This document shows, piece after piece, positions 1 to 64,000 of a stretch of 64,000 bases of DNA. Source of the stretch: a virus; IMG/VR virus record IMGVR_UViG_3300007517_000007, positions 7,285-71,284 of that record. One strand, given 5' to 3'. How positions within the stretch are numbered: position 1 is the first letter of the stretch; each line of letters opens with the position of its first letter. The notes below the pieces were generated by a model. The model worked only from the letters and a program-made list of their open reading frames with translations. It was not told the origin of the DNA and ran no database searches. The translations under genes were made by a program, and so were the position numbers.

Positions 1-1865
1 AGCGACGCCATGTCGGAACGGGTCACCGTCGACATGAGCGTCTGTTTCGGCACCGACTTCGCCCGGGCCTTCAACGAGTCGTCGGCACCCTGGAGATGCG
101 ACACGAACCTCGAACCGGCCTTGCGGAGAGCGAGGTCGACAGCCAGGTCGGCCTCAGCGACCAGGGCCTGCGTCAACGCCGCCAGGTTCTCCGGTCGGTC
201 CGGGACTTCGCTGCCGGAGGTGGCGTCGACGATGTCACCGTTCGCTGGTTGGTCACCTTTCGCGCCGGGCAACGCCGGGACGGTCGGCGCGAGACCGGCA
301 CCCGGCTCCTCACCCCCAGCGGTCGCGACACCGGCGATCGCTTCGAGGACGCCAGCGAGGTCGTAGTCCTCCCAGCCGGGCAGTTGCAGCAGCAGCGGGG
401 CGAACAGGATCGGGTTCGTCTCGATCAGCTGCCACACACGACGCTCGGTGCGTTGCTCGGGCGACGCGGCGTCGGCCTTGTCGAATCCGTTGGCGGACAG
501 GATGGCCTCGTCGGACAGCAGGTCGCGCATGTCGCGTGCTGACTGTGCTTCGTCGGCGCGTGCGGCGACCGGTGACGGATCGAACTCGACTTTCCAGGTG
601 AACGCTTCCTCCTCCGACATGCCCTCGAACGTGACGAGCATCGGGCGGAGGTAGTTCACGGTCAGGAAGTCGGCGAGCAGCTGGCCGATCGGTTGGATGT
701 GCTTCACCAGGAAGTCCTGGTCGATGATCGCTGACGTCCAGTGGTTCACTGACGCCCGACCCGACATCAGCTCCGGTGGGGCGTCGAGACCACGCGAGAG
801 CCGGGTCAGGGCTTCCACCCGGAGTTCCTGCGCCCAGCCGTCGAGTTCACGCGACAGCTCGATGACCTTGACGTACTGGCCTTCCTCGCCTTTGCCGACC
901 AGGATCAACGGGACCAGACGGGCAGCCGACAACGGATCCATCTGCGACTGGTTGACGTGCTCGTAGATTTCCTCGACGAGCTGGTCGATGTCGTACAGCA
1001 CTCCCTGCGAGCCGTCCGTCGCCAGTGACTCGGCGTCGTCGGTGTCGCCGACACCGTGCAACGTCATGCCTTCGGGGATGAACAGGATGTTCGCCGGGAT
1101 ACGCGACTTCACGGTGGCGTCGACCATCTGCGTCAACGACTTGATCTCGGCGACGATCGGCAACACCCGACGCACCTGGCAGTCGGCGAGATCCGAGTAG
1201 ATCGGCGACGAGGACAGGCAACGCGCCACGTACGTGTCGTCGTCGAGACGTTCGACGTCTTCGGATGTCATCCCCGACCGGCGGCGCACCAGGTGACCGT
1301 CGGCGTCCGGGTACAGCTCCATCGTCGACAGGAACTCCCACATGATCCCGGACCCGGTGTCGATCGGTGTGCCGACCAGGTGGCCTTCACCGGCGCAGAA
1401 CAGGTGATACGCGCCTTTGCGGATGACTTCGGAGTTTCCACCGTTCGGGCCGACCAACGCCTCCATGACCCCTTCGGGACGTGGGTCGTACTCGATGCCG
1501 TCGTCGTCGCGGTCGTTGACAGTCCAGCGGCCGGTTTCCTCGTCCCATTTCCGGACCGGGAATCCGCACAGGGCGGTGACGTTCGCTTGGAGTTGCAGCA
1601 TGTAGCCGAGTTCGGCGACAGCAAGCGGGGCCTCGTAGCATTTCTCCTGCCACACCCGGTCCTGCTGCGCCGTGTTCCGACGCCGACGGCGTTGCGGTCG
1701 GGTCTCGTCGCCGATCGTGCGGAGCGCAGCAGACGACACCTTCGGCGAGAACGTCGGGCGTTGCATCGCCAGCTCCGTCGACTTCGTCACAGGCGAACGC
1801 GAGAACAGGCTCAGCCGCTTCGCAGGTACGCCCGGTTCGAGAGGCGCAAGTCTGTCGCGAGCCAT
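1..1865 (-). CDS. Portal protein (3' end runs off the window; absent from the ORF track)
   Basis: Hand translation from ATG 1865 is open to the edge: MARDRLAPLE...WQEKCYE...AELGYMLQLQAN...EALTRLSRGLDAPPELMSG...VNHWTSAIID. This matches the layout of cluster-B-type actinophage portals. Confidence 0.8.
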   Translation of the reverse strand, partial: MARDRLAPLEPGVPAKRLSLFSRSPVTKSTELAMQRPTFSPKVSSAALRTIGDETRPQRRRRRNTAQQDRVWQEKCYEAPLAVAELGYMLQLQANVTALCGFPVRKWDEETGRWTVNDRDDDGIEYDPRPEGVMEALVGPNGGNSEVIRKGAYHLFCAGEGHLVGTPIDTGSGIMWEFLSTMELYPDADGHLVRRRSGMTSEDVERLDDDTYVARCLSSSPIYSDLADCQVRRVLPIVAEIKSLTQMVDATVKSRIPANILFIPEGMTLHGVGDTDDAESLATDGSQGVLYDIDQLVEEIYEHVNQSQMDPLSAARLVPLILVGKGEEGQYVKVIELSRELDGWAQELRVEALTRLSRGLDAPPELMSGRASVNHWTSAIIDQDFLVKHIQPIGQLLADFLTVNYLRPMLVTFEGMSEEEAFTWKVEFDPSPVAARADEAQSARDMRDLLSDEAILSANGFDKADAASPEQRTERRVWQLIETNPILFAPLLLQLPGWEDYDLAGVLEAIAGVATAGGEEPGAGLAPTVPALPGAKGDQPANGDIVDATSGSEVPDRPENLAALTQALVAEADLAVDLALRKAGSRFVSHLQGADDSLKARAKSVPKQTLMSTVTRSDMAS

Positions 1866-1887
1866 GACGACGAACTCTAGCCGTCGG

Positions 1888-2232
1888 TCACCGTCCGCCG
1901 TTGAACCTCGGATAGTGATCAGCGAACGCCGAGACGATCGTCGCCCCTGCCAGGCCCAGAACGAGTGGACGGGTGACACGGAACCGCAGCGCGAGGACGC
2001 ATCCGACCGTGAACCACACACCGACGCAATGCGGGCAGGTGATCAGGTCGAGCGCCCACGCCTTTGCGTTCATGCGGGGCCCGTCGATGATGTCGGGCTC
2101 GCCGACGACGAACACCGGCTTCGCCAGCCAGTCCTCCAACGGTTCCCGGACCGGTTCGCCGATCTGCTCGTACATCCACGCCCGCACCAGGCGGGTACCG
2201 GCCAACCCGGCCACGATCACCGTCTGGATCAT
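1888..2232 (-). CDS. DUF1360-like membrane protein
   Basis: TRL..AW.YEQI..P.R and LITCPHCVGVW motifs, plus hydrophobic segments. Confidence 0.7.
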   Translation of the reverse strand: MIQTVIVAGLAGTRLVRAWMYEQIGEPVREPLEDWLAKPVFVVGEPDIIDGPRMNAKAWALDLITCPHCVGVWFTVGCVLALRFRVTRPLVLGLAGATIVSAFADHYPRFNGGR

Positions 2233-2621
2233 CGTGCAGGCAACGCAGGGACACCCGGGCGGGCGTCGGGGCGGACGGTGACACCAGGGACGTTCCTGGT
2301 GCGTTTGCGGGGCACTGGTGGCTCCATGCGGAACGTGCCGCGGTACTCGTCGCGTAGGGTTTCACGGTTCAGGCGGCGGGTCTCACCGGCCCACCACAGA
2401 ATCGTCCGCCAGTTCCACGCTCGGGAGCCGTTCACGGCCTCGTAGTCCGGTTGCGGCAGCCGACCCCTCTGGATCATCTTGTGCACCGAACGGTCGAGTA
2501 CGCCGAGCCGGTCGGCGATCTCGATGACACCGACCGGGTCTGTCTCACACTCGCCGTCAGGCAACCTCGGGAGAGGTTCCCGGAACTCGTAGATGATGTC
2601 GTCGTCGAGGCGGGAAGTCAT
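2229..2621 (-). CDS. AlpA/excisionase-like HTH DNA-binding protein
   Basis: VGVIEIADRLGVLDRSVHKMIQRGRLPQPD...AWNWRTIL. Confidence 0.7.
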   Translation of the reverse strand: MTSRLDDDIIYEFREPLPRLPDGECETDPVGVIEIADRLGVLDRSVHKMIQRGRLPQPDYEAVNGSRAWNWRTILWWAGETRRLNRETLRDEYRGTFRMEPPVPRKRTRNVPGVTVRPDARPGVPALPAR

Positions 2622-2649
2622 ATAGCCCTTGATTGTATCACAGTGTGGG

Positions 2650-4707
2650 TCACTTGTCGGTTCCTAGCGCTCGTCGTAGCAGGATGGACAGAACGTCGTC
2701 GAATGTTGACTCCGAAGCGATCGACATGCGGTCGCCGTCGGTCACCGCTGCCATCTCGGCGCGTTTGCCGTCGAGGACGTCCATGCGGACCTCGTCGATC
2801 GTTCCGGCGCACACCAGGTAGTGGGCGGTGATGTTGTGCGGGTCGTTCATCCGCATCCAGGCGCGCCCGTCGGCTTGCAGGTGATCGCCGGGTGACCAGC
2901 GCAGCTCGGCGTGCAGGACGTGGTACGCCTCCGTCAGGGTGAGGCCTTCGCCGCCGGACTGGTACTGGAGGATGATGCCCTGGAGATCCTCGCCGGTGCC
3001 CTGGAACTGTTCGACGATCCGGTCACGTTCGGAGCGTTTCACACCGCCACGGATCTGCGGCCACCCGGTCGCCTCGTGGAGAGCGTCCATCATCAGTACC
3101 CGTTCAGCGAACACCAGGATCTTGTCGCCGGACGCCTCGAAGTCGCCGATCCACTCGCGCGCCGGTTTGATCTTCGCCCGGTTGGCGACACCGACCAGAG
3201 TGTTGACGACCATCAGGTGCTGCGCCTTGTCCAGCTTCATCGCGGCCTCGACCGCAGCCGACTCCGGATCCTTGCCGAGCGCGATGGCTTTCTCCCGGGC
3301 CTTGCCGGTCAGGTACGCCCAGATGTTCGCCTCCGCCTCGCGGTACTCGGCCATCACCTTCGGGTCACCGTCGATGGAGATGCGGTTCTCGACCGGGTCG
3401 ATCGAGCCGTCGGCGTTCACGACACCGAGCGACACGAGCACTTCCTTCGGGTCGGGTCGCCACGCGCACACCGTCCGCATCCGTCGCGACAGGCGTTCGT
3501 CCTCGCGCAACTGTTTCTTGTCGCCGAACTCGCCTTCGCGACCGATGAACGCCAACTGCGGGGCCAGGTCAGCGCGACGGTTCCGGACAGGTGTCGCGGT
3601 CAGGATGAACCGGGCGGCCTCGTACGGCATCGACTCCGAAATCTTGATCGCGGCCTTCGTCCAGCGCGCCGACGGGTTCGCCAGTCGGTGGCCTTCGTCG
3701 GCGATGACGGCGAGGAGCCCGACGTCCATGAAGAACTCGCACCAGTAGTGCAGGACGTCGTAGTTGCAGATCCACACGTCGGGCATGTGCAGCATGGCCG
3801 CAGGGGTCCGACCCTCGCAGACGTGCACGGAACGGTCGGGCAGGATCGCCGCGAACTCTTTGACCCAGTTCGTCTTCAACCCGGACGGCGGAATGATCAA
3901 CGCCGGGAACGCGTCGAGTTGTTCGAGCGCGACCGCAGCGACGGTGGTCTTGCCTGCCCCGGTGGTCGCCCACGCAAAGGCGCGCACCGATCGGGTGAGG
4001 TACTCGACGCCGGGGATCTGGAACTCGCGTGCGTGCAGGTCACGGGTGACGGTGTCGGCGATCTCGAACCCGGACGTGTTCTTCAACGCCCTCGACAAGC
4101 GGAGCATCTCAGCGGCTTCGTCGAGACGGTCCATCAGGTCATTGCGGTCGCCGACGAACTTGATCCGACCGAGTTTCTGGAGGTCGAAGATCACGTCGAG
4201 CGCCAACTCGTACGGGATGAACCAGCGACCCGACCGGCGTTCGTACGTCGCGCCGCCCTCCGAGAGCACCTTCCAGGTCTCCTCACGGTACGCGCCGATC
4301 AGGACGAGCTGCTCACCCTCAGCCGACACCAGCAACGGGACGTCACCCGGGTCCATGTCCGGGATCGCTTTGACGGCCTCCGATTCCTCCCAGCCGTGCA
4401 GCTGCGAGAGGTGGCGGACCTGTCGGACGTTGCCGATGTGGACCAGCCAGGACATGCGGCTCGTGTCGAACTTCGGTGGTGGCATCTCGTGCGCGCCGTG
4501 GATCGACTTGATCGCCCGCACGAACGGAAGGTGCCTGTGCGAGAACGTCGCGACCAGCCAGGTGCCGTCGAGCGTCACGACACCGCGCGCTTTCTCGCCG
4601 GAGGTCGGTCGGTCGTTCGACGGGACGAACCCGATGTCGGGCCGGTTACCGAACGGGCGACGCGCCGTCGGCCGTTGCGCGAAGAACGGTAGGTGCTGAT
4701 CGCTCAC
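2650..4707 (-). CDS. SNF2-family (SF2) helicase
   Basis: TTGAGKT, DEGH, LTATP, GGEGLTLT and QADGRAWR motifs; GTG at 4707 overlaps the upstream stop. Confidence 0.9.
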   Translation of the reverse strand: MSDQHLPFFAQRPTARRPFGNRPDIGFVPSNDRPTSGEKARGVVTLDGTWLVATFSHRHLPFVRAIKSIHGAHEMPPPKFDTSRMSWLVHIGNVRQVRHLSQLHGWEESEAVKAIPDMDPGDVPLLVSAEGEQLVLIGAYREETWKVLSEGGATYERRSGRWFIPYELALDVIFDLQKLGRIKFVGDRNDLMDRLDEAAEMLRLSRALKNTSGFEIADTVTRDLHAREFQIPGVEYLTRSVRAFAWATTGAGKTTVAAVALEQLDAFPALIIPPSGLKTNWVKEFAAILPDRSVHVCEGRTPAAMLHMPDVWICNYDVLHYWCEFFMDVGLLAVIADEGHRLANPSARWTKAAIKISESMPYEAARFILTATPVRNRRADLAPQLAFIGREGEFGDKKQLREDERLSRRMRTVCAWRPDPKEVLVSLGVVNADGSIDPVENRISIDGDPKVMAEYREAEANIWAYLTGKAREKAIALGKDPESAAVEAAMKLDKAQHLMVVNTLVGVANRAKIKPAREWIGDFEASGDKILVFAERVLMMDALHEATGWPQIRGGVKRSERDRIVEQFQGTGEDLQGIILQYQSGGEGLTLTEAYHVLHAELRWSPGDHLQADGRAWMRMNDPHNITAHYLVCAGTIDEVRMDVLDGKRAEMAAVTDGDRMSIASESTFDDVLSILLRRALGTDK

Positions 4708-4934
4708 AGCTCGGCGTCGATGCCGGGGTCGATGTGTGCATGGCGGACCTCGTCGTGCTTCACCAGCATGATCGACTGGCCTTTCCACGAGATGGCCGAC
4801 ACACCGAAGTCGGAGTCGATGAACTCGTCGAAGAACAGGGCGAGACGTTCGGCCTTCGCGTCGCCGTGCTCGTCGACCAGTGCCTTACCATCGACCGGTC
4901 CCGGTTGGCTCGCCACGAACACGTCGACACTCAT
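4704..4934 (-). CDS. Hypothetical protein, leaderless
   Basis: ATG lies 7 nt after the TACAGT -10 of the promoter at 4942-4962; coupled to the helicase. Confidence 0.6.
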   Translation of the reverse strand: MSVDVFVASQPGPVDGKALVDEHGDAKAERLALFFDEFIDSDFGVSAISWKGQSIMLVKHDEVRHAHIDPGIDAEL

Positions 4935-5296
4935 GGAGCAGACTGTACGTCATCGTGCGACAAGGCGTTGCGGAAGTCGTCGATGCCGGTGCGCCACGCG
5001 ATGGCGTTCGTGCCGTTCGGGTCGTACGCAGACGGGAGTTCGACCGACAGCCCGTCGAGCGATCCGGCGATCACAGTCTCGAAGAACCGGCACAGCTTGT
5101 CGAGGTCGGACCAGTTGAGCGTGTGCAGCTCGCCGTCGGCACCGTACGTGTAGATGTGTTCCGGGTCGACGTTCGACGACCCGTCGTTCGGGTACGCGTC
5201 CAGGAACTCACGCACTCGTCGGGCGGCATCAGTAGTCATAGTCATCGTCCTCGTCGGTTTGGGAGCACTGGCCGTTGAGGCAAGCGCCGTCATCAT
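4931..5296 (-). CDS. Hypothetical protein (start uncertain, possibly ~5239)
   Basis: Fills the operon with overlaps on both sides. Confidence 0.5.
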   Translation of the reverse strand: MMTALASTASAPKPTRTMTMTTDAARRVREFLDAYPNDGSSNVDPEHIYTYGADGELHTLNWSDLDKLCRFFETVIAGSLDGLSVELPSAYDPNGTNAIAWRTGIDDFRNALSHDDVQSAP

Positions 5297-5858
5297 CGGA
5301 GCATTCTTCGCACACGAACTCGTCGCACTCCGGGCATCGGGTGTCGATCAGGTCTTCGCCGTGCACGACCTCGCCGCCGATCATGTACCCGGCCGGGGCG
5401 GAGCAGTTCTGATTGACGACGCAGCATGTGCCTTCGGTCTCGCGGCCGTCCTCGTCGACGGCGGCTACGACCTCGGTCTCGTCGAGGGCTTCACGCAGAG
5501 TCCACAACGCAACGTCTGCGTTGTGTTCGAGGAGTTCGTCGAGGTTGACCATCCCGATGCGTTCCATGACCCGCAGCATCTGCGTGGACCGTTCGGCTCG
5601 TAGCAGCACCAGAGCAGCACCGGCGCACTCGACCGACTTCGAGTAGTCGACGCCGTCGTCGGTGTCGAGTTCGTCGTAGTCGTCGCCTTGATCAGCGCCG
5701 CTGAGGGTCTCATGGCACGGGAACGTCGAGTCGGCGAGCATGTCGCGCATGATCCCGGCGCGCCGCCCGGGACGCAGGTAGTCGTCGTCGCCCTTGAACT
5801 TCACGCGCCACGGGCACTTCGCGCACGGTGTCGATGTGACAGCTTTCTTCGCAGTCAT
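5229..5858 (-). CDS. Cys-rich protein (DUF6283-like) with C-terminal zinc finger
   Basis: PCAKCPW...FPCHE...CAG; CPEC...CEEC. Confidence 0.55.
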   Translation of the reverse strand: MTAKKAVTSTPCAKCPWRVKFKGDDDYLRPGRRAGIMRDMLADSTFPCHETLSGADQGDDYDELDTDDGVDYSKSVECAGAALVLLRAERSTQMLRVMERIGMVNLDELLEHNADVALWTLREALDETEVVAAVDEDGRETEGTCCVVNQNCSAPAGYMIGGEVVHGEDLIDTRCPECDEFVCEECSDDDGACLNGQCSQTDEDDDYDY

Positions 5859-6190
5859 CGGGTCACCAGCGTCCTTTCCGGGTTCCAGAGTTCGACCCAA
5901 ATGCGATGCTCGTCGGCCCAGTCGTAGAACGCGTCCCAGATGATGTCGAAGTCGTCCTCGGTCTGGACGTCGGACATCTCGTCGACGATCCACCAGAGAT
6001 CCTCGTCGAAGTCGTCGCGCCCGTGATCCTCGACGTACCGGCTGAGCATCTTGATGCGGCCGACGATCAGGTCGCGCCGGTTGTACGGCGGGCCGGGCAA
6101 CGCAACTTCCTTCGCGGTTGGCGCGAACGGCATGTTGTCGTTCTTCCAGATGTCGGCCAGGTTGAGTAGCGAGTACCAGGGACGGTTCAT
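5855..6190 (-). CDS. Hypothetical acidic phage protein
   Basis: ATGA overlaps at both ends; FDIIWDAFYDWADEHRIWV. Confidence 0.6.
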   Translation of the reverse strand: MNRPWYSLLNLADIWKNDNMPFAPTAKEVALPGPPYNRRDLIVGRIKMLSRYVEDHGRDDFDEDLWWIVDEMSDVQTEDDFDIIWDAFYDWADEHRIWVELWNPERTLVTR

Positions 6191-7746
6191 GCCGGGACCA
6201 GCATTTCGAGTTGGGCGGCGGAGAGCCGGAACGATGAGAAGGGGCTGCCAGCGGGCGGAGCACCGAGGAGAACCCGGGCGGCCTTGACGGTGGCCTTTGC
6301 GAGCAGCTCCCGGCGGCGCTCGTCTTCCCACACCCGGTTGATGCAGGTGTCGCAGTAGAACTCGTCTCGGTAGCCCCGGCCGTGGCCGTTGGCGCAGACC
6401 AGCTTGCCGCAACCGTCGCAGGGCGACTCGGCGGCGGGCCGGGTGCAGCGGGCGGCGGAGCACACCGGCAGGGGTGCGCCGTCGGCGTCGAGTTCGACCA
6501 TCTTGACCCGTTCGAGGGTGGTGGTCTTGCCGTAGTCGACGCTGTCGTCGTGGGAGCGGACCTTGCCGACCATCTTGACCTTGTCGCCGGTCGCCCAGCC
6601 GAACACGGTGTTGCCGGAACCGTACGTCGTGACCCGGTCGCCGTCGGCGGTCAGGATCGTGACCCGAGCCTTCGAGCCGTACGTGCCTTCGTAGACGTTG
6701 TAGAAGACGACTTCGCCGGTGACCTCGATCTTGCCGTCGACCTCGCCGACGAACCCGCCGAGCACCCGTGCCTCAGCGTCAGCCTTGCGCTTCGCGTCAC
6801 GCTCGGCGACCAGGCCGATGTGGCGGTCGTGGGAGAACGGGAGAGCGGCGAGGATCCCGGCGTGGCGTGAACCGACCTCGACCGGGTTGCCGCCAAGGGC
6901 GACGCTCGCAGAGCGGAGGAAGTCGGTGCCGGTGCCCTCAGCGAGCCAGGCGGCGATCGCTGCGGCCTTGACCCGGCCCCGGTCCATGTCGATCTCATTG
7001 GCGAGTTCGGCGGCGAGCGCACGGTCGGCCTTCGAGGCGGTCAGCCCGATGATCCCGATCGACGTGGTCAGTTCCCTCGTGGAGTTCGTGTCGGCGGAGC
7101 GGGCGAACCCGAAGTAGCGGGTCAGCTCGGCGGCGAGAGCGACGAACTCGACGGGGTCGAGCGACGGGCGGACGGTGGTCCCGAAGTCGTCGTCGTCGGA
7201 GACCGACGCAACGAACTCGGACAGCATCAGGATGGTGCGGGGGTCGACACCGAGGTACTCCAGGACGCAGCCGGTGCCGACGGCGATGGTGCGGCCGTCG
7301 TCGTGGAGGAACACGATCGTGTTGTTCCGGGTGCGCTTCGTGCCGCAGTGGTCGCAGACCGGGCCACGGGTGCGGAGTTCGTCGGAGATGGCGGGGGCGG
7401 TGTCTTCGTCGGTGTGGCCGGGGAAGCGGGCGACGAACGCCTCGTCAGGCGAGACGGTCCAGTCGAGGACCGCAACACCGGTCCAGCCGTCGGCCTTCGC
7501 CTCGAAACCCTTGACCGTGACGGTCTCCCATGCCGGGTACGTCGCCTTCGGGCCGGAGGTGAGTTCGTTGCCTTCGACCGGGTACTCGATGTGGACGACC
7601 GGGCCGAACTCGACGGTGGGGGCGGGCACGCCCATCTTCGCGAGGCGCTTCGTGAGGGCCTTCAACTTGCGGGCGATGCGCTCACCGAACGCCGTCGGGA
7701 CTTCCTCGACGGTGGACTCAACTGGCTCGTACGTGATGGTGGGCAT
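6187..7746 (-). CDS. Conserved phage protein with CxxC zinc motifs and a possible OB-fold
   Basis: CDHC..R.RN...VGTGC; beta-rich region; C-terminal Cys cluster; RBS and its own promoter. Confidence 0.65.
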   Translation of the reverse strand: MPTITYEPVESTVEEVPTAFGERIARKLKALTKRLAKMGVPAPTVEFGPVVHIEYPVEGNELTSGPKATYPAWETVTVKGFEAKADGWTGVAVLDWTVSPDEAFVARFPGHTDEDTAPAISDELRTRGPVCDHCGTKRTRNNTIVFLHDDGRTIAVGTGCVLEYLGVDPRTILMLSEFVASVSDDDDFGTTVRPSLDPVEFVALAAELTRYFGFARSADTNSTRELTTSIGIIGLTASKADRALAAELANEIDMDRGRVKAAAIAAWLAEGTGTDFLRSASVALGGNPVEVGSRHAGILAALPFSHDRHIGLVAERDAKRKADAEARVLGGFVGEVDGKIEVTGEVVFYNVYEGTYGSKARVTILTADGDRVTTYGSGNTVFGWATGDKVKMVGKVRSHDDSVDYGKTTTLERVKMVELDADGAPLPVCSAARCTRPAAESPCDGCGKLVCANGHGRGYRDEFYCDTCINRVWEDERRRELLAKATVKAARVLLGAPPAGSPFSSFRLSAAQLEMLVPA

Positions 7747-7760
7747 TTCGATCCTTCCTC

Positions 7761-7798
7761 GATCCGACAAGGTAAGTGTACCACGGTGTGCGACGTTT
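7761..7798 (-). promoter_or_regulatory. Long early promoter cassette, copy 1
   Basis: CGTCGC-N9-TACACT...TGTCGGATC followed by an RBS; near-identical to 8563-8600 and 47962-47999. Confidence 0.85.
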
Positions 7799-7823
7799 CC
7801 ACCGTTTGGTGGTCGCGTGATCG

Positions 7824-8027
7824 TCAGGACGCAGCGACCGGACGGACCATCACTGACCCGGCCGGGCGGACCACGCGCAGCAGCCCGTTCGCGTGCTGCG
7901 TGCACACGATTTTGATCTCCTCGCGTGGTGTGCCCTGGTTGAGCGTGACGACCTTCGTTGCATCACGGGAGCACTTGTTCGGCGACCAGTAGCCGCCGCT
8001 GCGAAGTATCAGCGACTGGCAGCGCAT
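7824..8027 (-). CDS. Small hypothetical protein
   Basis: ATG 8027 coupled to the upstream stop. Confidence 0.45.
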   Translation of the reverse strand: MRCQSLILRSGGYWSPNKCSRDATKVVTLNQGTPREEIKIVCTQHANGLLRVVRPAGSVMVRPVAAS

Positions 8028-8545
8028 CAGGCGTACACGCTCGCCGGTGCAGGACGCTCGAACCGGTCGACGCCGTCGGCGGTGTGGATGTTGACCGCCC
8101 CGTAGAACTTCACGTCGAAGTAGTCGATCATCGACTCTGAACCGTCGTGGTTGTACGACGACACGAGCGGATCGAGCACGGCCCGGACGGCCTTCGTCTC
8201 GGCGGTCGCCGTGTCGCACCAGCGGATCTCGTGACGCTCACCGGGGCTCAGCGACAGGTTCATCCAGTCACCGTCGAAGTAGTCGGGCGCAGGCACCTCG
8301 ATCACTCGGGGCTCCGAACCGGCCCAGATGATCGCTGGTTCCATCAGCATCGTGGAGCGGGGCGACGTGGCGGTGACGTCGATCGCTCGCATCATGGAGC
8401 CGGTGCGGTAGCGGACGCTGAACTTCCAGTCGGCGGGGAGTTCCCCGGCCTTGACAAGCGTCTTGATCTTCGCACGGATGAGCGCGGCGTCTTCCTTGAC
8501 GGGGCGATCCCCGTCGTAATTGTCACCGTAAGAGCGTTCGTACAT
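8027..8545 (-). CDS. LPD29-like (large polyvalent protein-associated domain) protein
   Basis: IRAKIK...KFSVR...AIDV...YNHDGSESMIDYFDVKFY; RBS AGGAAGGA. Confidence 0.6.
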   Translation of the reverse strand: MYERSYGDNYDGDRPVKEDAALIRAKIKTLVKAGELPADWKFSVRYRTGSMMRAIDVTATSPRSTMLMEPAIIWAGSEPRVIEVPAPDYFDGDWMNLSLSPGERHEIRWCDTATAETKAVRAVLDPLVSSYNHDGSESMIDYFDVKFYGAVNIHTADGVDRFERPAPASVYA

Positions 8546-8562
8546 GGTGGTCCTTCCTGGTT

Positions 8563-8600
8563 GATCCGACATGGTAAGTGTACCACGGTGTGCGACGTTT
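8563..8600 (-). promoter_or_regulatory. Long early promoter cassette, copy 2
   Basis: 38-nt near-identical repeat of 7761-7798. Confidence 0.85.
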
Positions 8601-9306
8601 AGTCGTGGTTCGGGATCTTTCCGGACTCGAACATCTCGGCGATCATCTCACCGACCACCCGGCGGCACGCTTCGATCAGGGTGGTGCGGACGGTCGTCGG
8701 ATCGTCGTCGGTGTAGAAACCGAGCACGAAGTCGAGTTCCTCGACGGTCAGCGTCGTCGGGACTGCCAGGTCCGTCGGGTGCTTCGAGCGTGAGACATCG
8801 CGCGCTTCGCAGGTCGACTCCTCGCGTGCGAATCGTTGCGCCCAACCGCGTGAAGCGTCGACGGCTTCGGTCAACGTGTCGAACACACCGCCCTCGTGCT
8901 CCCACACTGCGCCGTGGTCGCGACCGTGCAACGCAACGAACGCCTGGAACCGGCCGTCAGCGGCATCGACGAACCAGTCGTACCCGTCGACGGTGCCGTT
9001 CACGATCGAGTTAGTCACCCCGCTGCGGCCGGTCTCCGCTATGTCGATCGCGCAGTCTTCGCAGAACAAGAACTCGTCGGTGTCGACGAACCGGAACGTG
9101 TACGCCGAGCGGCACACTTCGTTCTCGTCGAGGTAGTAGCCGATGGGCTGAGGCAGGTCGCCGATGCGGAGCCCGGCGCAACTGCGGCCACGGTCGCAGA
9201 GCAGGTTGTCGACCTCGGTGCAAATCCGGCATTCGTTGGCGTCGTGCTGGTTGCACAGGGTCAGGTCGACCTCGATCATCTCGATCGCTGAGTTGGGGTT
9301 GGTCAT
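8599..9306 (-). CDS. Hypothetical Cys-rich protein
   Basis: ORF with RBS, downstream of the promoter at 9323-9357. Confidence 0.6.
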   Translation of the reverse strand: MTNPNSAIEMIEVDLTLCNQHDANECRICTEVDNLLCDRGRSCAGLRIGDLPQPIGYYLDENEVCRSAYTFRFVDTDEFLFCEDCAIDIAETGRSGVTNSIVNGTVDGYDWFVDAADGRFQAFVALHGRDHGAVWEHEGGVFDTLTEAVDASRGWAQRFAREESTCEARDVSRSKHPTDLAVPTTLTVEELDFVLGFYTDDDPTTVRTTLIEACRRVVGEMIAEMFESGKIPNHD

Positions 9307-9322
9307 CTGGTTTCCTTCCGTA

Positions 9323-9357
9323 GATCCGACACCACCAGTGTATCACGGTGTGCGACA
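9323..9357 (-). promoter_or_regulatory. Long early promoter cassette, copy 3
   Basis: TGTCGC-N9-TACACT...TGTCGGATC. Confidence 0.8.
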
Positions 9358-9359
9358 GA

Positions 9360-9947
9360 TCAGGTGCCGAATCCGCGTCGGGATCCGACCTCGTTGTTCC
9401 AGAACTTCGCCGAGCACGCCGGGCACAACGGACCGGACCGGCCGTTGGCGTCAGTCACGCCAACGCAGCGTGGTGTCATGCACACCCCTGACCACGGATC
9501 CCACCCGGACGGCGGTGTGAGGTGAGCGTTGCGTTCGACGACCCACTGGCACATCGCTAGGAGCCGCCACTGCGCGAGGGTGGATCGTTCGGCGCGCCGC
9601 CACACCTTCATGAAGAATCGCAGATGGTGTGAGCACAGTCGCAGGAAGTGGGCCGGTTCCTCGCAGTCACCGACGGCGCACCACACCGTGGCCGGGATCC
9701 GATGCTCGACGCGTGCGATCTCATCCCACAACGCCATCGGTGACGTATACATCGAGGCGAACAGTTCGTGAGCGTTCCAGACGTGCCGGTAGGAGATCAA
9801 CCCGAGGTAGCCGGGCTGGACACGAATGTCGCCGGAGTGCACCAGACCCCGGATTGTTTGCGCGCTGACTCCGAACACAAGCGCGACTGTGCGGCAGCCG
9901 ATCAGTTTCGGCGGCGCGATGACGATCGGATCAGGTGCCGCCGCCAT
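9360..9947 (-). CDS. HTH and Cys/His-rich putative regulator
   Basis: [19 protein letters not shown] helix-turn-helix; C...C...LCSHH; LCPAC. Confidence 0.55.
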
Positions 9948-11265
9948 CTTCGGCGTCGAGTTCCTCGCTGGTCATCAGCACCTCACGGGCCTTGTTCCCG
10001 GATGCCGGGCCGACGACGCCTTGCTGTTCGAGTGCGTCCATGATCGCACCTGCCTTTGCGAACCCGACCATCAGCTTGCGTTGAATCATCGACGTCGAAC
10101 CCAACTGAGAGGTCACGACCAACACCTTCGCCTGACGCACCAGCGTGTCGAACTCGGCGATCGAGTCGCCCTGCGCGTTCGCGCTGAGCGGGTCGTCGCC
10201 TTCGTTGATCACCGGTTCGTGCTGGCGGTAGTCGCCGAGATCCGCCGACGTCTTGTAGGCGGGTGCGATGTCGTGCTTGCCGGTGTCGGCGTCGGCGTCT
10301 TCGCCGATCACGCCGTCCTCAGCGAGCTGCCCGAGGATGGTCTCGGCGTGGTCTTCGGTGATGTCGAGAGCGGCCGCTACGGACTTGACGGTGGCGTACC
10401 CGGCGTCGACGACGAACTCGGCGGCGCGTCGGACCTGCGCGTCGATGGCGTCAGCGAGGATCGCCGCGGTGTTGTCGTCGGTGACTTCGGTGCGGAGCAG
10501 TTCCGTGTACCAGTCGTCGAGGTGTTCGGAGAACTCGCGCATCTCACCTTCGACGTCGGCTTCCTCAGACTGCGGGACTTCTTCACCGGCGTTGCCTGTC
10601 GGCATGACGAGACCGGTGACGTTCACGTCGGACGGGCCTTCGATGCGGATGCGGGCGACGCCGACCGATCCGCCCAGATCGAAACGGATCACGGCCTTGT
10701 CCCACAGCCCGGACAGCTTCCCGAGTCGGAGGATGCCGTTCGCGCCGAACCCGATCGTGGCTGCCGGGGCCCACTTGTGACCCTGCCACAACGGCCGCCA
10801 GTTCGGGAACACCCCCTCGAAGATGGGGGTCTCGATGGACTCGTCGTACTTCTCGACGATCCGGAAATGCACCGTCGACGCAGCCAACCCTTCGAGAGTG
10901 TTGTGGTCGGAGCCGTCCTGTTCGCCGACAGCGAACTCCATCGTGGTTCGGGTGTCGTGGCCGTCGGCTTTCGTGAGTTGCTGCGCGTACTTCATGAGGC
11001 CGAGCACCCGATGGTCGAGGTCACGGCAGATCGCGACGTCGTCGGGGAGTTCCTCGATCAACGGTTCGGGGGCGTCGTCGTTGTCGGTGTTCGGCACCCA
11101 CGCTTTCAGCAGAACGAACGTGTCGGTCGACAGCAACCGGATGCCGGTCTCGAACGTCTCGATCAGGGTGGTGCGGTACAGCACGGGGCGGCCGTCGTCT
11201 TCCGACTGCGCGAGAGCCACCGAGGCCCATGAGCGTGCAAGGTTCCAGGCGTTGAATTGGATCAT
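9931..11265 (-). CDS. Beta-clamp-like domain fused to tandem FtsK-gamma winged helices
   Basis: DDGRPVL...STDTFVL...EGVFPNWR (clamp-like); [31 protein letters not shown] (FtsK gamma). Confidence 0.7.
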
Positions 11266-11299
11266 GCGTCGGACCGTACCAGGTCATGCGACACCTAAG

Positions 11300-11428
11300 T
11301 TCGGGGCTGCCCCAGCACGTCTGCTGGGGCGGCCCCTACGATCGAGGACGCTTCCTCCAGTGAATCCCGGATCGGAACCGGTCCGTCCGGGTGGGGCCTA
11401 GTTTCGCGATACCACAACCCTCAATCGC
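11300..11428 (-). ncRNA. Candidate structured small RNA
   Basis: Own promoter at 11435-11455, no ORF, four stem-loops including the 15-bp stem at 11303-11336. Confidence 0.45.
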
Positions 11429-11457
11429 AAGAGCACTGTATCACGCCGTGCGACACA

Positions 11458-11667
11458 TCAGCGAGGCGGGCGGGTAATACCGCGTCGGATCTCGGCGAGC
11501 TGCGTCGAGATCCGACGGATGCGTTCGTCGTCGTGATCGGCGCACCAGTGCTTGCCCCACGGTGTACCGGCCGGTTCGTCACACCCGGCCGTCAGGCATA
11601 CCCTCTTTGTGTTGGCGTACGAACGGCGATCGTCGGCGCTCAACGCCTCCCATTCCTCGCGTCTCAT
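11458..11667 (-). CDS. Small zinc-finger-like protein
   Basis: CLTAGC...WCADH; coupled to the uORF at 11664-11687. Confidence 0.5.
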   Translation of the reverse strand: MRREEWEALSADDRRSYANTKRVCLTAGCDEPAGTPWGKHWCADHDDERIRRISTQLAEIRRGITRPPR

Positions 11668-11737
11668 CGGGCATCGCCGTGTTTCATGTGGAACATCGTC
11701 TCATACGGTGCGACACTCTGCTGCTACGGTGCATCCG

Positions 11738-12439
11738 ATGACGGCGAAGGCACCGCTCCCGGAGCAGGAGTGCGCGGGTTGCGGTGTGATGTTCGTACCG
11801 AAAACGAAGCGGCAACGGTTCCATACACCGAAGTGTCGGACGGTCACGAAGGCCGCAGCGAAAGCGAAAGCCGACGCCGAGCCGACGCCGCAAGCGAAAG
11901 TGATCCAGTGGGCGACGGCGCACGGCGCGCCGGTCCGCATGCTGATCGGGTGGGATCCTGCGAGCGGTGAGTGGGCCGACGGTTCGCCGATCGGGGACGT
12001 CCTCGCTGACATCGCTCGCGGGTCGCACCTGGTTATCACTGGCAGACGTCACGGGTTCCACGACATGACCTCGTTGTTGCTGCGTGGCGCAGAGTACGCG
12101 AACGCCTCGGAGGATCGCGCTCACATCCCGATCGAGGTGCTGCCTCTCGTTGACCTGTTCAGCCTCGTGAACTACCACGAGTCCGGAGCGGAGATCGAAC
12201 TGTCGAACACCGTGTACGACGAAGCGTTGAAGAACGGCAAACTCGGTCTCGACTTCCTCGGTCGGCGCTGGCCTGCGCGTTGGCGTGAGCAGCAAGCCAT
12301 CTCGTCGATCGACGAAGACGACATTCGCGAACAAGCCGTGACGGCGCTCATCGAAGACCCGGCCACCGCGATTCAGTTGGCGGCGATGGCTGCGAAGATC
12401 GAAGACGACATCGAGGCCAACGAACGCTCCAACGCCTAA
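11738..12439 (+). CDS. Probable terminase small subunit with N-terminal zinc ribbon
   Basis: Directly upstream of terL; FLGRRWPARW motif; ATG 7 nt after TACGGT. Confidence 0.6.
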   Translation: MTAKAPLPEQECAGCGVMFVPKTKRQRFHTPKCRTVTKAAAKAKADAEPTPQAKVIQWATAHGAPVRMLIGWDPASGEWADGSPIGDVLADIARGSHLVITGRRHGFHDMTSLLLRGAEYANASEDRAHIPIEVLPLVDLFSLVNYHESGAEIELSNTVYDEALKNGKLGLDFLGRRWPARWREQQAISSIDEDDIREQAVTALIEDPATAIQLAAMAAKIEDDIEANERSNA

Positions 12440-12445
12440 CCGGCA

Positions 12446-13987
12446 ATGGCAACACAGCACGATCTCGCTCAGCGGGCCTGGAAGGCCATGCCGCACACGA
12501 TGGGCCGACGCCTGTCGGAACGGACGTACAAGGCACCACAGCACGTCCAGTTCATCTCCTGGCTGCTGTACCTGTCCGCCACGTTGAAGAACCGGCGGCC
12601 GATCGTCCCACGGTTGGGGATCAGCTTGCCGCCTGGTTCGGGCAAGTCGGAGATCGTCGACTTCTACAACCCGATCTGGCTGCTGGAGCACGACGCGCGT
12701 CGCCGGATCATTCTGGCGTCCTACGCCGGGACGCTCGCTGAGGAGCAAGGCAAACGGGTCCGCAACCAGATCGAGATGGCACAGGACGTCCTGACGTGCC
12801 GGATCATGCAGGACTCGCGTGCCGCCGACCGGTGGCGGACGAGCAAGAACGGTGGCATGTGGACCGTCGGTGTCGGCGGTTCGATCACCGGTCGTCGCGC
12901 GTCGAACTTCCTCATAGACGACCCCCATAAGAACTTCGCTGAGGCCACGTCGGAGAAAAACCAGTTGGACGTGTGGAACTGGTACACGTCGACGGCGCGC
13001 ACCCGTCTGCTTCCCGGGTCGGCGTTGATGGTGATCCAGACCCGGTGGGCGGAGATGGATCTGATCGGCCGGTTGCGGGCCCAGGACGAAGCGAAGAACC
13101 AGTGGTTGTTCGTGAAGCTGCCTGCGATCGCTGAGGAGAACGAGTCGACAAGGTCGGTGCTCGGCGATTTCTGGTGCGACCGGTTGGAGTCGATGGGTGT
13201 GCCGTTGTTCGAGTGGCGGCGCGGGGAAGGCGAGGCGCTCTGGCCGGAGTTGGAGCCGGGTGTTCCCTGGTTCGACGTCGAGGAGTACGAACAGATCCGC
13301 CATGAGGTCGGCGAGATGGTGTGGGCTGGGCTGTACCAGCAACGCCCGGCACCGCTCGAAGGCGAGATGTTCAAGCGGTCCGATTGGGTTCGGGTGGACG
13401 CGATGCCCGCCGGGCCGCACACGATGGTGCGGCGATGGGACTTGGCGGCGTCGGTCAAGGGTGACTGGACCGCGACCTGCCTCATGGCGTACCACCACGC
13501 CACCCGCATGCCGTACATCCTGGAGATGAACCGGGACCGGCTGACTGCGCCGGAAGTGAAGGCCTTTGTTCGCGACACCGCCGAGTACGACCGGGAACGG
13601 TTCGGGGATGTCGTGCACATCCGGATCGAACGTGAACCGGGCTCGTCCGGCAAGAACGTCGAGTCGGACTACCTGCTCGAAGTGCTGCCCGATTTCAACT
13701 CGGTGAAGTTCCTGTCGTCGTCGGGTGACAAGACGGTCCGGGCGTACCCGTTGTCGTCGCAGCAAGGCTCCATGCACGTCCACATCTGCCGTCGCGACGT
13801 CGGCGGGACGTTCGAGACACCGAACTGGTGGCAATGGCTGATCGAGGAAGCAGCAGCGTTCCCGAACGCGAAGCATGACGACCTCGTCGACGTCGCCTCG
13901 TTGGCATGGGTGGACCTCGTCGAGCTGGTACCGCGGTCAGGACGCGCCCGGGCGAAGACGACCGCTCGACGCCAGCTCGGGTTCTAG
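12446..13987 (+). CDS. terL: Terminase large subunit
   Basis: PPGSGKS, LIDDPHK, TRWAEMDL, LYQQRP, WDLA, FPNAKHDDLVD. Confidence 0.95.
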   Translation: MATQHDLAQRAWKAMPHTMGRRLSERTYKAPQHVQFISWLLYLSATLKNRRPIVPRLGISLPPGSGKSEIVDFYNPIWLLEHDARRRIILASYAGTLAEEQGKRVRNQIEMAQDVLTCRIMQDSRAADRWRTSKNGGMWTVGVGGSITGRRASNFLIDDPHKNFAEATSEKNQLDVWNWYTSTARTRLLPGSALMVIQTRWAEMDLIGRLRAQDEAKNQWLFVKLPAIAEENESTRSVLGDFWCDRLESMGVPLFEWRRGEGEALWPELEPGVPWFDVEEYEQIRHEVGEMVWAGLYQQRPAPLEGEMFKRSDWVRVDAMPAGPHTMVRRWDLAASVKGDWTATCLMAYHHATRMPYILEMNRDRLTAPEVKAFVRDTAEYDRERFGDVVHIRIEREPGSSGKNVESDYLLEVLPDFNSVKFLSSSGDKTVRAYPLSSQQGSMHVHICRRDVGGTFETPNWWQWLIEEAAAFPNAKHDDLVDVASLAWVDLVELVPRSGRARAKTTARRQLGF

Positions 13988-14220
13988 TCGACGGACTTGA
14001 AAGCGCGTGGCGTGGTCACTGCGACGATGCCGGTGTCGGCGAACACGTCGTTGATGTCGTACTCCGGTGAGATGCCGTTCGCTTTCATCTCGGCGATCTC
14101 CACGACCAGCTTGTCGAACGTGGCCGTCTCGTGGGCGGTCATCCTGCCCGGCGGGCGTTTCCCAGCGATGGCTGCCCCGTAGAGCACCTTCATTCGATTG
14201 TCTCCGATTGGTTTCCTCAT
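13984..14220 (-). CDS. Nested in-frame leaderless 78-aa peptide (candidate antitoxin)
   Basis: Promoter TGTCGC-N9-TACAAT at 14228-14248; ATG exactly 7 nt downstream and in frame with the kinase. Confidence 0.6.
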   Translation of the reverse strand: MRKPIGDNRMKVLYGAAIAGKRPPGRMTAHETATFDKLVVEIAEMKANGISPEYDINDVFADTGIVAVTTPRAFKSVD

Positions 14221-15309
14221 ACTTGACATTGTACCACCTTGTGCGACACCTGCGGCGGCTGCGAGGGCTTCATCTTGCAGGAACGACAGCGTCAACGTGG
14301 TCGGGATCGAAGGGACGCGCCCGAGGTACTTTTCCCAGGCAGCCCGGTCGTGCACGACGAGGTTGCCTTGACCGTCAGCGACCGCCGTCAGTACGGGAGC
14401 CTGTTTCACCCCGTTCAACTTCGGGAGGGTGGTGACCAACTGTGACCGGGCGGTTGTCTGTGAGGCGACGTCGAGGAACGCAGCATTCGCGCCGACGTGC
14501 CCGTCGCGCAGCACGGATTCCGGGACGCCGCGACCCGTCGTTTTCTGGCGCTCCAGAGCGCCTGCGACGGCCTGATCTATCTCGGTGGTGACGTACGCAA
14601 CCTCGACTTCGTATCCTTCGCGTTGCAGGCGTTGGATCTCTTTGACGGCTTTCGGCCCGTCCTTGGACGTCTTGTCCATCAGGATGTTGGTCCCTCGTTC
14701 CAAGGCACCGGTGGTCAGCCGTTTCGCGAGGAACGAGGACTCCTCGTGAGCGATCGACGCCCACGCACCCGGATGGTCGTTGGCGAGCCCGTTGCCTTGT
14801 TTGCCTTCGTTTGACGGACCGGTGGTTTCCGGCAGGACCACCTTGAACTCGTCCGGGTTGATCGTCAGGGCACCTTCGGGTACGTCGATGAAACCCGCCT
14901 CGATTGCCGACGACTTGCCCGACGCTGCGCCGCCACCCATGACCACAGCTTTCTTGTTCGTCGACCGTGGGAACGGCTTGCCAGTTTTCTTGTCGGTCAT
15001 GGCCGTGGCGATGATGTCGTCATGGACTGCTTGACGGGCCGGGGTCAGCTTGCCGTCACTGCCGATGTGAGGCAGCAGCGTCGACTCGATCTCGTCGGTT
15101 TCTGGCACCGGGTCGAAACCGGCTTGGAGTTCCGCTCTCGACGGCAACCGTTCGTTGGCCCCCAGCGATCGAAGCGCCCCGAGGACCGAACCGGAGTCGC
15201 CGACGATCTCACCGCCGGACGAACCGCCGCCACCCCAGCGGCCGCCACCGGCCGCACCAGCAGGCACACGAGGCTGATTCGGGTCGTAACGGAACTGGCG
15301 GACACTCAT
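13984..15309 (-). CDS. Tagged zeta-toxin-family P-loop kinase with C-terminal extension
   Basis: N-terminal FRYDPNQPRVPAG..GGRW tag; MGGGAASGKSS, INPDEFK, HEESS, ILMDKT, TGRGVP. Confidence 0.85.
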   Translation of the reverse strand: MSVRQFRYDPNQPRVPAGAAGGGRWGGGGSSGGEIVGDSGSVLGALRSLGANERLPSRAELQAGFDPVPETDEIESTLLPHIGSDGKLTPARQAVHDDIIATAMTDKKTGKPFPRSTNKKAVVMGGGAASGKSSAIEAGFIDVPEGALTINPDEFKVVLPETTGPSNEGKQGNGLANDHPGAWASIAHEESSFLAKRLTTGALERGTNILMDKTSKDGPKAVKEIQRLQREGYEVEVAYVTTEIDQAVAGALERQKTTGRGVPESVLRDGHVGANAAFLDVASQTTARSQLVTTLPKLNGVKQAPVLTAVADGQGNLVVHDRAAWEKYLGRVPSIPTTLTLSFLQDEALAAAAGVAQGGTMSSMRKPIGDNRMKVLYGAAIAGKRPPGRMTAHETATFDKLVVEIAEMKANGISPEYDINDVFADTGIVAVTTPRAFKSVD

Positions 15310-15334
15310 GGTCGGATCCTATTGCAGCGGCCGG

Positions 15335-15682
15335 TTACAGCAGTGACTGCTCGGGTGAGGCCCGGCCGAACGACAGTGTTGCGACGGCGCGTGGCCAGTC
15401 TGCGGGCATGCGCCAGATGTCGACGTCGAGCCCGGACGCTGCCAGGGTCGCCAACCACTTTTTCTGGTCCTCCTCGACGACGGTCTTTGCCTCTTTGATC
15501 TCCCGGAAGATGGTGATCTTGCGTGCCGGGTGGGAGAACACGAAATCGGGCCACCCTTTGTGACCGGACAGGGCGGTGAGGTGACGGCCGTTGGCCTGCT
15601 GCACGGTTCGGTCGTGCTTCACCCGCCACCCGTGCTGCTTGGCGAGCGACTCCAGCTTCGGGTACCAATCAGTCTCGCGCAC
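15335..15682 (-). CDS. VRR-NUC/PD-(D/E)XK nuclease
   Basis: GWPDF...FREIK...QKKWL..L...VDIWR. Confidence 0.8.
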   Translation of the reverse strand: MRETDWYPKLESLAKQHGWRVKHDRTVQQANGRHLTALSGHKGWPDFVFSHPARKITIFREIKEAKTVVEEDQKKWLATLAASGLDVDIWRMPADWPRAVATLSFGRASPEQSLL

Positions 15683-15706
15683 GACGCTCCCGGGTCGACC
15701 GGCGTT

Positions 15707-16147
15707 TCATGGTCGGCGCGATGAGACCGGGTGCCGAGTCCAGCCGACCATCGGGCGGCCGACTGTCGGTTCATCGCCGGGCCGGTCACCGAGTTCGTCG
15801 GTCGGGACGTCAGCCCAACGGACCACGGGAGGGCCGAGACCTTCACCGGTGTCGGGATCCCAGTCGGCGAGAGTGTCGATCTTCAACGGTTGGAGGTCGA
15901 GCTGCACCCGGCCGGTGTCCATGTAGGTGTACGCCTCGCCGTCGAGGAGGACGATTTCCTGCTCGGTGCCGAAGTCGAGGACGAGATACCACTGCGACGG
16001 GAATCTGGCGTTGGGTTGCCATTCGAGGATGTCTTCGCGCCACACCTCAGCGGTTCGGATGGATCCTTCCGGGGATCGGAACGTCAGGTTGATGGCCGGG
16101 GACTGGATGCGTTCCGCCCGGGTTGGTTCGTGATGTCCGGGGAGCAT
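15707..16147 (-). CDS. Hypothetical protein, leaderless
   Basis: Promoter at 16154-16174, 6 nt before the ATG. Confidence 0.55.
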   Translation of the reverse strand: MLPGHHEPTRAERIQSPAINLTFRSPEGSIRTAEVWREDILEWQPNARFPSQWYLVLDFGTEQEIVLLDGEAYTYMDTGRVQLDLQPLKIDTLADWDPDTGEGLGPPVVRWADVPTDELGDRPGDEPTVGRPMVGWTRHPVSSRRP

Positions 16148-16175
16148 CCGGTCAGTGTGTCACATGGTGCGACAC

Positions 16176-16829
16176 TCAGCGTTGTGATGTCCAAGCCTCG
16201 ACGAGACGTTCGACGTGCGCCGCTGCGAGCACGGTTGGTTCGCCGAGATGTTCAACGGTGAGTTCCCAGCCGATCGGTTCGTCGTTGCGGCGGTACTCGG
16301 TAAGGGTCACGTCCAGCCCTGACCGGTACGCCCACTCGATGCCGTCGAACCACATGACGCAGGCGTCTTCGGACTCGAAACTGAGCCGGGCGCGCATGGC
16401 GTAGAGGTCGGTCGGGATGATCGACCGGCGTCGTCGGTAGTCGTCGGCGTCAGCGTTCAGTTCCCAACGGAGTGCTTCGAGGGCTTCGGTCTGGTCGGTG
16501 TCGTCGACGATGATCAGGTCGACGTTGTCGTCGACTGCGGCTTCGATGATGCCGCAGGCGTCGGCAGGTCCGCCGTCGAGCACGAGCGGGATGGCACGCG
16601 GCGAGTTGTACCAGATGCCGTCGATCATCAACACCGGGCACGCTGCGAGGGTGTCGCAGTCCCACACCCGCAGGTACGCGATGTCAACGGTGAGGTGCGG
16701 CAGCAGGTGAGCGACGCGTCGACGTGACTGTTCGGACCATTCCCACCGGTGGTACACCGACGGTGCGCGCAGGGTCATCGACGCCCACTCGTATCGGTCG
16801 CTCACGAAGCGGACGGCTTCCACCTTCAT
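16176..16829 (-). CDS. Hypothetical protein
   Basis: MKVEAVRF start; protein-like composition. Confidence 0.55.
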   Translation of the reverse strand: MKVEAVRFVSDRYEWASMTLRAPSVYHRWEWSEQSRRRVAHLLPHLTVDIAYLRVWDCDTLAACPVLMIDGIWYNSPRAIPLVLDGGPADACGIIEAAVDDNVDLIIVDDTDQTEALEALRWELNADADDYRRRRSIIPTDLYAMRARLSFESEDACVMWFDGIEWAYRSGLDVTLTEYRRNDEPIGWELTVEHLGEPTVLAAAHVERLVEAWTSQR

Positions 16830-16851
16830 TGACCGAAAGTGTGCCACAGAC

Positions 16852-16949
16852 GCGCAACGGCCGAGACTCCCCTGGAGGAATCTCGGCCTGCGCCACCGGC
16901 CGGGCAATGGTCGGATCGCCGTAACCGGTGGACCGGAAGGAACCGGACT
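16852..16949 (-). ncRNA. Candidate small RNA or structured leader
   Basis: Promoter at 16956-16976; ends in the long hairpin 16852-16893. Confidence 0.35.
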
Positions 16950-17253
16950 AAGCCCACTGTACCCGATGGTGCGACACAGACCTACCCGGCCTGCGACAGC
17001 GGAGGCACAGCTCGCAGGTGCCGGGACGCGCGCGCTTGTCTGAGCTGGAGCGGTGTCTGCCCGGACGCCGCCAGGATGTTGTCGACGAGAGATCGCGCAC
17101 CGGGCTTCGCAGCGAACCAGGGTCGAGCGTCGGCAACATCGACGACAGGGCATCCCTGCTGCAATAGCCACGGCGCAACGCCGATAGCACGCAGCGTCGA
17201 CGCTCCCTGCGGGCATGCCATCGCGTGGTGTCTTCCAGCACAGAGCGCACAGA

Positions 17254-17601
17254 TCATGCTGGTGACTGGGCTTCCTTGATCGCCCAGGTCGGCAGATCAC
17301 CCAGAGGTACGGTCTGCCCGGCAAGCGAGTGTGTGCAGTCGCTGAGGAACTCGAACACACCGGCACGCAGGAACGAGTGGCACACGGTGTCGTCGGTGCG
17401 GGTGAGGATCGACGGTGAAAGCGTCGGCGCGTCGAGGTTGCCGTCCCATTCCCACGAAGGTGTCTTGACCGCCGAGTTGACCGGCAGCATGTGGATGCCG
17501 TCGCCGCCGCGTTCGGCGCACCCAGGGCAGCAGAACATCAACGCCTCGTAGTGCACGCCGTGATCGGCGACGAAACGGATACACGACTTCGGGTTGATCA
17601 T
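17254..17601 (-). CDS. DUF6527-like protein
   Basis: CPGC...H...WEWDGNLDAPTLSPSI...CHSF...FLSDCTHSLAG. Confidence 0.7.
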   Translation of the reverse strand: MINPKSCIRFVADHGVHYEALMFCCPGCAERGGDGIHMLPVNSAVKTPSWEWDGNLDAPTLSPSILTRTDDTVCHSFLRAGVFEFLSDCTHSLAGQTVPLGDLPTWAIKEAQSPA

Positions 17602-18623
17602 GTGGTTCTCCAGACGCACTCGGTGCCGATGTCCTCGATCGCGCCGGTCTCGACGCCCTGGCATCGCTCGACGCACGGATCCGGGACGCCGCAGAGTACA
17701 CACGGGTGACGGGCTTCGCGTGGCGCAGCTGTCTCAACGTCGAAGTCGAGGTAGTCGCCGCGTCGCAGCCACGTCGACGGGTGCGGGATGTACCGCTGCC
17801 ACTGGTCGTCACCCTGGTGCTCGCGCCGTGTCCGTTCTGCGATGTCGGCCGACGCACCGACGAGGACGTCGACGTTCGGGAGATGCCCGAGCATCACACG
17901 CCACGCAGTGACAGCGTCCAGCTTCGCGAGTTTCCGCGGCCATGACTTCCACCACTCGTCGAAGTCGTCGACGCGTTCGAGCGGTGTGAGCGGTTCGGGT
18001 GGCTGAGATCGACGCGCCTTGCGGCCCCCGCTCTTTGCGGGGGTTTGGGGGTTTTCTCTCTGTTGTTCTCTCTGTTCTTCTATGTGGTCGTGTGACGACC
18101 GGTTACTGGTCGTGTGACGACCAGTAACTGGTCGTGTGACGACTGGTCGTGTGGCGACCAGTGGAGAACCTGTGGGGATTGTGGATATGTCAGACGGGGT
18201 TTCCCACACGGCGAAATCGAACTCGATCACCCACCGCTTGCCCGGTTCGTCGCGACTCAGAACGACCATGCCAACGGCGACGAGATGGGCGATGGCCTTC
18301 GACACGGTCGACGCCGCGATCCCTGTCCGCTCGGCGATCATGTTGCGCGACACGTACGCCTCGCGCCAGTTGTCGGCGTGTGAGGCCAACCACCCGGCGA
18401 CGCGTAGCTCGAACGGGTTGAGTGTCTGATCCTCCCACCGCCAGTTCGGGACGACGGTGTGTCCCTGCCGTTTGTTCTTCGATCGGATCCCGGTCACGAT
18501 CGGGTTTGCACGTCTGGAGCACACGCGTGTAGTTTCATTTCCACTTCCTGTTTGGAGACGGGTTCGGATTGAACGGGGCACGATTGACGTCGTGTCCCGT
18601 TCACGTTTTCGGTCGCTTACCAT
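17598..18623 (-). CDS. Replication initiator (HTH plus DnaD-like C-terminus); true start probably nearer 18497
   Basis: SRNMIAERTGIAASTVSKAIAHL; FDEWWKSWPRK...YIPHPSTWL; internal iterons. Confidence 0.85.
   Translation of the reverse strand: MVSDRKRERDTTSIVPRSIRTRLQTGSGNETTRVCSRRANPIVTGIRSKNKRQGHTVVPNWRWEDQTLNPFELRVAGWLASHADNWREAYVSRNMIAERTGIAASTVSKAIAHLVAVGMVVLSRDEPGKRWVIEFDFAVWETPSDISTIPTGSPLVATRPVVTRPVTGRHTTSNRSSHDHIEEQREQQRENPQTPAKSGGRKARRSQPPEPLTPLERVDDFDEWWKSWPRKLAKLDAVTAWRVMLGHLPNVDVLVGASADIAERTRREHQGDDQWQRYIPHPSTWLRRGDYLDFDVETAAPREARHPCVLCGVPDPCVERCQGVETGAIEDIGTECVWRTT
18040..18159. repeat. Replication origin: four iterons plus a pyrimidine/T-rich tract
   Basis: TGGTCGTGTG(A/G)CGAC at 18085, 18107, 18129 and 18144, inside the initiator gene. 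Confidence 0.8.
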
Positions 18624-18688
18624 CCCACACGGAACGACATCCTCACAACTTCCGGTTTCGTTGTCCGACAGCGTGGTACGTTCGTGCG

Positions 18689-18883
18689 ATGGGAACCCGA
18701 CAGATTCACCCGAAGTGGGTAGAAATCGAAGCGATCACCATGCCCGACGGGAAGCGCGCGTCGATCATGCGGTTCCCGACATCCACCGACGAGCACGTCG
18801 AAATCGTCATGTCCCTCGCGACGCTCGGCAAGCTCACGGCCGAAGCCGACGCCATTCGCGAGACCGCAATGGCATGGGGATGA
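18689..18883 (+). CDS. Small hypothetical protein, leaderless
   Basis: Promoter TGTCCG-N9-TACGTT at 18662-18682. Confidence 0.55.
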   Translation: MGTRQIHPKWVEIEAITMPDGKRASIMRFPTSTDEHVEIVMSLATLGKLTAEADAIRETAMAWG

Positions 18884-19062
18884 CCGCCAGCCAGCGCTTC
18901 GGTAAGTGGCTCGTGTTCACGCGCCCTGACGGCCAATTCGACCATGCCCGCCACGACGACACGTCTGTCTTCATTGCGTGGACACTCGACGACTTCGTCG
19001 TGGCCGACCCGGATGCGGCCGCAGAGTACGATCTCCTCACCGAATCCGCTGACGCGCCATGA
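18880..19062 (+). CDS. Small hypothetical protein
   Basis: ATGA coupling to the upstream gene. Confidence 0.45.
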   Translation: MTASQRFGKWLVFTRPDGQFDHARHDDTSVFIAWTLDDFVVADPDAAAEYDLLTESADAP

Positions 19063-19166
19063 CCCACACGTTCCAGAGCATTATCGACATCGTGAGGCAG
19101 TCACCGGCGGGCCAGATCCAACCAGCGTCACCACCCAACCGTCAACTTTCACGAACGGAGACCAAC

Positions 19167-19631
19167 ATGATCATCCAAGTCCACGGGCAAAGCCAGGACA
19201 AGCCCACACTGATCGGTGAGCAGAACGGGGCCGACGCCATTCAGGTGTACGCCACCGGCCTCTACGAAGGTGTCGTGATGGGCGAGCTTCGATGGGTGAC
19301 CGGCACCGGCGTCGAGGCAGGCCTCGAATGCGGTGTCATCGTCGAAGTCGAGTCAATGACCGACGATTCGCGTGAACACGTCGACGCCGCCGCCGAGCAT
19401 GACCGGGCAGCAGCACAGGACCACATCACCGAACCTGTCTCCGGTGCCTTCGAGCAGCGCTCACCGCTGCCGGAAGTGACCGACGTCGACCGGTCCCTCG
19501 CTGGCATGTCGAAATCCGAACTCGCCGACATCGCCCGCACCGTCGAACTTCCCGGCCGGTCGGCGATGGACAAGTCGGAGCTGTACGAACACCTCCGCCA
19601 GCACCCCGAAGTCGGTGCTCACCTCACCTGA
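19167..19631 (+). CDS. Protein with a C-terminal Rho-N domain
   Basis: MSKSELADIARTVELPGRSAMDKSELYEHL; GGAG RBS. Confidence 0.7.
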   Translation: MIIQVHGQSQDKPTLIGEQNGADAIQVYATGLYEGVVMGELRWVTGTGVEAGLECGVIVEVESMTDDSREHVDAAAEHDRAAAQDHITEPVSGAFEQRSPLPEVTDVDRSLAGMSKSELADIARTVELPGRSAMDKSELYEHLRQHPEVGAHLT

Positions 19632-19983
19632 CCCGCTCATGGATCTGGTTCTCGTGGCGTTGGATCGCTGCCCGACGTGCGGGAACCAGATCGTGGAAAC
19701 CGTATGGGCCGAACCGGCCCTGTTCTTCCACGGCGGCTACGGCGCTACCACAGAGTTCCGGGTTCGTCGATGCCCGGCGTGTCGGTGGTCTCTGCCACGA
19801 GACGAAGCGACGACGAACCCCCGGTCGGGGCTCCGCACCACGCGCAACGTCCCGACGGGGCCAGCGAATGCGAGCAGTTCGGTTCGCCCTTCGGGGCGTG
19901 ACCGGCGCAGTAGCTGACACCCATCGCGTACACTGTCGCCTCTTGCGTGCACCGGGCCTTGCTGTCCGACACCCAACCGCAGA

Positions 19984-20595
19984 TCACTCAGCGGCCCGGC
20001 GCGCCTCGTCCTCAGCAGCAGCGACGACACTGGCGGCGAGCATCACCCGGTGAACCTCAAGGATCTCACCGATCGCGTTGTTCAGCTCGACCCTCGACGG
20101 TGACTCCACTCGACGGATCGTGGCCTGCGGCACACGGAACGACGTCGTCGACTCCGGTTGCGTGTCGTCGGGTTGCGGCTCCACGTTGAACGACACCTCG
20201 TACAACGACGGCCACCGACCCTCCTGCGCCATCGTCAGCTGCGACGCGTACATCAACGCCTCACCCCGCTCCGACGTCACATACACCGACTCGGGATCCG
20301 AGTTCAGCAACGGCCTTCGACCGGTCACCGACGGCGGCAGGATCAGATCACCACGCTTCCATCCGGACGGACCGGCATGCCACCACCGCAACGGGGACTG
20401 CAACCACCAGGGCATCGCGTTCGTGCCGTCGGTTCGTTCCATGAACACACCCATGACCTCACGGACGGCGTCGCGTGGATCGGTCCCAGCGACGAACTTG
20501 CCGGTCACCCGATCATGAGCGAACGGTGCCGTTCGCTTCGGTTCCGTCAGCTCGATGAACGACTCGCTGTCCTGGCCGTCAGGCTGGTCGCTCAT
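19984..20595 (-). CDS. Arr-like ADP-ribosyltransferase
   Basis: WWHAG....GDLILPP...VYVT.....ALMYA...LYEV...PDD. Confidence 0.6.
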   Translation of the reverse strand: MSDQPDGQDSESFIELTEPKRTAPFAHDRVTGKFVAGTDPRDAVREVMGVFMERTDGTNAMPWWLQSPLRWWHAGPSGWKRGDLILPPSVTGRRPLLNSDPESVYVTSERGEALMYASQLTMAQEGRWPSLYEVSFNVEPQPDDTQPESTTSFRVPQATIRRVESPSRVELNNAIGEILEVHRVMLAASVVAAAEDEARRAAE

Positions 20596-21320
20596 CACAG
20601 CTTCACCTTGAAGTTGCGGCCGGAGCCTTGCGTCCCGTTCGGGATCCACGACACACCGAACAGGACGTCCCCCTCGACGAGTTCGAGGTCCATCTCCGTC
20701 TCGACGCCTTCCTCAGTCCAGAACCACACACCGACCTGGTCGCGCTCGAACTCCCACGGCCAGCCCTTCGACTCGTCGACGATGGAGAACTCGACGTCCC
20801 CATCAGGAAGCGGCTTCGACACCATGCGTTGCAGATGCCCGGCCTTGACCCGGGCGTCGATCCACGCCCGCAGTTTCTTCATGTCGACTTGCGGTCGCAT
20901 CTCCACCGCGGAAGGGTGAACCTTGCTCAACCATTCAGCGACGTCAGCGTCGGTCTTGTCGATCGTGACGACAACCGGACGCGACGTGATGTCACCGTTC
21001 GGTACCCGGTGCCCGAGTTCACCGAACCCGAGGAACGCCTGCACCGCGAAGTCCTCGACGCTGGACCTCAGCCGGGAGATCCGGCGTTCGGTCGGCCCGA
21101 CCGCTTCGGCCCGACGCCGATTCAATCGGGACAGCTCAGCGTTGTGGAGAGCGTCGTAGGCGTCCACAGTGTGCTGCAACCGGTACCAACGGCCAAGGAT
21201 GCCGTTCACGCGCTCCAGAGACGTCAGCGGGGGCCGTGGGGGCCGATCCGGGGCAGGTTCCGGGGCGTCGGCGTCGGCATGCGGGGGGATCTCGTCGATC
21301 ATGTTCGGATGAGCGGTCAT
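20595..21320 (-). CDS. Mu Gam-like host-nuclease inhibitor
   Basis: N-terminal coiled coil; VPNGDITSR...VDMKKL; leaderless promoter at 21327-21347. Confidence 0.55.
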   Translation of the reverse strand: MTAHPNMIDEIPPHADADAPEPAPDRPPRPPLTSLERVNGILGRWYRLQHTVDAYDALHNAELSRLNRRRAEAVGPTERRISRLRSSVEDFAVQAFLGFGELGHRVPNGDITSRPVVVTIDKTDADVAEWLSKVHPSAVEMRPQVDMKKLRAWIDARVKAGHLQRMVSKPLPDGDVEFSIVDESKGWPWEFERDQVGVWFWTEEGVETEMDLELVEGDVLFGVSWIPNGTQGSGRNFKVKL

Positions 21321-21350
21321 CTTCACAGTGTCGCACACGGTCCGACAGTC

Positions 21351-21611
21351 TTAGGCGGCGACCATGCGGATCATGCCACCGCAATTCTTTGCTGCTTTCG
21401 CTGCGTCACCCGGATCGTTGTGCGGGCTGCCGACCTGGACGCCGTCGACGAACACCGCGAACGCCGCCGCGACGTTCGAGGTCTCTGCCCGAGTCCGGAT
21501 CTGCGAACCCGGATGGACGTCACGTAGCTGCTCGGCTTCGACCCGGTCGGTCACGGACGCGACAACGACACCGTCCGACGCAATGTCGTACACGGTGGTG
21601 TTGACCTGCAC
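21351..21611 (-). CDS. Small hypothetical protein
   Basis: Last ORF of the late operon; start uncertain. Confidence 0.4.
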   Translation of the reverse strand: MQVNTTVYDIASDGVVVASVTDRVEAEQLRDVHPGSQIRTRAETSNVAAAFAVFVDGVQVGSPHNDPGDAAKAAKNCGGMIRMVAA

Positions 21612-21658
21612 GGTGGTGGCCCGACTGGCCGACCTGGTCCTGTCGCCTCAACCCATCG

Positions 21659-22030
21659 TCACTCCCCGAGGCGGCGCTGCATGTCGGCGATCGTGATTTC
21701 GTGGAGGTCGATCGTCTTTTCGCACGCACGAATCCGCGTGTCCGATTCGCGTTCGTACTTCAACAACTCGCGCCCTGCGGCGCTGATCTTGTCGTCCTTT
21801 GCGATCGCTTCCTTTTCGAGGTCGTCGATGCGGAGTCTCAGCTTGTTGTTCTCGTCGATGTAGAAGTTCGTGAACTCCCGCTGAAACTTGATCATCCACC
21901 GGACGATGAAGATGAGCCCGATGACACCGGACGTCGCCAGGAGGCCGACCGCCGGGAGGTTGACGTCGGTGATCGTGTCTGTCAGCGAGTTGTCGACCTG
22001 ACCGATCAGCCATTCGAGTGAGGCGATCAC
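21659..22030 (-). CDS. Membrane and coiled-coil protein (lysis-associated)
   Basis: One transmembrane segment followed by a coiled coil. Confidence 0.5.
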   Translation of the reverse strand: MIASLEWLIGQVDNSLTDTITDVNLPAVGLLATSGVIGLIFIVRWMIKFQREFTNFYIDENNKLRLRIDDLEKEAIAKDDKISAAGRELLKYERESDTRIRACEKTIDLHEITIADMQRRLGE

Positions 22031-22473
22031 CTGGGGCCCCAGACCTGCACATCTGCCGCCCGGCGCGAGATGGCGACCAGGTTCAAGAACCCGAAGACGA
22101 GCGCCGTGGCTGCGATCAGCACCCATATCGACGAAACGGTGGCCTGCTCACGAGCGTCGTACACCTCAGCGCCGAACATGGCGATCTCGACCGCTCGCAT
22201 TACGAGCCCGACGGAGAGCAGGGCCGAGCACCAGATCGTGACTCGACCCGACCACGGATGCGTCAACCACACGAGCGCGACGATACCGAGCACTACGAAC
22301 GGGACCGCTTTCATCGGGTCGTTCAGCAGGATCTCGTTGGCGACCACAGCGTTCCAGAACATGACCGCAGCCAGGAGAGCCAGCCACACTCTGAGCGCCA
22401 GACTGACCCGCTTCAACGGGTGATGCGACGGCAACTGCGAATTGTGTGTGACCTCGTGAACCTTGCTCATCAC
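22027..22473 (-). CDS. Four-TM membrane protein (holin-like)
   Basis: Four hydrophobic segments. Confidence 0.55.
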   Translation of the reverse strand: MMSKVHEVTHNSQLPSHHPLKRVSLALRVWLALLAAVMFWNAVVANEILLNDPMKAVPFVVLGIVALVWLTHPWSGRVTIWCSALLSVGLVMRAVEIAMFGAEVYDAREQATVSSIWVLIAATALVFGFLNLVAISRRAADVQVWGPR

Positions 22474-22895
22474 TCGTCGTTCGTCGGTTCGACCAGGCAG
22501 GTCGCAACCGCCTGTTCGCGTTCTGTGGCGGCGGCTTCAAGCACGACGGTCAGGTCGACCAGTTCTGCGGCCACCTGTTCGAGCGACTCGGCGCGTGACA
22601 GCAGGATGAGCCCTTCGGCGATCTTGGCTTGCAGCCGACCCTGTGCAATGGCGTGCTCGTTGACCACGATGGATCGGCAGGTCAGCTCGGTCCGAAGGGC
22701 AGCGTTTTCGACGCTTGCGTTGTCAGCATCTTTCTGCGCCGATGAGGCAAGACCGACTACCAGAGTGAACGACAGCACCATGACCAGGACCACCACAGCC
22801 AGTGACGCAGTAGCAAGCGACAGCGATCGTTGCGACAATCTGCGGACCGACTCGTTCTCAGCCAGTTGCTCGGACGTTTGCAGCTGGTCGCCCAT
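22470..22895 (-). CDS. Single-TM membrane protein
   Basis: TM segment plus helical ectodomain with two Cys. Confidence 0.55.
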   Translation of the reverse strand: MGDQLQTSEQLAENESVRRLSQRSLSLATASLAVVVLVMVLSFTLVVGLASSAQKDADNASVENAALRTELTCRSIVVNEHAIAQGRLQAKIAEGLILLSRAESLEQVAAELVDLTVVLEAAATEREQAVATCLVEPTNDE

Positions 22896-22946
22896 GACGG
22901 CATGCTACTGCTCGACGGACGCGCGAGGTGGTCATGGGCCTGATTG

Positions 22947-24656
22947 TCAGCCCTCGAAGAACCAGAGTCTGGCGTCCTGGTTTGACGTTGTACCGATGGT
23001 GAATAGTTGGATCGGGAACGTCAGGGACGCATGGAAGAAGTTGGACCCGGCCCCTCCGCCACGAGACCAAGACTGGAATGCCGGAGCGCTGTTGATCCCG
23101 CCGCCACCGCCGCCGTTCACGCCACCGCCGCCTCCTGCACCCCCGGCAGGACGTTGCGCGAAGCTACCGGCGCTATTGACGTTGCGGCCGTTGCCGCCCA
23201 AGTATGACGATCCGGCCGATCCACCCGTCCCGCCAGCGCCGAGAGGGCCGCCATTCAAGGTGGTGCCACCTCCGCCGTCGGACGGAGCATTCGTCCCGGC
23301 GTTGCCACCGTTGAGGGTTCCCGGCTGGTAGTAGGGGCCCGCTACGCCTGCGCCGTTGCCGTTTGTTTGGAACGATGAAGTAGTGCCGTTCCAAAACGAA
23401 CCGCGTCCGCCGCCGCCGCCGAGCACGGCCATCAACGTCCCGTTCCTGTGGATCCGGCACGAGCCGGACCCGCCCATGCCTCGCTTGTCTGGGATCGAAT
23501 CGACGAACGTGTTGAGACCGCCACGTCCGCCGTCAGGGTACCCACCGAACCCGCCGAGATCGCCGGGCAGTCCGACGCCGCCGACGGTGACCTCGATGAG
23601 ATCCCCACCGACGACCGGGATGTCGAAATAGGCGGGGTACCGAATGAAGAACCCGGCCCCGAGAGCCCGGACTCGCAGCCTGGTAATGGCATGCGGGGCG
23701 GGGCGCGTCGGCACGGTGAAGCTGTAATCACCGGCGGTGTCCAAGTACCGAAGCAACGGTTGCGGCGCGAACTTCTGGCCTGGAGGGACGAAGTACGTCT
23801 GCCAGTCGCGTAGGTCTTGACCGTCGGGCATCCCACGGAACACGGCAAGAGCACCGCAGCCGTACACGTACTCGTCGGTCCCGGCGGCCGGTGCGGATGT
23901 TCGTCGTTGCTCACCCATGAACGCGGAGACGTTGAACGATGGCACCGATGCGTTGATGAGCCCTGCGTTCATATTGACAACCGACGCCGACGACACGCGA
24001 GGACCGAAACCAGGAACGGTCGGGAAGAAGCTGATGTTGCCGTTCGCCGCTCCGACTTGCATCACCCCGTTGATCCACAGATAGATCAACTTCCAGTTCA
24101 GGTCGTAGTGAACGACCATCAAACCGGGTTGCAGCTCGGTGCCGATGCGGGTGCCGTCAGCGCGTGGCTGGGCGAAATCCCACGGGCCCATCGGCGTCAC
24201 CGGGCCGTTCCTGTACACGGAAGGACCAATATTCGGCTCAATCTGGAGGGATGAAACTCCAGTTATTGTCGACCAGGAAGCCTGATGTTGGCCATCCATA
24301 TTCGGGATGCGATAGGTGAACCCGGCCTCGGGTGCGCGCAGATTCACGACGGCCATCAGAGTCCAGCCGCCAGCAGCGTTGTTCCCGCCGAGCTGCGCCC
24401 ACGTTCTCACCAGCTGGTTGCCGAGAAACCTGAAACTGTTATTCGTGACGGTGTCGCCGCGGAAATATTCCCCTGCGCTGCCGCCATTCTGGAGGATCGG
24501 GGTCATGACAAGTCCTGGGCCGAGCGAACCCTCGTTGACGAGAGTGTTCGGCATCCCTGTCCACTTGCGGCTGTCGAATAGCAGCAGCGGTGTGGCGTCG
24601 AGCGGGCGCGTCGCCGCCGGGGCGGTCGTGAACTGCGCGTACTGTCCAGCGGGCAC
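22947..24656 (-). CDS. Gly-rich tail fibre / receptor-binding protein
   Basis: LamG-like beta region, then GGGGG-rich domain typical of actinophage minor tail proteins. Confidence 0.7.
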   Translation of the reverse strand: MPAGQYAQFTTAPAATRPLDATPLLLFDSRKWTGMPNTLVNEGSLGPGLVMTPILQNGGSAGEYFRGDTVTNNSFRFLGNQLVRTWAQLGGNNAAGGWTLMAVVNLRAPEAGFTYRIPNMDGQHQASWSTITGVSSLQIEPNIGPSVYRNGPVTPMGPWDFAQPRADGTRIGTELQPGLMVVHYDLNWKLIYLWINGVMQVGAANGNISFFPTVPGFGPRVSSASVVNMNAGLINASVPSFNVSAFMGEQRRTSAPAAGTDEYVYGCGALAVFRGMPDGQDLRDWQTYFVPPGQKFAPQPLLRYLDTAGDYSFTVPTRPAPHAITRLRVRALGAGFFIRYPAYFDIPVVGGDLIEVTVGGVGLPGDLGGFGGYPDGGRGGLNTFVDSIPDKRGMGGSGSCRIHRNGTLMAVLGGGGGRGSFWNGTTSSFQTNGNGAGVAGPYYQPGTLNGGNAGTNAPSDGGGGTTLNGGPLGAGGTGGSAGSSYLGGNGRNVNSAGSFAQRPAGGAGGGGGVNGGGGGGINSAPAFQSWSRGGGAGSNFFHASLTFPIQLFTIGTTSNQDARLWFFEG

Positions 24657-25127
24657 TCAACCACCCGGCCCCTCGAACGGTGGTCCGGGACAGTAGCGCA
24701 GCATGATGTTCAACCCGATCGAGTCCTCTGATGCGTCTTCGCTGACACGGACCCAAATTACGTCGTAGGCGACCACCGGGATCGAAACCAGTTCCGCCTG
24801 ATAAGTGCCGAACATCAACTCCGACGTCCACAGCACCACCTCGAACGGAACGTGACCGCGCATGATCTGAATCCGGACGCCGCCGGAACTTGGTGGCTGA
24901 ACCACGGTGCGGACGACCTCACGAACCGTCTCGGCATCCACCGGCGAGTAGATGACCGAGCGCAGCAGTGCCGACGGCGGAGAGAAGATCACGCCAGGGA
25001 AACTGAACGGCGGCATCTCGCACACGCCAGCGCTTTGCCGCCTGACGCGTGTCGGAGTGCGAGTCGCCGACGGATCGAAGACCGGTGCGTGGGCCGGGGA
25101 GAACACACTGGCTTTGCCGCTGGTCAT
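24657..25127 (-). CDS. Minor tail protein (in frame with the next gene)
   Basis: ATGA overlap upstream; its TGA abuts the GTG of the next ORF. Confidence 0.55.
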   Translation of the reverse strand: MTSGKASVFSPAHAPVFDPSATRTPTRVRRQSAGVCEMPPFSFPGVIFSPPSALLRSVIYSPVDAETVREVVRTVVQPPSSGGVRIQIMRGHVPFEVVLWTSELMFGTYQAELVSIPVVAYDVIWVRVSEDASEDSIGLNIMLRYCPGPPFEGPGG

Positions 25128-27190
25128 GACGAGGTCGCCGACTTTCCTTCGTTCCACGAGAGCCGTGAAATCCGTTGTTTCGTGTCGCCGGTCAGTACCC
25201 GGCCGAGCCCGGAGAGAAGCTCGTAGTCCTCGCGTTGGCGTTGCTGCAATCGGGCTTCGAGTTCCAACGCGATTTCTGGGCGGCCGAGTTCGTTCTGGTT
25301 GACGGTGATGGACTGCACCTGTTTCCATGCCAGGTTTCCGTCAGCGTCGACGACACGCACGTTCTGGCCGGGACCGTACGCCCAGTACGGGCTGTCAGCA
25401 TCACCGAGTGGGTCGATCTCGCACACGATCGCATGCAACGGGGTGGCGTTCTCGACGAGCATCGCGTTGGCTTGCTGCAACGCGTTCTCGATGGTCGGCG
25501 CGTCGACGGTCATGAACCCTTCGTACACCCCCCACAACGCCTGCGACGCTACGTCTTGGATCTCGAAGTACCCGTACGTCCATTTCACCAGGTACTTGTT
25601 GATGACGTCGATCTGAGGGACGAAGTCTTGCGACCGGAGGTTCTGCGTGGCAGGGTTCCCGGTTGCCTGATAGGTGACGCCACTGTCGGTCGCGATCGCT
25701 CGCTGGTTGAACACTTGGATGACCTGCCCACCCGGCTTCACACGCCAGTCGATCCAGCCTTGGTCGACGAGACCTTTGAGGATGTCCATGACGGACCCAC
25801 CGATCGGCACAGAGAAACCGGGCACGTTCGGCCACGGGTTGCCGAGCGAATCGTTCACTGCGGTGAAGTCGTACACGAACCCGGTGACGACCCCACGGGC
25901 CTGCGCTTCGCTGATCGCGTCGATGAGGATCTGGCCTGGTGTCCATCCTGGTTCCTGACCGGGGTACGCCAACGACGACCACGACGAATCGGTCACCACG
26001 ATGTTGCCGCCCTCGTCAGGTGGGATCGGTTTGCCGTCGTTGTCGAGGCGGACAGCCGCCATCAGGAACCCGGCCGGGTTCAGGTACTGCGACGGCCACT
26101 CAGAGTTGATGCAGATCGCAGCGAGGTAGTACGTCCCCGGCGGCAGCAGCATGTCGACCTGCTTGTACTCCTGCCAGCAGTGCATGTTGACCAGCTCACC
26201 GACGATCGGCGTGCCGTCGAGATACAGCGTGTAGTAGTTGTCGCCGGTCACGAAGAACCCGACGTTCGTTTCGCTCGTCAACGTGAACTCGCGCCGGAAG
26301 TACGAGGTTCCCACCTCGAACGTGTCATCCTGCGACCAGATCCAGTACGCATCGTCGATAGGCCACCCGATCGGGGCCGGGACCAGCACCGACTCAATGA
26401 TTTCCTCGATCCCGAACGCTGTCGACGTGTACTCCACGATTGACGCCCGGGTCGGGTTGATGACGTTCGCTTTCCAGGTTTGGACCGCCGGTGCCCACCC
26501 GGCGAAGTTCGGGTAGTCGATCGACGCGAACGAGTACAGGCGATGCTGCGCGTTGACCGGGTTCACCGGACCCTTCGGTGGATAGATTTTCGCGTTCTCC
26601 AGACGCGACGACCGGCCCCGCCCGGCGACGTCGAGGCGTTGCGCTGCTTCCTCGCCCTCGGAATGCAACACGATGCGCGGCTTCGCGAGGATCGCCCAGG
26701 TGTACACGACCTCACCGAACATGTAGCACCACACCTCGGTGCCGGGCTTGACCAGAGCGACGTCGGGGTCGTCGAGCTGCAACTGGAGGGCCCCGGATCC
26801 GACATCGTTGAACACGTCCTGGAATCGCGCCCCTTGCTGCGTGGTCAGGTCCGACAGTTTCACTGCCGGGGTGGCATCGGTCCCGATCGTCCACAGCTCG
26901 GCGTACATGCCTGGCTCGAACTCGTCGACCCACGGCGGCACCGGCTCCGGTGGCACCGGCGGCGCTGGACCGGGTGGGGGCGGAACCCACGGCACCGGCG
27001 GCGGGATGATCGCAACCAGTTGAATGCTCGGCCCGACGACCGGTGTGCGCGCGTCGAACGATGCCAGGTCGATGAACTTGGTCTGCGGGCCACCGAGAGC
27101 GACGCTCTGCGGGCCGATGACAGGCGTCGCGCCGTCGAAGGTGCCGACGTCGATCCACTGCTCTGAGCCCAGAAAGAGCAGAATCGGCAT
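25124..27190 (-). CDS. Minor tail / baseplate hub protein
   Basis: FQDVFNDVGSGALQL; inserted carbohydrate-binding-like domain (YFRREF...DNYYTLYLDG). Confidence 0.75.
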   Translation of the reverse strand: MPILLFLGSEQWIDVGTFDGATPVIGPQSVALGGPQTKFIDLASFDARTPVVGPSIQLVAIIPPPVPWVPPPPGPAPPVPPEPVPPWVDEFEPGMYAELWTIGTDATPAVKLSDLTTQQGARFQDVFNDVGSGALQLQLDDPDVALVKPGTEVWCYMFGEVVYTWAILAKPRIVLHSEGEEAAQRLDVAGRGRSSRLENAKIYPPKGPVNPVNAQHRLYSFASIDYPNFAGWAPAVQTWKANVINPTRASIVEYTSTAFGIEEIIESVLVPAPIGWPIDDAYWIWSQDDTFEVGTSYFRREFTLTSETNVGFFVTGDNYYTLYLDGTPIVGELVNMHCWQEYKQVDMLLPPGTYYLAAICINSEWPSQYLNPAGFLMAAVRLDNDGKPIPPDEGGNIVVTDSSWSSLAYPGQEPGWTPGQILIDAISEAQARGVVTGFVYDFTAVNDSLGNPWPNVPGFSVPIGGSVMDILKGLVDQGWIDWRVKPGGQVIQVFNQRAIATDSGVTYQATGNPATQNLRSQDFVPQIDVINKYLVKWTYGYFEIQDVASQALWGVYEGFMTVDAPTIENALQQANAMLVENATPLHAIVCEIDPLGDADSPYWAYGPGQNVRVVDADGNLAWKQVQSITVNQNELGRPEIALELEARLQQRQREDYELLSGLGRVLTGDTKQRISRLSWNEGKSATSS

Positions 27191-27199
27191 GTCGTCAGA

Positions 27200-27928
27200 C
27201 TACGCAGTGCACCGACACGCACCGATGACCGGGTCTTCGACCAGCATCGGATCCGATTCGGGGTCGGCGCGCAGGAACACCTGGTCGTACAGCAGCTCGG
27301 CGTCGGGTTCCATCTTCGCCCAGTGCCCGCCGTACCACTCGCCAGGGTCACGATCGAGATCCGCTGCCGCGCCGCGGCGCACCTTCGCCAGGAACTGCTC
27401 GCGTGACCGGTTCGGGAAGTGGTGGATGACGACCCCGTCGACAAGCCGTCCGTCGTCGTGCCCGATCCGGTGGTTCCCGAACGCGATGGTCATGTCGCGC
27501 TTGCTCGATCCGAACACCTTGCCCGACGGCGACGAACTCGCGCTACGCCACCTGAGCCGCTCAACCGGGGCAAGCGCCGGGTCGTCGAGCACGGTCGGCA
27601 CACGATCGAACACCGGCACCCGATGCACCCCCGACCGCCGCTCCCAGTCGGCGAGCCCGACCCACAGTTCGTCGGCATCGAACGGCACCACGAAGTCAGC
27701 GCCAGCGTCGATCGCCATCCGTGCAAGGCGCGTCATGATCCTCGACTGGTGGAACCCGGGCTCCGGGTCGTCGATCACGATGACCGGTAGTCCCGCCAGG
27801 ATGTCCCGTGTGCCGTCGGAGGACATCTGGTCGGCAATGATGACCATGTCGACCTGTGCGGCCATGTGAGCGACCGTGGAGGCGATGACGTCAGCCTCGT
27901 TCTTCACCCACGAGAAAGCGACGATCAT
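27200..27928 (-). CDS. Glycosyltransferase family 2
   Basis: VKNEAD, D..SSDGT, PFDADE, HHFP.RS. Confidence 0.85.
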   Translation of the reverse strand: MIVAFSWVKNEADVIASTVAHMAAQVDMVIIADQMSSDGTRDILAGLPVIVIDDPEPGFHQSRIMTRLARMAIDAGADFVVPFDADELWVGLADWERRSGVHRVPVFDRVPTVLDDPALAPVERLRWRSASSSPSGKVFGSSKRDMTIAFGNHRIGHDDGRLVDGVVIHHFPNRSREQFLAKVRRGAAADLDRDPGEWYGGHWAKMEPDAELLYDQVFLRADPESDPMLVEDPVIGACRCTA

Positions 27929-28968
27929 CCCCAGTCGAGGTCGACTTCGATAGAGATTCCGAAGTCGACCGTTGGGATCGCTTCCCGGCAGATGAGTGAC
28001 ACGAAGCCGATCTGTTGCGACGCTGAACTCGAAGGGGAAACAATGGGAATGTCGAGGCCGGTGATCTGCCCGTAAAAGCGTGCCGGTGGTCCGGCCACGT
28101 ATTGGATCAGCTTGTGCTGGTCAGATGTCGGCACCTTGCGGAACTCGAAGTGCTCCACGACATTGCTGACACTCGCGCCAGTCCAGACCGTGTTGTCTGC
28201 GCCAGGCGACCAGAAATCGCCGCTCACCAGCAGTAGGTCCAGATCGCCGAACAGGACACTGTTCGGGTAGATCCTGATGGACCTGACGTGAGCCACTTTC
28301 CCGTTGTCGCTGTTGCTGTCGCGTGAAGGGACGATGCCGACCTTGTTGCCGATGAACTCCCCGACTGCGTACGGAGGAGCAGTCGGCTCGAAGTATCCGC
28401 TCCAGGTTTCCAATGACTGGACGACCTTGGTAATGGTGTGCTGAACGGGATCTTGCGCCAAGATCAGTCGAGCCCAGGATGTGTTCGCGATCGACACGGC
28501 CGAGCCGTACAACATCAAGCGGCACGCAACGGCACCGTTGGTCGGGATGAGGAACACGTCGCCACCATCAGTCCCGGTCTGGCCGTCCACCCCGGACACC
28601 TTGAAGCCGTCGTTGTGCTCGTAATCATTCACAACGCTTCGCACCCCCGACTGAGTCCGAAGGGGCTGCAAACGCTCCCAGTCGGCCGCATACCAGCGGC
28701 CCCCAGCGAAGTATTGGAGGCTCACCCGCAGCTGATCGGTCAGGTCTCCGTTGATGTCGACCAGGACGTGCGATTCCATGCCGTTCAGCGCAATGACGGT
28801 CGGCGTGTCCGAAAACAGGGTGATCCCGGTGGCTGCCTGCAACCGGGTGTTCAGGTTGCGGGCGGTCTGGTGGAACAGGTCGTCCGCACCTTGAGTGACG
28901 TAGTCACCGGCGACCTTGCGGGGGATCGCCGCAGCGTCTCTGATCTCGATGTTCTCGAAGTTCGTCAT
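27925..28968 (-). CDS. Putative structural protein
   Basis: Position in the tail module; beta-rich; RBS. Confidence 0.55.
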   Translation of the reverse strand: MTNFENIEIRDAAAIPRKVAGDYVTQGADDLFHQTARNLNTRLQAATGITLFSDTPTVIALNGMESHVLVDINGDLTDQLRVSLQYFAGGRWYAADWERLQPLRTQSGVRSVVNDYEHNDGFKVSGVDGQTGTDGGDVFLIPTNGAVACRLMLYGSAVSIANTSWARLILAQDPVQHTITKVVQSLETWSGYFEPTAPPYAVGEFIGNKVGIVPSRDSNSDNGKVAHVRSIRIYPNSVLFGDLDLLLVSGDFWSPGADNTVWTGASVSNVVEHFEFRKVPTSDQHKLIQYVAGPPARFYGQITGLDIPIVSPSSSASQQIGFVSLICREAIPTVDFGISIEVDLDWG

Positions 28969-28981
28969 GGTGTGGTTCTCC

Positions 28982-29392
28982 TCAGATCCGGAACATCTTG
29001 GTCGACCCGTTGGACCAACGCACGGTCACGGCACCGCCGTCAGTCGCGACGGAGATCATCACTGCGGCGGCCGTCGTGTCGTAGAAGATCACGACCCTCG
29101 ACGTGGCGGCGCTGCCGGTCCACTGGTAGACGACGATCGAGCTGATGGTGTCACCGATGAGTACGGCTGGGAAGGTGATGTCGTCGGCGTCGCACACACC
29201 GAGCACGTTCGTCTTGCCGGTCAGGTTGGCCGACACGGCAATCTCGGCGGCGGCGACGTCGTTGTAGAAGTCGTGGGCAGCGCTGTACACGTAGGTGTTG
29301 TCGAGCAGGGCGACACGCCAGTTCTGACCGGCCCAGTCGAGGCCCGCAGCTGCGAACGCCTGTCGCGACAGCGGGTACATCTCGTTGGCCAT
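28982..29392 (-). CDS. Minor tail protein
   Basis: LTGKT...GVCDADDITF...GGAVTVRW...MFRI, a known actinophage virion family; promoter at 29399-29419. Confidence 0.65.
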   Translation of the reverse strand: MANEMYPLSRQAFAAAGLDWAGQNWRVALLDNTYVYSAAHDFYNDVAAAEIAVSANLTGKTNVLGVCDADDITFPAVLIGDTISSIVVYQWTGSAATSRVVIFYDTTAAAVMISVATDGGAVTVRWSNGSTKMFRI

Positions 29393-29430
29393 GTCAGCAG
29401 ACTACGCGACGGTGCGACACCCGACAGGAA

Positions 29431-29913
29431 TCAGGGAAGGAACCGACCGGCGGGCACCAGCATCGTCGTGCGGTACACAGCGAAACTGGCATCCTCGATC
29501 TCGTTGACTTGCGCCAACGGCTCGAACTTGACGTCGGCGCTGATGGTGCCACCCCACGGGAGGGTGAGCACAGCGTTCCGGGTGCCGCGCCCGGTGGCGA
29601 CCGGCGAGAACGCGTTGTTCCACAGTTGCTGGACGTTGTTGTACAACCCCTGCCACCTGTCGGCGTAGGGCCCTCCGACCGAGTTGGCTTCACCGTTGAC
29701 GTACAAGGTCATCTCGTACTCCGACTGGTCTACCCGGCCCGGGTAGGAACGCTGCCCGGACGCCGTCGGCAAGATCACGGTGTCGGTGCGGATCGCGAAC
29801 TCCGCCCACAACGCCTGGTAGCCGGTCAGATCCCAGCCGGGACAATTCAACGGGAACGCGCCAATGTGCATTCGCCCGTAGCACCCGAACTCGTCCTCGC
29901 AGAACCCGGCCAT
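29431..29913 (-). CDS. Distal-tail (Dit)-like protein
   Basis: Immediately follows the tape measure gene. Confidence 0.6.
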   Translation of the reverse strand: MAGFCEDEFGCYGRMHIGAFPLNCPGWDLTGYQALWAEFAIRTDTVILPTASGQRSYPGRVDQSEYEMTLYVNGEANSVGGPYADRWQGLYNNVQQLWNNAFSPVATGRGTRNAVLTLPWGGTISADVKFEPLAQVNEIEDASFAVYRTTMLVPAGRFLP

Positions 29914-32900
29914 CAGTCCCAGTCCTCGTCCCAGTCGTTCATCCCCATCGCCACGTCGGACAGCCTACGGATCACACGACGAGCGGCCGTGTTCGGGTTC
30001 TTCACGCCGTTCACCTCGATCTTGGCGACGTTCACGGACCGGGCCGCTGAGTCATGGGCGCGTGCACGAGCCGCCGCTGACGGCGTCCGACCGGCTTTCA
30101 CGCCGCGCTCGACAGCACGCGCCATCGACGATTCGTCCATACCGGCACCGACGCCGCGTGGCATCACGTCGAGCCCGAACATGTCAGCGATGTCCGTCAG
30201 GATCCTCGTCGAACGCGGCCGCTTCGACGGATGCAACGGGATGTACCCCTCGCCACCGGTCTCGGGTTCGGACCACAGTCGGGCGGTGTTACGTGAGATT
30301 TGGGCGACGTGGTTCTCTGTGATGCCGCCGTCCTTGAAGAACTCAAGGATGCCGCCATGCGCCAGCCGTCGAGGACTGTTGATCCCGCCGCCACCAGGCA
30401 AACGGCGTGGTGGAGCTTCGTCGGGGTTGTACCAAGGCCAGCCTCGCTGCTGACCTTCCACCGTTCCCGCCGGGACGGAGTTGAGTTCCAACGCGAACGC
30501 CGCAAGGGATTCGATGTCGGCGATGATGTCCGTGAGGTCGCCCTTGATCGGAATGGTGATTGCGAAATCATCTTGTTCATACGCCTGCTCGAACGCGTTG
30601 AGTGCGTCCCGGGCGGCGATCAGGTCGATGTCACCTGGGATCGTCAGACCGAGCCGTTCTCGTTCTTCGAGAGCTGCGATGCCTTCGCCGACGTCGACAA
30701 CGACAGCCTCGACCTTCAACGGGTCGACGTCTTCGCCGTTCAGGATGGACGCTGTGAACCCGCCGAGCTTCGCAACGTCAGCGTTGAACGCCGCCTCGAA
30801 CGAATCGACGGCGGTCGTCGCCAACGCCGTCGGGTCGAGGATCCGATCGACGATCTCTTTCGCTGTCGCAGCGTCGAGACCCGAGCTGACCAGACCACTG
30901 ACAAGGCTGTCGACAATCGACGGGATCTTGATGGCTGCATCCAACGGGTTGTCGTCGACGGCCTGCTGAATGAGAACACCAGCCTGCCTGATCTGGCTGT
31001 CGATCTCGTTCTGGAAGAACTCGCGTGATTCGTCGGTTGGAGCCTCGATCAGCAGACGGGCAAGCGAGATCCCTCGTTCACCCGCCTGATTGTTGAGCAG
31101 CTCGTTCAACGTGATCGGAGTCTGAGACAATACGGCGGCACGGGATTCCAGTTCAGCGAGATTGGCAATCCGTTCTTCGATTTCACTCTCGATGTCGTCG
31201 ACCTTCTCGAACACCCCGTCACGTTTCGCTCGCAGAGCAGCCGCGATCGCCACCGCACCTTTCTTGTCGGCGTCAGCGATGGTGGCATCCAGATCGGCCA
31301 CCTCGATCGTTGCGTTTGCCTGCTCCTCCGCCAACTTTTTCTGGAGGTCGATGATCCCCTCGCGCTCCTTGCCGATGTCCTCGATCAGTCCCTGTCTTTC
31401 TTTCAGCTCGTCAGCGTTCGTGACGTCGTTGAGTGCTTTGCTGATGTCACGGAACCCTCCGGCGAAGTCCTGTCGGTCCGTGATCTGATCGAGCTTGTTG
31501 AGCATCGAGTCGAGCGACTCCGTGAACCGGTTAGCAGCCGCGTCGGCCAGCTTCATCGCGGCCTCAACCGCAGCAGCCATCTCCTCAGCTGCGAGCGCAG
31601 TGCCCTCCAGCCCGTCGGCCATGTCATCGGTCGCAGAAACGAACTTGACGGACCCGTCATCGGCGACCTCGACCGCGAGGTTGAAGTTCTCTGCCAGTGT
31701 TTCAGGCTTCATCAGCAGAACGTCGAACGCGTCGATGCCCGCGTCGGTCAGTGTCTTCGGAATTACCGCATCGAATATTCCGGACAAAGCATCCTGGTTT
31801 TCTTTGAGTCGTTCGACGATCGTCTCGGTCTCCAAGCCGAGACTCGAAGCGAGGGAGTTGATCCCGGCGATCTGGTCTTTCGTGAGTCCAGCCGAGCTGG
31901 TGATGGCATTCAGATCGACCAGCATTCGGGCGGCAAGGTTCCTGGCGTCGGCTGCCGTCTGCGACTGGACGTCGAGTCCCGCCTTGTTCAACTCTTTGAC
32001 AATCTCGACGACCTCTCCCAGTTTCGATGCGTCGATTCCGATCACGTTGCCGAGACTGTCCTCGACGGGTGTGAACAACTGGCTGACGTCGAACTCGCCC
32101 TCGAACTCGCTCATCGTGAGATCGAACTGCTCACGGAAGTTCTGCGCGTACAACTCGCCTTGTCGCAAGGCAACGTCGGTGTCTCCGGCGGCAAAGAGGT
32201 CGTTCACCTGCTGTTCAGTGATCGAAGCGGCCTTGGACTGGACCTCGTCCAGGCCCGTTAGGAACGCCTGCAACCGGGTGGGATCGCTCGCCAATGTGAG
32301 GAAATCGTTGAGAGAGATGCCCAGATCCTCGAACTGCTGCCGGGCTTCCTCCCCACCGATGATTCCAACGGCAAGGTCACCGAACTCGGCATCGGTTGTG
32401 ATGCCCAGGAGACTCAGCATCTCAATCTCGACACGGTTCAAGTCATCAACGATCTCCCTTGCAATCCGGTCGATCTCGGCCTCGTACTCTGCGGCAGCTT
32501 GCTTCGCGTCGACCCACATGGACACGAGTGCACCGCCGACCACGGCCGCCGACGTGGCGATGCCAGCGATCGGCCCGGCGGCGAAGGCGGTCCCGATCGA
32601 CGTGGCCGCACCGAGGAACCCGACCGCCTGCGTGGTGGCGTCCTCCGACGAGAGAGCCAGACCGGAGAAGAACCCGGCCGCCGCTGTCGCCGCTCCGTTG
32701 AGCGCCCCGTTCATCTGCTGCGCGGCCTGCTGCACCCGGGCCCCGGTGACGCCGACCGCACCGGCGACCCGAGTCGTGGAGTTCCCGAACCGTGTGGAGC
32801 TGGCCTCAGCGAGTTGCAGCGACGCCGAGAACCTCGCCATGCCGCTCGTGATGCCGCTCAGCGACGTCTGTAGCGCCCCGATGGCCTTGAACGCCAGGAA

Positions 32901-34859
32901 CCCTCCAGCGATCGCTATGAGAGCCTCAGTTGGGAACACGTCCAGGATGTCAGCCAGGAAGCCCAATGCCGGGACGAGCCCCTGAGCGAGAGCGACGGTC
33001 ACGCCTGCGATCGTCACGAGCAGAGGCGACAAGTCGGCGATCGCCTCGACGAACTCACCCAACAATGGTGTCAGCTCAACCAAGCCATCGCCGAGAGCGT
33101 CAGTGAGTCCGGCACCGAGCACCGCGGCGGTCTTGCCCAGTTGTTCGAGGATCGGGAGTACCTGCGAACGGATTTCCGGTGTAGCAGCAACGAACGCGAT
33201 GACCGCCGCAGTGACGGGACCGATGATCTGCAAGAACCCGCCGAACGGGCCGAGCAAAGCGCCCAGCGAACCGAGCCCGAGCGCGCCGAACGCTGCGCCG
33301 AGCGGAGCCAGAGCCGGGCCGAGACCCGACAACCGTTCGATGAGCGGGTCGATCTGTTCGGGGATGGTGCCGATGAACTCGACGAAGTCCTTGAACCCTT
33401 CCGATTCGCTCAGCCCGCCGAGTGTCTCGTTGATCGTCTTGTTGAACTTGTTGATGACGTCGGTGCCTGCGTTGAACCCGGCCGTCAACGCACCCTGGAT
33501 CGGGTCGATGACCGCAAGGCCGAGCCGGGCGGTCGCCGACTTGAACCCTCCGATCGAGCCGGTCAAGGTATCGCGGAGCCTTTCCATTGTCCCGGCGAAG
33601 GCGACGGTGGCACCGTTGACACCAGTCGATCCGTTCAGGATCCCTTCGGACAGAATGTCGAGGGCTTCACCGGCTGGTACTGCGCCCTCCGACACCATCT
33701 TGCGGATCTCTGTGGTCGTCACCCCGAACGAGTTGCCCAGGATCCGTAGGGCGTCGACACCGGTCGACTGCAACGACAGCAGATCCTCACCCATGACACG
33801 GCCCTGCACCGAGATTTGACCGAACGTCGTCGACAGACGCTGCGCGAACTCGTTGGCCCGTGAACCCCTCGTCGCAGCAGCTTCACCGATCGCCGTCAGG
33901 TAGCCGGGGACTTTTTCGGCTTCGATACCGAACGAGATCATGTTCGACGCTGCCGTCGCGAACTGGTCCAGGTTGAACGGGGTGCCAGTCACGACATCGA
34001 GGACGTCGCCGAGCACGGCAGCGGCCTCCGTCGCCGAGCCGAGAGCGACAGTCAGCGACGCTGTGGCGTCCTGGATCGTCGTCAACCGTTGGAAGCCTCG
34101 GAACAGTGACGTCGCAAAGAAAGCGCCGCCAGCCAACCCGACCGCACCGAGCGAACCTTGCACGACCCGACCGAACGACGCCGCGAAGTCCCGCCCAGAC
34201 CTCTCACCGACTGCACCGAACCCTGCGCCAGCGGAGGCCCCGACAGCCCCACCGACTGCACCACTAGCACTCTGCGCGACGACCTGCTGGAACTGCTGAG
34301 TGTTCGCCGTGACCGGCACAACGAGCGGGTTCTGCGTAGCGACCGCTTCGAGTGCGCCGATCTCGTCGAGTGCAGCGTCGATGTTCGCGGTGACGGGAAG
34401 GACGAGCGGGTTCGTTGCCGTCAGTCCTTCGAGTGCGCCGATCTCGTCGAGTGCTGCGTCGATCGCGGCGGTGACCGGCAGGATTAGCGGGTTCGTCTGG
34501 ACGAGTCCTTCGAGTGCGCCGATCTCGTCGAGTGCTGCGTCGACGGCGGCGGTGACCGTGACGACGAGCGGGTTGTTCTGCGCGAGCCCTTGCAACGCGA
34601 TGAGGTCGTCGAGGGCTTTGGTCGTGTTGATGCTGACCGGGATCTTGATGCCGCCACGCGACGAGAACGCTGCGAACGCCCGGTTCAGGTCGGCTTGCGC
34701 TTTGCGGGCGTCGACACTGACGCCGATGTTGATCGCAGCTTGCTTTTCGAGTTGCGTCGTGAGGCGGATCAGCCTGCCGCGGAGCGCGTTGAAGTCCTGG
34801 TCGAGTTTGTCGCCGGAAAGACGAAGATCGGCTATGGCGGATGCGAACTCCGACGGCAT
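29913..34859 (-). CDS. Tape measure protein
   Basis: 1648 aa, Ala/Gly-rich; TPFNLDQF tape-measure domain; C-terminal EPETGGEGYIPL. Confidence 0.95.
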   Translation of the reverse strand: MPSEFASAIADLRLSGDKLDQDFNALRGRLIRLTTQLEKQAAINIGVSVDARKAQADLNRAFAAFSSRGGIKIPVSINTTKALDDLIALQGLAQNNPLVVTVTAAVDAALDEIGALEGLVQTNPLILPVTAAIDAALDEIGALEGLTATNPLVLPVTANIDAALDEIGALEAVATQNPLVVPVTANTQQFQQVVAQSASGAVGGAVGASAGAGFGAVGERSGRDFAASFGRVVQGSLGAVGLAGGAFFATSLFRGFQRLTTIQDATASLTVALGSATEAAAVLGDVLDVVTGTPFNLDQFATAASNMISFGIEAEKVPGYLTAIGEAAATRGSRANEFAQRLSTTFGQISVQGRVMGEDLLSLQSTGVDALRILGNSFGVTTTEIRKMVSEGAVPAGEALDILSEGILNGSTGVNGATVAFAGTMERLRDTLTGSIGGFKSATARLGLAVIDPIQGALTAGFNAGTDVINKFNKTINETLGGLSESEGFKDFVEFIGTIPEQIDPLIERLSGLGPALAPLGAAFGALGLGSLGALLGPFGGFLQIIGPVTAAVIAFVAATPEIRSQVLPILEQLGKTAAVLGAGLTDALGDGLVELTPLLGEFVEAIADLSPLLVTIAGVTVALAQGLVPALGFLADILDVFPTEALIAIAGGFLAFKAIGALQTSLSGITSGMARFSASLQLAEASSTRFGNSTTRVAGAVGVTGARVQQAAQQMNGALNGAATAAAGFFSGLALSSEDATTQAVGFLGAATSIGTAFAAGPIAGIATSAAVVGGALVSMWVDAKQAAAEYEAEIDRIAREIVDDLNRVEIEMLSLLGITTDAEFGDLAVGIIGGEEARQQFEDLGISLNDFLTLASDPTRLQAFLTGLDEVQSKAASITEQQVNDLFAAGDTDVALRQGELYAQNFREQFDLTMSEFEGEFDVSQLFTPVEDSLGNVIGIDASKLGEVVEIVKELNKAGLDVQSQTAADARNLAARMLVDLNAITSSAGLTKDQIAGINSLASSLGLETETIVERLKENQDALSGIFDAVIPKTLTDAGIDAFDVLLMKPETLAENFNLAVEVADDGSVKFVSATDDMADGLEGTALAAEEMAAAVEAAMKLADAAANRFTESLDSMLNKLDQITDRQDFAGGFRDISKALNDVTNADELKERQGLIEDIGKEREGIIDLQKKLAEEQANATIEVADLDATIADADKKGAVAIAAALRAKRDGVFEKVDDIESEIEERIANLAELESRAAVLSQTPITLNELLNNQAGERGISLARLLIEAPTDESREFFQNEIDSQIRQAGVLIQQAVDDNPLDAAIKIPSIVDSLVSGLVSSGLDAATAKEIVDRILDPTALATTAVDSFEAAFNADVAKLGGFTASILNGEDVDPLKVEAVVVDVGEGIAALEERERLGLTIPGDIDLIAARDALNAFEQAYEQDDFAITIPIKGDLTDIIADIESLAAFALELNSVPAGTVEGQQRGWPWYNPDEAPPRRLPGGGGINSPRRLAHGGILEFFKDGGITENHVAQISRNTARLWSEPETGGEGYIPLHPSKRPRSTRILTDIADMFGLDVMPRGVGAGMDESSMARAVERGVKAGRTPSAAARARAHDSAARSVNVAKIEVNGVKNPNTAARRVIRRLSDVAMGMNDWDEDWD
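34306..34615 (-). repeat. Four 27-aa (81-nt) repeats in the TMP N-terminus
   Basis: LDEIGALEG...NPL..PVTA.IDAA units spaced 81 nt apart. Confidence 0.85.
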
Positions 34860-34886
34860 GGTGGCCCAACCTTAGTGTGCGGCCGT

Positions 34887-35170
34887 TCAGTCGTTCATGA
34901 ACTCGGCGTGGGCCTTCGCCAGCTCCCGGGCCTTGCGTTGCTCGGCGAGTGTTTCGTTGGTCACGATCGGGATACCGAGTTTGGTCGCCATGTCTTTCAT
35001 CTTGCGCGCCCGGGCGAGTTCCTCGGGGAACGCCTGCTCGTAGAACACGATCGTCAAACAGATCGCGTCGAAGTAGCTCAGCCCGTGGAGGATGGTTCCT
35101 CGGATCCGGAGTCGTCCCCAGAATCCGGATTGGAGGCAGACGGTGGCGGCGACTGCGGCAACGTAGGGTC
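34887..35170 (-). CDS. Tail chaperone GT extension via -1 frameshift
   Basis: The -1 frame is open from GGACCCTAC (35163-35171): PYVAAVAATVCLQSGFWGRLRIRG...EFMND*. Confidence 0.65.
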
Positions 35171-35662
35171 CACGTTGGTTGCCACCGCCGCATCGTCTTC
35201 GTTCGAGGCCAGGACTTCACGTTCGAGCCATGACCGCAGCCCGGTCACCTCGCGTGGGTCACCTGCCAGCAACGCCGGTCGCAGCGTCGCTCGGTCGGCC
35301 TCGTTGACGAGGATCAGCATGATGTCGACGGCGGCCGCCCACGTTGCCTGCTCGAACGCCAGACGGCTCTCGATGAGAGCGTTGAACTGAATCGGGTAGT
35401 CGTCATCGGTCGGCGTCATTGTGTCGAGCTGCTCACGCATCTGGCGCGCTGAGTTCGCTGTCTGCACGAGCTGCGCGTGGCGGCCGGTCGTGTATCGCAG
35501 CGTGTTCTCGAACGAGATCGACGCAGCCGCCCGGGACTTGATGATCTCGGTCGAGGTGCCGTCGGCGGACACGGCGTCCCACTCGAACTCTTTACCGACG
35601 ACTGATGTGCCGAAACGGGCGAGAGCGTTCTGCGGGACGGGTGGGGGCACGAAATCGGTCAT
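35078..35662 (-). CDS. Tail assembly chaperone (G)
   Basis: Upstream of TMP; leaderless promoter at 35670-35690; DPT motif near the end. Confidence 0.75.
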   Translation of the reverse strand: MTDFVPPPVPQNALARFGTSVVGKEFEWDAVSADGTSTEIIKSRAAASISFENTLRYTTGRHAQLVQTANSARQMREQLDTMTPTDDDYPIQFNALIESRLAFEQATWAAAVDIMLILVNEADRATLRPALLAGDPREVTGLRSWLEREVLASNEDDAAVATNVDPTLPQSPPPSASNPDSGDDSGSEEPSSTG

Positions 35663-35691
35663 GGCGGCGACTGTACTAGACGGTGCGACAG

Positions 35692-36090
35692 TCAGCGTCT
35701 CCCGACGATCGGGTTGCGATACCCGAGCCGGATGAACACTCGCAGCGTCCACCGGTTCGGGGGGACCGCACGCGATTTCTTCGCGAACACGACGACACCG
35801 GTTTTCGTCACCCAACGCAACGCCTGCGCCCGGACCGGACGGACGATGCCACGACCGGCGAACACGTACTGCACGTAGGAGGTGTCGAACCGGAACCGGA
35901 TGATCCGGGCGTTGCCGTCACGGTAGACGGTCGGGTCGACACTCGCGGAAGCGCGCAGCATGCCGGTGTCGACCGGGGCTTCGATCTGCATGAGGATCAG
36001 GATGAGCGGTGCCTTGACGCGACGGTACTCGACGACCATTTCGTCTTTCAGCCGCTCGATGGCGCGTGGCTGTAGCTCAACCCGCGCCAT
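35692..36090 (-). CDS. HK97 gp10-like tail completion protein
   Basis: APVDTGMLRAS...Y..YV..G...ALRW. Confidence 0.75.
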   Translation of the reverse strand: MARVELQPRAIERLKDEMVVEYRRVKAPLILILMQIEAPVDTGMLRASASVDPTVYRDGNARIIRFRFDTSYVQYVFAGRGIVRPVRAQALRWVTKTGVVVFAKKSRAVPPNRWTLRVFIRLGYRNPIVGRR

Positions 36091-36093
36091 CGG

Positions 36094-36423
36094 TCACCAG
36101 CCGTTGACGATGCCGGAACGGTTCTTGCCTTCGCGTTCCGCCTGGATGATCGCGTCGGCCTGGTCCGGGTTGCGGTCGACGTAGCTTTGGACGTCACGCA
36201 CCGAGTACCCGTTCGGGTCGTAGGTGGGGACTTCGTTGAGCGCGTCGGCCATGTGTGTCAGGACGTCGCCGATCGCAGTGTCGTCGTACAGTTCCATTCC
36301 GTACCCGGCGTCGCACCACTCGTCGAGCTGGTCGTCGTCCATGTACAGCTCGTCGGCGTCGACGATGTCACCGTGGGAGCCGACTGAAAGGTTCGGGCTG
36401 GTCACAACGAAGCGGCGCATCAT
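36094..36423 (-). CDS. Hypothetical virion-module protein
   Basis: YSVRDVQSYV...EREGKNRSGI motif. Confidence 0.55.
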   Translation of the reverse strand: MMRRFVVTSPNLSVGSHGDIVDADELYMDDDQLDEWCDAGYGMELYDDTAIGDVLTHMADALNEVPTYDPNGYSVRDVQSYVDRNPDQADAIIQAEREGKNRSGIVNGW

Positions 36424-36436
36424 CGGATGGTACCAG

Positions 36437-36970
36437 TCACCCCGACACGGCAACGGGAGTCGGGCACGGCGCGCAGAGCGTCAGGTTCGCGAGGAGGTCG
36501 ATCTGAAATCCGGAGCATTTACCGTCCGACGGGACAGGTATCGCAGACACGTACCGGATGTTCGCCGGGCCGCAGCACCGCAGCGCTTTCACCGCACGCC
36601 ACCGGGCGTCCTGGAGAACACGGCCGTAGCCCAGCTCGGCGGGGTCCGTGATTACCGTCCCCGACTTCGAGATCGTCTTGAAGCAAGACAGGAACGTCAC
36701 GGTGATGCCCATCACCATCTCGACGCAGCCGTGCTTGCCGAGCACGAACGGCGCACCCGACGCCGGGAGTTCACCAGTGGCCTCCACGCGCAGCACAGGT
36801 CGCCCACCGGTGCAGCAGTCGAGCACCCCGCCGCCCCCGGCGTCACCGATGAAGAACCGTGGTTCCAGCTCGGTCTCGCAGGACTCGTTCATGATCGTGA
36901 AATCACCGAGGCAAGTCGCGACGGCCAGCAACGCGTCGATCGGCGCAGCGAAACCGGGAGGTTGACTCAT
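36437..36970 (-). CDS. Tail terminator-like protein
   Basis: Position next to the major tail gene; Cys-rich as in cluster-B homologues. Confidence 0.55.
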   Translation of the reverse strand: MSQPPGFAAPIDALLAVATCLGDFTIMNESCETELEPRFFIGDAGGGGVLDCCTGGRPVLRVEATGELPASGAPFVLGKHGCVEMVMGITVTFLSCFKTISKSGTVITDPAELGYGRVLQDARWRAVKALRCCGPANIRYVSAIPVPSDGKCSGFQIDLLANLTLCAPCPTPVAVSG

Positions 36971-37056
36971 GCCGTCACATTAGCCGTGGCGCGCAACCGC
37001 CCCCGTCGAACTGTGTGGCAGCACGAACCGGGGGCGGCGCAGGTAGCAGTGAGTGA

Positions 37057-37773
37057 TCAGGAAATGGATTCGTCGATCGGTGTCAGCGTGCAACCGGACT
37101 TCGGGAACACCACCGGGCAGGTGATCAGGTACGAGTACATCCAACTGCGGCCCGTGGCGATCGCAGCGAACTTCGGGGCCCAATGCGCCAGGTACACGGG
37201 CAGCGCCGCAGCGTTTGCGTAGTTCGCAAACAGGTTCTTCGACAGGGCGGTCTGGGCCTGCATCTGGAGATCCGGGACGGTCTCGCCGTCGGCGGTCTCG
37301 TCGCCGGACTTCACCCACTGTTCGAGGAACGGGATGAGCACAGCGATGCACTGTGCGGCTGCGCCACCGGCGCAGGCGTCGGTCGACGGCTCGAAGATCA
37401 CTTCGAGAGCGACCCGGTTCGTGCCGGTCAACTCGCGATCTTCCCAGCCGACGATGGCGCTGCCGACGATGTCGAGTGTCCGGTACCCGGTGACCGCCTC
37501 GAACACCGGATTCGCTCCACAGAACGTGATGGCGATCTGGTAACCGCGGTCGGTGGGGTTCGGGCGCGGCTTCTTACACGTACGACCTGACACCGTCTTC
37601 GTGACGGCATCGGCCGGGGTGTCGACCTGCCGGGTTCGGACGAACGTCTGGATGGCGTCCTCCAACCCCTTGAGTGCCGGGGTGGGGTTCTGGATCAGCG
37701 TGGGGATACGCCCACACTCATCGAGTTGGAATGCTGTCATCCGGCGGATGACCTGGGAGTCGAAACACGTCAC
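37057..37773 (-). CDS. Major tail protein
   Basis: RMTAFQLDECG...ITFCGANP...VALE. Confidence 0.75.
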   Translation of the reverse strand: MTCFDSQVIRRMTAFQLDECGRIPTLIQNPTPALKGLEDAIQTFVRTRQVDTPADAVTKTVSGRTCKKPRPNPTDRGYQIAITFCGANPVFEAVTGYRTLDIVGSAIVGWEDRELTGTNRVALEVIFEPSTDACAGGAAAQCIAVLIPFLEQWVKSGDETADGETVPDLQMQAQTALSKNLFANYANAAALPVYLAHWAPKFAAIATGRSWMYSYLITCPVVFPKSGCTLTPIDESIS

Positions 37774-37851
37774 GAGGAAACCTCCGGGTAGGACTGGACC
37801 GTCATGGTCGTCATGTTAGAGCGGTCGGCGCTGTCGGCGTGGTTATTCACT

Positions 37852-38709
37852 TCACGACCCGAGTTCAGGGTTCGGGATGCGACGCGCGCCGCGCCGATGC
37901 TTCCGGAACGAGTACGCCCTGGCCCGCCTGGTGAGTCCGTGCGGGTTCGTGCGCGTGATCCACTGGTCAGGGACGTACAGACCGGTGAGGCCGTCGGTGA
38001 GGAACTCCATCGGGTCGATGAACCCGATCGTGACCCCGGCATGGTTCGTGTACGTCTTCGTGCGTTGCGGCAGTGAGCATTCCTGATCGTCCGAGAGAGC
38101 CATCGCGATTTCGCATGCCAGCACACCCGTGGCGATCGCTCCGGTACGCGAAACCGGGATGCCGTGCCGGTACGTGATCTCCCATGAGTCAGCCGAACCG
38201 CGACGCCCGTGCTGAGCGGTCGGCCAACCGGTGTCGTCGTCACGGATCAGGATGTTGCCGTCGAGGTAGTAGCTCGACGGGTTGACAACTGCCCCGCCGA
38301 CGATGACCTGGACGACGTCGATGACCCTTGTGTGCCACAACCGGATCTTCGTGTTCCCACCGCACGAACACCCGTATCCGCAGCCGTCGCAGCCGCCGCC
38401 GTCGTAGAACTGGCGGAACCGGTCTGCGCCGATCATGCCGCTGATCTTCGGGTCGACAAGCGACCAGTTGTCCTGATGCCCGACTTCGCACGGTGGGGGC
38501 GGCAACGGAGCGAACGTCGAGGTGCACACCCCGTACCGGCGGGCGGTCGCTGCGTTCATGATGTCAGCGGCGGCCTCTTGTGCGGTCGCCAGCACGTCGC
38601 GGTCGAACGGTGTTGACGGCGAGCAGTTCAGGATGATCGGCCAATCACAGTCCGGCTCCACCGTGCGAGGAGCCTCGTAGCTGTCGCCATCGACGACGTT
38701 GATCGGCAT
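37852..38709 (-). CDS. Head-to-tail adaptor
   Basis: CDWP...ATARRYGVC...ITYRHG...LACE...LP...GLTGL..PDQWI..NP. Confidence 0.8.
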   Translation of the reverse strand: MPINVVDGDSYEAPRTVEPDCDWPIILNCSPSTPFDRDVLATAQEAAADIMNAATARRYGVCTSTFAPLPPPPCEVGHQDNWSLVDPKISGMIGADRFRQFYDGGGCDGCGYGCSCGGNTKIRLWHTRVIDVVQVIVGGAVVNPSSYYLDGNILIRDDDTGWPTAQHGRRGSADSWEITYRHGIPVSRTGAIATGVLACEIAMALSDDQECSLPQRTKTYTNHAGVTIGFIDPMEFLTDGLTGLYVPDQWITRTNPHGLTRRARAYSFRKHRRGARRIPNPELGS

Positions 38710-38747
38710 GCGCCCGACCTTACAGCGGACGACGGATCACTCTGCTG

Positions 38748-39422
38748 CTATCGGAACTCGGCGAGGAGTCGCCCCATCATGAACCGGTCGCTGCGCGCCG
38801 CCCGGTACCGCATGTTGAGCTGTTCACCCGCTATCGAACCGATCTGCCTGCTATGCCGTTTCGGATGCGGATGCCAGAAATGGTAGAGCTGCTGCGAACC
38901 GCGCCAGGGCTCGCCGAGCGTCAGCTGCAACGCGTAGCCCCATGCCTCGTCTTCCTGGCCCCATCCCTCGAAGCGGGGATCCAACGGGCACGACCGGTAC
39001 GACGCCACGGTGAGAGCGACGCAGCCGCCGCCGATGATCCCGAGGTACGGGGCCTGGTCCCAGTTGTCGCGACCGAGTTCGTCGAACGACACATCACCGG
39101 CAAGCACCCGGGACGTCAGATCCTCGTTCATCCGGTGCACACTCAGATGCGGGACCACCCACCCGTACTCGCCGACGAATCGCAGGGTGGCAGGCAACGC
39201 CGGGATCCACACGTCGGCGTCGTGCACGACCAGCACGTCGTCGTCGGCCCAGTCGTCGCCGATCGCGTCAGCCACTGCGACGGCCTTCGACCAGACGCCG
39301 TGACACTGGCCGACCGTGACCGTGGCCGACGGCAGCAGGTCGGGTAGGTGCCTGGTCAGCCAGTCGAGCGACGCCTGCCGGTGCGGGTCGTCGCCGCCGA
39401 ACGGGATGACAACGCGAATCAT
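38748..39422 (-). CDS. Glycosyltransferase (GT2/galactosyltransferase-like)
   Basis: VVHDAD, DPRFEGWGQED, HFWH. Confidence 0.85.
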   Translation of the reverse strand: MIRVVIPFGGDDPHRQASLDWLTRHLPDLLPSATVTVGQCHGVWSKAVAVADAIGDDWADDDVLVVHDADVWIPALPATLRFVGEYGWVVPHLSVHRMNEDLTSRVLAGDVSFDELGRDNWDQAPYLGIIGGGCVALTVASYRSCPLDPRFEGWGQEDEAWGYALQLTLGEPWRGSQQLYHFWHPHPKRHSRQIGSIAGEQLNMRYRAARSDRFMMGRLLAEFR

Positions 39423-40225
39423 GTCACCGGATCGAAGATCAAGGCCGCCTGGATCTCGCCGTGAATGTCGAGCTTGGCCCGAGGATTCTGACGCCAGTAC
39501 CAGGTGTGGAACAGTTCGTCGATCGCTTCGGGGCCGGACTGGTCGAGGATCTGGCCCCACTGCCGCCAATGCGCCCCGAACTCGGCGTCGAGGTCGGTTG
39601 CTGCGTACGCTGCTGCGCCGTTGCGGACCTTGCGGACGAGTTGCTCGACGGACCGGTACGGGAAATGCCGGACGACGAGCTGCGATTCGTAGGTGGTCGC
39701 TCCGCCCTGGTAGCTGGCGGAGTGGTTGCCCATCTCGATGACGAGGTCGTCACGCCAGCGGCACGCGACCTTCGGCATTGCCCCGGCGTGCACTCGTCGC
39801 CATCCGAGCCGGGCGATCGGGTCCGGGTCTTCACTGTCTTCGCCGGTTGCGACGTGGTCGTACAAGGTGGCGGGCATGACCAGCCACTGCTCGGCGAGCC
39901 CGGACAGCACCTCACGGATCGTTCCGAACGGTGAGTACCACCACTCGTCGGCGTCGAACGGGACGATCCACTCAGCGCCGTAATGGGTGCGGGCGAGCGC
40001 GCCGAGTTCGGTCATCTTGCGGGACTGGTGGTAGCCGACCTCGAAGTCGTCGACGACGTGCAGCTCGATGTCGTCGGCCAACCGGTCGAGGATCTCACGG
40101 GTGCCGTCGGTCGACATGTTGTCCGCGACGATCACAGCGGACACTTCGTCGGCCATGTGCCTCACGACGCGTTCGATGATGTCGGCCTCGTCCTTGACCA
40201 TCGTCACCGCAACGGTGCGCGCCAT
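39419..40225 (-). CDS. Glycosyltransferase family 2
   Basis: VKDEAD, DNMSTDGT, PFDADE, HFPYRS. Confidence 0.85.
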   Translation of the reverse strand: MARTVAVTMVKDEADIIERVVRHMADEVSAVIVADNMSTDGTREILDRLADDIELHVVDDFEVGYHQSRKMTELGALARTHYGAEWIVPFDADEWWYSPFGTIREVLSGLAEQWLVMPATLYDHVATGEDSEDPDPIARLGWRRVHAGAMPKVACRWRDDLVIEMGNHSASYQGGATTYESQLVVRHFPYRSVEQLVRKVRNGAAAYAATDLDAEFGAHWRQWGQILDQSGPEAIDELFHTWYWRQNPRAKLDIHGEIQAALIFDPVT

Positions 40226-40905
40226 CAGTAGCCGGTCCCGGCGCGATTGGTTCCGATGTGGTGCACCCACGGGTCGGTGTCGAAGTCACCGAGGAACGCG
40301 AACCGGTAGCCGAGTTCGAGCAGAGCGATCGAGTACATGCCTTCGGAGTGCTCGACGAGAGGCCATTCATGGTCGAGCAGCGACCGGCGGTACAGCGACG
40401 GGTTCGTCGTGAAGAACAGGCGGTGTTCCAGGAACGCGTAGTCGTGGCCGTGGGGCCCGGCGTGGCTCCGTTCGATGTACGCGCAAGGGTTCGACTGGAC
40501 GATTCCGCCCGCGGCGCGTTCGGTGTCATTCCACGGCTGGCGCAGCAGGGCGATCTGCGCGAGGTAGTCGTTTTCGTCGAGGGCGTCGATCATGTCGTTG
40601 AGTGGCACGGGCCGGTTGAACGTGAAGTCGTCCTCCAGGTGGAAGATGTAGTCGGCCTTCGAGCTGAGACGGAGTGTGTGCCATGCCGCCCTGATCGCCC
40701 CACCGAATCCTTGCCTGCCTTCGATGTGCCACATCACGTTGAACTGTGGGTACGACTTGCGGAGCCAGGCCCGGTGTTCCGGGTCGCCGGAGTCGTCGTA
40801 CATCCACCGTTCGGTGATCGGGCCGTCGAGGTTGTCCATCGCCGACGCGATGGTCTCGATGAGGCAGTCCTTGCGGCCGTCAGTGATGACGAGCAGAGCG
40901 ATCAT
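40225..40905 (-). CDS. Glycosyltransferase family 2
   Basis: YDDSGD, FHLEDDF, HHIG. Confidence 0.8.
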   Translation of the reverse strand: MIALLVITDGRKDCLIETIASAMDNLDGPITERWMYDDSGDPEHRAWLRKSYPQFNVMWHIEGRQGFGGAIRAAWHTLRLSSKADYIFHLEDDFTFNRPVPLNDMIDALDENDYLAQIALLRQPWNDTERAAGGIVQSNPCAYIERSHAGPHGHDYAFLEHRLFFTTNPSLYRRSLLDHEWPLVEHSEGMYSIALLELGYRFAFLGDFDTDPWVHHIGTNRAGTGY

Positions 40906-41485
40906 TCGCCCACCTTTCGTGAGATTCCACGATCTGGAGCCTGAGCGCCTGACCGTTGCTGACGGTTGAGTTGCGACCTTCCCGGTCGATGTGAGCGCGA
41001 TACACGGCGCGCGGGACGAACGTCAGGCTGCCACCGGCGAGCACGACACGCCGGAACAGTGACCAGTCCTCCCATGCCGGTTCGTCCCAGAACCGGCCGA
41101 CCAGCTCGAACATGTCCCGGTGGATGAGAGTGCCGATCGGGCACGGGTTGAGACCGTCGACGATGTCACGTCCGGTGAACAGTTCCGCTCGGCGGGCGCG
41201 ACCGTTGACGATGTTCTGCAACGCCGGGACGTACAGGTCGGTCTCGACGAGCGGGCCGGTCAACATCGCTTCGATGTACCCGGGTGAGAGTTCGTCGTCA
41301 GCGTCGAGCATCAGGATCCACGATTGAGGGTCCACATGGGCCACAGCCTGATTACGGGCGTCTCCGAGCGAACGGCAGTGCTCTGCGTGGAAGTGGTGGG
41401 CGTCATGGCTGACAGCCGTGGCCTGCCCGCGACTGGCCCAGTCCGTTGAGCCGAACGTCGTGACGATCACGCTCACCTCGCCCAT
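40880..41485 (-). CDS. Glycosyltransferase family 2
   Basis: ARN, LDADD, WEDW. Confidence 0.85.
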   Translation of the reverse strand: MGEVSVIVTTFGSTDWASRGQATAVSHDAHHFHAEHCRSLGDARNQAVAHVDPQSWILMLDADDELSPGYIEAMLTGPLVETDLYVPALQNIVNGRARRAELFTGRDIVDGLNPCPIGTLIHRDMFELVGRFWDEPAWEDWSLFRRVVLAGGSLTFVPRAVYRAHIDREGRNSTVSNGQALRLQIVESHERWANDRSARHH

Positions 41486-42150
41486 AGGTGCTGCCTGCTT
41501 TGGAAGGTCTGACGGTCGATCATCATGCGTGATCCCTGCGCTGCGTACATGTGGTCGAGAGGTGCTTTGTTGGCCATCGGATGGAGATGCTCGACGACGG
41601 ATCCGTGCTCGAATGCGAACACCCGACGACGCTTCGCGGTCTGTATGAACTCGTCGTCGACGAACTCGTGCACGTACCCCTCGTGGAGCACACCGGGACC
41701 GTCGATGGTGCCGTGAGCGTCGACGTACGTTCGCGCCACGACCGGATGAGTCGAGTGCGTTCCCCGCTTCACGCGATCGTTGCACTGGTCCTGTGTGCCG
41801 ACCACGCCGACCATGTCGTTGTCGAAGTGACGGCGAGCTTTCGGCCACCAGTCCGCATGGAATTGGAGATCGTCGGCCCCGAGGAACATGAACGGCTCAT
41901 CCGTCACCCTGTACCCGTGGTTGATCTTGATGGCGTAGTCGCCGACAGTGTTCGCGTCGAGTATCTCGCAGCGGAGGTGCGGACGCGAGCGCATCGCGTC
42001 GCCGACCGCGGCCAGGACGTACACGTCGCCACGCGTGCAGACGAACAGGACCGTGTGCTCGCAGTCGGTGTTCTCCTCGATTGACGCGATCAGCGGAGCG
42101 ACCCGGTGTGCTCTGGTGAGCATCGGGATGATGAGAACCAGCTCCGCCAT
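41473..42150 (-). CDS. Glycosyltransferase family 2
   Basis: KINHG, LGADD, FVDDE, EHLHP. Confidence 0.8.
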   Translation of the reverse strand: MAELVLIIPMLTRAHRVAPLIASIEENTDCEHTVLFVCTRGDVYVLAAVGDAMRSRPHLRCEILDANTVGDYAIKINHGYRVTDEPFMFLGADDLQFHADWWPKARRHFDNDMVGVVGTQDQCNDRVKRGTHSTHPVVARTYVDAHGTIDGPGVLHEGYVHEFVDDEFIQTAKRRRVFAFEHGSVVEHLHPMANKAPLDHMYAAQGSRMMIDRQTFQSRQHLWAR

Positions 42151-42174
42151 GTCGCAGATCATGCCACAGACGGG

Positions 42175-43014
42175 TCAGGTCAGCGGGATGTTGATCAGGA
42201 TCTCCCAGGTCTTCGGACCGACGACACCATCGACGGTCATCCCGAAGAACGACTGGATCGCACGGACACGTTCGTCGGTCCTCGCGCCGAAGTTGCCGTC
42301 CACGGTGAGCAACCCGATCGGGTCGGTCGGCGAGATGAAGTTCGCGTTGACGAGACCCTGCATTTTCTGGACGCGACCACCGGTCGAGCCTCGACGGACG
42401 GTGGTGACGTTGACGTTGATCACGGTGACTGCTCCTGGAATGAGTGCGGGCGGTGTCGGGGGCGGGTTGATGATGACCGGCGGCGACGGCGGCGGCGGCG
42501 GGGTGACCGGTGCAGCGTCGACCAGTTTCTCCTCGATGCTCCGAGCGTCACCGAGGATGGTGTCGAGGAACTCCAGGTGCAGCCACAACGCCCAGGTGCG
42601 ACCCATCTGACTGCCGACCGGCTGCACCTTCCATCCGTCGGATCCGACCGGGCGATCTGAGGTACCGGGTGGACGCCAGATCAGCGAACGCCGATAGTGG
42701 TGGATGGCTTGCAGCCCGGTTTCCTTGGACGTGGCGATGAGCCACGGGATGATCTCGGTGTCGGCGACGAACAGGCCTGGACCCGGGTTCTCGTATCGCA
42801 GGTCGGGCGACGCTCCGAACGCATGCGTGGACGCCGAACGCCCACCGATGATGGGGCGGTCGCCTTCGCAACCCAACCACCGCAGTCCCCACCGGGCGAC
42901 GGTGTAGTCGGTCATTACGGTCGCAGCCGACGCGCACGCCTCGAACGGTGGCTTCGACCAGTCGTACCCCTTCGAGTTCCGCTGGTAGTCGTAGAACTCG
43001 TCCTGGATGGCCAT
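42175..43014 (-). CDS. Endolysin: M15-like zinc peptidase plus peptidoglycan-binding domain
   Basis: STHAFGASPD, WLHLE; Pro linker; DGNFGART...FGMTVDGVVGPKTW. Confidence 0.85.
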   Translation of the reverse strand: MAIQDEFYDYQRNSKGYDWSKPPFEACASAATVMTDYTVARWGLRWLGCEGDRPIIGGRSASTHAFGASPDLRYENPGPGLFVADTEIIPWLIATSKETGLQAIHHYRRSLIWRPPGTSDRPVGSDGWKVQPVGSQMGRTWALWLHLEFLDTILGDARSIEEKLVDAAPVTPPPPPSPPVIINPPPTPPALIPGAVTVINVNVTTVRRGSTGGRVQKMQGLVNANFISPTDPIGLLTVDGNFGARTDERVRAIQSFFGMTVDGVVGPKTWEILINIPLT

Positions 43015-43051
43015 GCTTGTGATCGTAGTTACTCGGCGACGTCCGTCAAGA

Positions 43052-44095
43052 TCATGGTTCCGCCAGTCTGCGCGATGTCATCACACGGTTGCCGGTACCC
43101 GATTCGGCGACCGCAGCGAACAACCCAAGCTCGGGAGACCACGCCATCCCCCACCATTCGTTGTCGGCGGCGGACGTACGGGACGTCCAAGTGATCCCGT
43201 CGGGAGACGTCATCACCCGGTTGCCAGCACCGGCCCAGGAAACCGCAGCGAACAGGCCAAGCTCGGGCGACCACACAACCGAGACCCAGGGGTTGTCGGC
43301 GGCGGACGTACGGATCGTCCAGTTGATCCCGTCCGGCGAAGTCATCACGCGGTTGCCGGTGCCCCCTTGGGAGACCGCTGCGAACAGACGAAGCTCGGGT
43401 GACCACGCAACCGAACGCCAGTCGTTGTCGGCGGCGGACACACGGATCGTCCAGTTGATCCCGTTGGGAGAGGTCATCACACGGTTGCCGGTGCCGTCTT
43501 CGGCGACCGCTACGAACAGACCAAGCTGAGGCGACCACGCAATCGAGGACCACCAGTTGTCGGCGGCGGACACACGGATCGTCCAGTTGATTCCGTTGGG
43601 AGAGGTCATCACGCGGTTGCCGGTGCCGGTATAAGAGACCGCAGCGAACAGACCAAGCTCGGGCGACCACGCAACCGAGGACCAGAAGTTGTTGGCGGCG
43701 GACGTACGGGGAGTCCAGTTGATTCCGTCAGGTGACGTCATCACACGGTTGCCGGAACCCGAGTCGGCGACCGCTGCGAACAGACCAAGCTGAGGCGACC
43801 ACGCAATCGAGGTCCAGACGTTGTTGGCGGCGGACGTACGGATCGTCCAGTTGATTCCGTCAGGAGAGGTCATCACACGGTTGCCGCTGCCGGTATAAGA
43901 GACCGCTGCGAACAGACCAAGCTGAGGCGACCACGCAACCGAGGACCACGAGTTGTTGGCGGCGGACGTACGGGCCGTCCAGCGGCTCGTTGACAGATTG
44001 CCGAGCATGGTCTGCAAGGCCTTCGGGGCCGGAGGTGCAGGCGGGACGACGACGACGGGAGTTCGTGGTCTGACGGCGTTGATGTTGTAGCTCAA
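43052..44095 (-). CDS. Seven-repeat beta-propeller protein
   Basis: 7 x 44-aa units W..RTSAA.N.W.SVAWSP.LGLF.AV...G.GNRVMTSP.GI. Confidence 0.85.
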   Translation of the reverse strand: MSYNINAVRPRTPVVVVPPAPPAPKALQTMLGNLSTSRWTARTSAANNSWSSVAWSPQLGLFAAVSYTGSGNRVMTSPDGINWTIRTSAANNVWTSIAWSPQLGLFAAVADSGSGNRVMTSPDGINWTPRTSAANNFWSSVAWSPELGLFAAVSYTGTGNRVMTSPNGINWTIRVSAADNWWSSIAWSPQLGLFVAVAEDGTGNRVMTSPNGINWTIRVSAADNDWRSVAWSPELRLFAAVSQGGTGNRVMTSPDGINWTIRTSAADNPWVSVVWSPELGLFAAVSWAGAGNRVMTSPDGITWTSRTSAADNEWWGMAWSPELGLFAAVAESGTGNRVMTSRRLAEP

Positions 44096-45078
44096 GATCC
44101 GCCTCCGGTCCCGCCGAACTGAGTCTGAACCAGCACAGCAGCATGACGGCACGGATCGAACCCGACAGCGGCCTGCCTGATCGCCCGGTACTCGATGTCG
44201 TTGTTCTCACGGTTCAACGCCTCGGAGAGACGCTCCGGGAACGTGTACGTCGAGCCCAGCCGGTACTGGACCGGTGACGTGGCGTACACCCATGTCTGAC
44301 CGGCGGCCGGGACGATGCCTGACGGGCCGTAGCCGGGGTAGCCGGTGCCGGACACGATGATGTCGCCGCGGTTCACGGAACGCAACCGGTCGCCTTGCTC
44401 TTTGATCGCGCCGCCGCCGAAGTCGACCAACCATTCGTCGACGACCAAAGTCGGAGCGTGCAGCATGCCGATACCGCCGTGGGCCGTGTTCGACAGGTAC
44501 TGGCCCAGCAACGCGAACGCCTGCCTCGGGCTGAACGCTGCGCCGCCGCCGAGCACCGTTGCGCCGGTGACCAGGTTCGGGTTGTCCGGCACGAGCGAGC
44601 CGGTAGCGAACTCGAACTCCATCGACTTCGACGTCGACGCCGCCAACTGTCGTTCGACACGCCCACGGAAATCGACGACCTGGAACCCTGCCGCATCACA
44701 CGAGAACACGGTGTCGATCGCGAAGGGGCGCACATGGTACGTGGCGGCGTTCGTGCCAGCGACAGACAACGGTGGCTTCGGACCGTTGAGTGGCCACGTC
44801 GCGCAATCCGGATCCCACGTCGACGCCTCGACACAGTTCTCCGGGGTGATCGAGAACCCGCCGATCTCCCAGCGCTTCATGATCCTGTCGTACTGGTCCG
44901 GGTTGGACCGTTTCATCTGCTCCAGCAACGTCGGGTCGGCGCGCTCCGGGAACTGACCGATACCGGAAACCAGAGCGTCCACCGCTTCGTACGCAGACGC
45001 AACGAGACCATGCAACGCCGGTGTCGCAGCGAACGGCTCAGCGATCGTGCGGATGGCACCTGTTCCTGGTTCAGTCAC
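44092..45078 (-). CDS. Major capsid pentamer-type protein
   Basis: PF......C, LHAP, IVSGTGYP, WVYATSPV..R; follows the hexamer gene as in cluster B. Confidence 0.7.
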   Translation of the reverse strand: MTEPGTGAIRTIAEPFAATPALHGLVASAYEAVDALVSGIGQFPERADPTLLEQMKRSNPDQYDRIMKRWEIGGFSITPENCVEASTWDPDCATWPLNGPKPPLSVAGTNAATYHVRPFAIDTVFSCDAAGFQVVDFRGRVERQLAASTSKSMEFEFATGSLVPDNPNLVTGATVLGGGAAFSPRQAFALLGQYLSNTAHGGIGMLHAPTLVVDEWLVDFGGGAIKEQGDRLRSVNRGDIIVSGTGYPGYGPSGIVPAAGQTWVYATSPVQYRLGSTYTFPERLSEALNRENNDIEYRAIRQAAVGFDPCRHAAVLVQTQFGGTGGGS

Positions 45079-45155
45079 GGGGTACCACCTCGGTCGTCAT
45101 GGTGGCGATCCTACTCAGCATCGTTGACTCCGTTCGGGCTTTCACCCTGACGCGA

Positions 45156-45189
45156 CTGGGGCCCCAGACCCGAAGGTCCAGGGCCCCAG
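45156..45189 (-). terminator. UUCG-capped hairpin between the capsid genes
   Basis: CTGGGGCCC...GACC-TTCG-GGTC...GGGCCCCAG. Confidence 0.6.
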
Positions 45190-45225
45190 CTTGTTACTGA
45201 CCGGACGGGAGCCCGGTGCAGGTGA

Positions 45226-47067
45226 TCAGGAACCGCTGGATACGCACGTACGCAGCGTGGCTGCGTAACCCGGGCGGGCACCCGACGGCACGACGGTCGA
45301 GTCGATGCGGATCGACTCACAGCCGAGCTGTGCGATACCGATCCACTCCTCCATGAACATCGCGAAGTCGTTGGTCTTGTTCAGGGCATGGTCCCGAACC
45401 AGGCCGACGTCGAGCGACCCGCCGTCCAACTTGACGAATGTGCCCGGCGCGAACATGTACGACGTCGCCCGGCAGGGGTAGTCGTTCAGTGCCGCACCGG
45501 CACCGGGCTGCGGTCGCGTCAACGGGTTCAGCCCAGCGACGGAGGTCGGGTCGTCGTAGTAGAACGTCACGTCGAGGTTTCGCGACGCAAACGCTGCGAC
45601 CACGAAGCTGTCCGGGACGTTCATGAACTCCAGGCCGGAGTCGCCGTCGTTGAGCAGGTCCGCCTTGACCACATCGACTGACCAGTCCGGCATCATCACC
45701 TGGAGGCGTGCACCGCGAGGCATGTGATGACGCTTGCGGTAGCCGTTCGCTGCGACCGTCAGGTCGTACATGAGCGAACGGGCCGCGCCGTACGAACCGA
45801 TGCCGACCGTGGCCGTGGAAGCGGCGTTGATCGCGTTGAGGTAGTAGCGCTGCTTGCGGAGCGTGAACTGCACGGCGACGTCTTCGAGGAAGTTCTCGAT
45901 CAGCTCCGGGAACGTCCGGTACTGGAGGTTGTCGAAGATCGTGCACTGCGTGACGGCTTCGACGAGCACCTCTGCGATGTCCGGGCACGTCACCCGCAGA
46001 CACGGCTTCTCAGCGCCCGGAGCGGTCGGGCTGATACCCGACGGTCCCCAGATGCCGACAGCACCCGCACCCTGAATCGTGCAGTTCGCCCGGATGAACC
46101 GGATGCCGCCACGCGGGGCCTGCACCGTCGGGATGGCGTTCTCGACGTCCTGGATCGGCTCGGCGAGCCGGAAGAAGTCGTACAACTGCGTCTGCGGGGT
46201 GCACTGTGCGCCGGATGCGACGAGACCGCCACGCTCGGTGAGCTGGTTGAACGACTTGAGGTTCTCGATCGGGTCGAGGCCCAGCGAGGGGAGTTCCTCG
46301 TTCCAGACCTTCGTGCCCGTCGCGATGGACATCTCGTCGCGGCTGCCCTGCGGGATGTTGCCGAAGCTCATCCGCTTCTTCCACATGGCCTGCGCGACCT
46401 CAGCCGGGCTGGAGAACTGCTGACCCGCACCGTCGGATGCTTGACGGGTCGACTCCATCGAGAACTGGTACTGGGCGGTGTCGATGTCGACCGGGATGTT
46501 CTTCGGCTTCGACGCAGGCGAGTTCGCAGCCAGTTCGGCCATGTTCGCGCCCCGGAAGCTGCGGCGAGGGCTGGTCGCCATCTCCTCCTCCTCATCGTCG
46601 TCCTTGGCGAACGGCTTTGGCTTCGGATCCTTCTTCTTGCCGTGGCCCTTCTTGAACAGGGCCAACTCGTCGGCGGATGCGTCGGCGTCCGGTGCGGTGT
46701 CGGTGTCGGTGTCGGCGTCGTCGCCGTCTTCGTCGGTGTCCTCATCGGCGTCTTCGTCGGTGTCGGTGTCGGCTTCGGCGACAGCGAAACGCGCCAGGCT
46801 GGAGGCCAGCTCCGCCTTGGAGTCGTTGCGGGCCGACATCTCGGCGACTACTTCGTCGTCGAGTTCGCTGAGCAGGTTCGCCTCAGCGACTTCCTCGGTC
46901 GACAGTTCGACGCCGTTGCTGATGCGAGCGGCGAGCTGACGGCCACGGGCGGTCAGCTTGTTCTGGATGGTCGACAGTTCGACGGCTGACAGGGTCGAGA
47001 GATCCTGTGGGACTTCCACGGTCTCGGTCTCGACGGTGTCGTCGGCGTTGTCTTCGGGCTTGGCCAC
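45226..47067 (-). CDS. Major capsid (hexamer) protein with N-terminal scaffold domain
   Basis: LVASGAQCTP..LYD...RGGIRF...KPC..V.CP...FPEL...LDVGLVRD; AAGGAG RBS before GTG 47067. Confidence 0.9.
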   Translation of the reverse strand: MAKPEDNADDTVETETVEVPQDLSTLSAVELSTIQNKLTARGRQLAARISNGVELSTEEVAEANLLSELDDEVVAEMSARNDSKAELASSLARFAVAEADTDTDEDADEDTDEDGDDADTDTDTAPDADASADELALFKKGHGKKKDPKPKPFAKDDDEEEEMATSPRRSFRGANMAELAANSPASKPKNIPVDIDTAQYQFSMESTRQASDGAGQQFSSPAEVAQAMWKKRMSFGNIPQGSRDEMSIATGTKVWNEELPSLGLDPIENLKSFNQLTERGGLVASGAQCTPQTQLYDFFRLAEPIQDVENAIPTVQAPRGGIRFIRANCTIQGAGAVGIWGPSGISPTAPGAEKPCLRVTCPDIAEVLVEAVTQCTIFDNLQYRTFPELIENFLEDVAVQFTLRKQRYYLNAINAASTATVGIGSYGAARSLMYDLTVAANGYRKRHHMPRGARLQVMMPDWSVDVVKADLLNDGDSGLEFMNVPDSFVVAAFASRNLDVTFYYDDPTSVAGLNPLTRPQPGAGAALNDYPCRATSYMFAPGTFVKLDGGSLDVGLVRDHALNKTNDFAMFMEEWIGIAQLGCESIRIDSTVVPSGARPGYAATLRTCVSSGS

Positions 47068-47304
47068 GGTGTAGCTCCTTGAGTGCAGGGTGTTCACGAA
47101 AAACCAGGGACGCGCCGGTGATCGGCACAGAATCATCGAGCGCCCTACGGGCGTGGATCGACGGCTTGCGGTTTGGCGCATCACCCCTGCGGAGCGAGCT
47201 ACGACGGGTCGGTCCTACGGGCCGGTGGTCCATCTGTTCGACATCATAGGCACCAGTCGACGGGCGGGTGTGGCATTTCCTGCGACAACGGGCCGGGAAC
47301 GCGA

Positions 47305-47330
47305 AAGAACCCCCGCCGAAGCGAGGGTTC
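47305..47330 (-). terminator. Intrinsic terminator
   Basis: GAACCCTCGC-TTCG-GCGGGGGTTC-TTT, ending the early operon upstream of the capsid leader. Confidence 0.65.
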
Positions 47331-47354
47331 CTCTTGACAGTCCTGTCGGGTGGT

Positions 47355-47579
47355 TCAGTTCATCAGGCCGACCTCCTCCCCGGCTGTCGTCGCAGGTCGT
47401 GCGACACGTCGGACGACGGCTTTGTGATCGCCCGGTGAGTTCCTGTAGGTGGCACCAGTCGACCCGGTCACCTTCGCCATGATCTCTGCGTCGACGACGC
47501 ACACGACGCACTCGATGCAGCCCTCCTCGTGAGCCAACTCGACGATCTCGAACTCGATGCCTTCGCTCGGTTCAATCAT
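47355..47579 (-). CDS. Small hypothetical protein
   Basis: Coupled ORF in the early operon. Confidence 0.45.
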   Translation of the reverse strand: MIEPSEGIEFEIVELAHEEGCIECVVCVVDAEIMAKVTGSTGATYRNSPGDHKAVVRRVARPATTAGEEVGLMN

Positions 47580-47779
47580 CAGAGCCTCACCCCGAGGTAG
47601 GCGGCCAACGAAGCCAGCTCGTCGGCGTTGTCTTCGGGGTCTTCAATGATCTGGTCGATCGTGTTCTCGATTGCGCGTCGCTCTCCAGCGTCGATGCCGA
47701 ACTCGCTGCTGAGCAGCCGGTTCAGGCCGCCGGTCAGTTTCTGGAACAGGGTGTCGGTGTCCTCGACCGCTACGGCCAT
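47579..47779 (-). CDS. Small hypothetical protein
   Basis: MAVAVEDTD start with AGGAGG RBS. Confidence 0.5.
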   Translation of the reverse strand: MAVAVEDTDTLFQKLTGGLNRLLSSEFGIDAGERRAIENTIDQIIEDPEDNADELASLAAYLGVRL

Positions 47780-47946
47780 CAGAATCCCTCCTCTGCGAGC
47801 GCCATACGGGCGACTGAGCGTGGGCTGACACCGTCTTCGTACAGGTCGCGGAAGGCGATGTCGGCCAGGTCGTGGACGCTGAGCCCGGCGAGCGAACCGA
47901 CAGCGGCGTCGACCTTTTCCATCCAACTCTCGAACGATGCTTTCAT
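47779..47946 (-). CDS. Small conserved phage protein
   Basis: FESWM..VD...DL.D..FRDLYEDG; RBS. Confidence 0.55.
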   Translation of the reverse strand: MKASFESWMEKVDAAVGSLAGLSVHDLADIAFRDLYEDGVSPRSVARMALAEEGF

Positions 47947-47961
47947 TTTTCCTCCTGGGTT

Positions 47962-47999
47962 GATCCGACAAGGTAAGTGTACCACGGTGTGCGACGTTT
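47962..47999 (-). promoter_or_regulatory. Long early promoter cassette, copy 4
   Basis: Identical to 7761-7798. Confidence 0.85.
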
Positions 48000-48349
48000 C
48001 AGACGATGGTGACGTGGGAAAGGTAGGTGCGTTTCACGGGGCGACCGAAGTCGTCGCGACCGGTCTCGGTGATCTTCACGTCCCAGTAGTTGCCGTTCGG
48101 TGAGATCGTGTAGACCTTGCGGCCCACGTTGAACGCCCGGCCGTGCTCGAACCCGGGATAGGCCAGCAGGGCTTTGATGTTGCGGCGATCCGTAGCGGTC
48201 AGGTGAGCGCCCTCGGCAGCGGAGATCCTCATCGGTGACGAGGGGCGGAGTGGCTCATGCTCGGGGTGTTCAGCGCATCGCATCGAGTGCGTGAGGACTC
48301 GTTCCTCACCGTCGAACGGGTCGGTCTCGACCATGCAGTCGCAGGTCAT
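47999..48349 (-). CDS. Hypothetical protein
   Basis: Coupled ORF. Confidence 0.5.
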   Translation of the reverse strand: MTCDCMVETDPFDGEERVLTHSMRCAEHPEHEPLRPSSPMRISAAEGAHLTATDRRNIKALLAYPGFEHGRAFNVGRKVYTISPNGNYWDVKITETGRDDFGRPVKRTYLSHVTIV

Positions 48350-48663
48350 CAGTAGTGCCTCGGGCCGGAGCAGAGCCTGGCCGACATGCCGTGCTCACAT
48401 TCGGCGTCGTCATCGGAGGGTGGTGGTGCCCAGCCCTCAGCGACCAGGATGTCAGCGACGGCGTCGTACGGTGACCAAGGGGCAACGGGAAACACGACTC
48501 GTTCCCACACGACGTTCGGGCCGACTCGCATCTCGTAGGCGCGTGGTGGGCGCTCACCCGGGCCTTCGGGGAACCAGCCGTCGTCGCCGTCGGCGAGCGG
48601 AGCGAAGTCCACCAGGGTCAGTTCGGCGGGGAGTCCGTCAGCGGAGATCCAGATTTCAGGCAT
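48349..48663 (-). CDS. Hypothetical protein
   Basis: C-terminal CEHGMSARLC.GP.HY; promoter cassette at 48681-48715. Confidence 0.55.
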   Translation of the reverse strand: MPEIWISADGLPAELTLVDFAPLADGDDGWFPEGPGERPPRAYEMRVGPNVVWERVVFPVAPWSPYDAVADILVAEGWAPPPSDDDAECEHGMSARLCSGPRHY

Positions 48664-48724
48664 GTTGTCCTTTCAGGGTTGATCCGACACTGTTAGTGTA
48701 CCACGGTGTGCGACAGATCCACAG

Positions 48725-48964
48725 TCAGGAGGTGAGATCCTGAGCGCCGAGCGCCTTCGCGATCTGCTCTGGTCTTGCGGTCACAATCGCGACGTGACTT
48801 CCGCCCCGACCGCTCCAGGTGATCTTCGTGCCGACCTGGTTGCGTTCGCCGTCGTGGTAGGAGGCCTCCGCAAACGACTCGATCGTGACGGCGTTGATCG
48901 TCCGGTCGAGGAAAGTTGGGCCGTCGCTGTTTGCGAGAGAGACGAAGGTGAGGGTGATGAACAC
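48725..48964 (-). CDS. Small hypothetical protein
   Basis: GTG start with AAAGG RBS. Confidence 0.45.
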   Translation of the reverse strand: MFITLTFVSLANSDGPTFLDRTINAVTIESFAEASYHDGERNQVGTKITWSGRGGSHVAIVTARPEQIAKALGAQDLTS

Positions 48965-48975
48965 GGTGTGGCCTT

Positions 48976-49167
48976 TCAGTTCCAGGGGGCCGGGTCGCCC
49001 GGCATGACGATGAGACGGGTCGGGTAGAGACGTTCGGCTCGAACACGAAGTTCCTCCGGTGAGCCTCCGCCGATGTGGGTGTGGTTGATGACGGAGCCGG
49101 TGCGGGCGGCGACGGTGTAGCCGTGGCGGCCGGTGCTTGCGATGACGGTGGCGTAGGTCTCGTTCAC
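48976..49167 (-). CDS. Small hypothetical protein
   Basis: GTG 49167 with RBS, downstream of the cassette at 49185-49219. Confidence 0.5.
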   Translation of the reverse strand: MNETYATVIASTGRHGYTVAARTGSVINHTHIGGGSPEELRVRAERLYPTRLIVMPGDPAPWN

Positions 49168-49184
49168 AGTGGTTTCCTTCCGTT

Positions 49185-49259
49185 GATCCGACACGGTCAT
49201 TGTACCACCATGTGCGACATTCCGTACGAGGTGTGTTGTGTCGTACGACATGGAAGGAT
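49185..49259. promoter_or_regulatory. Divergent promoter pair
   Basis: Minus strand TGTCGC-N9-TACAAT (49199-49219); plus strand TGTCGT-N9-AAGGAT (49239-49259), 7 nt before ATG 49267. Confidence 0.7.
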
Positions 49260-49266
49260 GAGCGGC

Positions 49267-49557
49267 ATGGACCGTCACGCCCGCATCATCGCCATCGGCA
49301 CACAAGGCTTCAACGATCAGCTCACCACCGACCATCCCGACCACACGGTGTTCCGCACCGGTGGCGCTCTCAACGGCTACCCGTTCCGTGTCGACGACAT
49401 CAAGATCCAACCTGGCCTGTCCGAACTCGTCAGCGACTGGGAGTTCGACCGGATCCAACAATGGGCGTCGAAACAGGTGGCCGTCCGGTTCGTGAGAGCC
49501 GACTACCCGGCAGCGTTAGAGCTACTGCGGACCAACGGCCTGCTGGTCGACGCGTGA
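49267..49557 (+). CDS. Hypothetical protein, leaderless
   Basis: ATG at promoter +1. Confidence 0.55.
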   Translation: MDRHARIIAIGTQGFNDQLTTDHPDHTVFRTGGALNGYPFRVDDIKIQPGLSELVSDWEFDRIQQWASKQVAVRFVRADYPAALELLRTNGLLVDA

Positions 49558-49814
49558 GCTGGATCGACTCCAAGGTGGACTACACGCGACACGTCCGACT
49601 CTCCACCACTGTCGACTCGATCGAAGCGGCGTTCGCGTTCGTGCTCAACGCCATCGACGACGAAACCATCGAGATGCCAGTCATCACGATCGAACCGACC
49701 ATGACCTACAGCGACGACGACACCGACGGTGTAGTGCGCTACGACGTAGCAGTCGCCGGTCACGCCCACAGACGCAACGAAGGGGTCAGGCCTGTCTCCC
49801 CGGACATGGCCTGA
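49554..49814 (+). CDS. Hypothetical protein
   Basis: GTGA coupling. Confidence 0.45.
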   Translation: MSWIDSKVDYTRHVRLSTTVDSIEAAFAFVLNAIDDETIEMPVITIEPTMTYSDDDTDGVVRYDVAVAGHAHRRNEGVRPVSPDMA

Positions 49815-49825
49815 CCCCTACCGTT

Positions 49826-50245
49826 TCAGATTCCTTTGGTCGGTGCCAGCTTCGCGTTCATGTCGACAGGCTTGTAGAACCCGAGGTACGACGCCACCGA
49901 GATCGCCATACCGACCAGTGCGGCGATGAGGGTCTCCTCGGAGAACACCGACGAACCGTCCGAGGTGATTGCCCCGACGACAGCGGCGTTGATGAGGTTG
50001 AGAATGAGGGTGACGAGACCCTTGATCTGGCCGGACGTGTTCAGCTTCGTGACGATCCCCGTGACGATTGGGATGAACACCGAGATCAGCAGGGTGACGG
50101 ACAACGCCGACAGACCGATCGACGCGACGGTGTCACCCGGGTCGACGACACCGTCAGCGGCCGCAGCGAAGCTGGGGAACATGAGGGTGTAGAGCGCGAC
50201 GAGCAAGGCCACGAAGACCAGGCGCAGGATGTGTAGACGGAGCAT
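49826..50245 (-). CDS. Holin-like membrane protein
   Basis: Multiple TM segments; IPIVTGIVTK...SYLGFYKP. Confidence 0.65.
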   Translation of the reverse strand: MLRLHILRLVFVALLVALYTLMFPSFAAAADGVVDPGDTVASIGLSALSVTLLISVFIPIVTGIVTKLNTSGQIKGLVTLILNLINAAVVGAITSDGSSVFSEETLIAALVGMAISVASYLGFYKPVDMNAKLAPTKGI

Positions 50246-50441
50246 GAAGCTGGTTCCTTTCCGGACCGACACGGTGACGGTGCCGACGACCAGCTTGGCA
50301 CAGACGTGCGTCATGTGGTAGCTCTCGTGGTTGCTCCGAGATCATGTCGGGCATGGCCGTGCATGAGCCGGACTCAGTGGCCCACCACCTTCGGGCAGGC
50401 CTGGTACCTGCATCTGCTCCGGCGCGGCCTCAGAGACCCGT

Positions 50442-50771
50442 CTACAACGGTTCGTACGACGCCTCGAAGATTGACGGCTTCACCGGGTAGAACTCCCCCA
50501 CGATTCCCCTGACGACGTAATCGCCGGGCGACGCCTTCATCGTCCCTTCGAGCGTGTCGATCGCCAGGAACGCTGGGGTCACTATGACGTTGATGTCGTC
50601 CGGCCGGAACGGGGCGATGCCTTCACGGGTCTCCTCGTGGTAGCGGGCGGTCCCGTCACATTCCAGGATCCAGTTGATGATCGGGGTGGCAGCTTCGACG
50701 GTGCCGTCCCAGAGGACGGCCTCGCACTCCACCGGGCGTTTCCGATACCGGCGACGAACTGGGACGGTCAC
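50442..50771 (-). CDS. Widespread small phage protein (KRPV.EA / TLEG / GEFYP.KP family)
   Basis: RKRPVECEA...TLEG...GDYVVRG..GEFYPVKPSIFEASYE. Confidence 0.75.
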   Translation of the reverse strand: MTVPVRRRYRKRPVECEAVLWDGTVEAATPIINWILECDGTARYHEETREGIAPFRPDDINVIVTPAFLAIDTLEGTMKASPGDYVVRGIVGEFYPVKPSIFEASYEPL

Positions 50772-51073
50772 GCGTTGACCGCCCGAATCCGATCCAACAT
50801 CGCCCGTTGCTCCCGGTCGACGGCAGCCAGGTCAATGCCGAAGAACTCGGCGAGCAACGTGTTGATCTGGAACGACGCCGGAATGAACCGCTCCGACATC
50901 TCACAGTCCTCGGGGCGCGCCGAACACGCGTGCTGCATGTCCCGCTCAGCTTCGAGGCAGAAACGCGTTGCGATGGTCAGTCCCTTCGACGGGAGCCACT
51001 CGATGAAATCACCGATGGCTTGCGACTGCTCATGAACCGCTGCGACCTTGTCGCACTCCGGGTGATCACTCAC
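50768..51073 (-). CDS. Hypothetical protein
   Basis: SQAIGDFIEWL...LLAEFFGID. Confidence 0.6.
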   Translation of the reverse strand: MSDHPECDKVAAVHEQSQAIGDFIEWLPSKGLTIATRFCLEAERDMQHACSARPEDCEMSERFIPASFQINTLLAEFFGIDLAAVDREQRAMLDRIRAVNA

Positions 51074-51350
51074 GACGCGCCGCCGCTGGCTCGGCTTCGC
51101 CGTCAGCCTCAGCGAGCGCCTCAGCGTCCGTGGTGAGGTCGAGGGTTTCGTCGTCGGCGATGATCTGCGGCGAACCGGCGGTGACCTCGACGTCCATCTC
51201 GCCGTCAGGCTCGACGCAGGCGAACGGGTCCGCAGCGTCGGAGATCGACTTGCCGAGACGGAACATGGCGTCCTGCATGTTCTTCGCTTCGATCTTGTGG
51301 TCGACGACGACGGTTGCGGTGTGGGTGACTGGGATCAGGTATGTCTTCAT
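51066..51350 (-). CDS. Hypothetical protein, leaderless
   Basis: Promoter at 51358-51378, 7 nt before the ATG. Confidence 0.55.
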   Translation of the reverse strand: MKTYLIPVTHTATVVVDHKIEAKNMQDAMFRLGKSISDAADPFACVEPDGEMDVEVTAGSPQIIADDETLDLTTDAEALAEADGEAEPAAARRE

Positions 51351-51381
51351 GCCTGTCATTGTCGCACAGGCACCGACAGTT

Positions 51382-51951
51382 TCAGCTGGTTCGGTCGAAG
51401 TGTTCGTACACCCGTCTGGCGGACTCCCGGTACGACAGGCCACCGTCCGGGTCGTTCATCTTCCCGCACCACAACGCGTGGTCCTCGTGGTGGCCCCAGC
51501 CACCCATGACAGACCGGAGCGCGCACTCGACGTGCATCGGCTTGAGGCCGTCGGCGGTGTGCACTGGGAACGGGCTCGTCGGCTCACCCGGAAGCACCGG
51601 TTCGCTGCACATCGCGCAGTCGTCGGGTGTGACGTCCAGCTCGATCTTGTACGGCGGCGGCGGATCATCCACGCCAAGAACAGGCTGGACACCGATCCAG
51701 TTCTCATAGAACATGGTGAAGTCGTTGTGAGCGAACGACTCTGCGCGAACGACGCCGAGATCGAGTGGCGTGATCGGCCCGAGGTCGAGCATTCCCTGCT
51801 CGATGCCGCCGCCGAACGTGTGGTCGCAGTCCCAGCAGCGCCACTCGAAGGACTTGGCTTGACCTCGCCGGGTCGTGTCGACGACTCGGTAACGGTTCAT
51901 CATCAGCGAGCACGTCGGGCACACGAACAACGACACAGTGTCCTCAGACAT
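51382..51951 (-). CDS. Zinc-finger-rich hypothetical protein
   Basis: CPTC, CWDC, CAMC, HVEC. Confidence 0.55.
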   Translation of the reverse strand: MSEDTVSLFVCPTCSLMMNRYRVVDTTRRGQAKSFEWRCWDCDHTFGGGIEQGMLDLGPITPLDLGVVRAESFAHNDFTMFYENWIGVQPVLGVDDPPPPYKIELDVTPDDCAMCSEPVLPGEPTSPFPVHTADGLKPMHVECALRSVMGGWGHHEDHALWCGKMNDPDGGLSYRESARRVYEHFDRTS

Positions 51952-52882
51952 CGGGGTAGTTCGTCCAGGTTCGGCCGTCCAGCTCGTTGCCGTGCCGCGA
52001 CTTGCGGGCGAAGTTCATCAGCACAGCACCGTCTCTGGCCCACGGCTGCCAGCGGCCTCCGAGATCCACGTACCGGGAATCCCGGTACGGGTGCCCGCCC
52101 GGGCCCCACGCACCCCACTGCTTGAAGAACAGTGCGGTGTCGGTCTCGGTCGCCTGGTCGCGTAGGTCACGGACCCATTCAGGGTGCATCGGGCGGACAT
52201 CGGCGACCGGGCCCGACTCGCCGCCGACGATCAGCCAGTCGATGCCGGTCAGATCCAACGAGGGCAGCGGCCCGAGCAACGGTTCGGCTGAGATGAACCG
52301 GACTGCGGCCCCGCACCGGCGGAGATGGTCGGCACGGAACGTGTACATGTCGGACTCGATCGACGTGCCCAACCAGATGTTCGACGGCCACTGGAAGTCC
52401 GGGTCGGTCATCCCGCCGGGCATCACCGAGAACCCGCGCGACATCAGCGCAGCGTTCACGTCCAGACGGAACATCGGGTCGGCGAGCACGGCGCGCATGA
52501 TCTGCGGGCGTTTCGTCAGGATCTGGAACGTGTGCTGCGATGCTGCGGCCATCGTCGCGAACACCTGCGCGAGGAACGGGTACCCGTTGACGTTCTCGGC
52601 CTGACCGATGCCAGGGTGGAACAGGTCCGACATCGAGTTCACGAACACCCTACGCGGCCGCTTCCACCGCAACGGCCGGTCGATCAGGTCAGCGTGGGCC
52701 GTGAACCCGAACCCCGGCCCCGAGGTCCGGGGATCACCGTCGTTCTGATACTTGGCCGAACCCATCGCTTTCAACCGGGCGGACATCGGCATCGCGTAGC
52801 AGTTGTCGCAGCCAGCCGACACCTTGTCGCAGCCCGTTGTCGGGTTCCATGTCTCCTCGGTCCACTCGATCTTGGATCCCAT
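51944..52882 (-). CDS. DUF5131 / Gp37Gp68 family protein (radical-SAM-like)
   Basis: IEWT..TWNP.TGCDKVSAGCDNCYA, VNSMSDLFH, LTKRP, GGESG, FFKQWG. Confidence 0.92.
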   Translation of the reverse strand: MGSKIEWTEETWNPTTGCDKVSAGCDNCYAMPMSARLKAMGSAKYQNDGDPRTSGPGFGFTAHADLIDRPLRWKRPRRVFVNSMSDLFHPGIGQAENVNGYPFLAQVFATMAAASQHTFQILTKRPQIMRAVLADPMFRLDVNAALMSRGFSVMPGGMTDPDFQWPSNIWLGTSIESDMYTFRADHLRRCGAAVRFISAEPLLGPLPSLDLTGIDWLIVGGESGPVADVRPMHPEWVRDLRDQATETDTALFFKQWGAWGPGGHPYRDSRYVDLGGRWQPWARDGAVLMNFARKSRHGNELDGRTWTNYPDV

Positions 52883-53403
52883 CAGAACAGTCTGTCCGAC
52901 GGAGCCTCGTCCACCGGCGCGACGTGAGGGACGTCGAGGTCGTCGAACGTGGTGAGCGCGTCGAGCAGGTCCGACGCCAGGTAGTAGGCGTGCCCGTCGA
53001 ACCGGACGTGCTCGACGCATTCATGCTCGACATGTTCGCAGCGGGCGACTCTCGCGAGGACGGTGTCTTCGACGCGTCGTGCCGGTGGTGTGACGTGCCC
53101 GGGTTTCCAGCATTCGGCCCAACGGCCAGTCGTGTTCAGATGCCGGATCTGACCGTTGATGTCGAACGCCGGGACGAGTCGGCCGTGTTCCTCGCGCAGT
53201 GTGCGAACGACACGACGGCACGACTCCTCAGACCCGTACCCGGCCGCTGAGAGGCCCTGAGCCATCTCCAGGTCGGTCGCCGGGCACATCGGGCCCACCC
53301 ATGCCAGGACACGCTCGTGGCGTTCCGTGAGGGTCGTATCGACCATCGACGCCGACATCTGAGACGTCTCGCCGTCACCCGTGCGGGACAGATGCCGGTT
53401 CAT
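52882..53403 (-). CDS. Hypothetical protein with possible winged helix
   Basis: SRTGD.ETS..SA; TDLEM motif. Confidence 0.5.
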   Translation of the reverse strand: MNRHLSRTGDGETSQMSASMVDTTLTERHERVLAWVGPMCPATDLEMAQGLSAAGYGSEESCRRVVRTLREEHGRLVPAFDINGQIRHLNTTGRWAECWKPGHVTPPARRVEDTVLARVARCEHVEHECVEHVRFDGHAYYLASDLLDALTTFDDLDVPHVAPVDEAPSDRLF

Positions 53404-53711
53404 TCGGACAGCCCGAGGTCCACGGACGGTGGCTCCATTTCGGACTCCCGGGCTGCCCGCTCCAGGTCTACAGCGGTCGCCGCGCAGTTCGAGAACCAGC
53501 CGATCATCAGCCCCTGGTCGATCTCTGGGCGGACCTTCGCGAACTCTGCTGCCCACACATGGGAATCCGTCGTCGAACGCAGCAACGCCTCGTTGACGAT
53601 CACCTTGTCGACGGTCGTCCGGACGTTTTCCGATCCGTAGACCTGAGTCAGATGCCGGAGCGCTGAGACCAGTTGCTTTTCGATGACACGATCGGCGACG
53701 ACGTCGGTCAT
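53400..53711 (-). CDS. Hypothetical protein
   Basis: D..VWAAEF...MIGWFSN; coupled ORF. Confidence 0.5.
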   Translation of the reverse strand: MTDVVADRVIEKQLVSALRHLTQVYGSENVRTTVDKVIVNEALLRSTTDSHVWAAEFAKVRPEIDQGLMIGWFSNCAATAVDLERAARESEMEPPSVDLGLSE

Positions 53712-53884
53712 CGTGCGGCCAGTTCGGCGTCGAGCCACTGACAGGCGCGGCGGGCCTCGAAGTCGGCGTCCTCTGCCGCCCAACGGGCCACAGTTTCGGC
53801 GTCAGGTGTGTACCGGTGTCCGGCGACAGCGCGACGGATCCGGCGGGCCTGGAGTGGGTGGAGGAGACGGTTTCGCATGGTCAT
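53708..53884 (-). CDS. Small hypothetical protein (58 aa, below the track cutoff)
   Basis: Hand-translated; downstream of the promoter at 53918-53938; ATGA coupling. Confidence 0.45.
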   Translation of the reverse strand: MTMRNRLLHPLQARRIRRAVAGHRYTPDAETVARWAAEDADFEARRACQWLDAELAAR

Positions 53885-53941
53885 GCCCTTTCATCGGCAA
53901 GTTCGGAGTCAACCTTTAGTGTCTCACACCGACCGACACAA

Positions 53942-54232
53942 TCAGTCCGGGTGGTGGTGCACGAAGTCACGGTCGACGTGGCGGGTCCAGCCCGACAACA
54001 CACGCGGGTACGTGCACCACGCCAACACGGCCTCCGGGATCGACCCGTAACACCAGTGCTCCACGTTCGCGCTCTCCGACGTCATCACCGCCAACCGCAC
54101 CGTCGTCAACTGCGGGCGCAGCACCAGCCACTCCGGGCCGACAAGATGACGGGCAGCGAGGTCATGGTACGGGTCGTCGAAATCGACGTTCATCCACGCC
54201 TGCATCCCGTGCGGGAACATCTCGTTGATCAC
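53942..54232 (-). CDS. Hypothetical protein
   Basis: HWCY...A...W...GWTRH. Confidence 0.5.
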   Translation of the reverse strand: MINEMFPHGMQAWMNVDFDDPYHDLAARHLVGPEWLVLRPQLTTVRLAVMTSESANVEHWCYGSIPEAVLAWCTYPRVLSGWTRHVDRDFVHHHPD

Positions 54233-55022
54233 ACTTCACCCCCGATGTGGTTCGGGTCGTACAGCTCGATGCCGATGCCTTTGCGTCCGAGATCGTTCGC
54301 CACGCGCGGGGTCGTCATCGAACCGGCGAACACGTCGAGCACGACGTCGCCGCGTTCTGTCGTCGCGAGGATCGCCCGTTCGGGCAGCGCAGCAGGGAAC
54401 GGCGCGTAATGCCGGACCGCTTTGGCTCCGCGGTGCGGCGCTATGTGCCACACGTCGCCTTTCTCGACGAGCCGTTTCGGGTTGAACCGGTGCCTCGTGT
54501 GCTTCGCCAGCATGAAGATGAACTCGTGAGCGAACAGGGGCCGGTTGGCGTGCTTCAAGCTCTCCGGTTTCACGTTCGGGGACTTGTCCCACACGATCAC
54601 CGACCGCACCAGCCAGCCACGGGCCTGCGCCATCTGAGCGAACAGGAACGGCACCATCATCGCCTGCCCGGTGGCGAGGTCGGCGTAGTCCGGTTTGCCG
54701 TAGTGCGGGATCCAGTGCTTCGAGCCTTTCGTCGCGCCGGTCTTCGCGTGGTCACCGCCAGCGCCGCCTGACCCGGAGCGCTTGTCGCCGATGACGTACC
54801 ACACGGTGGCGTCGTCGTCGGTCACCCGATGAAGCTCGTCGAGCACTGCGCCATCTCGTCGAGGTGATGGTCGATGCTCCCCCACCCGATCTCGTGTTCC
54901 GGGTCGTCGCCGTAGCGGCGTTGCCCGAAGTACGGCGGGGACGTGAACACCATCTGCACCGAGCTGGTCGCCAACGTCGGCAGGATCAGACGGCTGTCAC
55001 CGAACAGTGCCTTGTACGTCAC
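54229..55022 (-). pseudogene. N4-C/N6-A DNA methyltransferase split by a frameshift near 54850
   Basis: TSPPY in 54822-55022; HYAPFP and VLDVFAGSMTT in 54229-54885, another frame. Confidence 0.8.
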
Positions 55023-55219
55023 TCTGAGACGGAGTCCGGGTCGACGAACCGGCGGGGCTCCTCAGACTCATCGGTGTCGTCGTCTTCGTTGCCTTCGGTG
55101 GCTTCGTCGTCGACAGCTTCGTCTTTCTCGTCGTCGGTCATGCCCTCCCACTGGGCCGGGATCTCAGCGGTCGCGCCGTCGTGAATCGGGTCGGTCGGTT
55201 CTGTCGGTGTGTCACTCAT
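55019..55219 (-). CDS. Small acidic protein ending in PRRFVDP
   Basis: Leaderless promoter at 55226-55246; coupled to the methylase. Confidence 0.55.
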   Translation of the reverse strand: MSDTPTEPTDPIHDGATAEIPAQWEGMTDDEKDEAVDDEATEGNEDDDTDESEEPRRFVDPDSVSE

Positions 55220-55246
55220 CCAAACATTGTCTCACACGGGGCGACA

Positions 55247-55555
55247 ATGTGGCAGGCTTGCGAGGTGGGCATCCCGTTGGACATCGAAGGCATCGCCCAA
55301 TGGAAGACCGCGTCGCTGCGGGTTGCTGACCAGTTCCTCGTCGGCGGGGAGGTCCACCCGTTCACGACGTTCCAACTCGATCAGATCCTCGCCGCAGCAC
55401 GCGACGCCGGACTATCCGAGCGCGAGCAAGGGGCGTTCCTGGTGTCCGTCATCGCGTCGGACATGGAGAACCGTGGATGGGCGGGCGTGCCGCGATCGAA
55501 GCAGTTGACGCTCGCGACAGCGTTCGCGATGCGGATGATCCACCCCGACGGTTAG
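55247..55555 (+). CDS. Hypothetical protein (start uncertain)
   Basis: Lone plus-strand ORF downstream of a quasi-palindromic promoter. Confidence 0.5.
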   Translation: MWQACEVGIPLDIEGIAQWKTASLRVADQFLVGGEVHPFTTFQLDQILAAARDAGLSEREQGAFLVSVIASDMENRGWAGVPRSKQLTLATAFAMRMIHPDG

Positions 55556-55689
55556 ACGGTGGGGTCGACGAACCGGCGGGGCTTGGCGGCGGGCTTCGCC
55601 TTGGCCACGGGTGCAGCGTCGGGCGCGCCTTCGAGTTGCTTCGCCTGCCGCTTCCATTCGCCCGGCCCCTTGAACTTGGTCACGATCAC
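55552..55689 (-). CDS. Nested in-frame leaderless 45-aa peptide
   Basis: TGTCGG-N9-TTCAAT at 55697-55717; GTG exactly 7 nt downstream and in frame. Confidence 0.5.
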   Translation of the reverse strand: MIVTKFKGPGEWKRQAKQLEGAPDAAPVAKAKPAAKPRRFVDPTV

Positions 55690-56415
55690 AGAGCCCATTG
55701 AACCATACGGTCCGACAGAAAGTTCTTCCCGGTCGGCGACGTGCGGCGGCCAGTAGCCGTTGCCGTCAGCGAAGTGGTAGGCCCCACCGATCGCGCGTGT
55801 GGCTGCGCCGATCGTGTGGACGTCGGCGAGGTTGTCGACGACAGTGACGGGGTCGAAGTCGATCCGGTCGAGGTCGTCGTCGTGGAACACACCGAGGTAG
55901 TGGTTCTGGCGTTCGAGGACCGTCCGGAACTTCGCCTTGGCCTGGTCCATCGCTGCGTCGAACTGCTCGCGGGAGGCGTCCTCCGGGACGCTCACCGTGT
56001 CGACGCCGTTGTCCTTCACCGTGAGCGCGTACTTGTCTGCGCCGTCGGGAAGGAACTCGCCGGTGCGGGCGTCGATCGTGGCCCCACCCCACGATTTCTG
56101 TGCTTCGACGAAAGCGCGTTGTCGGATCTCGTCCCAGTTCTCGTCGAGTCCGATCGGCTGCGAGTTGGCGGCGAACTCGTCGAGCTGAGCCCGGCCGATA
56201 CGGGCGAGTCGTTGGAACTCGTCTGCTGACACCGGTCGGCTGTCCCCGCGCGCTTCGCTCGCGTTGATCGGCTCGAACTGTGCGCCTCCCCCACGCCGAC
56301 CGTGCGACTGCTGATCGTGCTGGCCCTCAAGATGGAACGTGGCTGTGGTGTCGTCAAGCGGGCCCCTGCGGACCAGCACCCAGCCAAGGTCGGCACTGAT
56401 TCTGGGCACGGTCAC
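55552..56415 (-). CDS. Tagged cargo protein with an unknown domain
   Basis: FHLEGQHDQQSHG tag; WGGATID...YLGVFHD...IDFDP domain. Confidence 0.75.
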   Translation of the reverse strand: MTVPRISADLGWVLVRRGPLDDTTATFHLEGQHDQQSHGRRGGGAQFEPINASEARGDSRPVSADEFQRLARIGRAQLDEFAANSQPIGLDENWDEIRQRAFVEAQKSWGGATIDARTGEFLPDGADKYALTVKDNGVDTVSVPEDASREQFDAAMDQAKAKFRTVLERQNHYLGVFHDDDLDRIDFDPVTVVDNLADVHTIGAATRAIGGAYHFADGNGYWPPHVADREELSVGPYGSMGSVIVTKFKGPGEWKRQAKQLEGAPDAAPVAKAKPAAKPRRFVDPTV

Positions 56416-58307
56416 TGGATCACCTCGGTCTCGATAGCTCTGACCGTCACCCCACCGGCGACATAGTCAGTGACGTTCACGACTCGGTAACGCGTTTCGG
56501 GTGGCATCACCCATTCTCTTTCGTCGATGCCGTCGTCGACCATCGAACCCTGAGCCATGATCGGAAGGGCTTTCGCTCCGTTCGTTTTCACCGACATGAC
56601 CACTCGACGCGTGTCGGGATCCCCGACGATCGGGTTGCGTGCGAAGTCTTGAACGATTCGTTTCTCTTGCGTCGTGGACATAAACCCGGGGCTCTCGAAC
56701 TCGTCACCGACACGCATCTGGAACTCCGGCCATCCAGAGGCTGACGCCGCCTGACCGCGATACACGTACTCGGGGGCCGTCTGACCGTACTTGTCGATTC
56801 CTTCGGTCAGTGCCTGCACCCTCCCCGGCAAACTGTCGGCAGCTCTCGCCTGACGTTCGGCCTCGATCCGCTGATTGAACGGGCCCGCTTCCTCCGGTGT
56901 CAGTGCCCGGTGGACCACGTCCTTCCGACGAAAATCGACCGGGATGAGCGTCCCGTCAGCTTCGACCATCACCCACGTCGCCGGGCCGTGAGCGGCAGAG
57001 AGCGGTTGAAGCGGCGGGATCTCCCCGGTCCGCAGATAGGTGTTCATCTGGTGCGAGATGCCGCCCCGGTACGCGTGGTGGGCGTCAGTGAACTCGGGAT
57101 CCTCGGATGACGCTGCGTACAGCTTAGACGTGGCGGTCTCATGCCGTCCAGGCCAAGCGCCGGACGGGAGGCTCTGGGAAGCAGCAAAGACAAGCTCGCC
57201 GTCGTCGATGTCACCCAAGTCGACAATGGTGGCGCTACCAGACCCGGCCCCTCCACGCCGACCGTGCGACTGCTGATCGTGTTGGCCCTGGAGATGGAAC
57301 ACCTCGACCGACGCCGCCATCTCGTCGCCGTCTTCCTCCCAGTCGACCGGGCCGTCACGCCGACCGGCGGACTTCCTTCGCCAATACTCCTCAGCGGCCT
57401 CCGGCGACAACCACTTCGGGTCGATGCCACCTCGACTGTCGATCTCGTTGATCGTCTCCCACCGACCGACGGAGTTGCGAGGCTGATTCGGATCGAACCG
57501 GAACACGGCGATTCCCAGCTCGTCGCGAAGGCTCGGGTAACGCCGGTACAGCTCCTCCGCACCGGCACCGAACCCGTCGCTGTCCTGCCCCCACACCGAC
57601 TCCCAATGGCCCCCAACTTTGACCTGGACGTCGATGATGTCGACGGGGGTGCGGCCGTCGACACAGACCTCCATTTCGCCTCCGACCATGCTTCCCTGAC
57701 GGTTCCGGTCGACCGAGTTGCCGTCAGCGTCGACGAACGCTGTGCGGCCGTCGGGGGTGTCGACCTCTTGGACGAGGATGTCGGACTGACGGGCCCTGGC
57801 CGTGACCTTCACGACCAGATTCATGCCCCTCCCGGCGTTCACCGACTCGGCGACGCCTTCGCGTGTGGTCCATGACTGGCCGAGCCCGCTCAGCGACTCG
57901 ATGCGCTGATGGCCCTCGAAGCCGAGTAGCTGGTCGGCGATGATCGGCCCGAGCTGGAGGTGCTGGTTGAACTCGTCGGGCTCCGCCCCCGAGTACATCT
58001 GAGTGTCGATGCGCCGTTTCAGGTCGTCAGACACGTTGATCGCAAGGCCGCGGTGCATGACCGGACCATCGAACTTCGACTGGTTGACACCCCGCCGGGC
58101 GGCCTTCGCTACGCGTTCGGTCTCCGCTGCCGCTGCACCCTTGTACTGGCCTCCACCGGATCCGCCGCCCCAGCGGCCACCGTCCGACGAACCAGCGGGA
58201 ACACGAGGCTGATTCTCGTCGAACGCCAGCTCCGCCGTGGCGGTCAGGGTGTCGCGCATCCAGTCGGGGCCGCCCACCATCGGGTCGTCGATGTTGATGA
58301 TCATCAC
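56412..58307 (-). CDS. Tagged polyvalent protein with two ADP-ribosyltransferase domains
   Basis: HRGL/QSWTT/EMEV and MNTYLR/VYRG/FMSTT/EREW (VIP2-like); three tags. Confidence 0.8.
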   Translation of the reverse strand: MMIINIDDPMVGGPDWMRDTLTATAELAFDENQPRVPAGSSDGGRWGGGSGGGQYKGAAAAETERVAKAARRGVNQSKFDGPVMHRGLAINVSDDLKRRIDTQMYSGAEPDEFNQHLQLGPIIADQLLGFEGHQRIESLSGLGQSWTTREGVAESVNAGRGMNLVVKVTARARQSDILVQEVDTPDGRTAFVDADGNSVDRNRQGSMVGGEMEVCVDGRTPVDIIDVQVKVGGHWESVWGQDSDGFGAGAEELYRRYPSLRDELGIAVFRFDPNQPRNSVGRWETINEIDSRGGIDPKWLSPEAAEEYWRRKSAGRRDGPVDWEEDGDEMAASVEVFHLQGQHDQQSHGRRGGAGSGSATIVDLGDIDDGELVFAASQSLPSGAWPGRHETATSKLYAASSEDPEFTDAHHAYRGGISHQMNTYLRTGEIPPLQPLSAAHGPATWVMVEADGTLIPVDFRRKDVVHRALTPEEAGPFNQRIEAERQARAADSLPGRVQALTEGIDKYGQTAPEYVYRGQAASASGWPEFQMRVGDEFESPGFMSTTQEKRIVQDFARNPIVGDPDTRRVVMSVKTNGAKALPIMAQGSMVDDGIDEREWVMPPETRYRVVNVTDYVAGGVTVRAIETEVIQ

Positions 58308-58308
58308 G

Positions 58309-60363
58309 TCATGCCTCCCTGTTGACCGGGGTGAGTTCCTCGATGTCGATCGGGTTGCCGAGCAGGATGACCTCGCGCTCGCGCAGCGAACCCCACCCGG
58401 TGGTCGATGCCATCCCGACGATCTGGTTGATCGGGACTTCGGCGCGCATCATCCACCCACCGCCCGACGAGTGCTCCCCGCCGAACTGGCGTGCGATGCC
58501 GATGTCAGTCGTCCATGACGACAACGGGTTGCCCTGCGTCACGGTCGCGCCGGTCATGTTGGTCGCTGAGTGACCGGAGTCCTTCACACCTCGGTACACG
58601 GTGATCGTCGACCGGTTGTCGCGTCGCACACCGTTCAGGATCGTGTCCTCGATCGCGAACTGGTCAGCCTCGATGATGTGGTTGATCGTGGTCGGCATCA
58701 GGTTCCGGATGCCTTTGGCCTTGTCCATCGCCCCGCCCGGGTAGTACCCGTTCAGTGCCGCCGTTGCTGCGGACAGGTTTTTCTGTTCAGCGATCGCGAG
58801 ATGGAACGCCACCATGCCAGGGGTGACTGCCGACTGCTGCCATTGCGAGTTACGCCAATCGACTGCGCCGTGCGCGACCGTGACCCCGGTCGCCTCCTCG
58901 ACGATCGCCGACATGGCTGCCGGGTCGCCGCCTGCCGTGAACGCTTCGACCGCTACCTGGACGCGTTCGGTCACCTCCGACTTCGGGTAGTCGACTCGCC
59001 AGGCTTTAGCCGCCGTCGAAAGTTGCATCGCGACACCGAGCGGGAGCCGCCCCACCACTTCGCCACGCAGACCGAAGTCGGCGATGTCGTTCTCGATGTC
59101 CTGCGCGATCATGATCCGCTGCAACGAGTCCATCTCGGCCAGGGTCTGTGCGTTGAGTTCGTCGGCGATCTCCTGCCGGGTTTCCTCACCCATGTACAGC
59201 ACGACCGTCGCTGCGCCGTCCTGCTTGAACTTCCCGGCGTTCGATTCGTTCCCGGCGTACTGGTCACTCAACGACTCGACGTCGTCGTACGGGAACGGGG
59301 TGCCGTCCTCGCGTGTTGCCGGGTTCTGCTCGAACCCGCCCGGGCCGCCACCACCACCCCAGCGGCCGCCGTCCGACGAACCAGCAGGGACACGAGGCTG
59401 ATCCGGGTTGTAACGCAGCGCCTGCGTGATAGGGGACCGAGATCCGGGATCGTCGCGAAGAATCGAGAGAGATGCGGAGCGGGTCGGGTCGAGGAACTTG
59501 ACGCCGTCCCACGACGACGAGCTGAGAAACACCTGCTTGAACCGTGGAGAGATCGCGAGGAGATCAGCGCCGTACACCGGTTCGATCTCGTTGCGGTTGT
59601 CGTCCCATTGGGCCATGACCGCCTCGAACTCACGGTACTTGGCGTTGTCGGAGCCGAGCACCCCGTTGCGGACCTCGAACCGGGCGTACGCCTGCCATTC
59701 CTCGATCGTCGAGTCGGTGTAAGTCCCATACCCCGCCGCCGCCCACGAGTACCGGCCAACATCGACGGCGTTCAGCTCGAACGTGAACACACCGAGTTCG
59801 TCGGCGAGCCCCTGCTCTGTGCGCTCGGCGAACTCGGTGCCGATCCCCTGGTTCTGAAACTCCGGTTCGATAGTCAGGTACTCGTTCTTCACGATGCCGT
59901 TCGAGTACATCGTGCGTTGGAAGTCCCCTACGGGATCTCCGTTCGGGGCGTCGATTGTGCCAGCAATGGAAATGTCGGTCGTGCCTGGATTCGTCAACGA
60001 AGCGAACTCCTCGATCTCCGCCCGCACCGTGTACTTCTCGCCGTTGGCGGTGATCTGGAAGTCGTAGATGTCCGACAACGCCGACAGCCGATCCTCAGCA
60101 GAGATTTCGGCGACGAACGGGCGTCGAGCAGCGCCCCCACCGGCGTGCGTCTGCTGATCGTGCTGGCCTCGGAGGTGGAACACGGTGAGCCCGTCGACGG
60201 TGAACACCTCCTCGTCGTCGTCGTCCTCGTCGTTTTCGGGGTCACCGGCTGCTTCGGCGTCGGACTGCTCCGACATGAACACCGGGGCCAGCTTCACGAG
60301 ACGGCCGAGCGTGTCGATCATGGCTTGCTCGTCTTCGCGAGTCGTCGTGGCGTTGACGGTCAC
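58309..60363 (-). CDS. Tagged polyvalent protein: GNAT-like plus ADP-ribosyltransferase
   Basis: FQNQGIGT; VYRGV/LSSWTT/EREV; two tags. Confidence 0.8.
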   Translation of the reverse strand: MTVNATTTREDEQAMIDTLGRLVKLAPVFMSEQSDAEAAGDPENDEDDDDEEVFTVDGLTVFHLRGQHDQQTHAGGGAARRPFVAEISAEDRLSALSDIYDFQITANGEKYTVRAEIEEFASLTNPGTTDISIAGTIDAPNGDPVGDFQRTMYSNGIVKNEYLTIEPEFQNQGIGTEFAERTEQGLADELGVFTFELNAVDVGRYSWAAAGYGTYTDSTIEEWQAYARFEVRNGVLGSDNAKYREFEAVMAQWDDNRNEIEPVYGADLLAISPRFKQVFLSSSSWDGVKFLDPTRSASLSILRDDPGSRSPITQALRYNPDQPRVPAGSSDGGRWGGGGGPGGFEQNPATREDGTPFPYDDVESLSDQYAGNESNAGKFKQDGAATVVLYMGEETRQEIADELNAQTLAEMDSLQRIMIAQDIENDIADFGLRGEVVGRLPLGVAMQLSTAAKAWRVDYPKSEVTERVQVAVEAFTAGGDPAAMSAIVEEATGVTVAHGAVDWRNSQWQQSAVTPGMVAFHLAIAEQKNLSAATAALNGYYPGGAMDKAKGIRNLMPTTINHIIEADQFAIEDTILNGVRRDNRSTITVYRGVKDSGHSATNMTGATVTQGNPLSSWTTDIGIARQFGGEHSSGGGWMMRAEVPINQIVGMASTTGWGSLREREVILLGNPIDIEELTPVNREA

Positions 60364-63300
60364 GCCTCGACCTCCCAGTCGTTGAACACCGCCGGGTTGA
60401 TGTACGACTTCAACGACGTCGACGGTGTGTTGCCGAGAATATCCGACACGGCGACACCGACCGTCTTGCGTGCCCGTTCCAGCGCCGCCTGCGACGGGTA
60501 CCGCTTCGGGAGCGCCGCCACCCTCGACATCGCGATCGTGTTGGCCTTGTACGTGCGGATGTCATGGTTCTTGAAGTCGGAACCGGTGACCCGGTCGATG
60601 TAGTCGTCGGTGCTCGCAGCGTTCGTGTCGAACAAGCGGTCGCTGCCGGATTTGCCCGACTTCCAGGCGTTCATCGTCGACGCGAGCGCCGGGTCGTTCA
60701 CAGTGATGTCGACGGGCTTCGATCCTTTGCCCTCGAACCGGATCCGGACTTCGTCGCCGGACACAGTGACGTGTCGGGCTTCGAGCGACGACGCGCCGTA
60801 GGTGGCCTTGCCTGATCGGGTACCTCGCGCTGCGGTGCCGCCACCGGAGTCGATGCGGATCCCGGTGGCGCGCATCACTTGAACTGCTGCGGCGTCCGGG
60901 TTCGTCGTAGCGTCTTCGGCGATCGCCTTGTCGAGCTTCGGCATCGCCCGATGCAGATCGGCTTGGCGTTCGTACTTGGCTTCGGCCTGCCGTTTCGAGT
61001 GGGCCTCCGAGTAAGTCGACTGGACCTGACCGTTCGGGGCGACACCGCGAGCGACGAGCCCGTTTCTGTTGCCGTCGGCCGAGTTGGCGACCATCACGTA
61101 CCGCATGCCGGGTGCGACACCGAGCGCTTTGCGTTCCTCTGCGGTCGCCTCGTGCAGCCCCGAGTTGTCGGACCCGCCGTGCACGGCGCGCATCATCGCT
61201 TCCTCATGGGTCTCACCGCGTCGCGTCGTGTACCGGGAGCGTTGCGCCTTCGAGAGAGTGTCGACTTCGGCTTGGATCGTCGCCGGATCCTTGTTCGACC
61301 CGCCGGTCCCGAACGGTGGCGGAGAGCAAGACGAGTCGTCGCAGCCCACGCTGAGCTGGTGCATCTCCGACGACAGGTGCGACATCGAAGCGTTCGAGAA
61401 CGACACCCGGCGGTCGCCGATCGTGCGGGCGGCGACACCGTTGGCGGCGTTGTAGGTGCGGGCCTGGTCGAGTAGCTCGTCGATCGGTAGGTCGATACGG
61501 ACTACGTCGACCGGTGACGCTGCCGGGTCGCCGTCGAGTTCCATGATCGCAGCGGCCGCCCACCGGTGATGCCCGTCCAGGATGCGGCCGTCCGACGACA
61601 CCATGATGCGATGCGCCGACCCGAACGAACCGTCCTGGATCCGTTCGATCATGCGGGCCACTGCGACCCCGTCGAGTTCGTTCTGTGTGGCCGACAGCGT
61701 CGACGCGTTCACGGTGTCATCGACGAACCCGACGCCCTGCTCGGCGAGTTGGTCACGGAACCCGTCGATGTGCACCCTCGGGATCTGCGGCATGTCCGCC
61801 CGGCCAATCGTGTTGCCACGCACCTCGGAGAACAGGTTGGGATACCCGTCGACGTCGACCGCGGTCAGGTCAACGGTGCCTTCGGTGATGTCAGCGAACG
61901 TCGCGACGATCCCAGCGACCTCCGACGGTGATGTCCGGATCGTTTCACCGGTCGCGATGCGGTCGGCGACACCCGACCCGATCGAGCCTCCACCGATCGA
62001 CGTCCACCGGCCGTCGTCGTCGCGAGCCTGCCCCGGGTCGAACCGGAACACGGTGATCCCGGCGGCGAGTTCGACGTCCTTCACGCCTTGGCGTTCGGTG
62101 AGTTCGTCGACGACGGTCTGGAACGCGTCTTTCTTCACGTACGCGCCCTCACGCCGGTAGTTGGCGTCGTCGACCTGCACGAACCGGTCGAGCTTCAAGT
62201 ACGACTCGCGACCGTTCTTGTCCCAGTCCCCGGACCCGACCGGCAGCCGATCGTCCGACGACCGACCAGGCTTCGAGGTGAGCTGCACACCGACCAGGTT
62301 CTTGCCGTCGGCGGTGCGTCCGATGATGAGCACCGGGCGGTCCTTCGACTGCGACGCGTCTTCCTCGAACGGGATCTTCGCCCACACGATCTCACCCGGG
62401 TCGGCCTTGCCGTCAGGGTGTCGCGGCCGGTACGCGATCCGCACATCGGAGAACGGCACGTCAGGGAGCACACCCGCAGGACGCCCACGACGGGCTGGAC
62501 GGGCTTTGCCGGGTGGTGGAGGGATCGGACGACCATCACGGCCGCCGCCACCCCAGCGGCCGCCTCCGGACGAACCAGCGGGCACACGAGGCTGATTCTC
62601 GTCGAACCTGAACACGGTGACGCCCTCCACGGCGAGGCCTTGCCGTTCGAGTGAGTCGATCCATGCTTTGCCGTCGTCGGTGCGAGCAATGGAGTGGGCG
62701 ATGTTCGGGATCTGGTCCTTGCCGAACTTCCACATCTCGGTGGCGATGTCCTTGCCCCGCCATTTCGGTTCGACGATGATGGACTGGACCTCGCGCACCT
62801 CGACGCCGTCCCTGGTCACCTTCGTCGTGCGGATCGCCGCAAGAGGTCGCGACCTGTTCGCTTCCGCTGTGGCACGCCAGAACTCCGGGGAGTGCACCTC
62901 GACAGCCTCGATGCTGCCGTACCCGACGAAGTCGAGCCGGACGGACTTGTCGCCGACAGCGATGATCTTCGACGTGGCGGGCACCGGCATGGAGTCGACC
63001 CCGGCATCCCAGTCGGCCCGGTCGATGCTTCCCCAATTCTTGTGCTGGATCGTGTTGAACCCGCCCTCGGACCAACCTGATTCGAGCGGGCGGGCCGTGC
63101 CTCCACCGGCGTGCGTCTGCTGGTCGTGCTGGCCTTGGAGGTGGAACGTCTCGACGGCCAGGTTCGCTGTTCGGGGGTCGCCGACGCGACGCACACCGTC
63201 CCACGACGGGCCATTGAGGAACACCGTCTTGAATCGGGGATCCACGGCAAGCAGGTCGGCCGGGTAGACCGAGCCGATGTCGTCAGACCACGAACGGAAC

Positions 63301-64000
63301 ACCGCCTCAGCGGCCGACGTGATCTCCGGGGTGAACGGTGTGGCCTGGCTCTGAGGGTTGCCAATGAGAGCCCGGGCCTCGTTGACCCACCGGTCACGGG
63401 TGAACGACGCTAGAGACGAGCCCGAGCCAGCGTCGAGCTGATACCCGCGTGCCGCCCACGCGTACTTGCCGACAGAAACTGCGCCCACCCGGTACTCGGT
63501 CGCGCCGAGCCCGGCCTCGGTCTGATCCAGGAACGCCGTCCCGATGCCTTTGCCCTGCTCGCCGACCGAGATGTTCAACGCATGGTTGAACACCGTGCCG
63601 TCTTCGTACACCGACCTACTGAACGTCCCCATTTCGACGCCGTCCGTGTCGTAGATCGACCCGGACACATCCGTCTTGATCGGCAACACCCCTTGCGGTG
63701 AGGTGGTGTTCACGTCACCGATCGTGTACGACCGCCCACCGACATCGAACTCGCCGGAGTACACGTCCTGCACCTTGGCGGCGAGCCGCTCCCGGGCGTC
63801 GGCTTCCCCGGCTGCCATTGCGGCTTTCGGGGTGGCGTGCTTCGATGCGCGATCGCCGTCCCAGGTGACGTCGTCGATACCGGTCTCCGCCAACCACGCG
63901 ACGAGGGCCTGCTCACCCTCGACGGTGTTCTGGTCGCCGTACATGCCGTACACGTCAGCGCCGGTCACCTCGCCGTCGTCTTCGATGAACACCACCTCGA
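60360..64000 (-). CDS. Tagged polyvalent protein (probably 5'-truncated): GNAT, GNAT, PemK/MazF, ParB/Srx, topoisomerase IB
   Basis: QGKGIGT; WRGKDIAT; DPGEIVW..PFEED....KDRPV; ILDGHHRW; GIRI/FEGKG/HDIRT/LGNT/KSYI. Confidence 0.85.
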   Translation of the reverse strand, partial: EVVFIEDDGEVTGADVYGMYGDQNTVEGEQALVAWLAETGIDDVTWDGDRASKHATPKAAMAAGEADARERLAAKVQDVYSGEFDVGGRSYTIGDVNTTSPQGVLPIKTDVSGSIYDTDGVEMGTFSRSVYEDGTVFNHALNISVGEQGKGIGTAFLDQTEAGLGATEYRVGAVSVGKYAWAARGYQLDAGSGSSLASFTRDRWVNEARALIGNPQSQATPFTPEITSAAEAVFRSWSDDIGSVYPADLLAVDPRFKTVFLNGPSWDGVRRVGDPRTANLAVETFHLQGQHDQQTHAGGGTARPLESGWSEGGFNTIQHKNWGSIDRADWDAGVDSMPVPATSKIIAVGDKSVRLDFVGYGSIEAVEVHSPEFWRATAEANRSRPLAAIRTTKVTRDGVEVREVQSIIVEPKWRGKDIATEMWKFGKDQIPNIAHSIARTDDGKAWIDSLERQGLAVEGVTVFRFDENQPRVPAGSSGGGRWGGGGRDGRPIPPPPGKARPARRGRPAGVLPDVPFSDVRIAYRPRHPDGKADPGEIVWAKIPFEEDASQSKDRPVLIIGRTADGKNLVGVQLTSKPGRSSDDRLPVGSGDWDKNGRESYLKLDRFVQVDDANYRREGAYVKKDAFQTVVDELTERQGVKDVELAAGITVFRFDPGQARDDDGRWTSIGGGSIGSGVADRIATGETIRTSPSEVAGIVATFADITEGTVDLTAVDVDGYPNLFSEVRGNTIGRADMPQIPRVHIDGFRDQLAEQGVGFVDDTVNASTLSATQNELDGVAVARMIERIQDGSFGSAHRIMVSSDGRILDGHHRWAAAAIMELDGDPAASPVDVVRIDLPIDELLDQARTYNAANGVAARTIGDRRVSFSNASMSHLSSEMHQLSVGCDDSSCSPPPFGTGGSNKDPATIQAEVDTLSKAQRSRYTTRRGETHEEAMMRAVHGGSDNSGLHEATAEERKALGVAPGMRYVMVANSADGNRNGLVARGVAPNGQVQSTYSEAHSKRQAEAKYERQADLHRAMPKLDKAIAEDATTNPDAAAVQVMRATGIRIDSGGGTAARGTRSGKATYGASSLEARHVTVSGDEVRIRFEGKGSKPVDITVNDPALASTMNAWKSGKSGSDRLFDTNAASTDDYIDRVTGSDFKNHDIRTYKANTIAMSRVAALPKRYPSQAALERARKTVGVAVSDILGNTPSTSLKSYINPAVFNDWEVEA

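Follow-up and report, generated by a model that had tools for sequence, protein, structure and literature searches.

A zeta-toxin-type kinase gene of this phage carries, within its own codons, a perfect copy of a promoter motif that recurs elsewhere in the same genome, followed by an in-frame start codon. Two questions are raised by this arrangement: (i) is the embedded promoter real and (ii) what would be gained by expressing the C-terminus of the kinase on its own. The gene lies on the minus strand of a 64,000-nucleotide stretch of phage DNA (the window), part of a 71-kb record that is 84% complete. We assign a probability of roughly 0.42 to the whole chain that we propose, in which an internal promoter gives rise to a leaderless free tail that acts as a brake on the kinase in the producer cell.

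The 441-aa product is a zeta toxin/AvrRxo1-like P-loop kinase (PF06414) by profile, key residues and fold. Pfam Zeta_toxin covers aa 110–289 (E 4e-25; 88.8 bits versus a cut-off of 22.3), bearing out the zeta assignment made in the initial annotation. Residues K132 and D153 are the aligned partners of zeta K46 and D67 (1GVN_B) and are invariant in 11/11 aligned family sequences (eleven homologues, 52–100% identical to the 441-aa kinase). The best structural match of the kinase model is AvrRxo1-ORF1 (4z8t_A; Z 17.6, rmsd 4.4, 251 aligned; Foldseek E 3e-8 versus AvrRxo1); zeta (1gvn_B) gives Z 15.9, rmsd 3.1 and 219 aligned, and PezT gives Z 14.8. The neighboring genes are a VRR-NUC nuclease gene and an ORF without a Pfam family. 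The claim that no epsilon-like antitoxin is separately encoded holds for the 71-kb record, a search of which yielded no epsilon-family gene (nothing matching Epsilon_antitox at E≤1).

The tag at the N-terminus of the kinase (RQFRYDPNQPRVPAG..GGRW) has copies elsewhere in the window at 62487–62621, 59335–59421 and 58128–58232 (E 9e-10 to 2e-8). The three giant ORFs that share it are multi-domain proteins with PemK/MazF-like, TopoIB and DRAT-like domains, and look like virion cargo. In the kinase model the tag region (aa 1–40) is disordered (pLDDT <50), which rules out an N-terminal epsilon-like domain of the EzeT type.

The phage promoter motif forms a genuine family that occurs well above chance. 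With up to one mismatch, TGTCG-N10-TACAAT has 12 matches versus 0.36 expected, a count reached in 0/100 shuffles, and TGTCGCAC-N7-TACANT at up to two mismatches has 22 versus 0.96 expected (0/100 shuffles). The family has a GTC box and a –10 separated by an N9 spacer, without a –35; every copy has a TANNNT –10 at fixed spacing and many also have TGN. Intergenic gaps of ∼30 nt are a common location. Among the 19 minus-strand copies, 10 have ATG or GTG 6–7 nt past the –10, six combine a leadered start with TGTCGGATC as a second box 5 nt past the –10, and three have neither feature. PafBC-type actinobacterial promoters are given in PMC8635444 as tGTCgg(N10)tA(N3)T, with GTC at –23 to –28, a canonical –10 and no –35. 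The phage motif is alike in its GTC box, –10 and missing –35, but its spacer is N9 rather than the N10 of the printed consensus. No WYL-domain gene is present in the phage record.

The copy within the kinase gene matches the family consensus, TGTCGCAC-N7-TACAAT, at every position, and the codons for GVAQGGTMSSM spell it as the initial annotation had described. On the minus strand it reads TGTCGC (14248–14243), the spacer ACAAGGTGG, TACAAT, GTCAAGT (14227–14221) and ATG (Table 1). The 7-nt geometry, which had been likened to that of the starts at 4934, 11265, 35662 and 51350, is confirmed: the first three belong to the group of 10 described above, and the copy serving 51350 (51378–51358) also has a 7-nt gap to its start. 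The site coincides with a domain boundary, the disordered linker between kinase and tail. Judged from the sequence, it probably yields the last 78 residues of the kinase as a free small protein.

Table 1. Features of the kinase locus, in window coordinates
Feature	Position	Strand	Details
Full-length kinase gene	13984..15309	–	ORF, 441 aa + stop; order [tag][zeta/AvrRxo1-like kinase][linker][tail]
N-terminal tag, aa 3–47, RQFRYDPNQPRVPAG..GGRW	15169..15303	–	matches three other large phage ORFs
P-loop kinase core, aa 110–289	14443..14982	–	Pfam; Walker A GGGAASGKS aa 125–133, catalytic Asp153
Disordered interdomain linker, aa 347–365	14215..14271	–	AF2 pLDDT <50; codons hold the promoter
Candidate internal promoter	14228..14248	–	–26-type box TGTCGC(AC) 14248–14241, TGG extended –10, –10 TACAAT 14233–14228
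ATG of Met364, 7 nt past –10	14218..14220	–	putative transcription start (+1) and first codon of a leaderless mRNA
Nested in-frame ORF, 78-aa tail + stop	13984..14220	–	helices aa 370–382, 392–410; extended peptide aa 412–435
TAGGAT ahead of full-length ATG	15316..15321	–	6 nt to ATG; no TGTCG box 9 nt upstream
Nearest upstream family promoter	16154..16174	–	1 mismatch, ATG 6 nt past –10

Comparison with homologues makes it very probable that the internal site is under selection at the level of the DNA. A homologue with 54% amino acid identity, L021, has TGTCGCATCAGGTGGTACAGT, a 7-nt gap and an in-frame ATG at the homologous codons, a synonymous-site conservation that places the embedded promoter beyond chance. 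In both genes the motif is built from rare A/T-ending codons; these make up 8 of 10 promoter-bearing codons at the peak, versus backgrounds of 23% in the window gene and 17% in L021, and 10-codon segments with at least six A/T-ending codons in both genes occur only at aa 351–358, plus one at aa 344. With the peptide fixed, synonymous resampling of the window gene produced the perfect motif in 4.2e-4 of draws, and resampling of L021 produced the motif at up to one mismatch in 3.5e-5. Sites with up to one mismatch, wherever in the gene, arose in 0.7% of 3000 resamplings of the window gene and in 0/3000 of L021. Across the 11 homologues, V355, A356, G359 and T360 are conserved at ≥90% although they lie in a disordered linker, which fits a constraint on DNA rather than on protein. 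The start column holds Met in seven homologues and Val in four (Val at the protein level only), always four residues past the Thr/Lys of the –10.

The tail itself is modeled as two helices followed by an extended peptide, and aa 418–441 come out disordered in a model of the tail by itself. Docked on the kinase, it gives an ipSAE of 0.87 (median of three runs) versus 0.02 for the best of three controls, but the docked partners are two parts of one natural chain, with alignments made for this analysis, so any well-packed domain would be expected to pass and the score speaks to binding only, being silent on inhibition. The docking mark is reached by 58/80 solved complexes versus 2/110 mismatched pairs; the runs have at least 84% of contacts in common, with a partner pLDDT of at least 75. 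The predicted interface includes A128 of the P-loop, D153 and aa 259–266, together with tail aa 412–435, and the tail is predicted to bind over the P-loop and catalytic Asp. A tail docked in cis would leave no free site for a copy in trans unless the cis tail opens. Restraint of the kinase by free tail is a tentative proposal, and the antitoxin reading of the tail is only partly supported.

Relatives of the tail are few: 1.84e9 proteins contained just three representative clusters of them. The tail gave no match to epsilon, PezA or Arc1 (best E versus any solved chain, 0.57), nor did any search identify it as a three-helix epsilon bundle. The initial annotation had asked whether homologues encode the tail as a separate downstream gene; it is fused to the kinase in 11/11. 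The sole short form, P0014, is a 74-aa protein beginning at the equivalent Met, on a 738-bp contig too small to judge. A further tag and some 150 additional residues come after the tail in P0009 and P0011, where an internal product would be larger. Removal of the tail during maturation, also suggested, is not borne out: the RxF[RKQ]+tag motifs that bound modules stand before the kinase and after the tail, with none between the two.

The alternative that survives best, which we nevertheless consider rather unlikely, is that the tail belongs structurally to the enzyme, as a C-terminal flanking or dimerisation element of the kind present in AvrRxo1-ORF1 that is needed for activity and is not inhibitory; the free copy would then serve assembly, oligomer control or virion targeting. 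In VIA-align, chain A of AvrRxo1-ORF1 is matched as far as model residue 416 (chain residue 421) and ng_zeta1 as far as residue 415, only range ends being reported. Part of the tail may accordingly form a built-in flanking element at the C-terminus in this branch of kinases, and may be the counterpart of the helices on the C-terminal flank of AvrRxo1-ORF1. A review ties flanking helices of this kind to dimerisation (PMC8196651). Constant fusion of the tail is in keeping with such a role, as are its conservation, which equals that of the kinase core (13 invariant columns, alignment A2), and the tag common to the kinase and the three cargo-like ORFs. Lambda C/Nu3 is a precedent for a phage gene whose C-terminal part is also made separately, from an in-frame start within the gene. 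On the other side, the zeta and PezT alignments end at model residue 331–333, which puts the tail outside the common core, and the range data for AvrRxo1-ORF1 do not give which tail residues align. The predicted interface, moreover, reaches the P-loop and catalytic Asp, the region at which epsilon acts on zeta. Arc1 acts at the corresponding region of its toxin (PMC8196651).

The initial annotation had the full-length gene start from the –10 TAGGAT, with no TGTCG box; the sequence and the missing box are as described, but TAGGAT can equally be taken to contain an AGGA Shine–Dalgarno site 7 nt before the ATG, and such a ribosome-binding site is more likely here than a weak –10. The nearest upstream family promoter likely serves an operon, deduced from gene order, of 16147–15707, the VRR-NUC gene (15682–15335) and the kinase. 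Because this promoter is of the same motif family as the internal one, a dose difference is as likely as a timing difference, and the suggestion that the tail is made on a different schedule is not supported.

It is also conceivable, but unlikely, that the internal promoter is real and serves downstream transcription, of a co-oriented gene in relatives and of RNA antisense to the convergent terminase genes here, the free tail being a tolerated by-product. The terL gene (12446–13987, plus strand) converges on the kinase gene, the two stops overlapping, and no terminator-like site was found on the minus strand from 14220 to 11900, as would suit such a promoter. One relative has AAGGA, 7 nt and ATG on the same strand past the kinase stop, and not terL (a loose end at 13973); the usual placement of family promoters in short intergenic gaps points the same way. 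Left unexplained, however, are the in-frame start kept exactly 7 nt past the –10 in two lineages of 54% identity, the Met or Val in the start column of 11/11 homologues and the position of the site at a domain boundary. The site also appears to stay while downstream synteny varies among relatives, judged from roughly half of the sequence differences of each related contig.

We regard it as very unlikely that the site, bound by a regulator recognising TGTCGCAC, serves as an operator or roadblock and not as an active promoter. Such a function would be comparable to that of the repressor ‘stoperators’ of cluster A mycobacteriophages. The six copies with a second TGTCGGATC box suggest that a protein reads the TGTCG word. 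That word also resembles the PafBC –26 element tGTCgg (PMC8635444). Nonetheless, an operator accounts poorly for the TANNNT –10 at fixed spacing in every copy, many with TGN, or for the start codons 6–7 nt past 10/19 of them, and L021 keeps the –10 and the ATG spacing, not the box alone. Finally, conservation of VAQGGTM for protein reasons, with the motif spelled by accident, is scarcely credible: the [VA]A-x-x-GT pattern is indeed conserved in the family, but the peptide lies in a segment of pLDDT <50 and codon choice makes the motif at only the resampling frequencies given above.

Starting from the observed motif, its geometry, its conservation in the DNA and its place at a domain boundary, we propose that the kinase locus is a gene within a gene. 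The full-length protein would be made from the operon mRNA, and a consensus –26/–10 promoter written in the linker codons would fire inside the gene, with transcription starting at the A of ATG 14220. An actinobacterial host would read this leaderless mRNA from its first codon to give the free C-terminal 78 residues, a putative hairpin of helices whose extended C-terminal peptide would become ordered only when bound, and which is predicted to pack over the catalytic cleft. Extra tail in trans would then restrain the kinase of the phage-producing cell in a dose-dependent way, and this brake could be antitoxin-like or dominant-negative. A more specific and distinctly speculative version, which we think improbable as it stands, is an in-frame, self-promoted antidote within a virion-cargo-type kinase, both fused and separately transcribed from a linker promoter of the actinobacterial –26/–10, PafBC-like class; antidote supply would be tied to producer-cell transcription, and kinase reaching a new cell would arrive without free antidote. 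A second tagged gene of this phage (55689–55717) may be another case of the same design.

Should the tail be produced on its own, standard annotation would overlook a protein with no signature other than a promoter in synonymous codon positions, and more such genes could be sought by looking within disordered linkers for a consensus promoter together with an in-frame RTG. The kinase would be the first known of the zeta/AvrRxo1 family to have its regulator as a nested in-frame gene.

Several known systems share parts of this arrangement. The epsilon/zeta and PezA/PezT pairs (PDB 1GVN, 3Q8X, 2P5T) have the same kinase fold, and their Walker A Lys and catalytic Asp align with those of the phage protein, but the phage kinase has no upstream epsilon or PezA gene in the 71-kb record and its tail is not epsilon-like, so an operon of this type is not seen in that record. 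Phage polyvalent and MuF-fused effectors likewise include phage-borne zeta-like kinase domains (Iyer et al. 2017, PMC5512222), and the tag links the phage kinase to giant ORFs; the phage kinase, however, stands alone as one module, and the available text of PMC5512222 mentions no internal promoter or nested product. In the AvrRxo1:Arc1 system of Xanthomonas and relatives (AvrRxo1-ORF1:ORF2; PDB 4Z8T/4Z8V), whose toxin is the best structural match of the phage kinase, the arc1 antitoxins are helical, of 81–121 aa, encoded directly downstream of avrRxo1 (PMC4938570), and touch the substrate-binding Asp (PMC4938570, PMC8196651). The phage tail is alike in position and size but is fused, whereas Arc1 is a separate gene; by eye, the tail has no Arc1 motif KExFD(x25–27)(Y/L)ExxYY as printed in PMC4938570, and no double tyrosine.

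The E. coli protein EzeT joins a zeta-like kinase of UNAG to an antitoxin domain that acts in cis, probably through fusion of a two-gene operon (PMC4826407, PMC10532202), and thus also combines a zeta-family kinase and a putative inhibitory module in one polypeptide. Its antitoxin domain is N-terminal, with no separate expression described in the available text, whereas the phage module is C-terminal, unrelated in sequence and has its own candidate promoter. The EzeT authors note that fusion loses re-supply of antitoxin (PMC4826407, PMC10532202); our proposal, if true, would answer this problem of providing fused toxin–antitoxins with fresh antitoxin. The closest parallel in design is RpnL/RpnS of E. 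coli, in which RpnL is blocked by RpnS, expressed from a promoter and a start codon within the long gene (Zhong et al., 10.1101/2023.05.02.539157). The phage locus would resemble it in having a promoter and an in-frame start within the gene of a putative toxin, and in a small product that is the C-terminal domain of the long one. RpnS binds and blocks its long partner, whereas binding of the phage tail to the kinase is predicted; the Rpn toxin is a bacterial PD-(D/E)XK nuclease in anti-phage defence, whereas the phage long protein is a P-loop kinase and its internal start is predicted to be leaderless. Membership of the Rpn family is thereby ruled out and the two would at most work alike, but if the proposal is correct, the kinase locus would be the phage equivalent of the Rpn genes-within-genes systems of bacteria.

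The kinase gene of the phage, a 441-aa zeta/AvrRxo1-like ORF at 13984–15309 (–) with a Zeta_toxin domain at aa 110–289 (Pfam, E 4e-25), carries the minus-strand codons GGT GTC GCA CAA GGT GGT ACA ATG TCA AGT ATG, within which both promoter elements and an in-frame start codon can be read. The initial annotation's description of the motif, the gap and the ATG proved accurate when the sequence was read directly. The hexamer TAGGAT that it had assigned as the –10 of the full-length gene is also present before the full-length ATG, but can equally be taken for a ribosome-binding site (AGGA, 7 nt ahead of the start). In the reading we favor, the kinase gene would give two products, the full-length protein and a free 78-aa C-terminal domain (the tail, aa 364–441), with the latter expressed from an internal leaderless promoter that is conserved. 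We put the probability that the free tail is produced at about 0.65.

Features of the kinase gene, its internal promoter and related elements in the window
Feature	Position	Strand	Basis or remark
TGTCGC box	14248–14243	–	sequence reading
Spacer, 9 nt, ends in TGG	between TGTCGC and TACAAT	–	sequence reading
–10 TACAAT	14233–14228	–	then 7 nt to ATG
In-frame ATG	14220–14218	–	opens 78-codon ORF
Large terminase gene, terL	12446–13987	+	Terminase_6N/6C (Pfam)
Six near-identical TGTCGGATC cassettes	7775–7795, 8577–8597, 9337–9357, 47976–47996, 48695–48715, 49199–49219	–	motif scan
Three adjacent large tagged ORFs	60360–63995, 58309–60363, 56412–58307	–	kinase N-terminal tag in each
Tail helices	aa 370–382 and 392–410		AlphaFold2 model

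The motif does recur, and more often than expected. A looser pattern has 12 matches in the window against 0.36 expected, and TGTCGCAC-N7-TACANT with up to two mismatches has 22 against 0.96 expected; neither count is reached in any of 100 shuffles. Three classes are evident among the 19 minus-strand copies: (i) ten have the leaderless layout, with ATG or GTG 6–7 nt past the –10 (including the starts at 4934, 11265 and 35662); (ii) six have a TGTCGGATC box 5 nt past the –10 and a start about 28–31 nt further downstream and (iii) three have neither a near start codon nor a TGTCGGATC box. Only two copies of TGTCGCAC...TACAAT are perfect, the internal copy among them.

The kinase family has 11 members of 52–100% identity among 5.8e9 clusters, and one of these, encoded on a 2,568-bp metagenome contig (L021; product 54% identical), provides the DNA-level comparison. 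Its homologous codons read TGTCGCATCAGGTGGTACAGT, followed by 7 nt and an in-frame ATG, and the site is the only patch of A/T-ending codons shared by the two genes (8/10, versus backgrounds of 23% and 17%). When synonymous codons were resampled with each peptide held fixed (200,000 draws), the perfect motif arose in 4.2e-4 of draws for the window peptide and a motif with at most one mismatch in 3.5e-5 for the L021 peptide; when the whole genes were resampled 3000 times each, a site with at most one mismatch turned up somewhere in 0.7% of the versions of the window gene and in none of those of L021. The motif codons fall in a segment (aa 347–365) that is disordered in the AlphaFold2 model and lies between the kinase body and the C-terminal helix pair. 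V355, A356, G359 and T360, the residues encoded by GTC-GCA and GGT-ACA, are at least 90% conserved in the 11 sequences, and such conservation within a disordered linker suggests that the constraint acts on the DNA. In the protein alignment the predicted start residue is Met in seven members and Val in four, always four residues past the Thr/Lys of the –10. [quoted passage not shown] Among the differences listed for related contigs from four metagenome runs (at least 80% likeness), those in 14174–14268 are at 14211 and 14223 and none is inside the motif, an apparent intactness to which we attach little weight. We consider it very probable that the site is under selection.

The window covers bases 7285–71284 of the source record (71,284 bp, an IMG/VR virus without end repeats, estimated completeness 84%). 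Its G+C content is 64%, and nearly all of its credible genes are on the minus strand. The exception is the terminase pair (11552–13987, +), the only plus-strand block, and the terL and kinase stop codons overlap in CTAG (13984–13987). Megablast of 13000–16000 against 50,697 phage records gave no match, and the whole kinase protein found eight records by tblastn, all below 33% identity and spanning only aa 146–272; by these searches, the 50,697 deposited phage genomes hold no close relative. The promoter could instead serve transcription of what lies downstream, making the tail a by-product, and in one relative a co-oriented gene does follow the kinase stop. In that relative (a contig of roughly 90% identity from metagenome run X3, with a loose end at 13973), AAGGA comes after the stop, then 7 nt and a same-strand ATG, in place of the convergent terL, and synteny around the kinase gene therefore differs between close relatives. 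In this phage, the transcript from the internal promoter would pass through terL, and the downstream RNA on this reading would be antisense to it. No terminator-like site was found on the minus strand between the internal promoter and 11890, and no other-frame minus-strand ORF of at least 25 aa in 13984–14375, behind the kinase domain. As the initial annotation had stated, no epsilon-like antitoxin is separately encoded, an epsilon-family gene being found nowhere in the record.

In a second alternative, the tail is an integral part of the enzyme and the free copy serves assembly or targeting. The AlphaFold2 model of the kinase protein (11-row alignment, mean pLDDT 75, pTM 0.75) best matches AvrRxo1-ORF1 (Z 17.6, rmsd 4.4, 251 aligned), followed by zeta (Z 15.9), PezT (Z 14.8) and ng_zeta1 (Z 11.5). 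Folded alone, the tail forms both helices with confidence (pLDDT 84–89), and aa 418–441 are disordered; Foldseek found no match to this fold among solved structures at E<=0.001 (best E 3.5), and the tail sequence profile no detectable relative in the PDB (best E 0.57). Complex prediction with kinase aa 41–346 and tail aa 364–441 gave an ipSAE of 0.87 (median of three runs sharing at least 84% of contacts, partner pLDDT at least 75) versus 0.02 for the highest-scoring of three controls. Among solved complexes, 58 of 80 attain this docking mark, as do 2 of 110 mismatched pairs, a calibration that holds only roughly because custom alignments were used, and a pass is not surprising because kinase and tail come from a single natural protein. 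The predicted interface includes P-loop A128, D153, aa 259–266 and tail aa 412–435, and K132 and D153 align with K46 and D67 of zeta. What the prediction supports is packing of the tail on the catalytic cleft, as distinct from inhibition.

Comparison with the AvrRxo1 branch pulls in opposite directions on the nature of the tail. The arc1 antitoxin there is a small helical ORF, 81–121 aa long, that immediately follows the toxin gene (PMC4938570), and Arc1 contacts the substrate-binding Asp of the toxin (PMC8196651); this position and contact are those predicted for the tail. The double-tyrosine motif of Arc1 is absent from the tail. On the other hand, the structural alignment to AvrRxo1-ORF1's own chain reaches residue 416 of the model and residue 421 of the chain at its range ends, and the tail may, by this alignment, be partly the counterpart of that protein's C-terminal flanking helices, which have been linked to dimerisation (PMC8196651). 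In the two-product reading, the free domain would most plausibly modulate the kinase in trans, in an antitoxin-like or dominant-negative manner, and the producing cell would receive extra copies of it. That the tail restrains the kinase is a tentative proposal, with the odds somewhat against it. The nested promoter motif and in-frame ATG of the initial annotation stand, and its antitoxin interpretation is supported in part.

The same annotation proposed that removal of the tail during maturation would arm the toxin. Modules in the family are bounded by R-x-F-[RKQ] plus a tag, a combination that precedes the kinase and follows the tail but never falls between the two, and tail removal is therefore unsupported. 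The tag occupies the first 47 residues of the kinase protein (RQFRYDPNQPRVPAG..GGRW, disordered) and is found again within three of the phage's large ORFs, which contain a PemK/MazF-like segment (aa 533–632) with topoisomerase IB (aa 1002–1193), a weak DRAT-like match, or no Pfam family. Polyvalent phage proteins, probably virion-delivered, include zeta-like kinases (PMC5512222); the tagged ORFs look like such polyvalent cargo, and the kinase tag would fit the same class. The tail itself ends in R-x-F-[KRQ] (RAFKSVD here, 13987–14010, –) in 10 of 11 homologues, with P0010 cut short, and this is the word that opens tags (RQFRYD), as if a module boundary were kept at the protein's end. The modular character of the family is seen in P0004, P0009, P0011 and L021 (749–2530). 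In P0004, two tag copies flank about 260 additional residues in front of the kinase. The tail of P0009 and P0011 leads into an FH..HDQS.H tag with about 150 further residues, and in these two the internal-promoter product would be a two-module protein.

A third possibility is that the site is an operator and not a promoter. The TGTCG word repeated in the six TGTCGGATC cassettes suggests a protein-binding site; the internal copy shares the start-codon spacing of the leaderless class. The motif class resembles PafBC-type promoters, for which tGTCgg(N10)tA(N3)T is given in actinobacteria (PMC8635444), with a spacer one base shorter here; no WYL-domain gene was found in the phage record. A generic sigma-70 scan of 11000–16500 returned no promoter-like sites, as expected for promoters with no –35. 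An internal Shine-Dalgarno start was rejected, the only purine-rich word, GGTGG, ending 13 nt before the ATG. Chance is the least probable explanation, given how rarely resampled codons recreate the motif. Two further copies deserve mention. One, TGTCGGACCGTATGGTTCAAT (two mismatches, 55717–55697, –), lies inside a 287-aa ORF (55552–56415, –) with an in-frame GTG at 55689, 7 nt past it, that would yield a basic C-terminal peptide of 45 aa with the terminus RRFVDPTV; from its sequence, 55689–55717 is a possible second in-frame nested case. The other, a perfect TGTCGCAC...TACAGT copy at 16976–16956 (–) not followed by a start codon within 14 nt, lies within about 1.1 kb (16148–17253) lacking any ORF of the genome's usual high third-position G+C. 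This stretch is possibly a non-coding transcript or else an atypical gene.

Viral and metagenome scans with the kinase query gave 16 and 18 loci, with L021 the only close relative and the remainder at 27–40% identity over the kinase core. The tail profile produced 24 pattern matches in genome_contigs and 49 in viral_contigs, none confirmed. A phmmer search with aa 349–441 against 1.84e9 representatives gave four matches: two fused clusters, P0014 and P0015, the last rejected as a repeat artefact. The tail family, as sampled by these searches, is tiny. The initial annotation had asked whether homologues encode the tail as a separate downstream gene; all 11 are open through the junction, and being independent sequences they also dispose of two genes fused by sequencing error. 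A single-sequence search found no stand-alone tails, and a profile search among short proteins found P0014 only. This 74-aa protein starts at the counterpart of Met364 and shares the terminal R-x-F-K motif; as its only source is one 738-bp contig, it could be either a genuine stand-alone gene or an edge fragment.

In the literature surveyed, including a PezAT review, we came across no zeta/AvrRxo1-type kinase described as having a nested, in-frame product; the words 'fused' and 'internal' do not occur in the review text, and literature on zeta toxins autoinhibited via a C-terminal domain yielded nothing relevant. The closest parallels are the RpnL/RpnS genes-within-genes and the fused EzeT. 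The kinase and tail belong to neither, because the toxin has another fold than Rpn and the module is unlike that of EzeT in position and sequence, but they would work in a manner like both.

Follow-up and report, generated by a model that had tools for sequence, protein, structure and literature searches.

Three short conserved peptide tags precede enzyme modules in giant actinobacteriophage proteins, probably as marks for cutting apart or loading the injected effectors

Why should a phage place the same few short peptides again and again in front of unrelated enzymes? The question arises in a window of 64,000 nucleotides (positions 7,285 to 71,284 of IMG/VR virus record IMGVR_UViG_3300007517_000007), where three short conserved peptide tags (A, B and C) precede enzyme modules in giant actinobacteriophage multi-enzyme proteins. 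Regular expressions applied to the translated genes found 11 tag copies in the 71-kb record, confined to five genes (genes A to D and gene Z; Table 1). A six-frame HMM scan of the whole 71,284-bp record for tags A and B gave matches in those five genes only (six for tag A and four for tag B, plus a weak tag B match, iE 0.31), and the recurrence of the tags is not due to chance. The unit of tag followed by domain, which the sequence-only reading had described in four adjacent genes and at 13984-15309, is real, all 11 copies having been found by regular expression or HMM. Its coordinates needed small corrections: one of the six tag A ranges runs 58170-58229 rather than 58170-58223, and the four tag B ranges had been given one codon too long. 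Tag C is a member of a recurrent class, C..C(A/S)PPP.G.GGS. No Pfam model, LPD families included, matched at or across any tag, and the exact DNA pattern for FHLxGQHDQQ had no match in IMG/VR beyond this record. Genes A to D are translationally coupled, gene B overlapping gene A by GTGA with GGAGG upstream, and the tblastn matches of the major head protein encoded downstream are actinobacteriophage capsid genes.

Table 1. Tagged genes, tags, modules and the head gene, in window coordinates.
Feature	Position	Strand	Basis
Gene A, C-terminal 1212 aa of polyvalent protein, cut at contig end	60360..63998	-	ORF open 5'
Module A1, GNAT-like with N-terminal subdomain	63159..63998	-	50% identity to P0002 residues 1438-1715
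Tag B FHLQGQHDQQTH, then GGG, gene A	63111..63146	-	regex + HMM
Module A2, GNAT	62619..63086	-	Acetyltransf_7 E 0.0026, below cut-off
Tag A long form FRFDENQPRVPAGSSGGGRW, then GGGG, gene A	62553..62612	-	regex + HMM
Module A3, PemK/MazF-like	62100..62399	-	PF02452 E 1.7e-7
Tag A short form FRFDPGQARDDDGRW, gene A	62004..62048	-	regex + HMM
Module A4, ParB-like (DGHHRW)	61359..61985	-	phrog_2859 E 5e-26
Tag C GCDDSSCSPPPFGTGGS, single copy here, gene A	61296..61346	-	regex
Module A5, topoisomerase IB catalytic core	60417..60992	-	PF01028 E 2.3e-11
Gene B, 684 aa: leader, tag B, GNAT-like module, tag A, ART	58309..60363	-	ORF, Pfam, regex
Tag B, gene B residues 62-73	60145..60180	-	regex
Tag A long form, gene B residues 316-335	59359..59418	-	regex
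Module B2, ADP-ribosyltransferase-like	58312..59331	-	DRAT E 0.0035, below cut-off
Gene C, 631 aa: leader, tag A, ART-like, short tag A, 50-aa peptide, tag B, ART	56412..58307	-	ORF, regex
Tag A long form, gene C residues 27-46	58170..58229	-	regex
Module C1, ART-like	57513..58145	-	motif reading only: HRG...QSWTT...EMEV (R-S-E)
Tag A short form, gene C residues 269-283	57459..57503	-	regex
Short 50-aa segment, tag A to tag B, gene C	57309..57458	-	ORF, regex
Tag B, gene C residues 337-348	57264..57299	-	regex
Module C3, ADP-ribosyltransferase	56415..57224	-	ESM Atlas features 0.96, ADPrib_exo_Tox/ART clusters
Gene D, 287 aa: leader, tag B, domain of unknown fold	55552..56415	-	ORF, regex; AF2 mean pLDDT 84
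Tag B, gene D residues 27-38	56302..56337	-	regex
D-domain, widespread	55555..56283	-	155 homologues at E<=1e-5
Major head protein, downstream of genes A-D, same strand	45226..47184	-	phrog_777 E 1.5e-76
Gene Z, 441 aa: tag A, Gly run, zeta-toxin kinase domain	13984..15309	-	PF06414 E 4e-25
Tag A long form, gene Z residues 6-25, natural N-terminus	15235..15294	-	regex

The window ends where the contig ends, and gene A as seen there is incomplete. Its full form, P0010 (1846 aa), shows 100% identity across all five modules and adds three, among them the zincin peptidase module with which it starts (HEYGH at residue 200) and whose model matched zincins only, weakly (best E 8.5e-3). The earlier names PemK and topoisomerase IB, and the zeta kinase behind tag A, were borne out by Pfam. 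Module A4 is ParB-like by its phrog match, ParB/Srx being a putative name given to a motif. Two GNATs had been counted where the window holds three GNAT-like modules; these fall below Pfam cut-offs and are supported weakly or indirectly, through relatives, as for A1, whose own Pfam match is not significant and whose relative in P0002 (residues 1438-1715) matches Acetyltransf_7 at E 4e-18. Of the three ARTs claimed, C3 was confirmed (structural TM 0.57-0.62), whereas B2 is weakly suggested via relatives and C1 by motif reading only. Gene C is identical to P0017. As a separate observation, DRAT matches P0002 (E 3.8e-7) within a stretch judged by eye to be the same module type as B2; BLASTP gave no match between B2 and P0002.

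Judged by profile searches, the tags are found in hundreds of proteins from uncultured phages. The tag B profile found 230 proteins at E<=1e-3 among 1.84e9 (1.84 billion) representatives, with up to 10 stretches in one protein at domain-sized spacing. Within the best 150 proteins, a strict regular expression counted 393 copies in 142 and two or more copies in 121 (median spacing 247 aa). Across 457 copies of tag B, its H, L, G, H, D, Q, H and G show 85-100% conservation, in a profile that itself favours these residues. The expectation that most tags lead into a Gly linker did not carry over to relatives, in which only 197 of 400 tag B copies had a run of at least three Gly within the 8 residues past the tag. 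In tag A, residues that the search pattern left free were conserved in 34 of 45 unique NQPRVPAG contexts on other viral contigs, and the codons of NQPRVPAG differed between contigs of 44-71% GC. This conservation as peptides across very different phages argues for selection at the peptide level. The proteins themselves are the known 'polyvalent proteins', and we found no description of junction tags in the published literature. Among cultured phages none with a tag turned up; E3 gp205, Rizal gp101 and gp102, and Tierra gp9 have modules in common with the tagged proteins and lack the tag.

Each tag belongs to the module downstream of it, since no tag lies near a C-terminus and the first one often lies near the N-terminus. 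In 39% of 142 proteins no more than 40 aa separated the first tag from the N-terminus, and the residues after the last tag numbered at least 63 (median 244), none of the 142 having fewer than 40. Six genome windows with called genes contain 23 tagged ORFs, each with 121 aa or more past the last tag, tag A is followed by at least 60 aa in 30 of 34 contexts, and the four complete tagged genes of the window all begin 5-61 aa ahead of a tag. The tags are also portable, with A, B or C on orthologous modules in different phages. The PemK, ParB, C1 and zeta modules carry tag A here and tag B in homologues at 43-69% identity, among them the A3 ortholog in P0001 (69%), the C1 homologue in P0005 (62%) and the gene Z homologue P0022 (43%). 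Tag B likewise heads the B2 homologues P0068 and P0026, and the 17 homologues of A4 divide into nine with tag B, four with tag A, one at an N-terminal position and three tag-free. In the polyproteins P0001 and P0005, gene D recurs as the final module.

In relatives the tagged genes form part of the head-gene block, next to portal and MuF. The gene order in G004 and G010 is portal, MuF, tagged genes, scaffold and major head protein; G008 has a tag inside a portal-MuF fusion protein, G009 a tagged protein that contains a MuF-like domain and is encoded immediately after the portal, and G011 a run of tagged single-module genes of roughly 210-380 aa. On other viral contigs tag A separates toxin domains from a portal, MuF or prohead protease: it comes behind the portal in 5 of 33 ORFs and behind an S78 protease in 1 of 33, and in 8 of 33 it is followed by an RNase, REase, deaminase or zeta toxin domain, with L023 placing it between portal and zeta in a portal-zeta-MuF fusion protein.

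AF2 models predict that the tags sit in disordered, Gly-rich linkers. Residues 1-5 and 13-34 of gene D have pLDDT <50, its first four 10-residue blocks averaging 39-47, and both tags flanking the P0010 peptidase are below 50 as well, neither being docked onto the peptidase. Of 152 tagged proteins, 30 contain the zincin module, which among the viral records examined is present in the loci of only 3; MuF (Pfam) is present in 13 of 20 viral records. Portal and capsid families differ between tag-bearing phages, no head protein family that could be a common receptor was shared by them, and no conserved receptor or protease accompanied the tags among the viral records examined.

With a probability of roughly 0.45, we favor the explanation that the tags are junction signals on capsid-delivered polyvalent effectors, serving as loading address and cut mark much as the capsid targeting sequence (CTS) of T4 does. 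Genes A to D and Z would encode polyvalent effectors delivered out of the capsid, and the three tags would be protein-level junction signals owned by the downstream module, acting as the N-terminal propeptides of T4 internal proteins do. A short tag on a flexible Gly-rich tether would let a phage head component recognise each module, and would also mark the cut site at which the polyprotein is split into separate effectors, the cutter being the zincin with which the gene A product begins, a prohead protease, or both. We infer packaging, cleavage and a tag-reading partner, the tag serving as loading address, cleavage site or both, and one virion might deliver about ten individually addressed effectors. 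Encapsulin cargo has a like architecture, in which a flexible Gly-rich tether joins variable cargo to a short conserved peptide and the whole is loaded into an HK97-fold shell; its loading peptides, however, are usually C-terminal and unlike the tags in sequence, and their binding to the shell is demonstrated, whereas that of the tags would be putative. The short cleavage motif of the phiKZ-like giant phage SPN3US presumably differs from the tags.

In the available parts of the SPN3US articles, the prohead protease cuts many head-internal proteins before ejection into the host, but these are separate proteins rather than tagged polyproteins and the protease family differs (PMC10052503, PMC7411985). 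The T4 CTS, as the available part of its description has it, is like the tags a short N-terminal peptide, shared by head-internal proteins that have nothing else in common; it guides their loading, is cut off by the head protease gp21 and can be transferred to foreign cargo (PMC9026906). The CTS sequences are unrelated to the tags, each protein has one CTS where up to 10 iterated tags occur per polyprotein here, T4 is a myovirus with a scaffolding core, and the CTS function is experimental whereas that of the tags is deduced (PMC9026906). Pre-toxin elements such as PT-VENN of CdiA (Zhang et al. 2012; PMC3482391), proposed as processing site and recombination point, also stand directly N-terminal to variable toxin domains, but only before the last module whereas tags stand before every module; Table 1 in the available part of that article has no such element for the MuF/phage-head route. 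In temperate phages, MuF polymorphic toxins (Jamet et al. 2017; PMC5576092) carry toxin domains on a head protein whose gene adjoins the portal, a likeness shared by tag A in the L023 fusion, whereas no MuF domain was found in this incomplete phage record; 'linker', 'conserved motif' and 'cleav' are all absent from that text. Polyvalent proteins, in the available part of their description (Iyer, Burroughs, Anand, de Souza, Aravind 2017; PMC5512222), join unrelated effector domains in one polypeptide as here, have ART, GNAT, zeta-type kinase, ParB and zincin peptidase domains in common with the present proteins, and are likewise encoded next to portal, terminase and MuF head genes. Their packaging and release by embedded peptidases was predicted, and that part of the text contains no junction motif and none of the words 'linker', 'interdomain' and 'spacer' (PMC5512222).

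The earlier proposal of loading or ejection signals thus keeps the unit, the polarity, the portability, the head-gene block and the T4 precedent on its side, but as a pure address it is disfavored by carrier-fused and tagless cargo: some tags sit where a portal or MuF carrier adjoins its cargo, and there loading needs no address. Three chemically unlike tags in one protein are also hard to reconcile with a single binding pocket or protease specificity, and tag conservation exceeds what protease sites usually show. The same carrier junctions would fit a doubtful alternative, that the tags are only recognised and cut by a phage peptidase (the embedded zincin or the prohead protease) and hold no address, loading being achieved via portal and MuF carriers or as uncut polyprotein. 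A tag at every junction in a disordered linker, zincin as the first module of the gene A product and the embedded-peptidase release proposed in the available part of Iyer et al. (PMC5512222) agree with it, and so do DUF7178/D-domain pairs, in which a tag is present or absent, as expected if the tag decides between fused and separate products. Single-module proteins (gene Z, gene D, the G011 run), however, retain a tag 5-60 aa from the N-terminus, where a linker site would be useless unless the leader matters. Moreover, the peptidase is missing from most tagged proteins and loci, S78 protease is present in only 4 of 20 records, and cleavage sites do not usually have as many as eight near-invariant residues.

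Unlikely, and less probable still, is a protein-level role unrelated to loading or cutting, such as binding of a metal through the His3-Asp of tag B or the Cys2 of tag C, action as a hinge or insulator for independent domain folding, a translational pause (PPP, PG), or a post-injection signal, for example a tether to incoming DNA or a host factor. The invariant His, Asp and Cys are ligand-type residues, an RGG-like stretch follows tag B, and the lack of a conserved phage-encoded partner agrees with a property intrinsic to the tag or with a host partner that is universal; but tag A, which has no ligand-type residues, still replaces tag B on the same modules, and the N-terminal polarity and strict link to head-gene clusters would be left unexplained. 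It is very improbable that the tags are only conserved DNA linkers for swapping effector cassettes by homologous recombination, with a functionless peptide: the four long tag A copies do have identical codons in 7 of 13 same-residue columns (1.14 expected, P<1e-5), rare CCT, CGT and GCT among them, and module order and tag type vary between close relatives, but across contigs wobble positions are free to vary while the peptide is fixed, flanking residues outside the search pattern are conserved, the motif is retained at 41% to 70% GC, and within-genome DNA identity is modest (68-84% over 45-78 nt). Under the favored reading of loading address and cut mark, tag copies could as a secondary effect double as recombination points that shuffle modules, because copies within one genome share DNA identity.

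The D-domain shows that a tag is not obligatory, because it also stands at the N-terminus with no tag (in 13 of 120 homologues and in 5 of 62 viral contexts) and is found directly fused to DUF7178-type or MuF modules without a tag (15 of 62 contexts), the two cases tested among these fusions being portal-MuF proteins. Of the 120 homologues, 28 had tag C ahead of the domain (counted when within 80 aa upstream), 21 had tag A there and 6 had tag B. Comparison with the PDB gave no match (Foldseek best E 0.3, VIA best Z 3.8) for this domain, which AF2 modeled with pLDDT >90 across most of residues 50-230.

Scanning the window's five tagged effector genes (genes A to D and Z), we recovered every tag copy listed by the sequence-only reading, to within one or two codons. 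Tag A is present in six copies, four in a long form ([FL][RA][FY][DN].[ND]QPRVPAG.....GRW) and two in a short form, tag B in four copies of FHL.GQHDQQ[TS]H, and tag C in one. When all six frames of the entire record were searched with tag A and tag B profiles, the matches were confined to genes A, B, C, D and Z. Behind the tags stand largely the domains that had been named from the sequence: zeta toxin, PemK and topoisomerase IB (TopoIB) were significant in Pfam, the ParB-like module is phrog_2859, and ESM Atlas features and structure identify the final module of gene C as an ADP-ribosyltransferase (ART). In the window, the ART of gene B and the GNAT-like modules, named in the same reading, fell below Pfam cut-offs, but in relatives the same modules reached E 4e-18 (GNAT) and 4e-7 (DRAT). 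The first module of gene C (C1) is putatively ART-like, judged solely from an R-S-E-type motif. Gene A carries many unrelated domains, as polyvalent proteins do (GNAT-like, GNAT, PemK, ParB-like and TopoIB modules); gene B carries GNAT-like and ART modules and gene C two ART-like modules. The full-length form of the gene A product, P0010, adds a zincin and an ART-like module, and with its N-terminus included the five genes hold about 15 modules. The tagged proteins are members of the known polyvalent proteins. The sections of Iyer et al. 2017 (PMC5512222) covered here describe two to fifteen unrelated effector or enzymatic domains per polypeptide in such proteins and propose that embedded peptidases release the domains.

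The window covers bases 7285-71284 of an IMG/VR virus record that is linear, 71,284 bp long and estimated to be 84% complete, and the window ends where the contig ends. PHROG scans revealed a long minus-strand late block, in the order abutting genes A to D, DNA methylase, DUF5131, major head protein, head-tail adaptor, major tail protein, tape measure and tail genes. Polyvalent protein genes in phages lie beside the portal and terminase genes; genes A to D lie upstream of the major head protein gene on the same strand. GTGA overlaps at A/B and C/D, the 1 nt separating B from C, and a GGAGG-like site upstream at every junction among these genes indicate that genes A to D are separate and translationally coupled. 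The tagged zeta gene is located ~40 kb away from the remaining tagged genes, and it overlaps the terminase gene by 4 nt (13984-13987) on the opposite strand. Among the ORFs of the source record scanned with PHROG and Pfam, none was a portal or MuF gene, and PF04233 (MuF) gave 0 matches in it. The missing portal gene is probably located past the contig end, the contig stopping within gene A, and a separate MuF gene may also lie beyond it, given the estimated completeness of the record.

Window positions and strands of the tagged genes, the large terminase and the major head protein
Feature	Position	Strand	Remark
Gene A	60360-63998	minus	5' end cut by contig end
Gene B	58309-60363	minus	
Gene C	56412-58307	minus	
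Gene D	55552-56415	minus	
Gene Z, zeta toxin	13984-15309	minus	
Large terminase	12446-13987	plus	converges on gene Z
Major head protein	45226-47184	minus (late block)	phrog_777

A tag B profile built from the window's four copies and searched against 1.84 billion representative proteins matched 230 proteins at E<=1e-3, 46 at E<=1e-10 and 6 at E<=1e-30, with a maximum of 10 tag stretches per protein in proteins of 2745 or 3023 aa. Among the best 150 of the 230 proteins, a strict regular expression counted 393 copies in 142 (at least two copies in 121 and at least three in 67), and a local profile search counted 457 copies over 152 proteins, in which the residues H, L, G, H, D, Q, H and G/A are each 85-100% conserved. 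The commonest form is KHLPGQHDQx(S/T)HG, the FHLQ form of the window being the actinophage flavour. Consecutive copies are separated by a median of 247 aa (quartiles 182-325), the length of one domain. All the tag B proteins that we looked up were metagenome-derived and without informative names. Tag B is rare in cellular genomes: the pattern HLxGQHDQxxH gave 91 stretches in the genomes of 185,579 cellular species, of which a simple context filter retained only 13; by eye, some 5-8 were true tags. Many of the remaining stretches are one recurring unrelated frame (RLVHLEGQHDQVEH), indicating that the DNA pattern alone is not specific. Bacterial genomes from many unrelated phyla contain this frame (..ARLVHLEGQHDQVEHxxHV.., loci L102-L192), which is distinct from the tag and probably represents a conserved gene read in an alternative frame.

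Viral relatives carry the tag among head genes. The tag B profile matched all 19 of the longer IMG/VR records taken from 27 contigs holding KHLPGQHDQ, 1 to 14 times each, and multiple copies mostly cluster within up to about 17 kb. Among complete or nearly complete genomes, two (G004 and G010) show the order portal, MuF-type head morphogenesis protein, tagged genes, scaffold and major head protein; in G009 the portal is followed by tagged genes with a MuF-like domain among them, and in G008 the tag is carried by a portal-MuF fusion. A 172-kb DTR phage (G011, locus L099) has a run of nine successive genes coding for about 210-380 aa each, and in most of them a single tag B lies 13-132 aa behind the start, a layout of 'one tag per gene' and not of polyproteins. 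BLAST-type searches of the cultured collection found no tag-bearing cultured phage, and no near-identical DNA was found in cultured phages. Bare tag peptides proved too short as tblastn queries against 50,697 phage records (no match at E<=1), and the tagged proteins of loci L094 and L095 gave single-module matches only. Cultured phages do share modules without the tags (Tierra gp9; Rhodococcus phage E3 gp204-208; Rizal gp96, gp97, gp101 and gp102), and the module phrog_3170 is also found in E3 gp205, annotated 'structural protein'. Polyvalent proteins are predicted to travel in the virion and to enter the cell along with the DNA, and for the tagged proteins this annotation is the sole, indirect hint in that direction. 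Related-locus searches were empty for gene B, and for P0001 in viral and metagenome collections; the tag A alignment matched 63 stretches, of which none passed tblastn. No NCBIfam family covers the tags.

The NQPRVPAG core of tag A was found in 47 IMG/VR stretches, giving 45 unique reading-frame contexts. Residues outside the search pattern are conserved in 34 of the 45 ([FY][DN]x ahead of the core and G.[WF] behind it), and the tag is followed by a Gly/Ser-rich stretch, Gly and Ser making up on average 0.45 of the 12 residues that come next. Given that unspecified residues are conserved and that the profiles match only the five genes of the record, we rejected chance or low-complexity matches as an explanation. 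Pfam scanning of 33 tag A ORFs gave matches in 13 and none in 20. Upstream of the tag we found portal (5), S78 prohead protease (1) and DUF1353 (1), and downstream of it RNAse_A_bac (CdiA-type RNase A; 2), barnase-type ribonuclease (2), Tox-REase-5 (1), a deaminase (1, weak) and zeta (2), with MuF behind one of the two tag A-headed zeta toxin domains. These contexts indicate that tag A, a widespread element, separates a head-internal carrier from a toxin domain. Its position N-terminal to toxin domains is like that of pre-toxin motifs, which precede variable toxin domains in polymorphic toxins with a cognate immunity gene behind them. According to Zhang et al. 2012 (PMC3482391), pre-toxin domains may be processing sites, and the parts of that paper covered here list no pre-toxin element for the MuF/phage-head route; linkers or motifs are not mentioned in Jamet et al. 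2017 (PMC5576092).

Tag C belongs to a recurrent class, (F/A)AC..(K/S).C(A/S)PPP.G.GGS, which we met upstream of homologues of the gene D domain (D-domain, window 55555-56283). In the 120 listed of its 155 homologues (E<=1e-5), the 80 aa upstream of the domain contain the tag C class in 28, a tag A-type motif in 21 (loose regular expression) and tag B in 6; the domain starts the protein in 13, and 52 have no such tag, part of them showing further variants such as FYNKNHDxxxGRF. Among 62 unique genomic contexts from 80 IMG/VR loci (L193-L272), the D-domain follows a tag A-type motif in 21, is joined directly behind a DUF7178-type module in 11 and directly behind MuF in 4 (two being portal-MuF fusions by Pfam), and stands at the protein start in 5, the other contexts being diverse (15) or cut by a contig end (6). 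One protein has the architecture portal-tag A-D-domain, and another, of 3018 aa, has a Mu-type portal at its start and four tag A-type motifs. Together, the contexts indicate that such cargoes are habitually attached to head-internal proteins, tag present or absent. The AF2 model of gene D (mean pLDDT 84, core above 90) found no PDB counterpart with Foldseek (best E 0.3) or VIA-align (best Z 3.8), and the D-domain may be a new fold of head-internal proteins. The domain is widespread, with 86 IMG/VR loci besides the 155 homologues.

The tags are polar with respect to their cargo. Of 142 proteins, 39% have their first tag B no more than 40 aa from the N-terminus and 55% no more than 70 aa, percentages that may be inflated since metagenome proteins are possibly fragments; the window's own genes are immune to this, and genes B, C, D and Z begin 61, 26, 26 and 5 residues ahead of the tag. 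In the same 142 proteins the residues after the last tag B are never fewer than 40 (minimum 63, median 244), and in 23 tagged ORFs from six 20-kb genome windows (own gene calls) at least 121 aa follow the last tag, the first tag lying within 40 aa of the start in 7. On the basis of this polarity we rejected the tags as C-terminal ends of the preceding domain. The tags also exchange in front of the same module. PemK is headed by tag A in the window and by tag B in P0001 (69% identity), C1 by tag A in the window and by tag B in P0005, and zeta by tag A in the window and by tag B in P0022, while the 17 homologues of the ParB-like module carry tag B in 9 cases and tag A in 4, one being an N-terminal module and 3 untagged. 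Tags A and B occur together in 11 of 152 proteins, and gene D is the last module in the polyproteins P0001 and P0005. Most of the gene D leader and tag and both zincin-flanking tags have pLDDT <50, which is weak evidence of disorder given the heterogeneous alignments there.

The reading that we favor, at a probability of roughly 0.45, is that the tags are a combined address and processing signal in a T4-like scheme; packaging and cleavage are both inferred. Each module would bear a short recognisable peptide on a flexible tether, and this peptide would serve the handling of the module in the phage head, be it loading, cutting or both. The closest functional precedent is the T4 capsid targeting sequence (CTS), as described in the part of PMC9026906 covered here, and the SPN3US ejection proteins are, within the portion of their literature covered, a further comparison system. 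The CTS is an N-terminal peptide that suffices for incorporation into T4 proheads and is removed by the gp21-type prohead protease at its consensus site; in genes B, C, D and Z the tags are similarly close to the start (5-61 aa). To our knowledge there is no likeness between the tags and the CTS sequence. A wider claim, which we regard as doubtful, is that the tags are a portable 'loading code' across phages, in which A, B or C on a Gly tether would direct uptake into the procapsid of HK97-type tailed phages, proteolytic release and ejection into the host; the three tag classes might then set the place or order of ejection. If this were true, one virion of this phage would deliver about 15 separately released enzymes, and phages beyond the T4 group would have in the code their general equivalent of the T4 CTS.

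That the tags are cleavage sites only seems unlikely to us. The part of gene A cut off by the contig end is supplied by P0010. This protein (1846 aa, from metagenome collections) is 100% identical to gene A across all five window modules, residue 1 of the window's gene A product being its residue 635. Unlike MuF polymorphic toxins, which have an N-terminal MuF (PF04233 or PF06152), P0010 opens with a degenerate tag B (EEFHGNHDQSDHG, residues 15-27) and a peptidase module, followed by tag B (326), an ART-like module and tag B (570). The peptidase module has HEYGH at residue 200, the embedded zincin motif (HExxH) characteristic of polyvalent proteins. AF2 modeling of residues 1-349 (9-row alignment) gave a core pLDDT of 70-90, and the top Foldseek matches were weak and almost all zincin metallopeptidases, the best being an M34 lethal-factor-type catalytic domain (E 8.5e-3, TMq 0.25); the model is consistent with the embedded 'MPTase' of polyvalent proteins. 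Pro-Pro endopeptidases, which cleave between prolines, were also among the matches (E 0.06-0.5). PPP is present in tag C and P-x-x-P or PG in tags A and B, and the fold matches set against this proline content are only suggestive. A motif (E/D)xxLAA(S/A)AG recurs after the zincin modules of P0001-P0006 and P0010 (e.g. P0010 residues 281-290), ~40 aa ahead of the next tag B, and could be the peptidase's own cleavage site. The zincin module is present in only 30 of 152 tagged proteins and, among the viral loci examined, only in those of G001, G012 and G014, with none in the 20-kb windows of G004, G008, G009, G010 and G011 (the HMM may miss other zincin clades); we therefore rejected it as obligatory tag partner.

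Pfam MuF was detected in 13 of 20 records (4 of the 7 that are near-complete), sometimes tag-flanked itself, and the S78 protease in 4 of 20 tagged records, with 0 matches in the source record (G000), so that neither is a universal partner. Portal, scaffold and capsid families differ from phage to phage among the tagged phages, and no candidate for a conserved tag reader emerged among zincin, MuF, S78 protease, portal, scaffold and capsid. Any single-partner model has its main difficulty in this lack of a conserved candidate reader, together with the three chemically unlike tags within one protein. Another role at the protein level, for example in metal binding, as a hinge, as a pause or as a signal after injection, is in our view slightly less likely than cleavage sites only.

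Contigs of 44-71% GC differ at the wobble positions of NQPRVPAG, indicating that the peptide and not the DNA is what is kept. The four long tag A copies of the genome share an identical codon in 7 of 13 same-residue columns vs 1.14 expected from codon usage (P<1e-5), including the rare CCT, CGT and GCT, indicating that these copies are of recent DNA ancestry or gene-converted and able to act as recombination points; that the tags are recombination junctions and nothing else is very improbable.

Polyvalent proteins are thought to be the main route by which counter-defence and takeover enzymes enter the cell in many phages. Near-invariant, exchangeable tags at module boundaries provide a concrete handle on the loading, cutting and release of polyvalent proteins of 2000-3000 aa, and they are defined peptides for mutation, reporter fusion and mapping by N-terminomics. 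HMMs of the tags offer a signature for finding packaged effector arrays and new effector domains, such as the D-domain, in metagenomes. If the tags suffice for loading, they would be a tool to make phages carry chosen proteins. The proteins themselves are known; as far as our searches reach, the recurrent, exchangeable, module-heading tags are undescribed: full-text searches for the tag peptide strings returned no relevant paper ('QPRVP' once, unrelated, in Epstein-Barr virus; tag B strings none), and the sections of Iyer et al. 2017 (PMC5512222) covered here, whose supplementary alignments could bear on the point, describe no junction motif.

Relatives of the capsid protein are actinobacteriophage capsids, with 767 matching records (464 Mycobacterium, 198 Gordonia and 59 Microbacterium phages). 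The major head protein has 652 aa, of which only residues 253-645 match other actinophage capsids; its N-terminal 250 aa belong to no recognisable family, gave nothing usable in the ESM Atlas, and may be a fused scaffold-like domain. The DNA methyltransferase appears to be split over two overlapping frames (54229-55022), by either a frameshift or a sequencing error: FTSPPY lies in an N-terminal piece of 66 aa (54822-55022), and the main ORF spans 54229-54885. Finally, the structural block contains four glycosyltransferase-like genes (27200-27928, 39419-40270, 40225-40905 and 41473-42162; PHROG, E 3e-15 to 4e-6), which could act in virion glycosylation.

Follow-up and report, generated by a model that had tools for sequence, protein, structure and literature searches.

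In a newly infected cell, polyvalent "cargo" proteins are presumed to act before any other phage protein, and we know of no account of how toxic cargo modules stay harmless in the cell that produces them. The locus described here gives this question a concrete form: why does a cargo gene of an uncultured phage end in a small basic peptide, and can the DNA of the joint, where domain and peptide meet, allow that peptide to be made alone as well? The gene lies in a stretch of 64,000 nucleotides, which we refer to as the window. The explanation that we favor, and to which as a whole we would give about an even chance, combines a tagged module, an undescribed domain and a fused partner peptide, with the joint written in the promoter grammar of the phage.

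The cargo ORF is found at 55552..56415 on the minus strand (287 aa plus stop; GC3 0.82), and is the fourth and last of four consecutive minus-strand ORFs that share the tag FHLxGQHDQQxH. Its GTG start overlaps the stop codon of the preceding 631-aa ORF (GTGA, 56412-56415, minus strand), and it is probably translated by coupling to that ORF. Codons 27-39 (56299..56337, minus) spell the N-terminal tag FHLEGQHDQQSHG, a motif that also occurs in the three upstream ORFs and in 10 copies in a 2745-aa relative, whose last module can be aligned with the whole of the 287-aa ORF (aa 26-275). The tag is followed by the core domain (codons 45-228; 55732..56283, minus), which ends in ...GNGYWPPHVAD, and by a variable linker (codons 229-244; 55684..55731, minus), which is rich in the rare codons CTT, TCT, GGA, TAT and TCA and is not conserved across the family. 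The tail carries the conserved motif TKFKGPGEWKRQAKQLE (codons 246-262; 55630..55680, minus), modeled as a beta-bridge plus helix, and ends in a basic, Ala/Pro/Lys-rich C-terminus (codons 263-287; 55555..55629, minus) with the final residues PRRFVDPTV. An exact direct repeat of 22 nt has one of its copies within this C-terminus (55562-55583).

The tagged ORFs are encoded with head genes: the IMG/VR virus record has portal, major head, tape measure and terminase genes, of which the portal and major head genes share the strand of the tagged ORFs. The largest of the four tagged ORFs bears MazF-like and topoisomerase IB-like domains, and weakly ART-like parts occur in ORFs that neighbor the 287-aa ORF. 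The gene position suggests that the cargo may be packaged in the capsid, and parts of the 287-aa protein may have enzymatic or inhibitory activity. Phage-type polyvalent proteins have been described as strings of unrelated enzyme modules that are encoded with head genes and are presumably carried in the virion and injected from it (Iyer, Burroughs, Anand, de Souza, Aravind 2017, PMC5512222). In line with that description, the core domain recurs internally or terminally in giant polyvalent proteins (500-3618 aa) and has MazF-like, topoisomerase IB-like and weakly ART-like neighbors; unlike in that account, the string of this phage is split into four coupled ORFs. Polyvalent proteins are defined by at least two unrelated effector domains in one polypeptide; the 287-aa ORF has a single domain besides its tag and tail, and the most fitting name for it is a stand-alone module from a polyvalent array. 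The string "HDQ" is absent from the main text of PMC5512222, from which we know of no small partner peptide that is either fused or split; its supplements might list the core domain. The tag strings "HDQxxH" and "GQHDQ" were not found in the literature searched.

Judged from sequence comparison, the core domain is an undescribed, widespread module of ~185 aa with a conserved acidic cluster. Searches returned 344 representatives at E<=0.001, and the conserved polar residues are E66, T113, D115, T118, D179, D186, D188 and Y213. Neither the core domain nor the 287-aa protein corresponds to a family in Pfam (its LPD families included), PHROG, NCBIfam or PADLOC, and the protein has no match to any family searched, toxin or other. 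A PDB sequence-profile search gave no matches. In a Foldseek comparison to the PDB, there were no matches at E<=0.001 (best E 0.1), and VIA-align against 48,161 chains gave a best Z of 3.7, with none at or above 5. BFVD yielded 8 matches at E<=0.001, every one of them an uncharacterised phage protein, and the ESM Atlas two viral clusters at 0.80, under the level counted as a lead. Among 50,697 GenBank phage records, blastn and tblastn found no match for the cargo gene or for the C-terminus of the zeta gene of this phage; a search of genome contigs found one locus, in a Streptosporangiaceae MAG. Pfam searches with the partner proteins and the convergent ORF gave nothing over the cut-off.

The tail, in turn, behaves as a unit of its own. 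Among 104 unique related loci (not corrected for kinship), it is fused to the domain in 49, encoded by an adjacent separate ORF in 21 and found further downstream in 9 (500-1400 nt from the domain gene), with no tail in 23 and a contig end in 2. The 21 adjacent ORFs have starts of their own, either an ATG after a GGAGG-like site or an ATGA overlap; in other words, the small partner that is fused in the 287-aa ORF is in these relatives a gene that adjoins the larger gene and is coupled to it. A stand-alone protein of 42 aa (P0240) is 85% identical to the tail of the 287-aa ORF. The tree requires at least seven changes between fused and split states, and places the fused clade of the 287-aa ORF as sister to a split locus, among split relatives. 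Since 23 of the 104 loci have no tail, and 72 of the 238 domain proteins collected stop directly after PPHV, the domain can exist without it. Compared in search of interface residues, tail-bearing and tail-less cores yielded three weak columns (L122, P135 and F163), of no practical use. A Met lies 3-16 residues ahead of the tail motif in 24 of 42 fused relatives, and 19 of these 24 Mets have a Shine-Dalgarno 4-mer, compared with 71 of 447 control Mets (again not corrected for kinship). In the 287-aa ORF, the ATG of M240 (55696..55698, minus), 8 residues ahead of F248, is where most stand-alone tail ORFs of relatives begin (MSERIVTHF..., MSDKTKTHF...); it has no Shine-Dalgarno sequence before it.

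These data support the view that the tail is a separable unit that accompanies the upstream domain, as sequence relationships suggest, and that it is a peptide partner of the core domain. In the AF2 single-chain model of the 287-aa protein, the tail has a pLDDT of 85-90, residues 246-247 form a beta-bridge and residues 251-261 a helix, and the model of a 50%-identical relative places it in the same way (pLDDT 97). The structure prediction called for in the preliminary description positioned the tail confidently (pLDDT 85-97) and gave the domain no match to a known fold. On these models, the peptide would dock on the domain via a short strand and a helix (F-x-G-P-G-x-W-x-x-x-A-x-x-x-Q).

The preliminary description had also reported that the joint spells TGTCGG-N9-TTCAAT-N7-GTG in frame, giving a 45-aa basic peptide, and this is indeed present on the minus strand. 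Positions 55717-55687 read TGTCGGACCGTATGGTTCAATGGGCTCTGTG, which codes for S-V-G-P-Y-G-S-M-G-S-V of the 287-aa ORF. The in-frame GTG (codon V243; 55687..55689) lies 7 nt past the -10-like hexamer and is the proposed leaderless start; it opens the 45-aa peptide VIVTKFKGPGEWKRQAKQLEGAPDAAPVAKAKPAAKPRRFVDPTV, with 10 K/R and 4 D/E. The TGTCGG had been taken for a -35 box; instead, it is part of an 8-nt, phage-specific upstream element, here TGTCGGAC (55710..55717, minus), which matches the phage element TGTCGCAC at 7 of 8 positions. The identical variant also precedes a Gam-like gene with a genuine start (21327-21347). The phage promoter grammar, TGTCGCAC-N7-nACnnT, has 22 sites when the joint site is included, and at six of them a genuine gene begins with an ATG 6-7 nt beyond the site. 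With its extended -10-like sequence TGG-TTCAAT (55697..55705, minus), the joint site retains the TG, 5 of the 6 positions of TACAAT and a start codon at N7. The deviation of its -10 from consensus, which had likewise been pointed out, holds: position 2 is T, compared with A at the other 21 of the 22 sites. In addition, the start codon is GTG, as opposed to ATG at all six genuine leaderless gene starts.

With thresholds that were set after the joint site had been seen, 14 grammar sites at least as good as the joint site were observed, compared with 0.16 expected from 300 Markov shuffles, of which 15% held at least one such site; with the further demand of [AG]TG at N6-7, 5 were observed and 0.02 expected (2% of shuffles). 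Only 3 of 20,000 synonymous recodings of the 287-aa protein spell such a site. The lowest GC3 window of the cargo gene falls on the joint site (3/11, compared with a mean of 0.816; corrected P 0.035), and two control ORFs show no such trough. Broader measures are less distinctive: the joint site has 6 mismatches to the full 21-mer consensus, for which 1.7 such sites per genome are expected by chance, and the pattern of the preliminary description, at up to 2 mismatches, has 7 matches compared with 3.9 expected. A sigma-70 scan of 54800-56600 found no promoter-like sites, and a classical sigma-70/SigA promoter at the joint was rejected, as the spacer is 9 nt rather than 16-18 and the hexamer is TTCAAT rather than TANNNT. 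The nested promoter that had been proposed fits the phage's own grammar, but finds no sigma-70 match and lacks the -10 adenine.

Relatives were compared over the joint as well. One related locus (L099) has the same arrangement in frame (TGTCGT-N9-TTCAAT-N7-ATG); its identity over the site (22/33 nt) is not above the gene-wide 75% nt identity, with third positions at 54%. The linkers of the close fused relatives L100-L105 have no Met or Val start. Among the changes listed for three ~95%-identical contigs, none falls in 55679-55743, where ~1.5 per 31 nt are expected, a comparison (four DNA runs, 55450-56450) that has no power since most changes are shared among the contigs. Matches to TGTCG-N7-TGN-TWCAATG-N6-RTG in viral contigs (13 loci, all at 33-51% GC) were unrelated and were set aside.

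The same arrangement had been described for the zeta gene of this phage, and there it is complete: the strongest promoter of the phage is copied without a mismatch and is followed by N7 and an ATG in frame, all located where GC3 is lowest in the zeta gene. In both cases a convergent gene comes next, and the nested site is close to the 3' end of the gene that precedes it (the terminase gene, 12446-13987, after zeta; a 102-aa ORF, 55247-55555, after the 287-aa gene). Because the convergent gene comes next, the promoter in the zeta gene has no downstream gene on its own strand to serve.

Taken together, we propose that the 287-aa ORF is the last module in a row of tagged cargo encoded in the head-gene region, a polyvalent-protein module that would consist of a fusion of the tag, the ~185-aa domain and a peptide of ~45-50 aa. 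In sister phages, the same peptide is the product of a separate, translationally coupled small gene. The rare codons of the joint reproduce the leaderless grammar, from upstream element, TG and -10-like hexamer to the 7-nt spacing and in-frame start, and the joint would for that reason be promoter DNA, in use still or until recently. One point counts against former promoter DNA at the joint: it would not have been inherited from the split sister loci, since those are coupled and have no promoter between their genes. Because the joint has a weakened copy of the phage promoter signal, the peptide may also be made alone; because the -10 lacks the invariant adenine, we expect the peptide mainly within the 287-aa protein. 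That a weak internal transcript additionally yields free peptide is a real possibility, to which we would give somewhat less than an even chance.

Nested genes of the lambda C/Nu3 type, in which a co-terminal C-terminal protein arises from an internal in-frame start in a head-assembly gene, use internal translation starts on one mRNA; unlike these, the 287-aa ORF would, from its sequence, use an internal leaderless promoter. In EzeT, the antitoxin part is reportedly N-terminal, and no nested promoter is said to be involved. EzeT is presented as a single polypeptide in which a zeta toxin and the antitoxin that neutralises it are covalently joined (PMC4826407), and bears on the zeta gene of this phage directly and on the 287-aa ORF by analogy, as the core domain, unlike EzeT, is not a zeta toxin. 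Actinobacterial leaderless promoters have been described as having a -10 without a -35, a boost from TGN and a transcript that begins at the start codon (Cortes et al. 2013, PMC3898074). The six gene starts of this phage resemble that class as presented there; unlike the host consensus of the same source, the phage sites add the 8-nt element 7 nt upstream of the -10.

A stronger reading of the joint holds that the leaderless promoter is active, and that a transcript starting near the GTG at 55689 gives a free 45-aa peptide that neutralises an effector domain in the producing cell, by a design shared with the zeta gene. The grammar statistics, the recoding test and the GC3 minimum all favor an active site, as do the six genuine genes that start 6-7 nt after such a -10 and the perfect promoter copy in the zeta gene, with its N7, in-frame ATG and convergent gene next. 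Split relatives place a small coupled ORF after the putative effector, as is usual for toxin-immunity pairs. This recalls the MuF polymorphic toxins, where an effector in the phage head region mostly has a small ORF behind it, for which a role in immunity is proposed (Jamet et al. 2017, PMC5576092), although, compared with the systems outlined there, no MuF domain was detected in the 287-aa ORF and the small ORF is fused in frame. The toxin-antitoxin pairs of M. tuberculosis are reported to be predominantly leaderless, with GTG starts in use and TGN as a boost (PMC3898074). Against this reading, the same source gives TANNNT as the dominant mycobacterial -10, compared with TTCAAT at the joint; A at position 2 and an ATG start characterise the phage's own sites, as noted above, and the domain belongs to no recognisable toxin family. 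On balance, we consider an active antidote promoter doubtful. Its boldest form we consider improbable: that the antidote is supplied twice, fused in cis and free from the leaderless joint promoter, in at least two unrelated cargo genes (zeta toxin and core domain), and arose repeatedly by fusion of an effector with a small partner, such that the producing cell is protected, whereas the effector, once packaged and perhaps trimmed, is ready to act in the next host.

Instead of inhibiting the domain, the peptide could also serve as its address or adaptor, binding it and tying it by the charged end of the peptide to the capsid interior, the portal or packaged DNA, so that the domain is loaded and ejected. 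The part of the tail after the helix is variable and strongly charged, basic in the 287-aa ORF and P0240 and acidic in most other clades; the PRRFVDP end is also present in an acidic protein of 66 aa encoded next door, and close relatives again end in basic-F-x-[DA]-P. In some clades, moreover, the partner is a helical protein of 95-126 aa with the tail motif at its N-terminus. However, the modules already carry N-terminal tags, and the reversal of charge from clade to clade speaks against one common target, leaving an adaptor role rather unlikely.

Alternatively, the site may be active in the service of RNA rather than of a peptide, either by restarting minus-strand transcription across an inserted convergent gene toward the 66-aa ORF and a methylase, or as antisense to the convergent 102-aa ORF (in the case of zeta, to the terminase gene). 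The location of both nested sites, close to the end of a gene that a convergent gene follows, agrees with this, as does the exact 22-nt direct repeat that bounds both sides of the convergent cassette. Nevertheless, we judge it very unlikely: the 66-aa ORF already has its own leaderless promoter (55226-55246), the reading does not account for the in-frame start that each of the two genes has exactly 7 nt downstream, and the -10 defect counts here also. Equally improbable is a chance resemblance, with the tail an optional C-terminal extension and the motif without meaning at the DNA level: the 21-mer mismatches, the empty sigma-70 scan, the unconserved linker and the linkers of L100-L105 would allow it, but the class-specific grammar expectations (0.16, and 0.02 with a start codon), the rarity of the site among synonymous recodings and the GC3 minimum on the site in both the cargo and the zeta gene, absent from the control ORFs, speak against it.

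We therefore return to the tagged module with its fused partner peptide and promoter-like joint. The locus adds an undescribed, widespread module (344 representatives, none in the 50,697 GenBank phage records), a small partner whose fused and split states have changed on the tree seven times or more, and a phage-specific leaderless grammar that two cargo genes contain precisely where domain and peptide join. Internal sites that fire would be a compact means of setting how much effector is made relative to partner. If they are silent, the locus would still represent a gene fusion at a promoter, together with a clean two-protein system in which binding and toxicity can be studied.

The IMG/VR record, of which the window takes in 7285–71284, is linear (71,284 nt, 64% G+C, CheckV completeness 84), and the genes in the window lie mostly on the minus strand, among them those for the portal (3–2021), the major head protein (45226–47184), the head-tail adaptor, the major tail protein, a 1648-aa tape measure and a zeta-toxin-domain protein (13984–15309), with the terminase gene on the plus strand, convergent to the minus-strand genes. 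At the right end stand four successive minus-strand ORFs of 1212 aa or more (truncated where the contig stops), 684, 631 and 287 aa, each overlapping or abutting its neighbor. The first contains a PemK/MazF-like part (E 1.7e-7) and a topoisomerase IB-like part (E 2.3e-11), a weak match to DRAT in the 684-aa ORF stays under the Pfam cut-off, and the gene studied here (55552–56415, minus strand) is the last of the row. All four carry FHLxGQHDQQ[ST]H, and this tag, in the form FHLxGQHDQQ[ST]H[AG] (56299–56337, 57264–57296, 60145–60177 and 63111–63143), marks module starts; the strings ‘GQHDQ’ and ‘HDQxxH’ turned up in none of the papers in the literature library that was searched. Another motif, NQPR..G.W, is present in three of the four cargo ORFs and in the zeta ORF.

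Searches with the 287-aa protein gave 155 relatives close to it in length and 344 representatives overall, many of which are giant proteins (up to 3618 aa) that hold its core domain (aa 45–228 of the query) as one module. A metagenomic protein of 2745 aa has ten FHLQGQHDQQxH tags, and its last module aligns to aa 26–275 of the studied ORF, so the gene is a split-off terminal module. The core domain matched no family in Pfam, PHROG, NCBIfam or PADLOC, and neither a sequence nor a fold in the PDB; tblastn against 50,697 GenBank phage records gave no match, and the look-alikes in BFVD are uncharacterised phage proteins only. The polar residues E66, T113, D115, T118, D179, D186, D188 and Y213 are universally conserved, and the conserved aspartates lie on a beta-hairpin (FHDDD..RIDFD). 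The domain is putatively a metal-dependent enzyme.

The preliminary description, which took the upstream domain for an effector and the C-terminal tail for its inhibitor, had the anatomy right: the tail is a true partner of the domain and separable from it. In the alignment, the conserved core runs up to GNGYWPPHV and is followed by a variable linker and then by a conserved tail peptide with the motif h-x-[FWY]-x-G-P-G-x-W-x-x-x-A-x-x-x-Q. We gathered 173 loci by protein similarity and, after reduction to 104 unique core sites, scanned the region downstream of each with a tail HMM. The tail was fused to the core at 49 of these, encoded by an adjacent separate ORF at 21, found in an ORF 500–1400 nt downstream at nine and absent within 1.5 kb at 23, while two loci were cut by the contig end; in two of the adjacent cases the core frame is open and the tail is in a different frame. 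Separate tail ORFs begin with ATG or GTG, behind a GGAGG-like site or overlapping the core stop (ATGA), and are 37–60 aa long, except in one clade (95–126 aa, motif N-terminal). A search for tail-only proteins yielded a stand-alone protein of 42 aa with 85% identity. A quick, unrooted maximum-likelihood tree built from 99 cores requires seven or more changes between the fused and split states; the window’s own clade comprises six fused rows (SH-aLRT 98) and has a split locus as its sister, and the remaining five rows of the surrounding 12-row group are split as well.

In the studied protein, M240 lies eight residues ahead of F248, at the start position of most stand-alone tail ORFs (MGSVIVTKF in the window, MSERIVTHF in a relative); no Shine-Dalgarno sequence precedes it. 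In other fused loci, a Met lies 3–16 residues ahead of the motif in 24 of 42 (expected 23%; raw counts, kinship ignored), and a Shine-Dalgarno 4-mer precedes that Met in 19 of 24, compared with 71 of 447 control Mets (kinship likewise ignored). Based on these counts, internal translation starts may still be used in many fused genes. Many fused relatives (L024, L035, L036, L111, L114 and others) keep A-E-G-A-x-M in the linker after PPHV, spelt ...GGAAGGAGCGGCGATG, a strong Shine-Dalgarno plus ATG where split relatives begin their small ORF; these linkers are candidate internal translation starts.

A search of the whole record with two identical 21-mers, allowing up to six mismatches, gave 21 sites against 1.7 expected (200 Markov shuffles), which resolve into TGTCGCAC, seven variable bases and nACnnT. 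With membership set at an upstream element of at least 7/8 matches and a -10 of at least 4/6, the phage-wide TGTCGCAC-N7-nACnnT family has 22 sites (1.9 expected). It is a promoter/operator family. Its 8-nt element lies too near the -10 to be a -35 and may bind a phage factor. The family splits into two classes. At six leadered sites (minus strand; 7775–7795, 8577–8597, 9337–9357, 47976–47996, 48695–48715 and 49199–49219), TGTCGGATC and then a ribosome-binding site follow 4 nt on. At six leaderless sites (minus strand; 4942–4962, 11273–11293, 16154–16174, 21327–21347, 35670–35690 and 55226–55246), an ATG 6–7 nt past the -10 (4934, 11265, 16147, 21320, 35662 and 55219, respectively) opens a high-GC3 ORF of 66–444 aa. 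This ATG is the first start codon of its ORF at four of the six sites, is six codons in at 21320, and has two earlier in-frame starts at 35662. The leaderless class agrees with actinobacterial usage: according to the available text of PMC3898074, a TANNNT -10 without a -35 predominates in M. tuberculosis, promoter activity is higher with TGN, and a quarter of genes are leaderless, with GTG as good as ATG.

The proposed nested promoter at the joint between domain and tail (minus strand, 55717–55687) was present exactly as described, TGTCGG-N9-TTCAAT-N7-GTG, with GTG 55689 in frame (codon 243) and opening a basic 45-aa peptide (10 K/R, 4 D/E). Its reading as a classical promoter fails, the hexamer spacing being 9 nt and a scan of 54800–56600 giving zero sites. 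The match nevertheless reflects a real signal, the phage’s promoter grammar: the upstream element TGTCGGAC matches at 7/8, with an identical variant preceding a Gam-like gene, TTCAAT has TG in front and matches TACAAT at 5/6, and the in-frame start codon falls at N7. Sites this good number 14 in the record versus 0.16 expected, and five versus 0.02 when a start codon is included (300 shuffles each, thresholds chosen once the nested site was known). Only 3 of 20,000 synonymous recodings in phage codon usage hold such a site, so the motif is not forced by the protein sequence. The linker uses rare codons (share of their own family: CTT 5%, TCT 5%, GGA 8.6%, TAT 7.6%, TCA 8.8%), and the gene’s GC3 minimum (3/11 in an 11-codon window, codons 229–240; corrected P 0.035) falls on the site; the 631- and 684-aa control ORFs lack a comparable trough. 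Promoter grammar at the joint thus exceeds chance. In L099 (71% aa identity), the only close relative whose DNA was available, TGTCGT-N9-TTCAAT-N7-ATG stands in the matching frame; its identity to the site (22/33 bases) is no higher than the gene-wide 75% (54% at third positions), so common descent can explain this match. The -10 is off consensus, as had been noted, with T at position 2 versus A at 21 of 21 other family sites, and the start is GTG versus ATG in six genuine leaderless genes. We lean slightly against this weakened site firing.

The parallel drawn with the zeta gene is real. Its nested site (minus strand, 14228–14248) reproduces the strongest promoter without a mismatch, with in-frame ATG 14220 at N7 opening a 78-aa C-terminal peptide and the GC3 minimum (2/11, codons 353–363; corrected P 0.045) on the site. 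The zeta ORF has an N-terminal NQPRVPAG..GRWGGG tag and a second in-frame ATG preceded by GGAGA, and the gene is followed by the convergent terminase; this arrangement may represent a nested antidote gene or else an antisense promoter.

Beside the studied gene, a convergent 102-aa ORF (55247–55555, plus strand) overlaps its stop. This ORF has eight homologs only and no family, and is syntenic in L099 (711–1010, minus strand), where an acidic small ORF follows too; it is a further candidate for a partner or immunity gene of the module. An exact 22-nt direct repeat (55038–55059 and 55562–55583) encodes PRRFVDP at the C-termini of the studied ORF and of the neighboring 66-aa acidic ORF (55019–55219), and brackets a cassette of about 500 nt that contains the convergent gene together with a palindromic promoter region. 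The repeat could be a scar left by insertion or recombination, or a C-terminal docking motif common to both proteins. Contigs about 95% identical over 55450–56338 occur in freshwater-sediment, biofilm and microbial-mat metagenomes from three studies (runs X2, X4 and X5), one having lost 6 nt in frame within the basic C-terminus (55603–55609). An N6/N4 DNA methylase is encoded by two overlapping minus-strand ORFs in different frames (54229–54885 and 54822–55022; PF01555 on the larger, phrog_67 on both), which may come from a frameshift, from an error in assembly or from breakage of the gene.

Among known systems, the nested in-frame head genes C/Nu3 of phage lambda are near to this arrangement. 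Judging from the available text of each source, polyvalent proteins (PMC5512222), MuF toxins with small ORFs downstream (PMC5576092) and EzeT, a fused zeta toxin-antitoxin (PMC4826407), are also near. The tail is missing from many relatives and so is an accessory partner outside the domain fold. The AF2 model of the studied protein (90 relatives; mean pLDDT 84.0, pTM 0.77) has a core above pLDDT 90, a disordered N-terminus of 40 residues, and a tail at pLDDT 85–90 with a beta-bridge (246–247) and a helix (251–261); the model of a relative with 50% identity, which belongs to a different clade, likewise has a bridge (289) and a helix (293–303), in a block at pLDDT 97. Since a beta-bridge requires a partner strand, obtainable only from the core, these single-chain models position the tail on the domain, which it may inhibit, stabilise or address.
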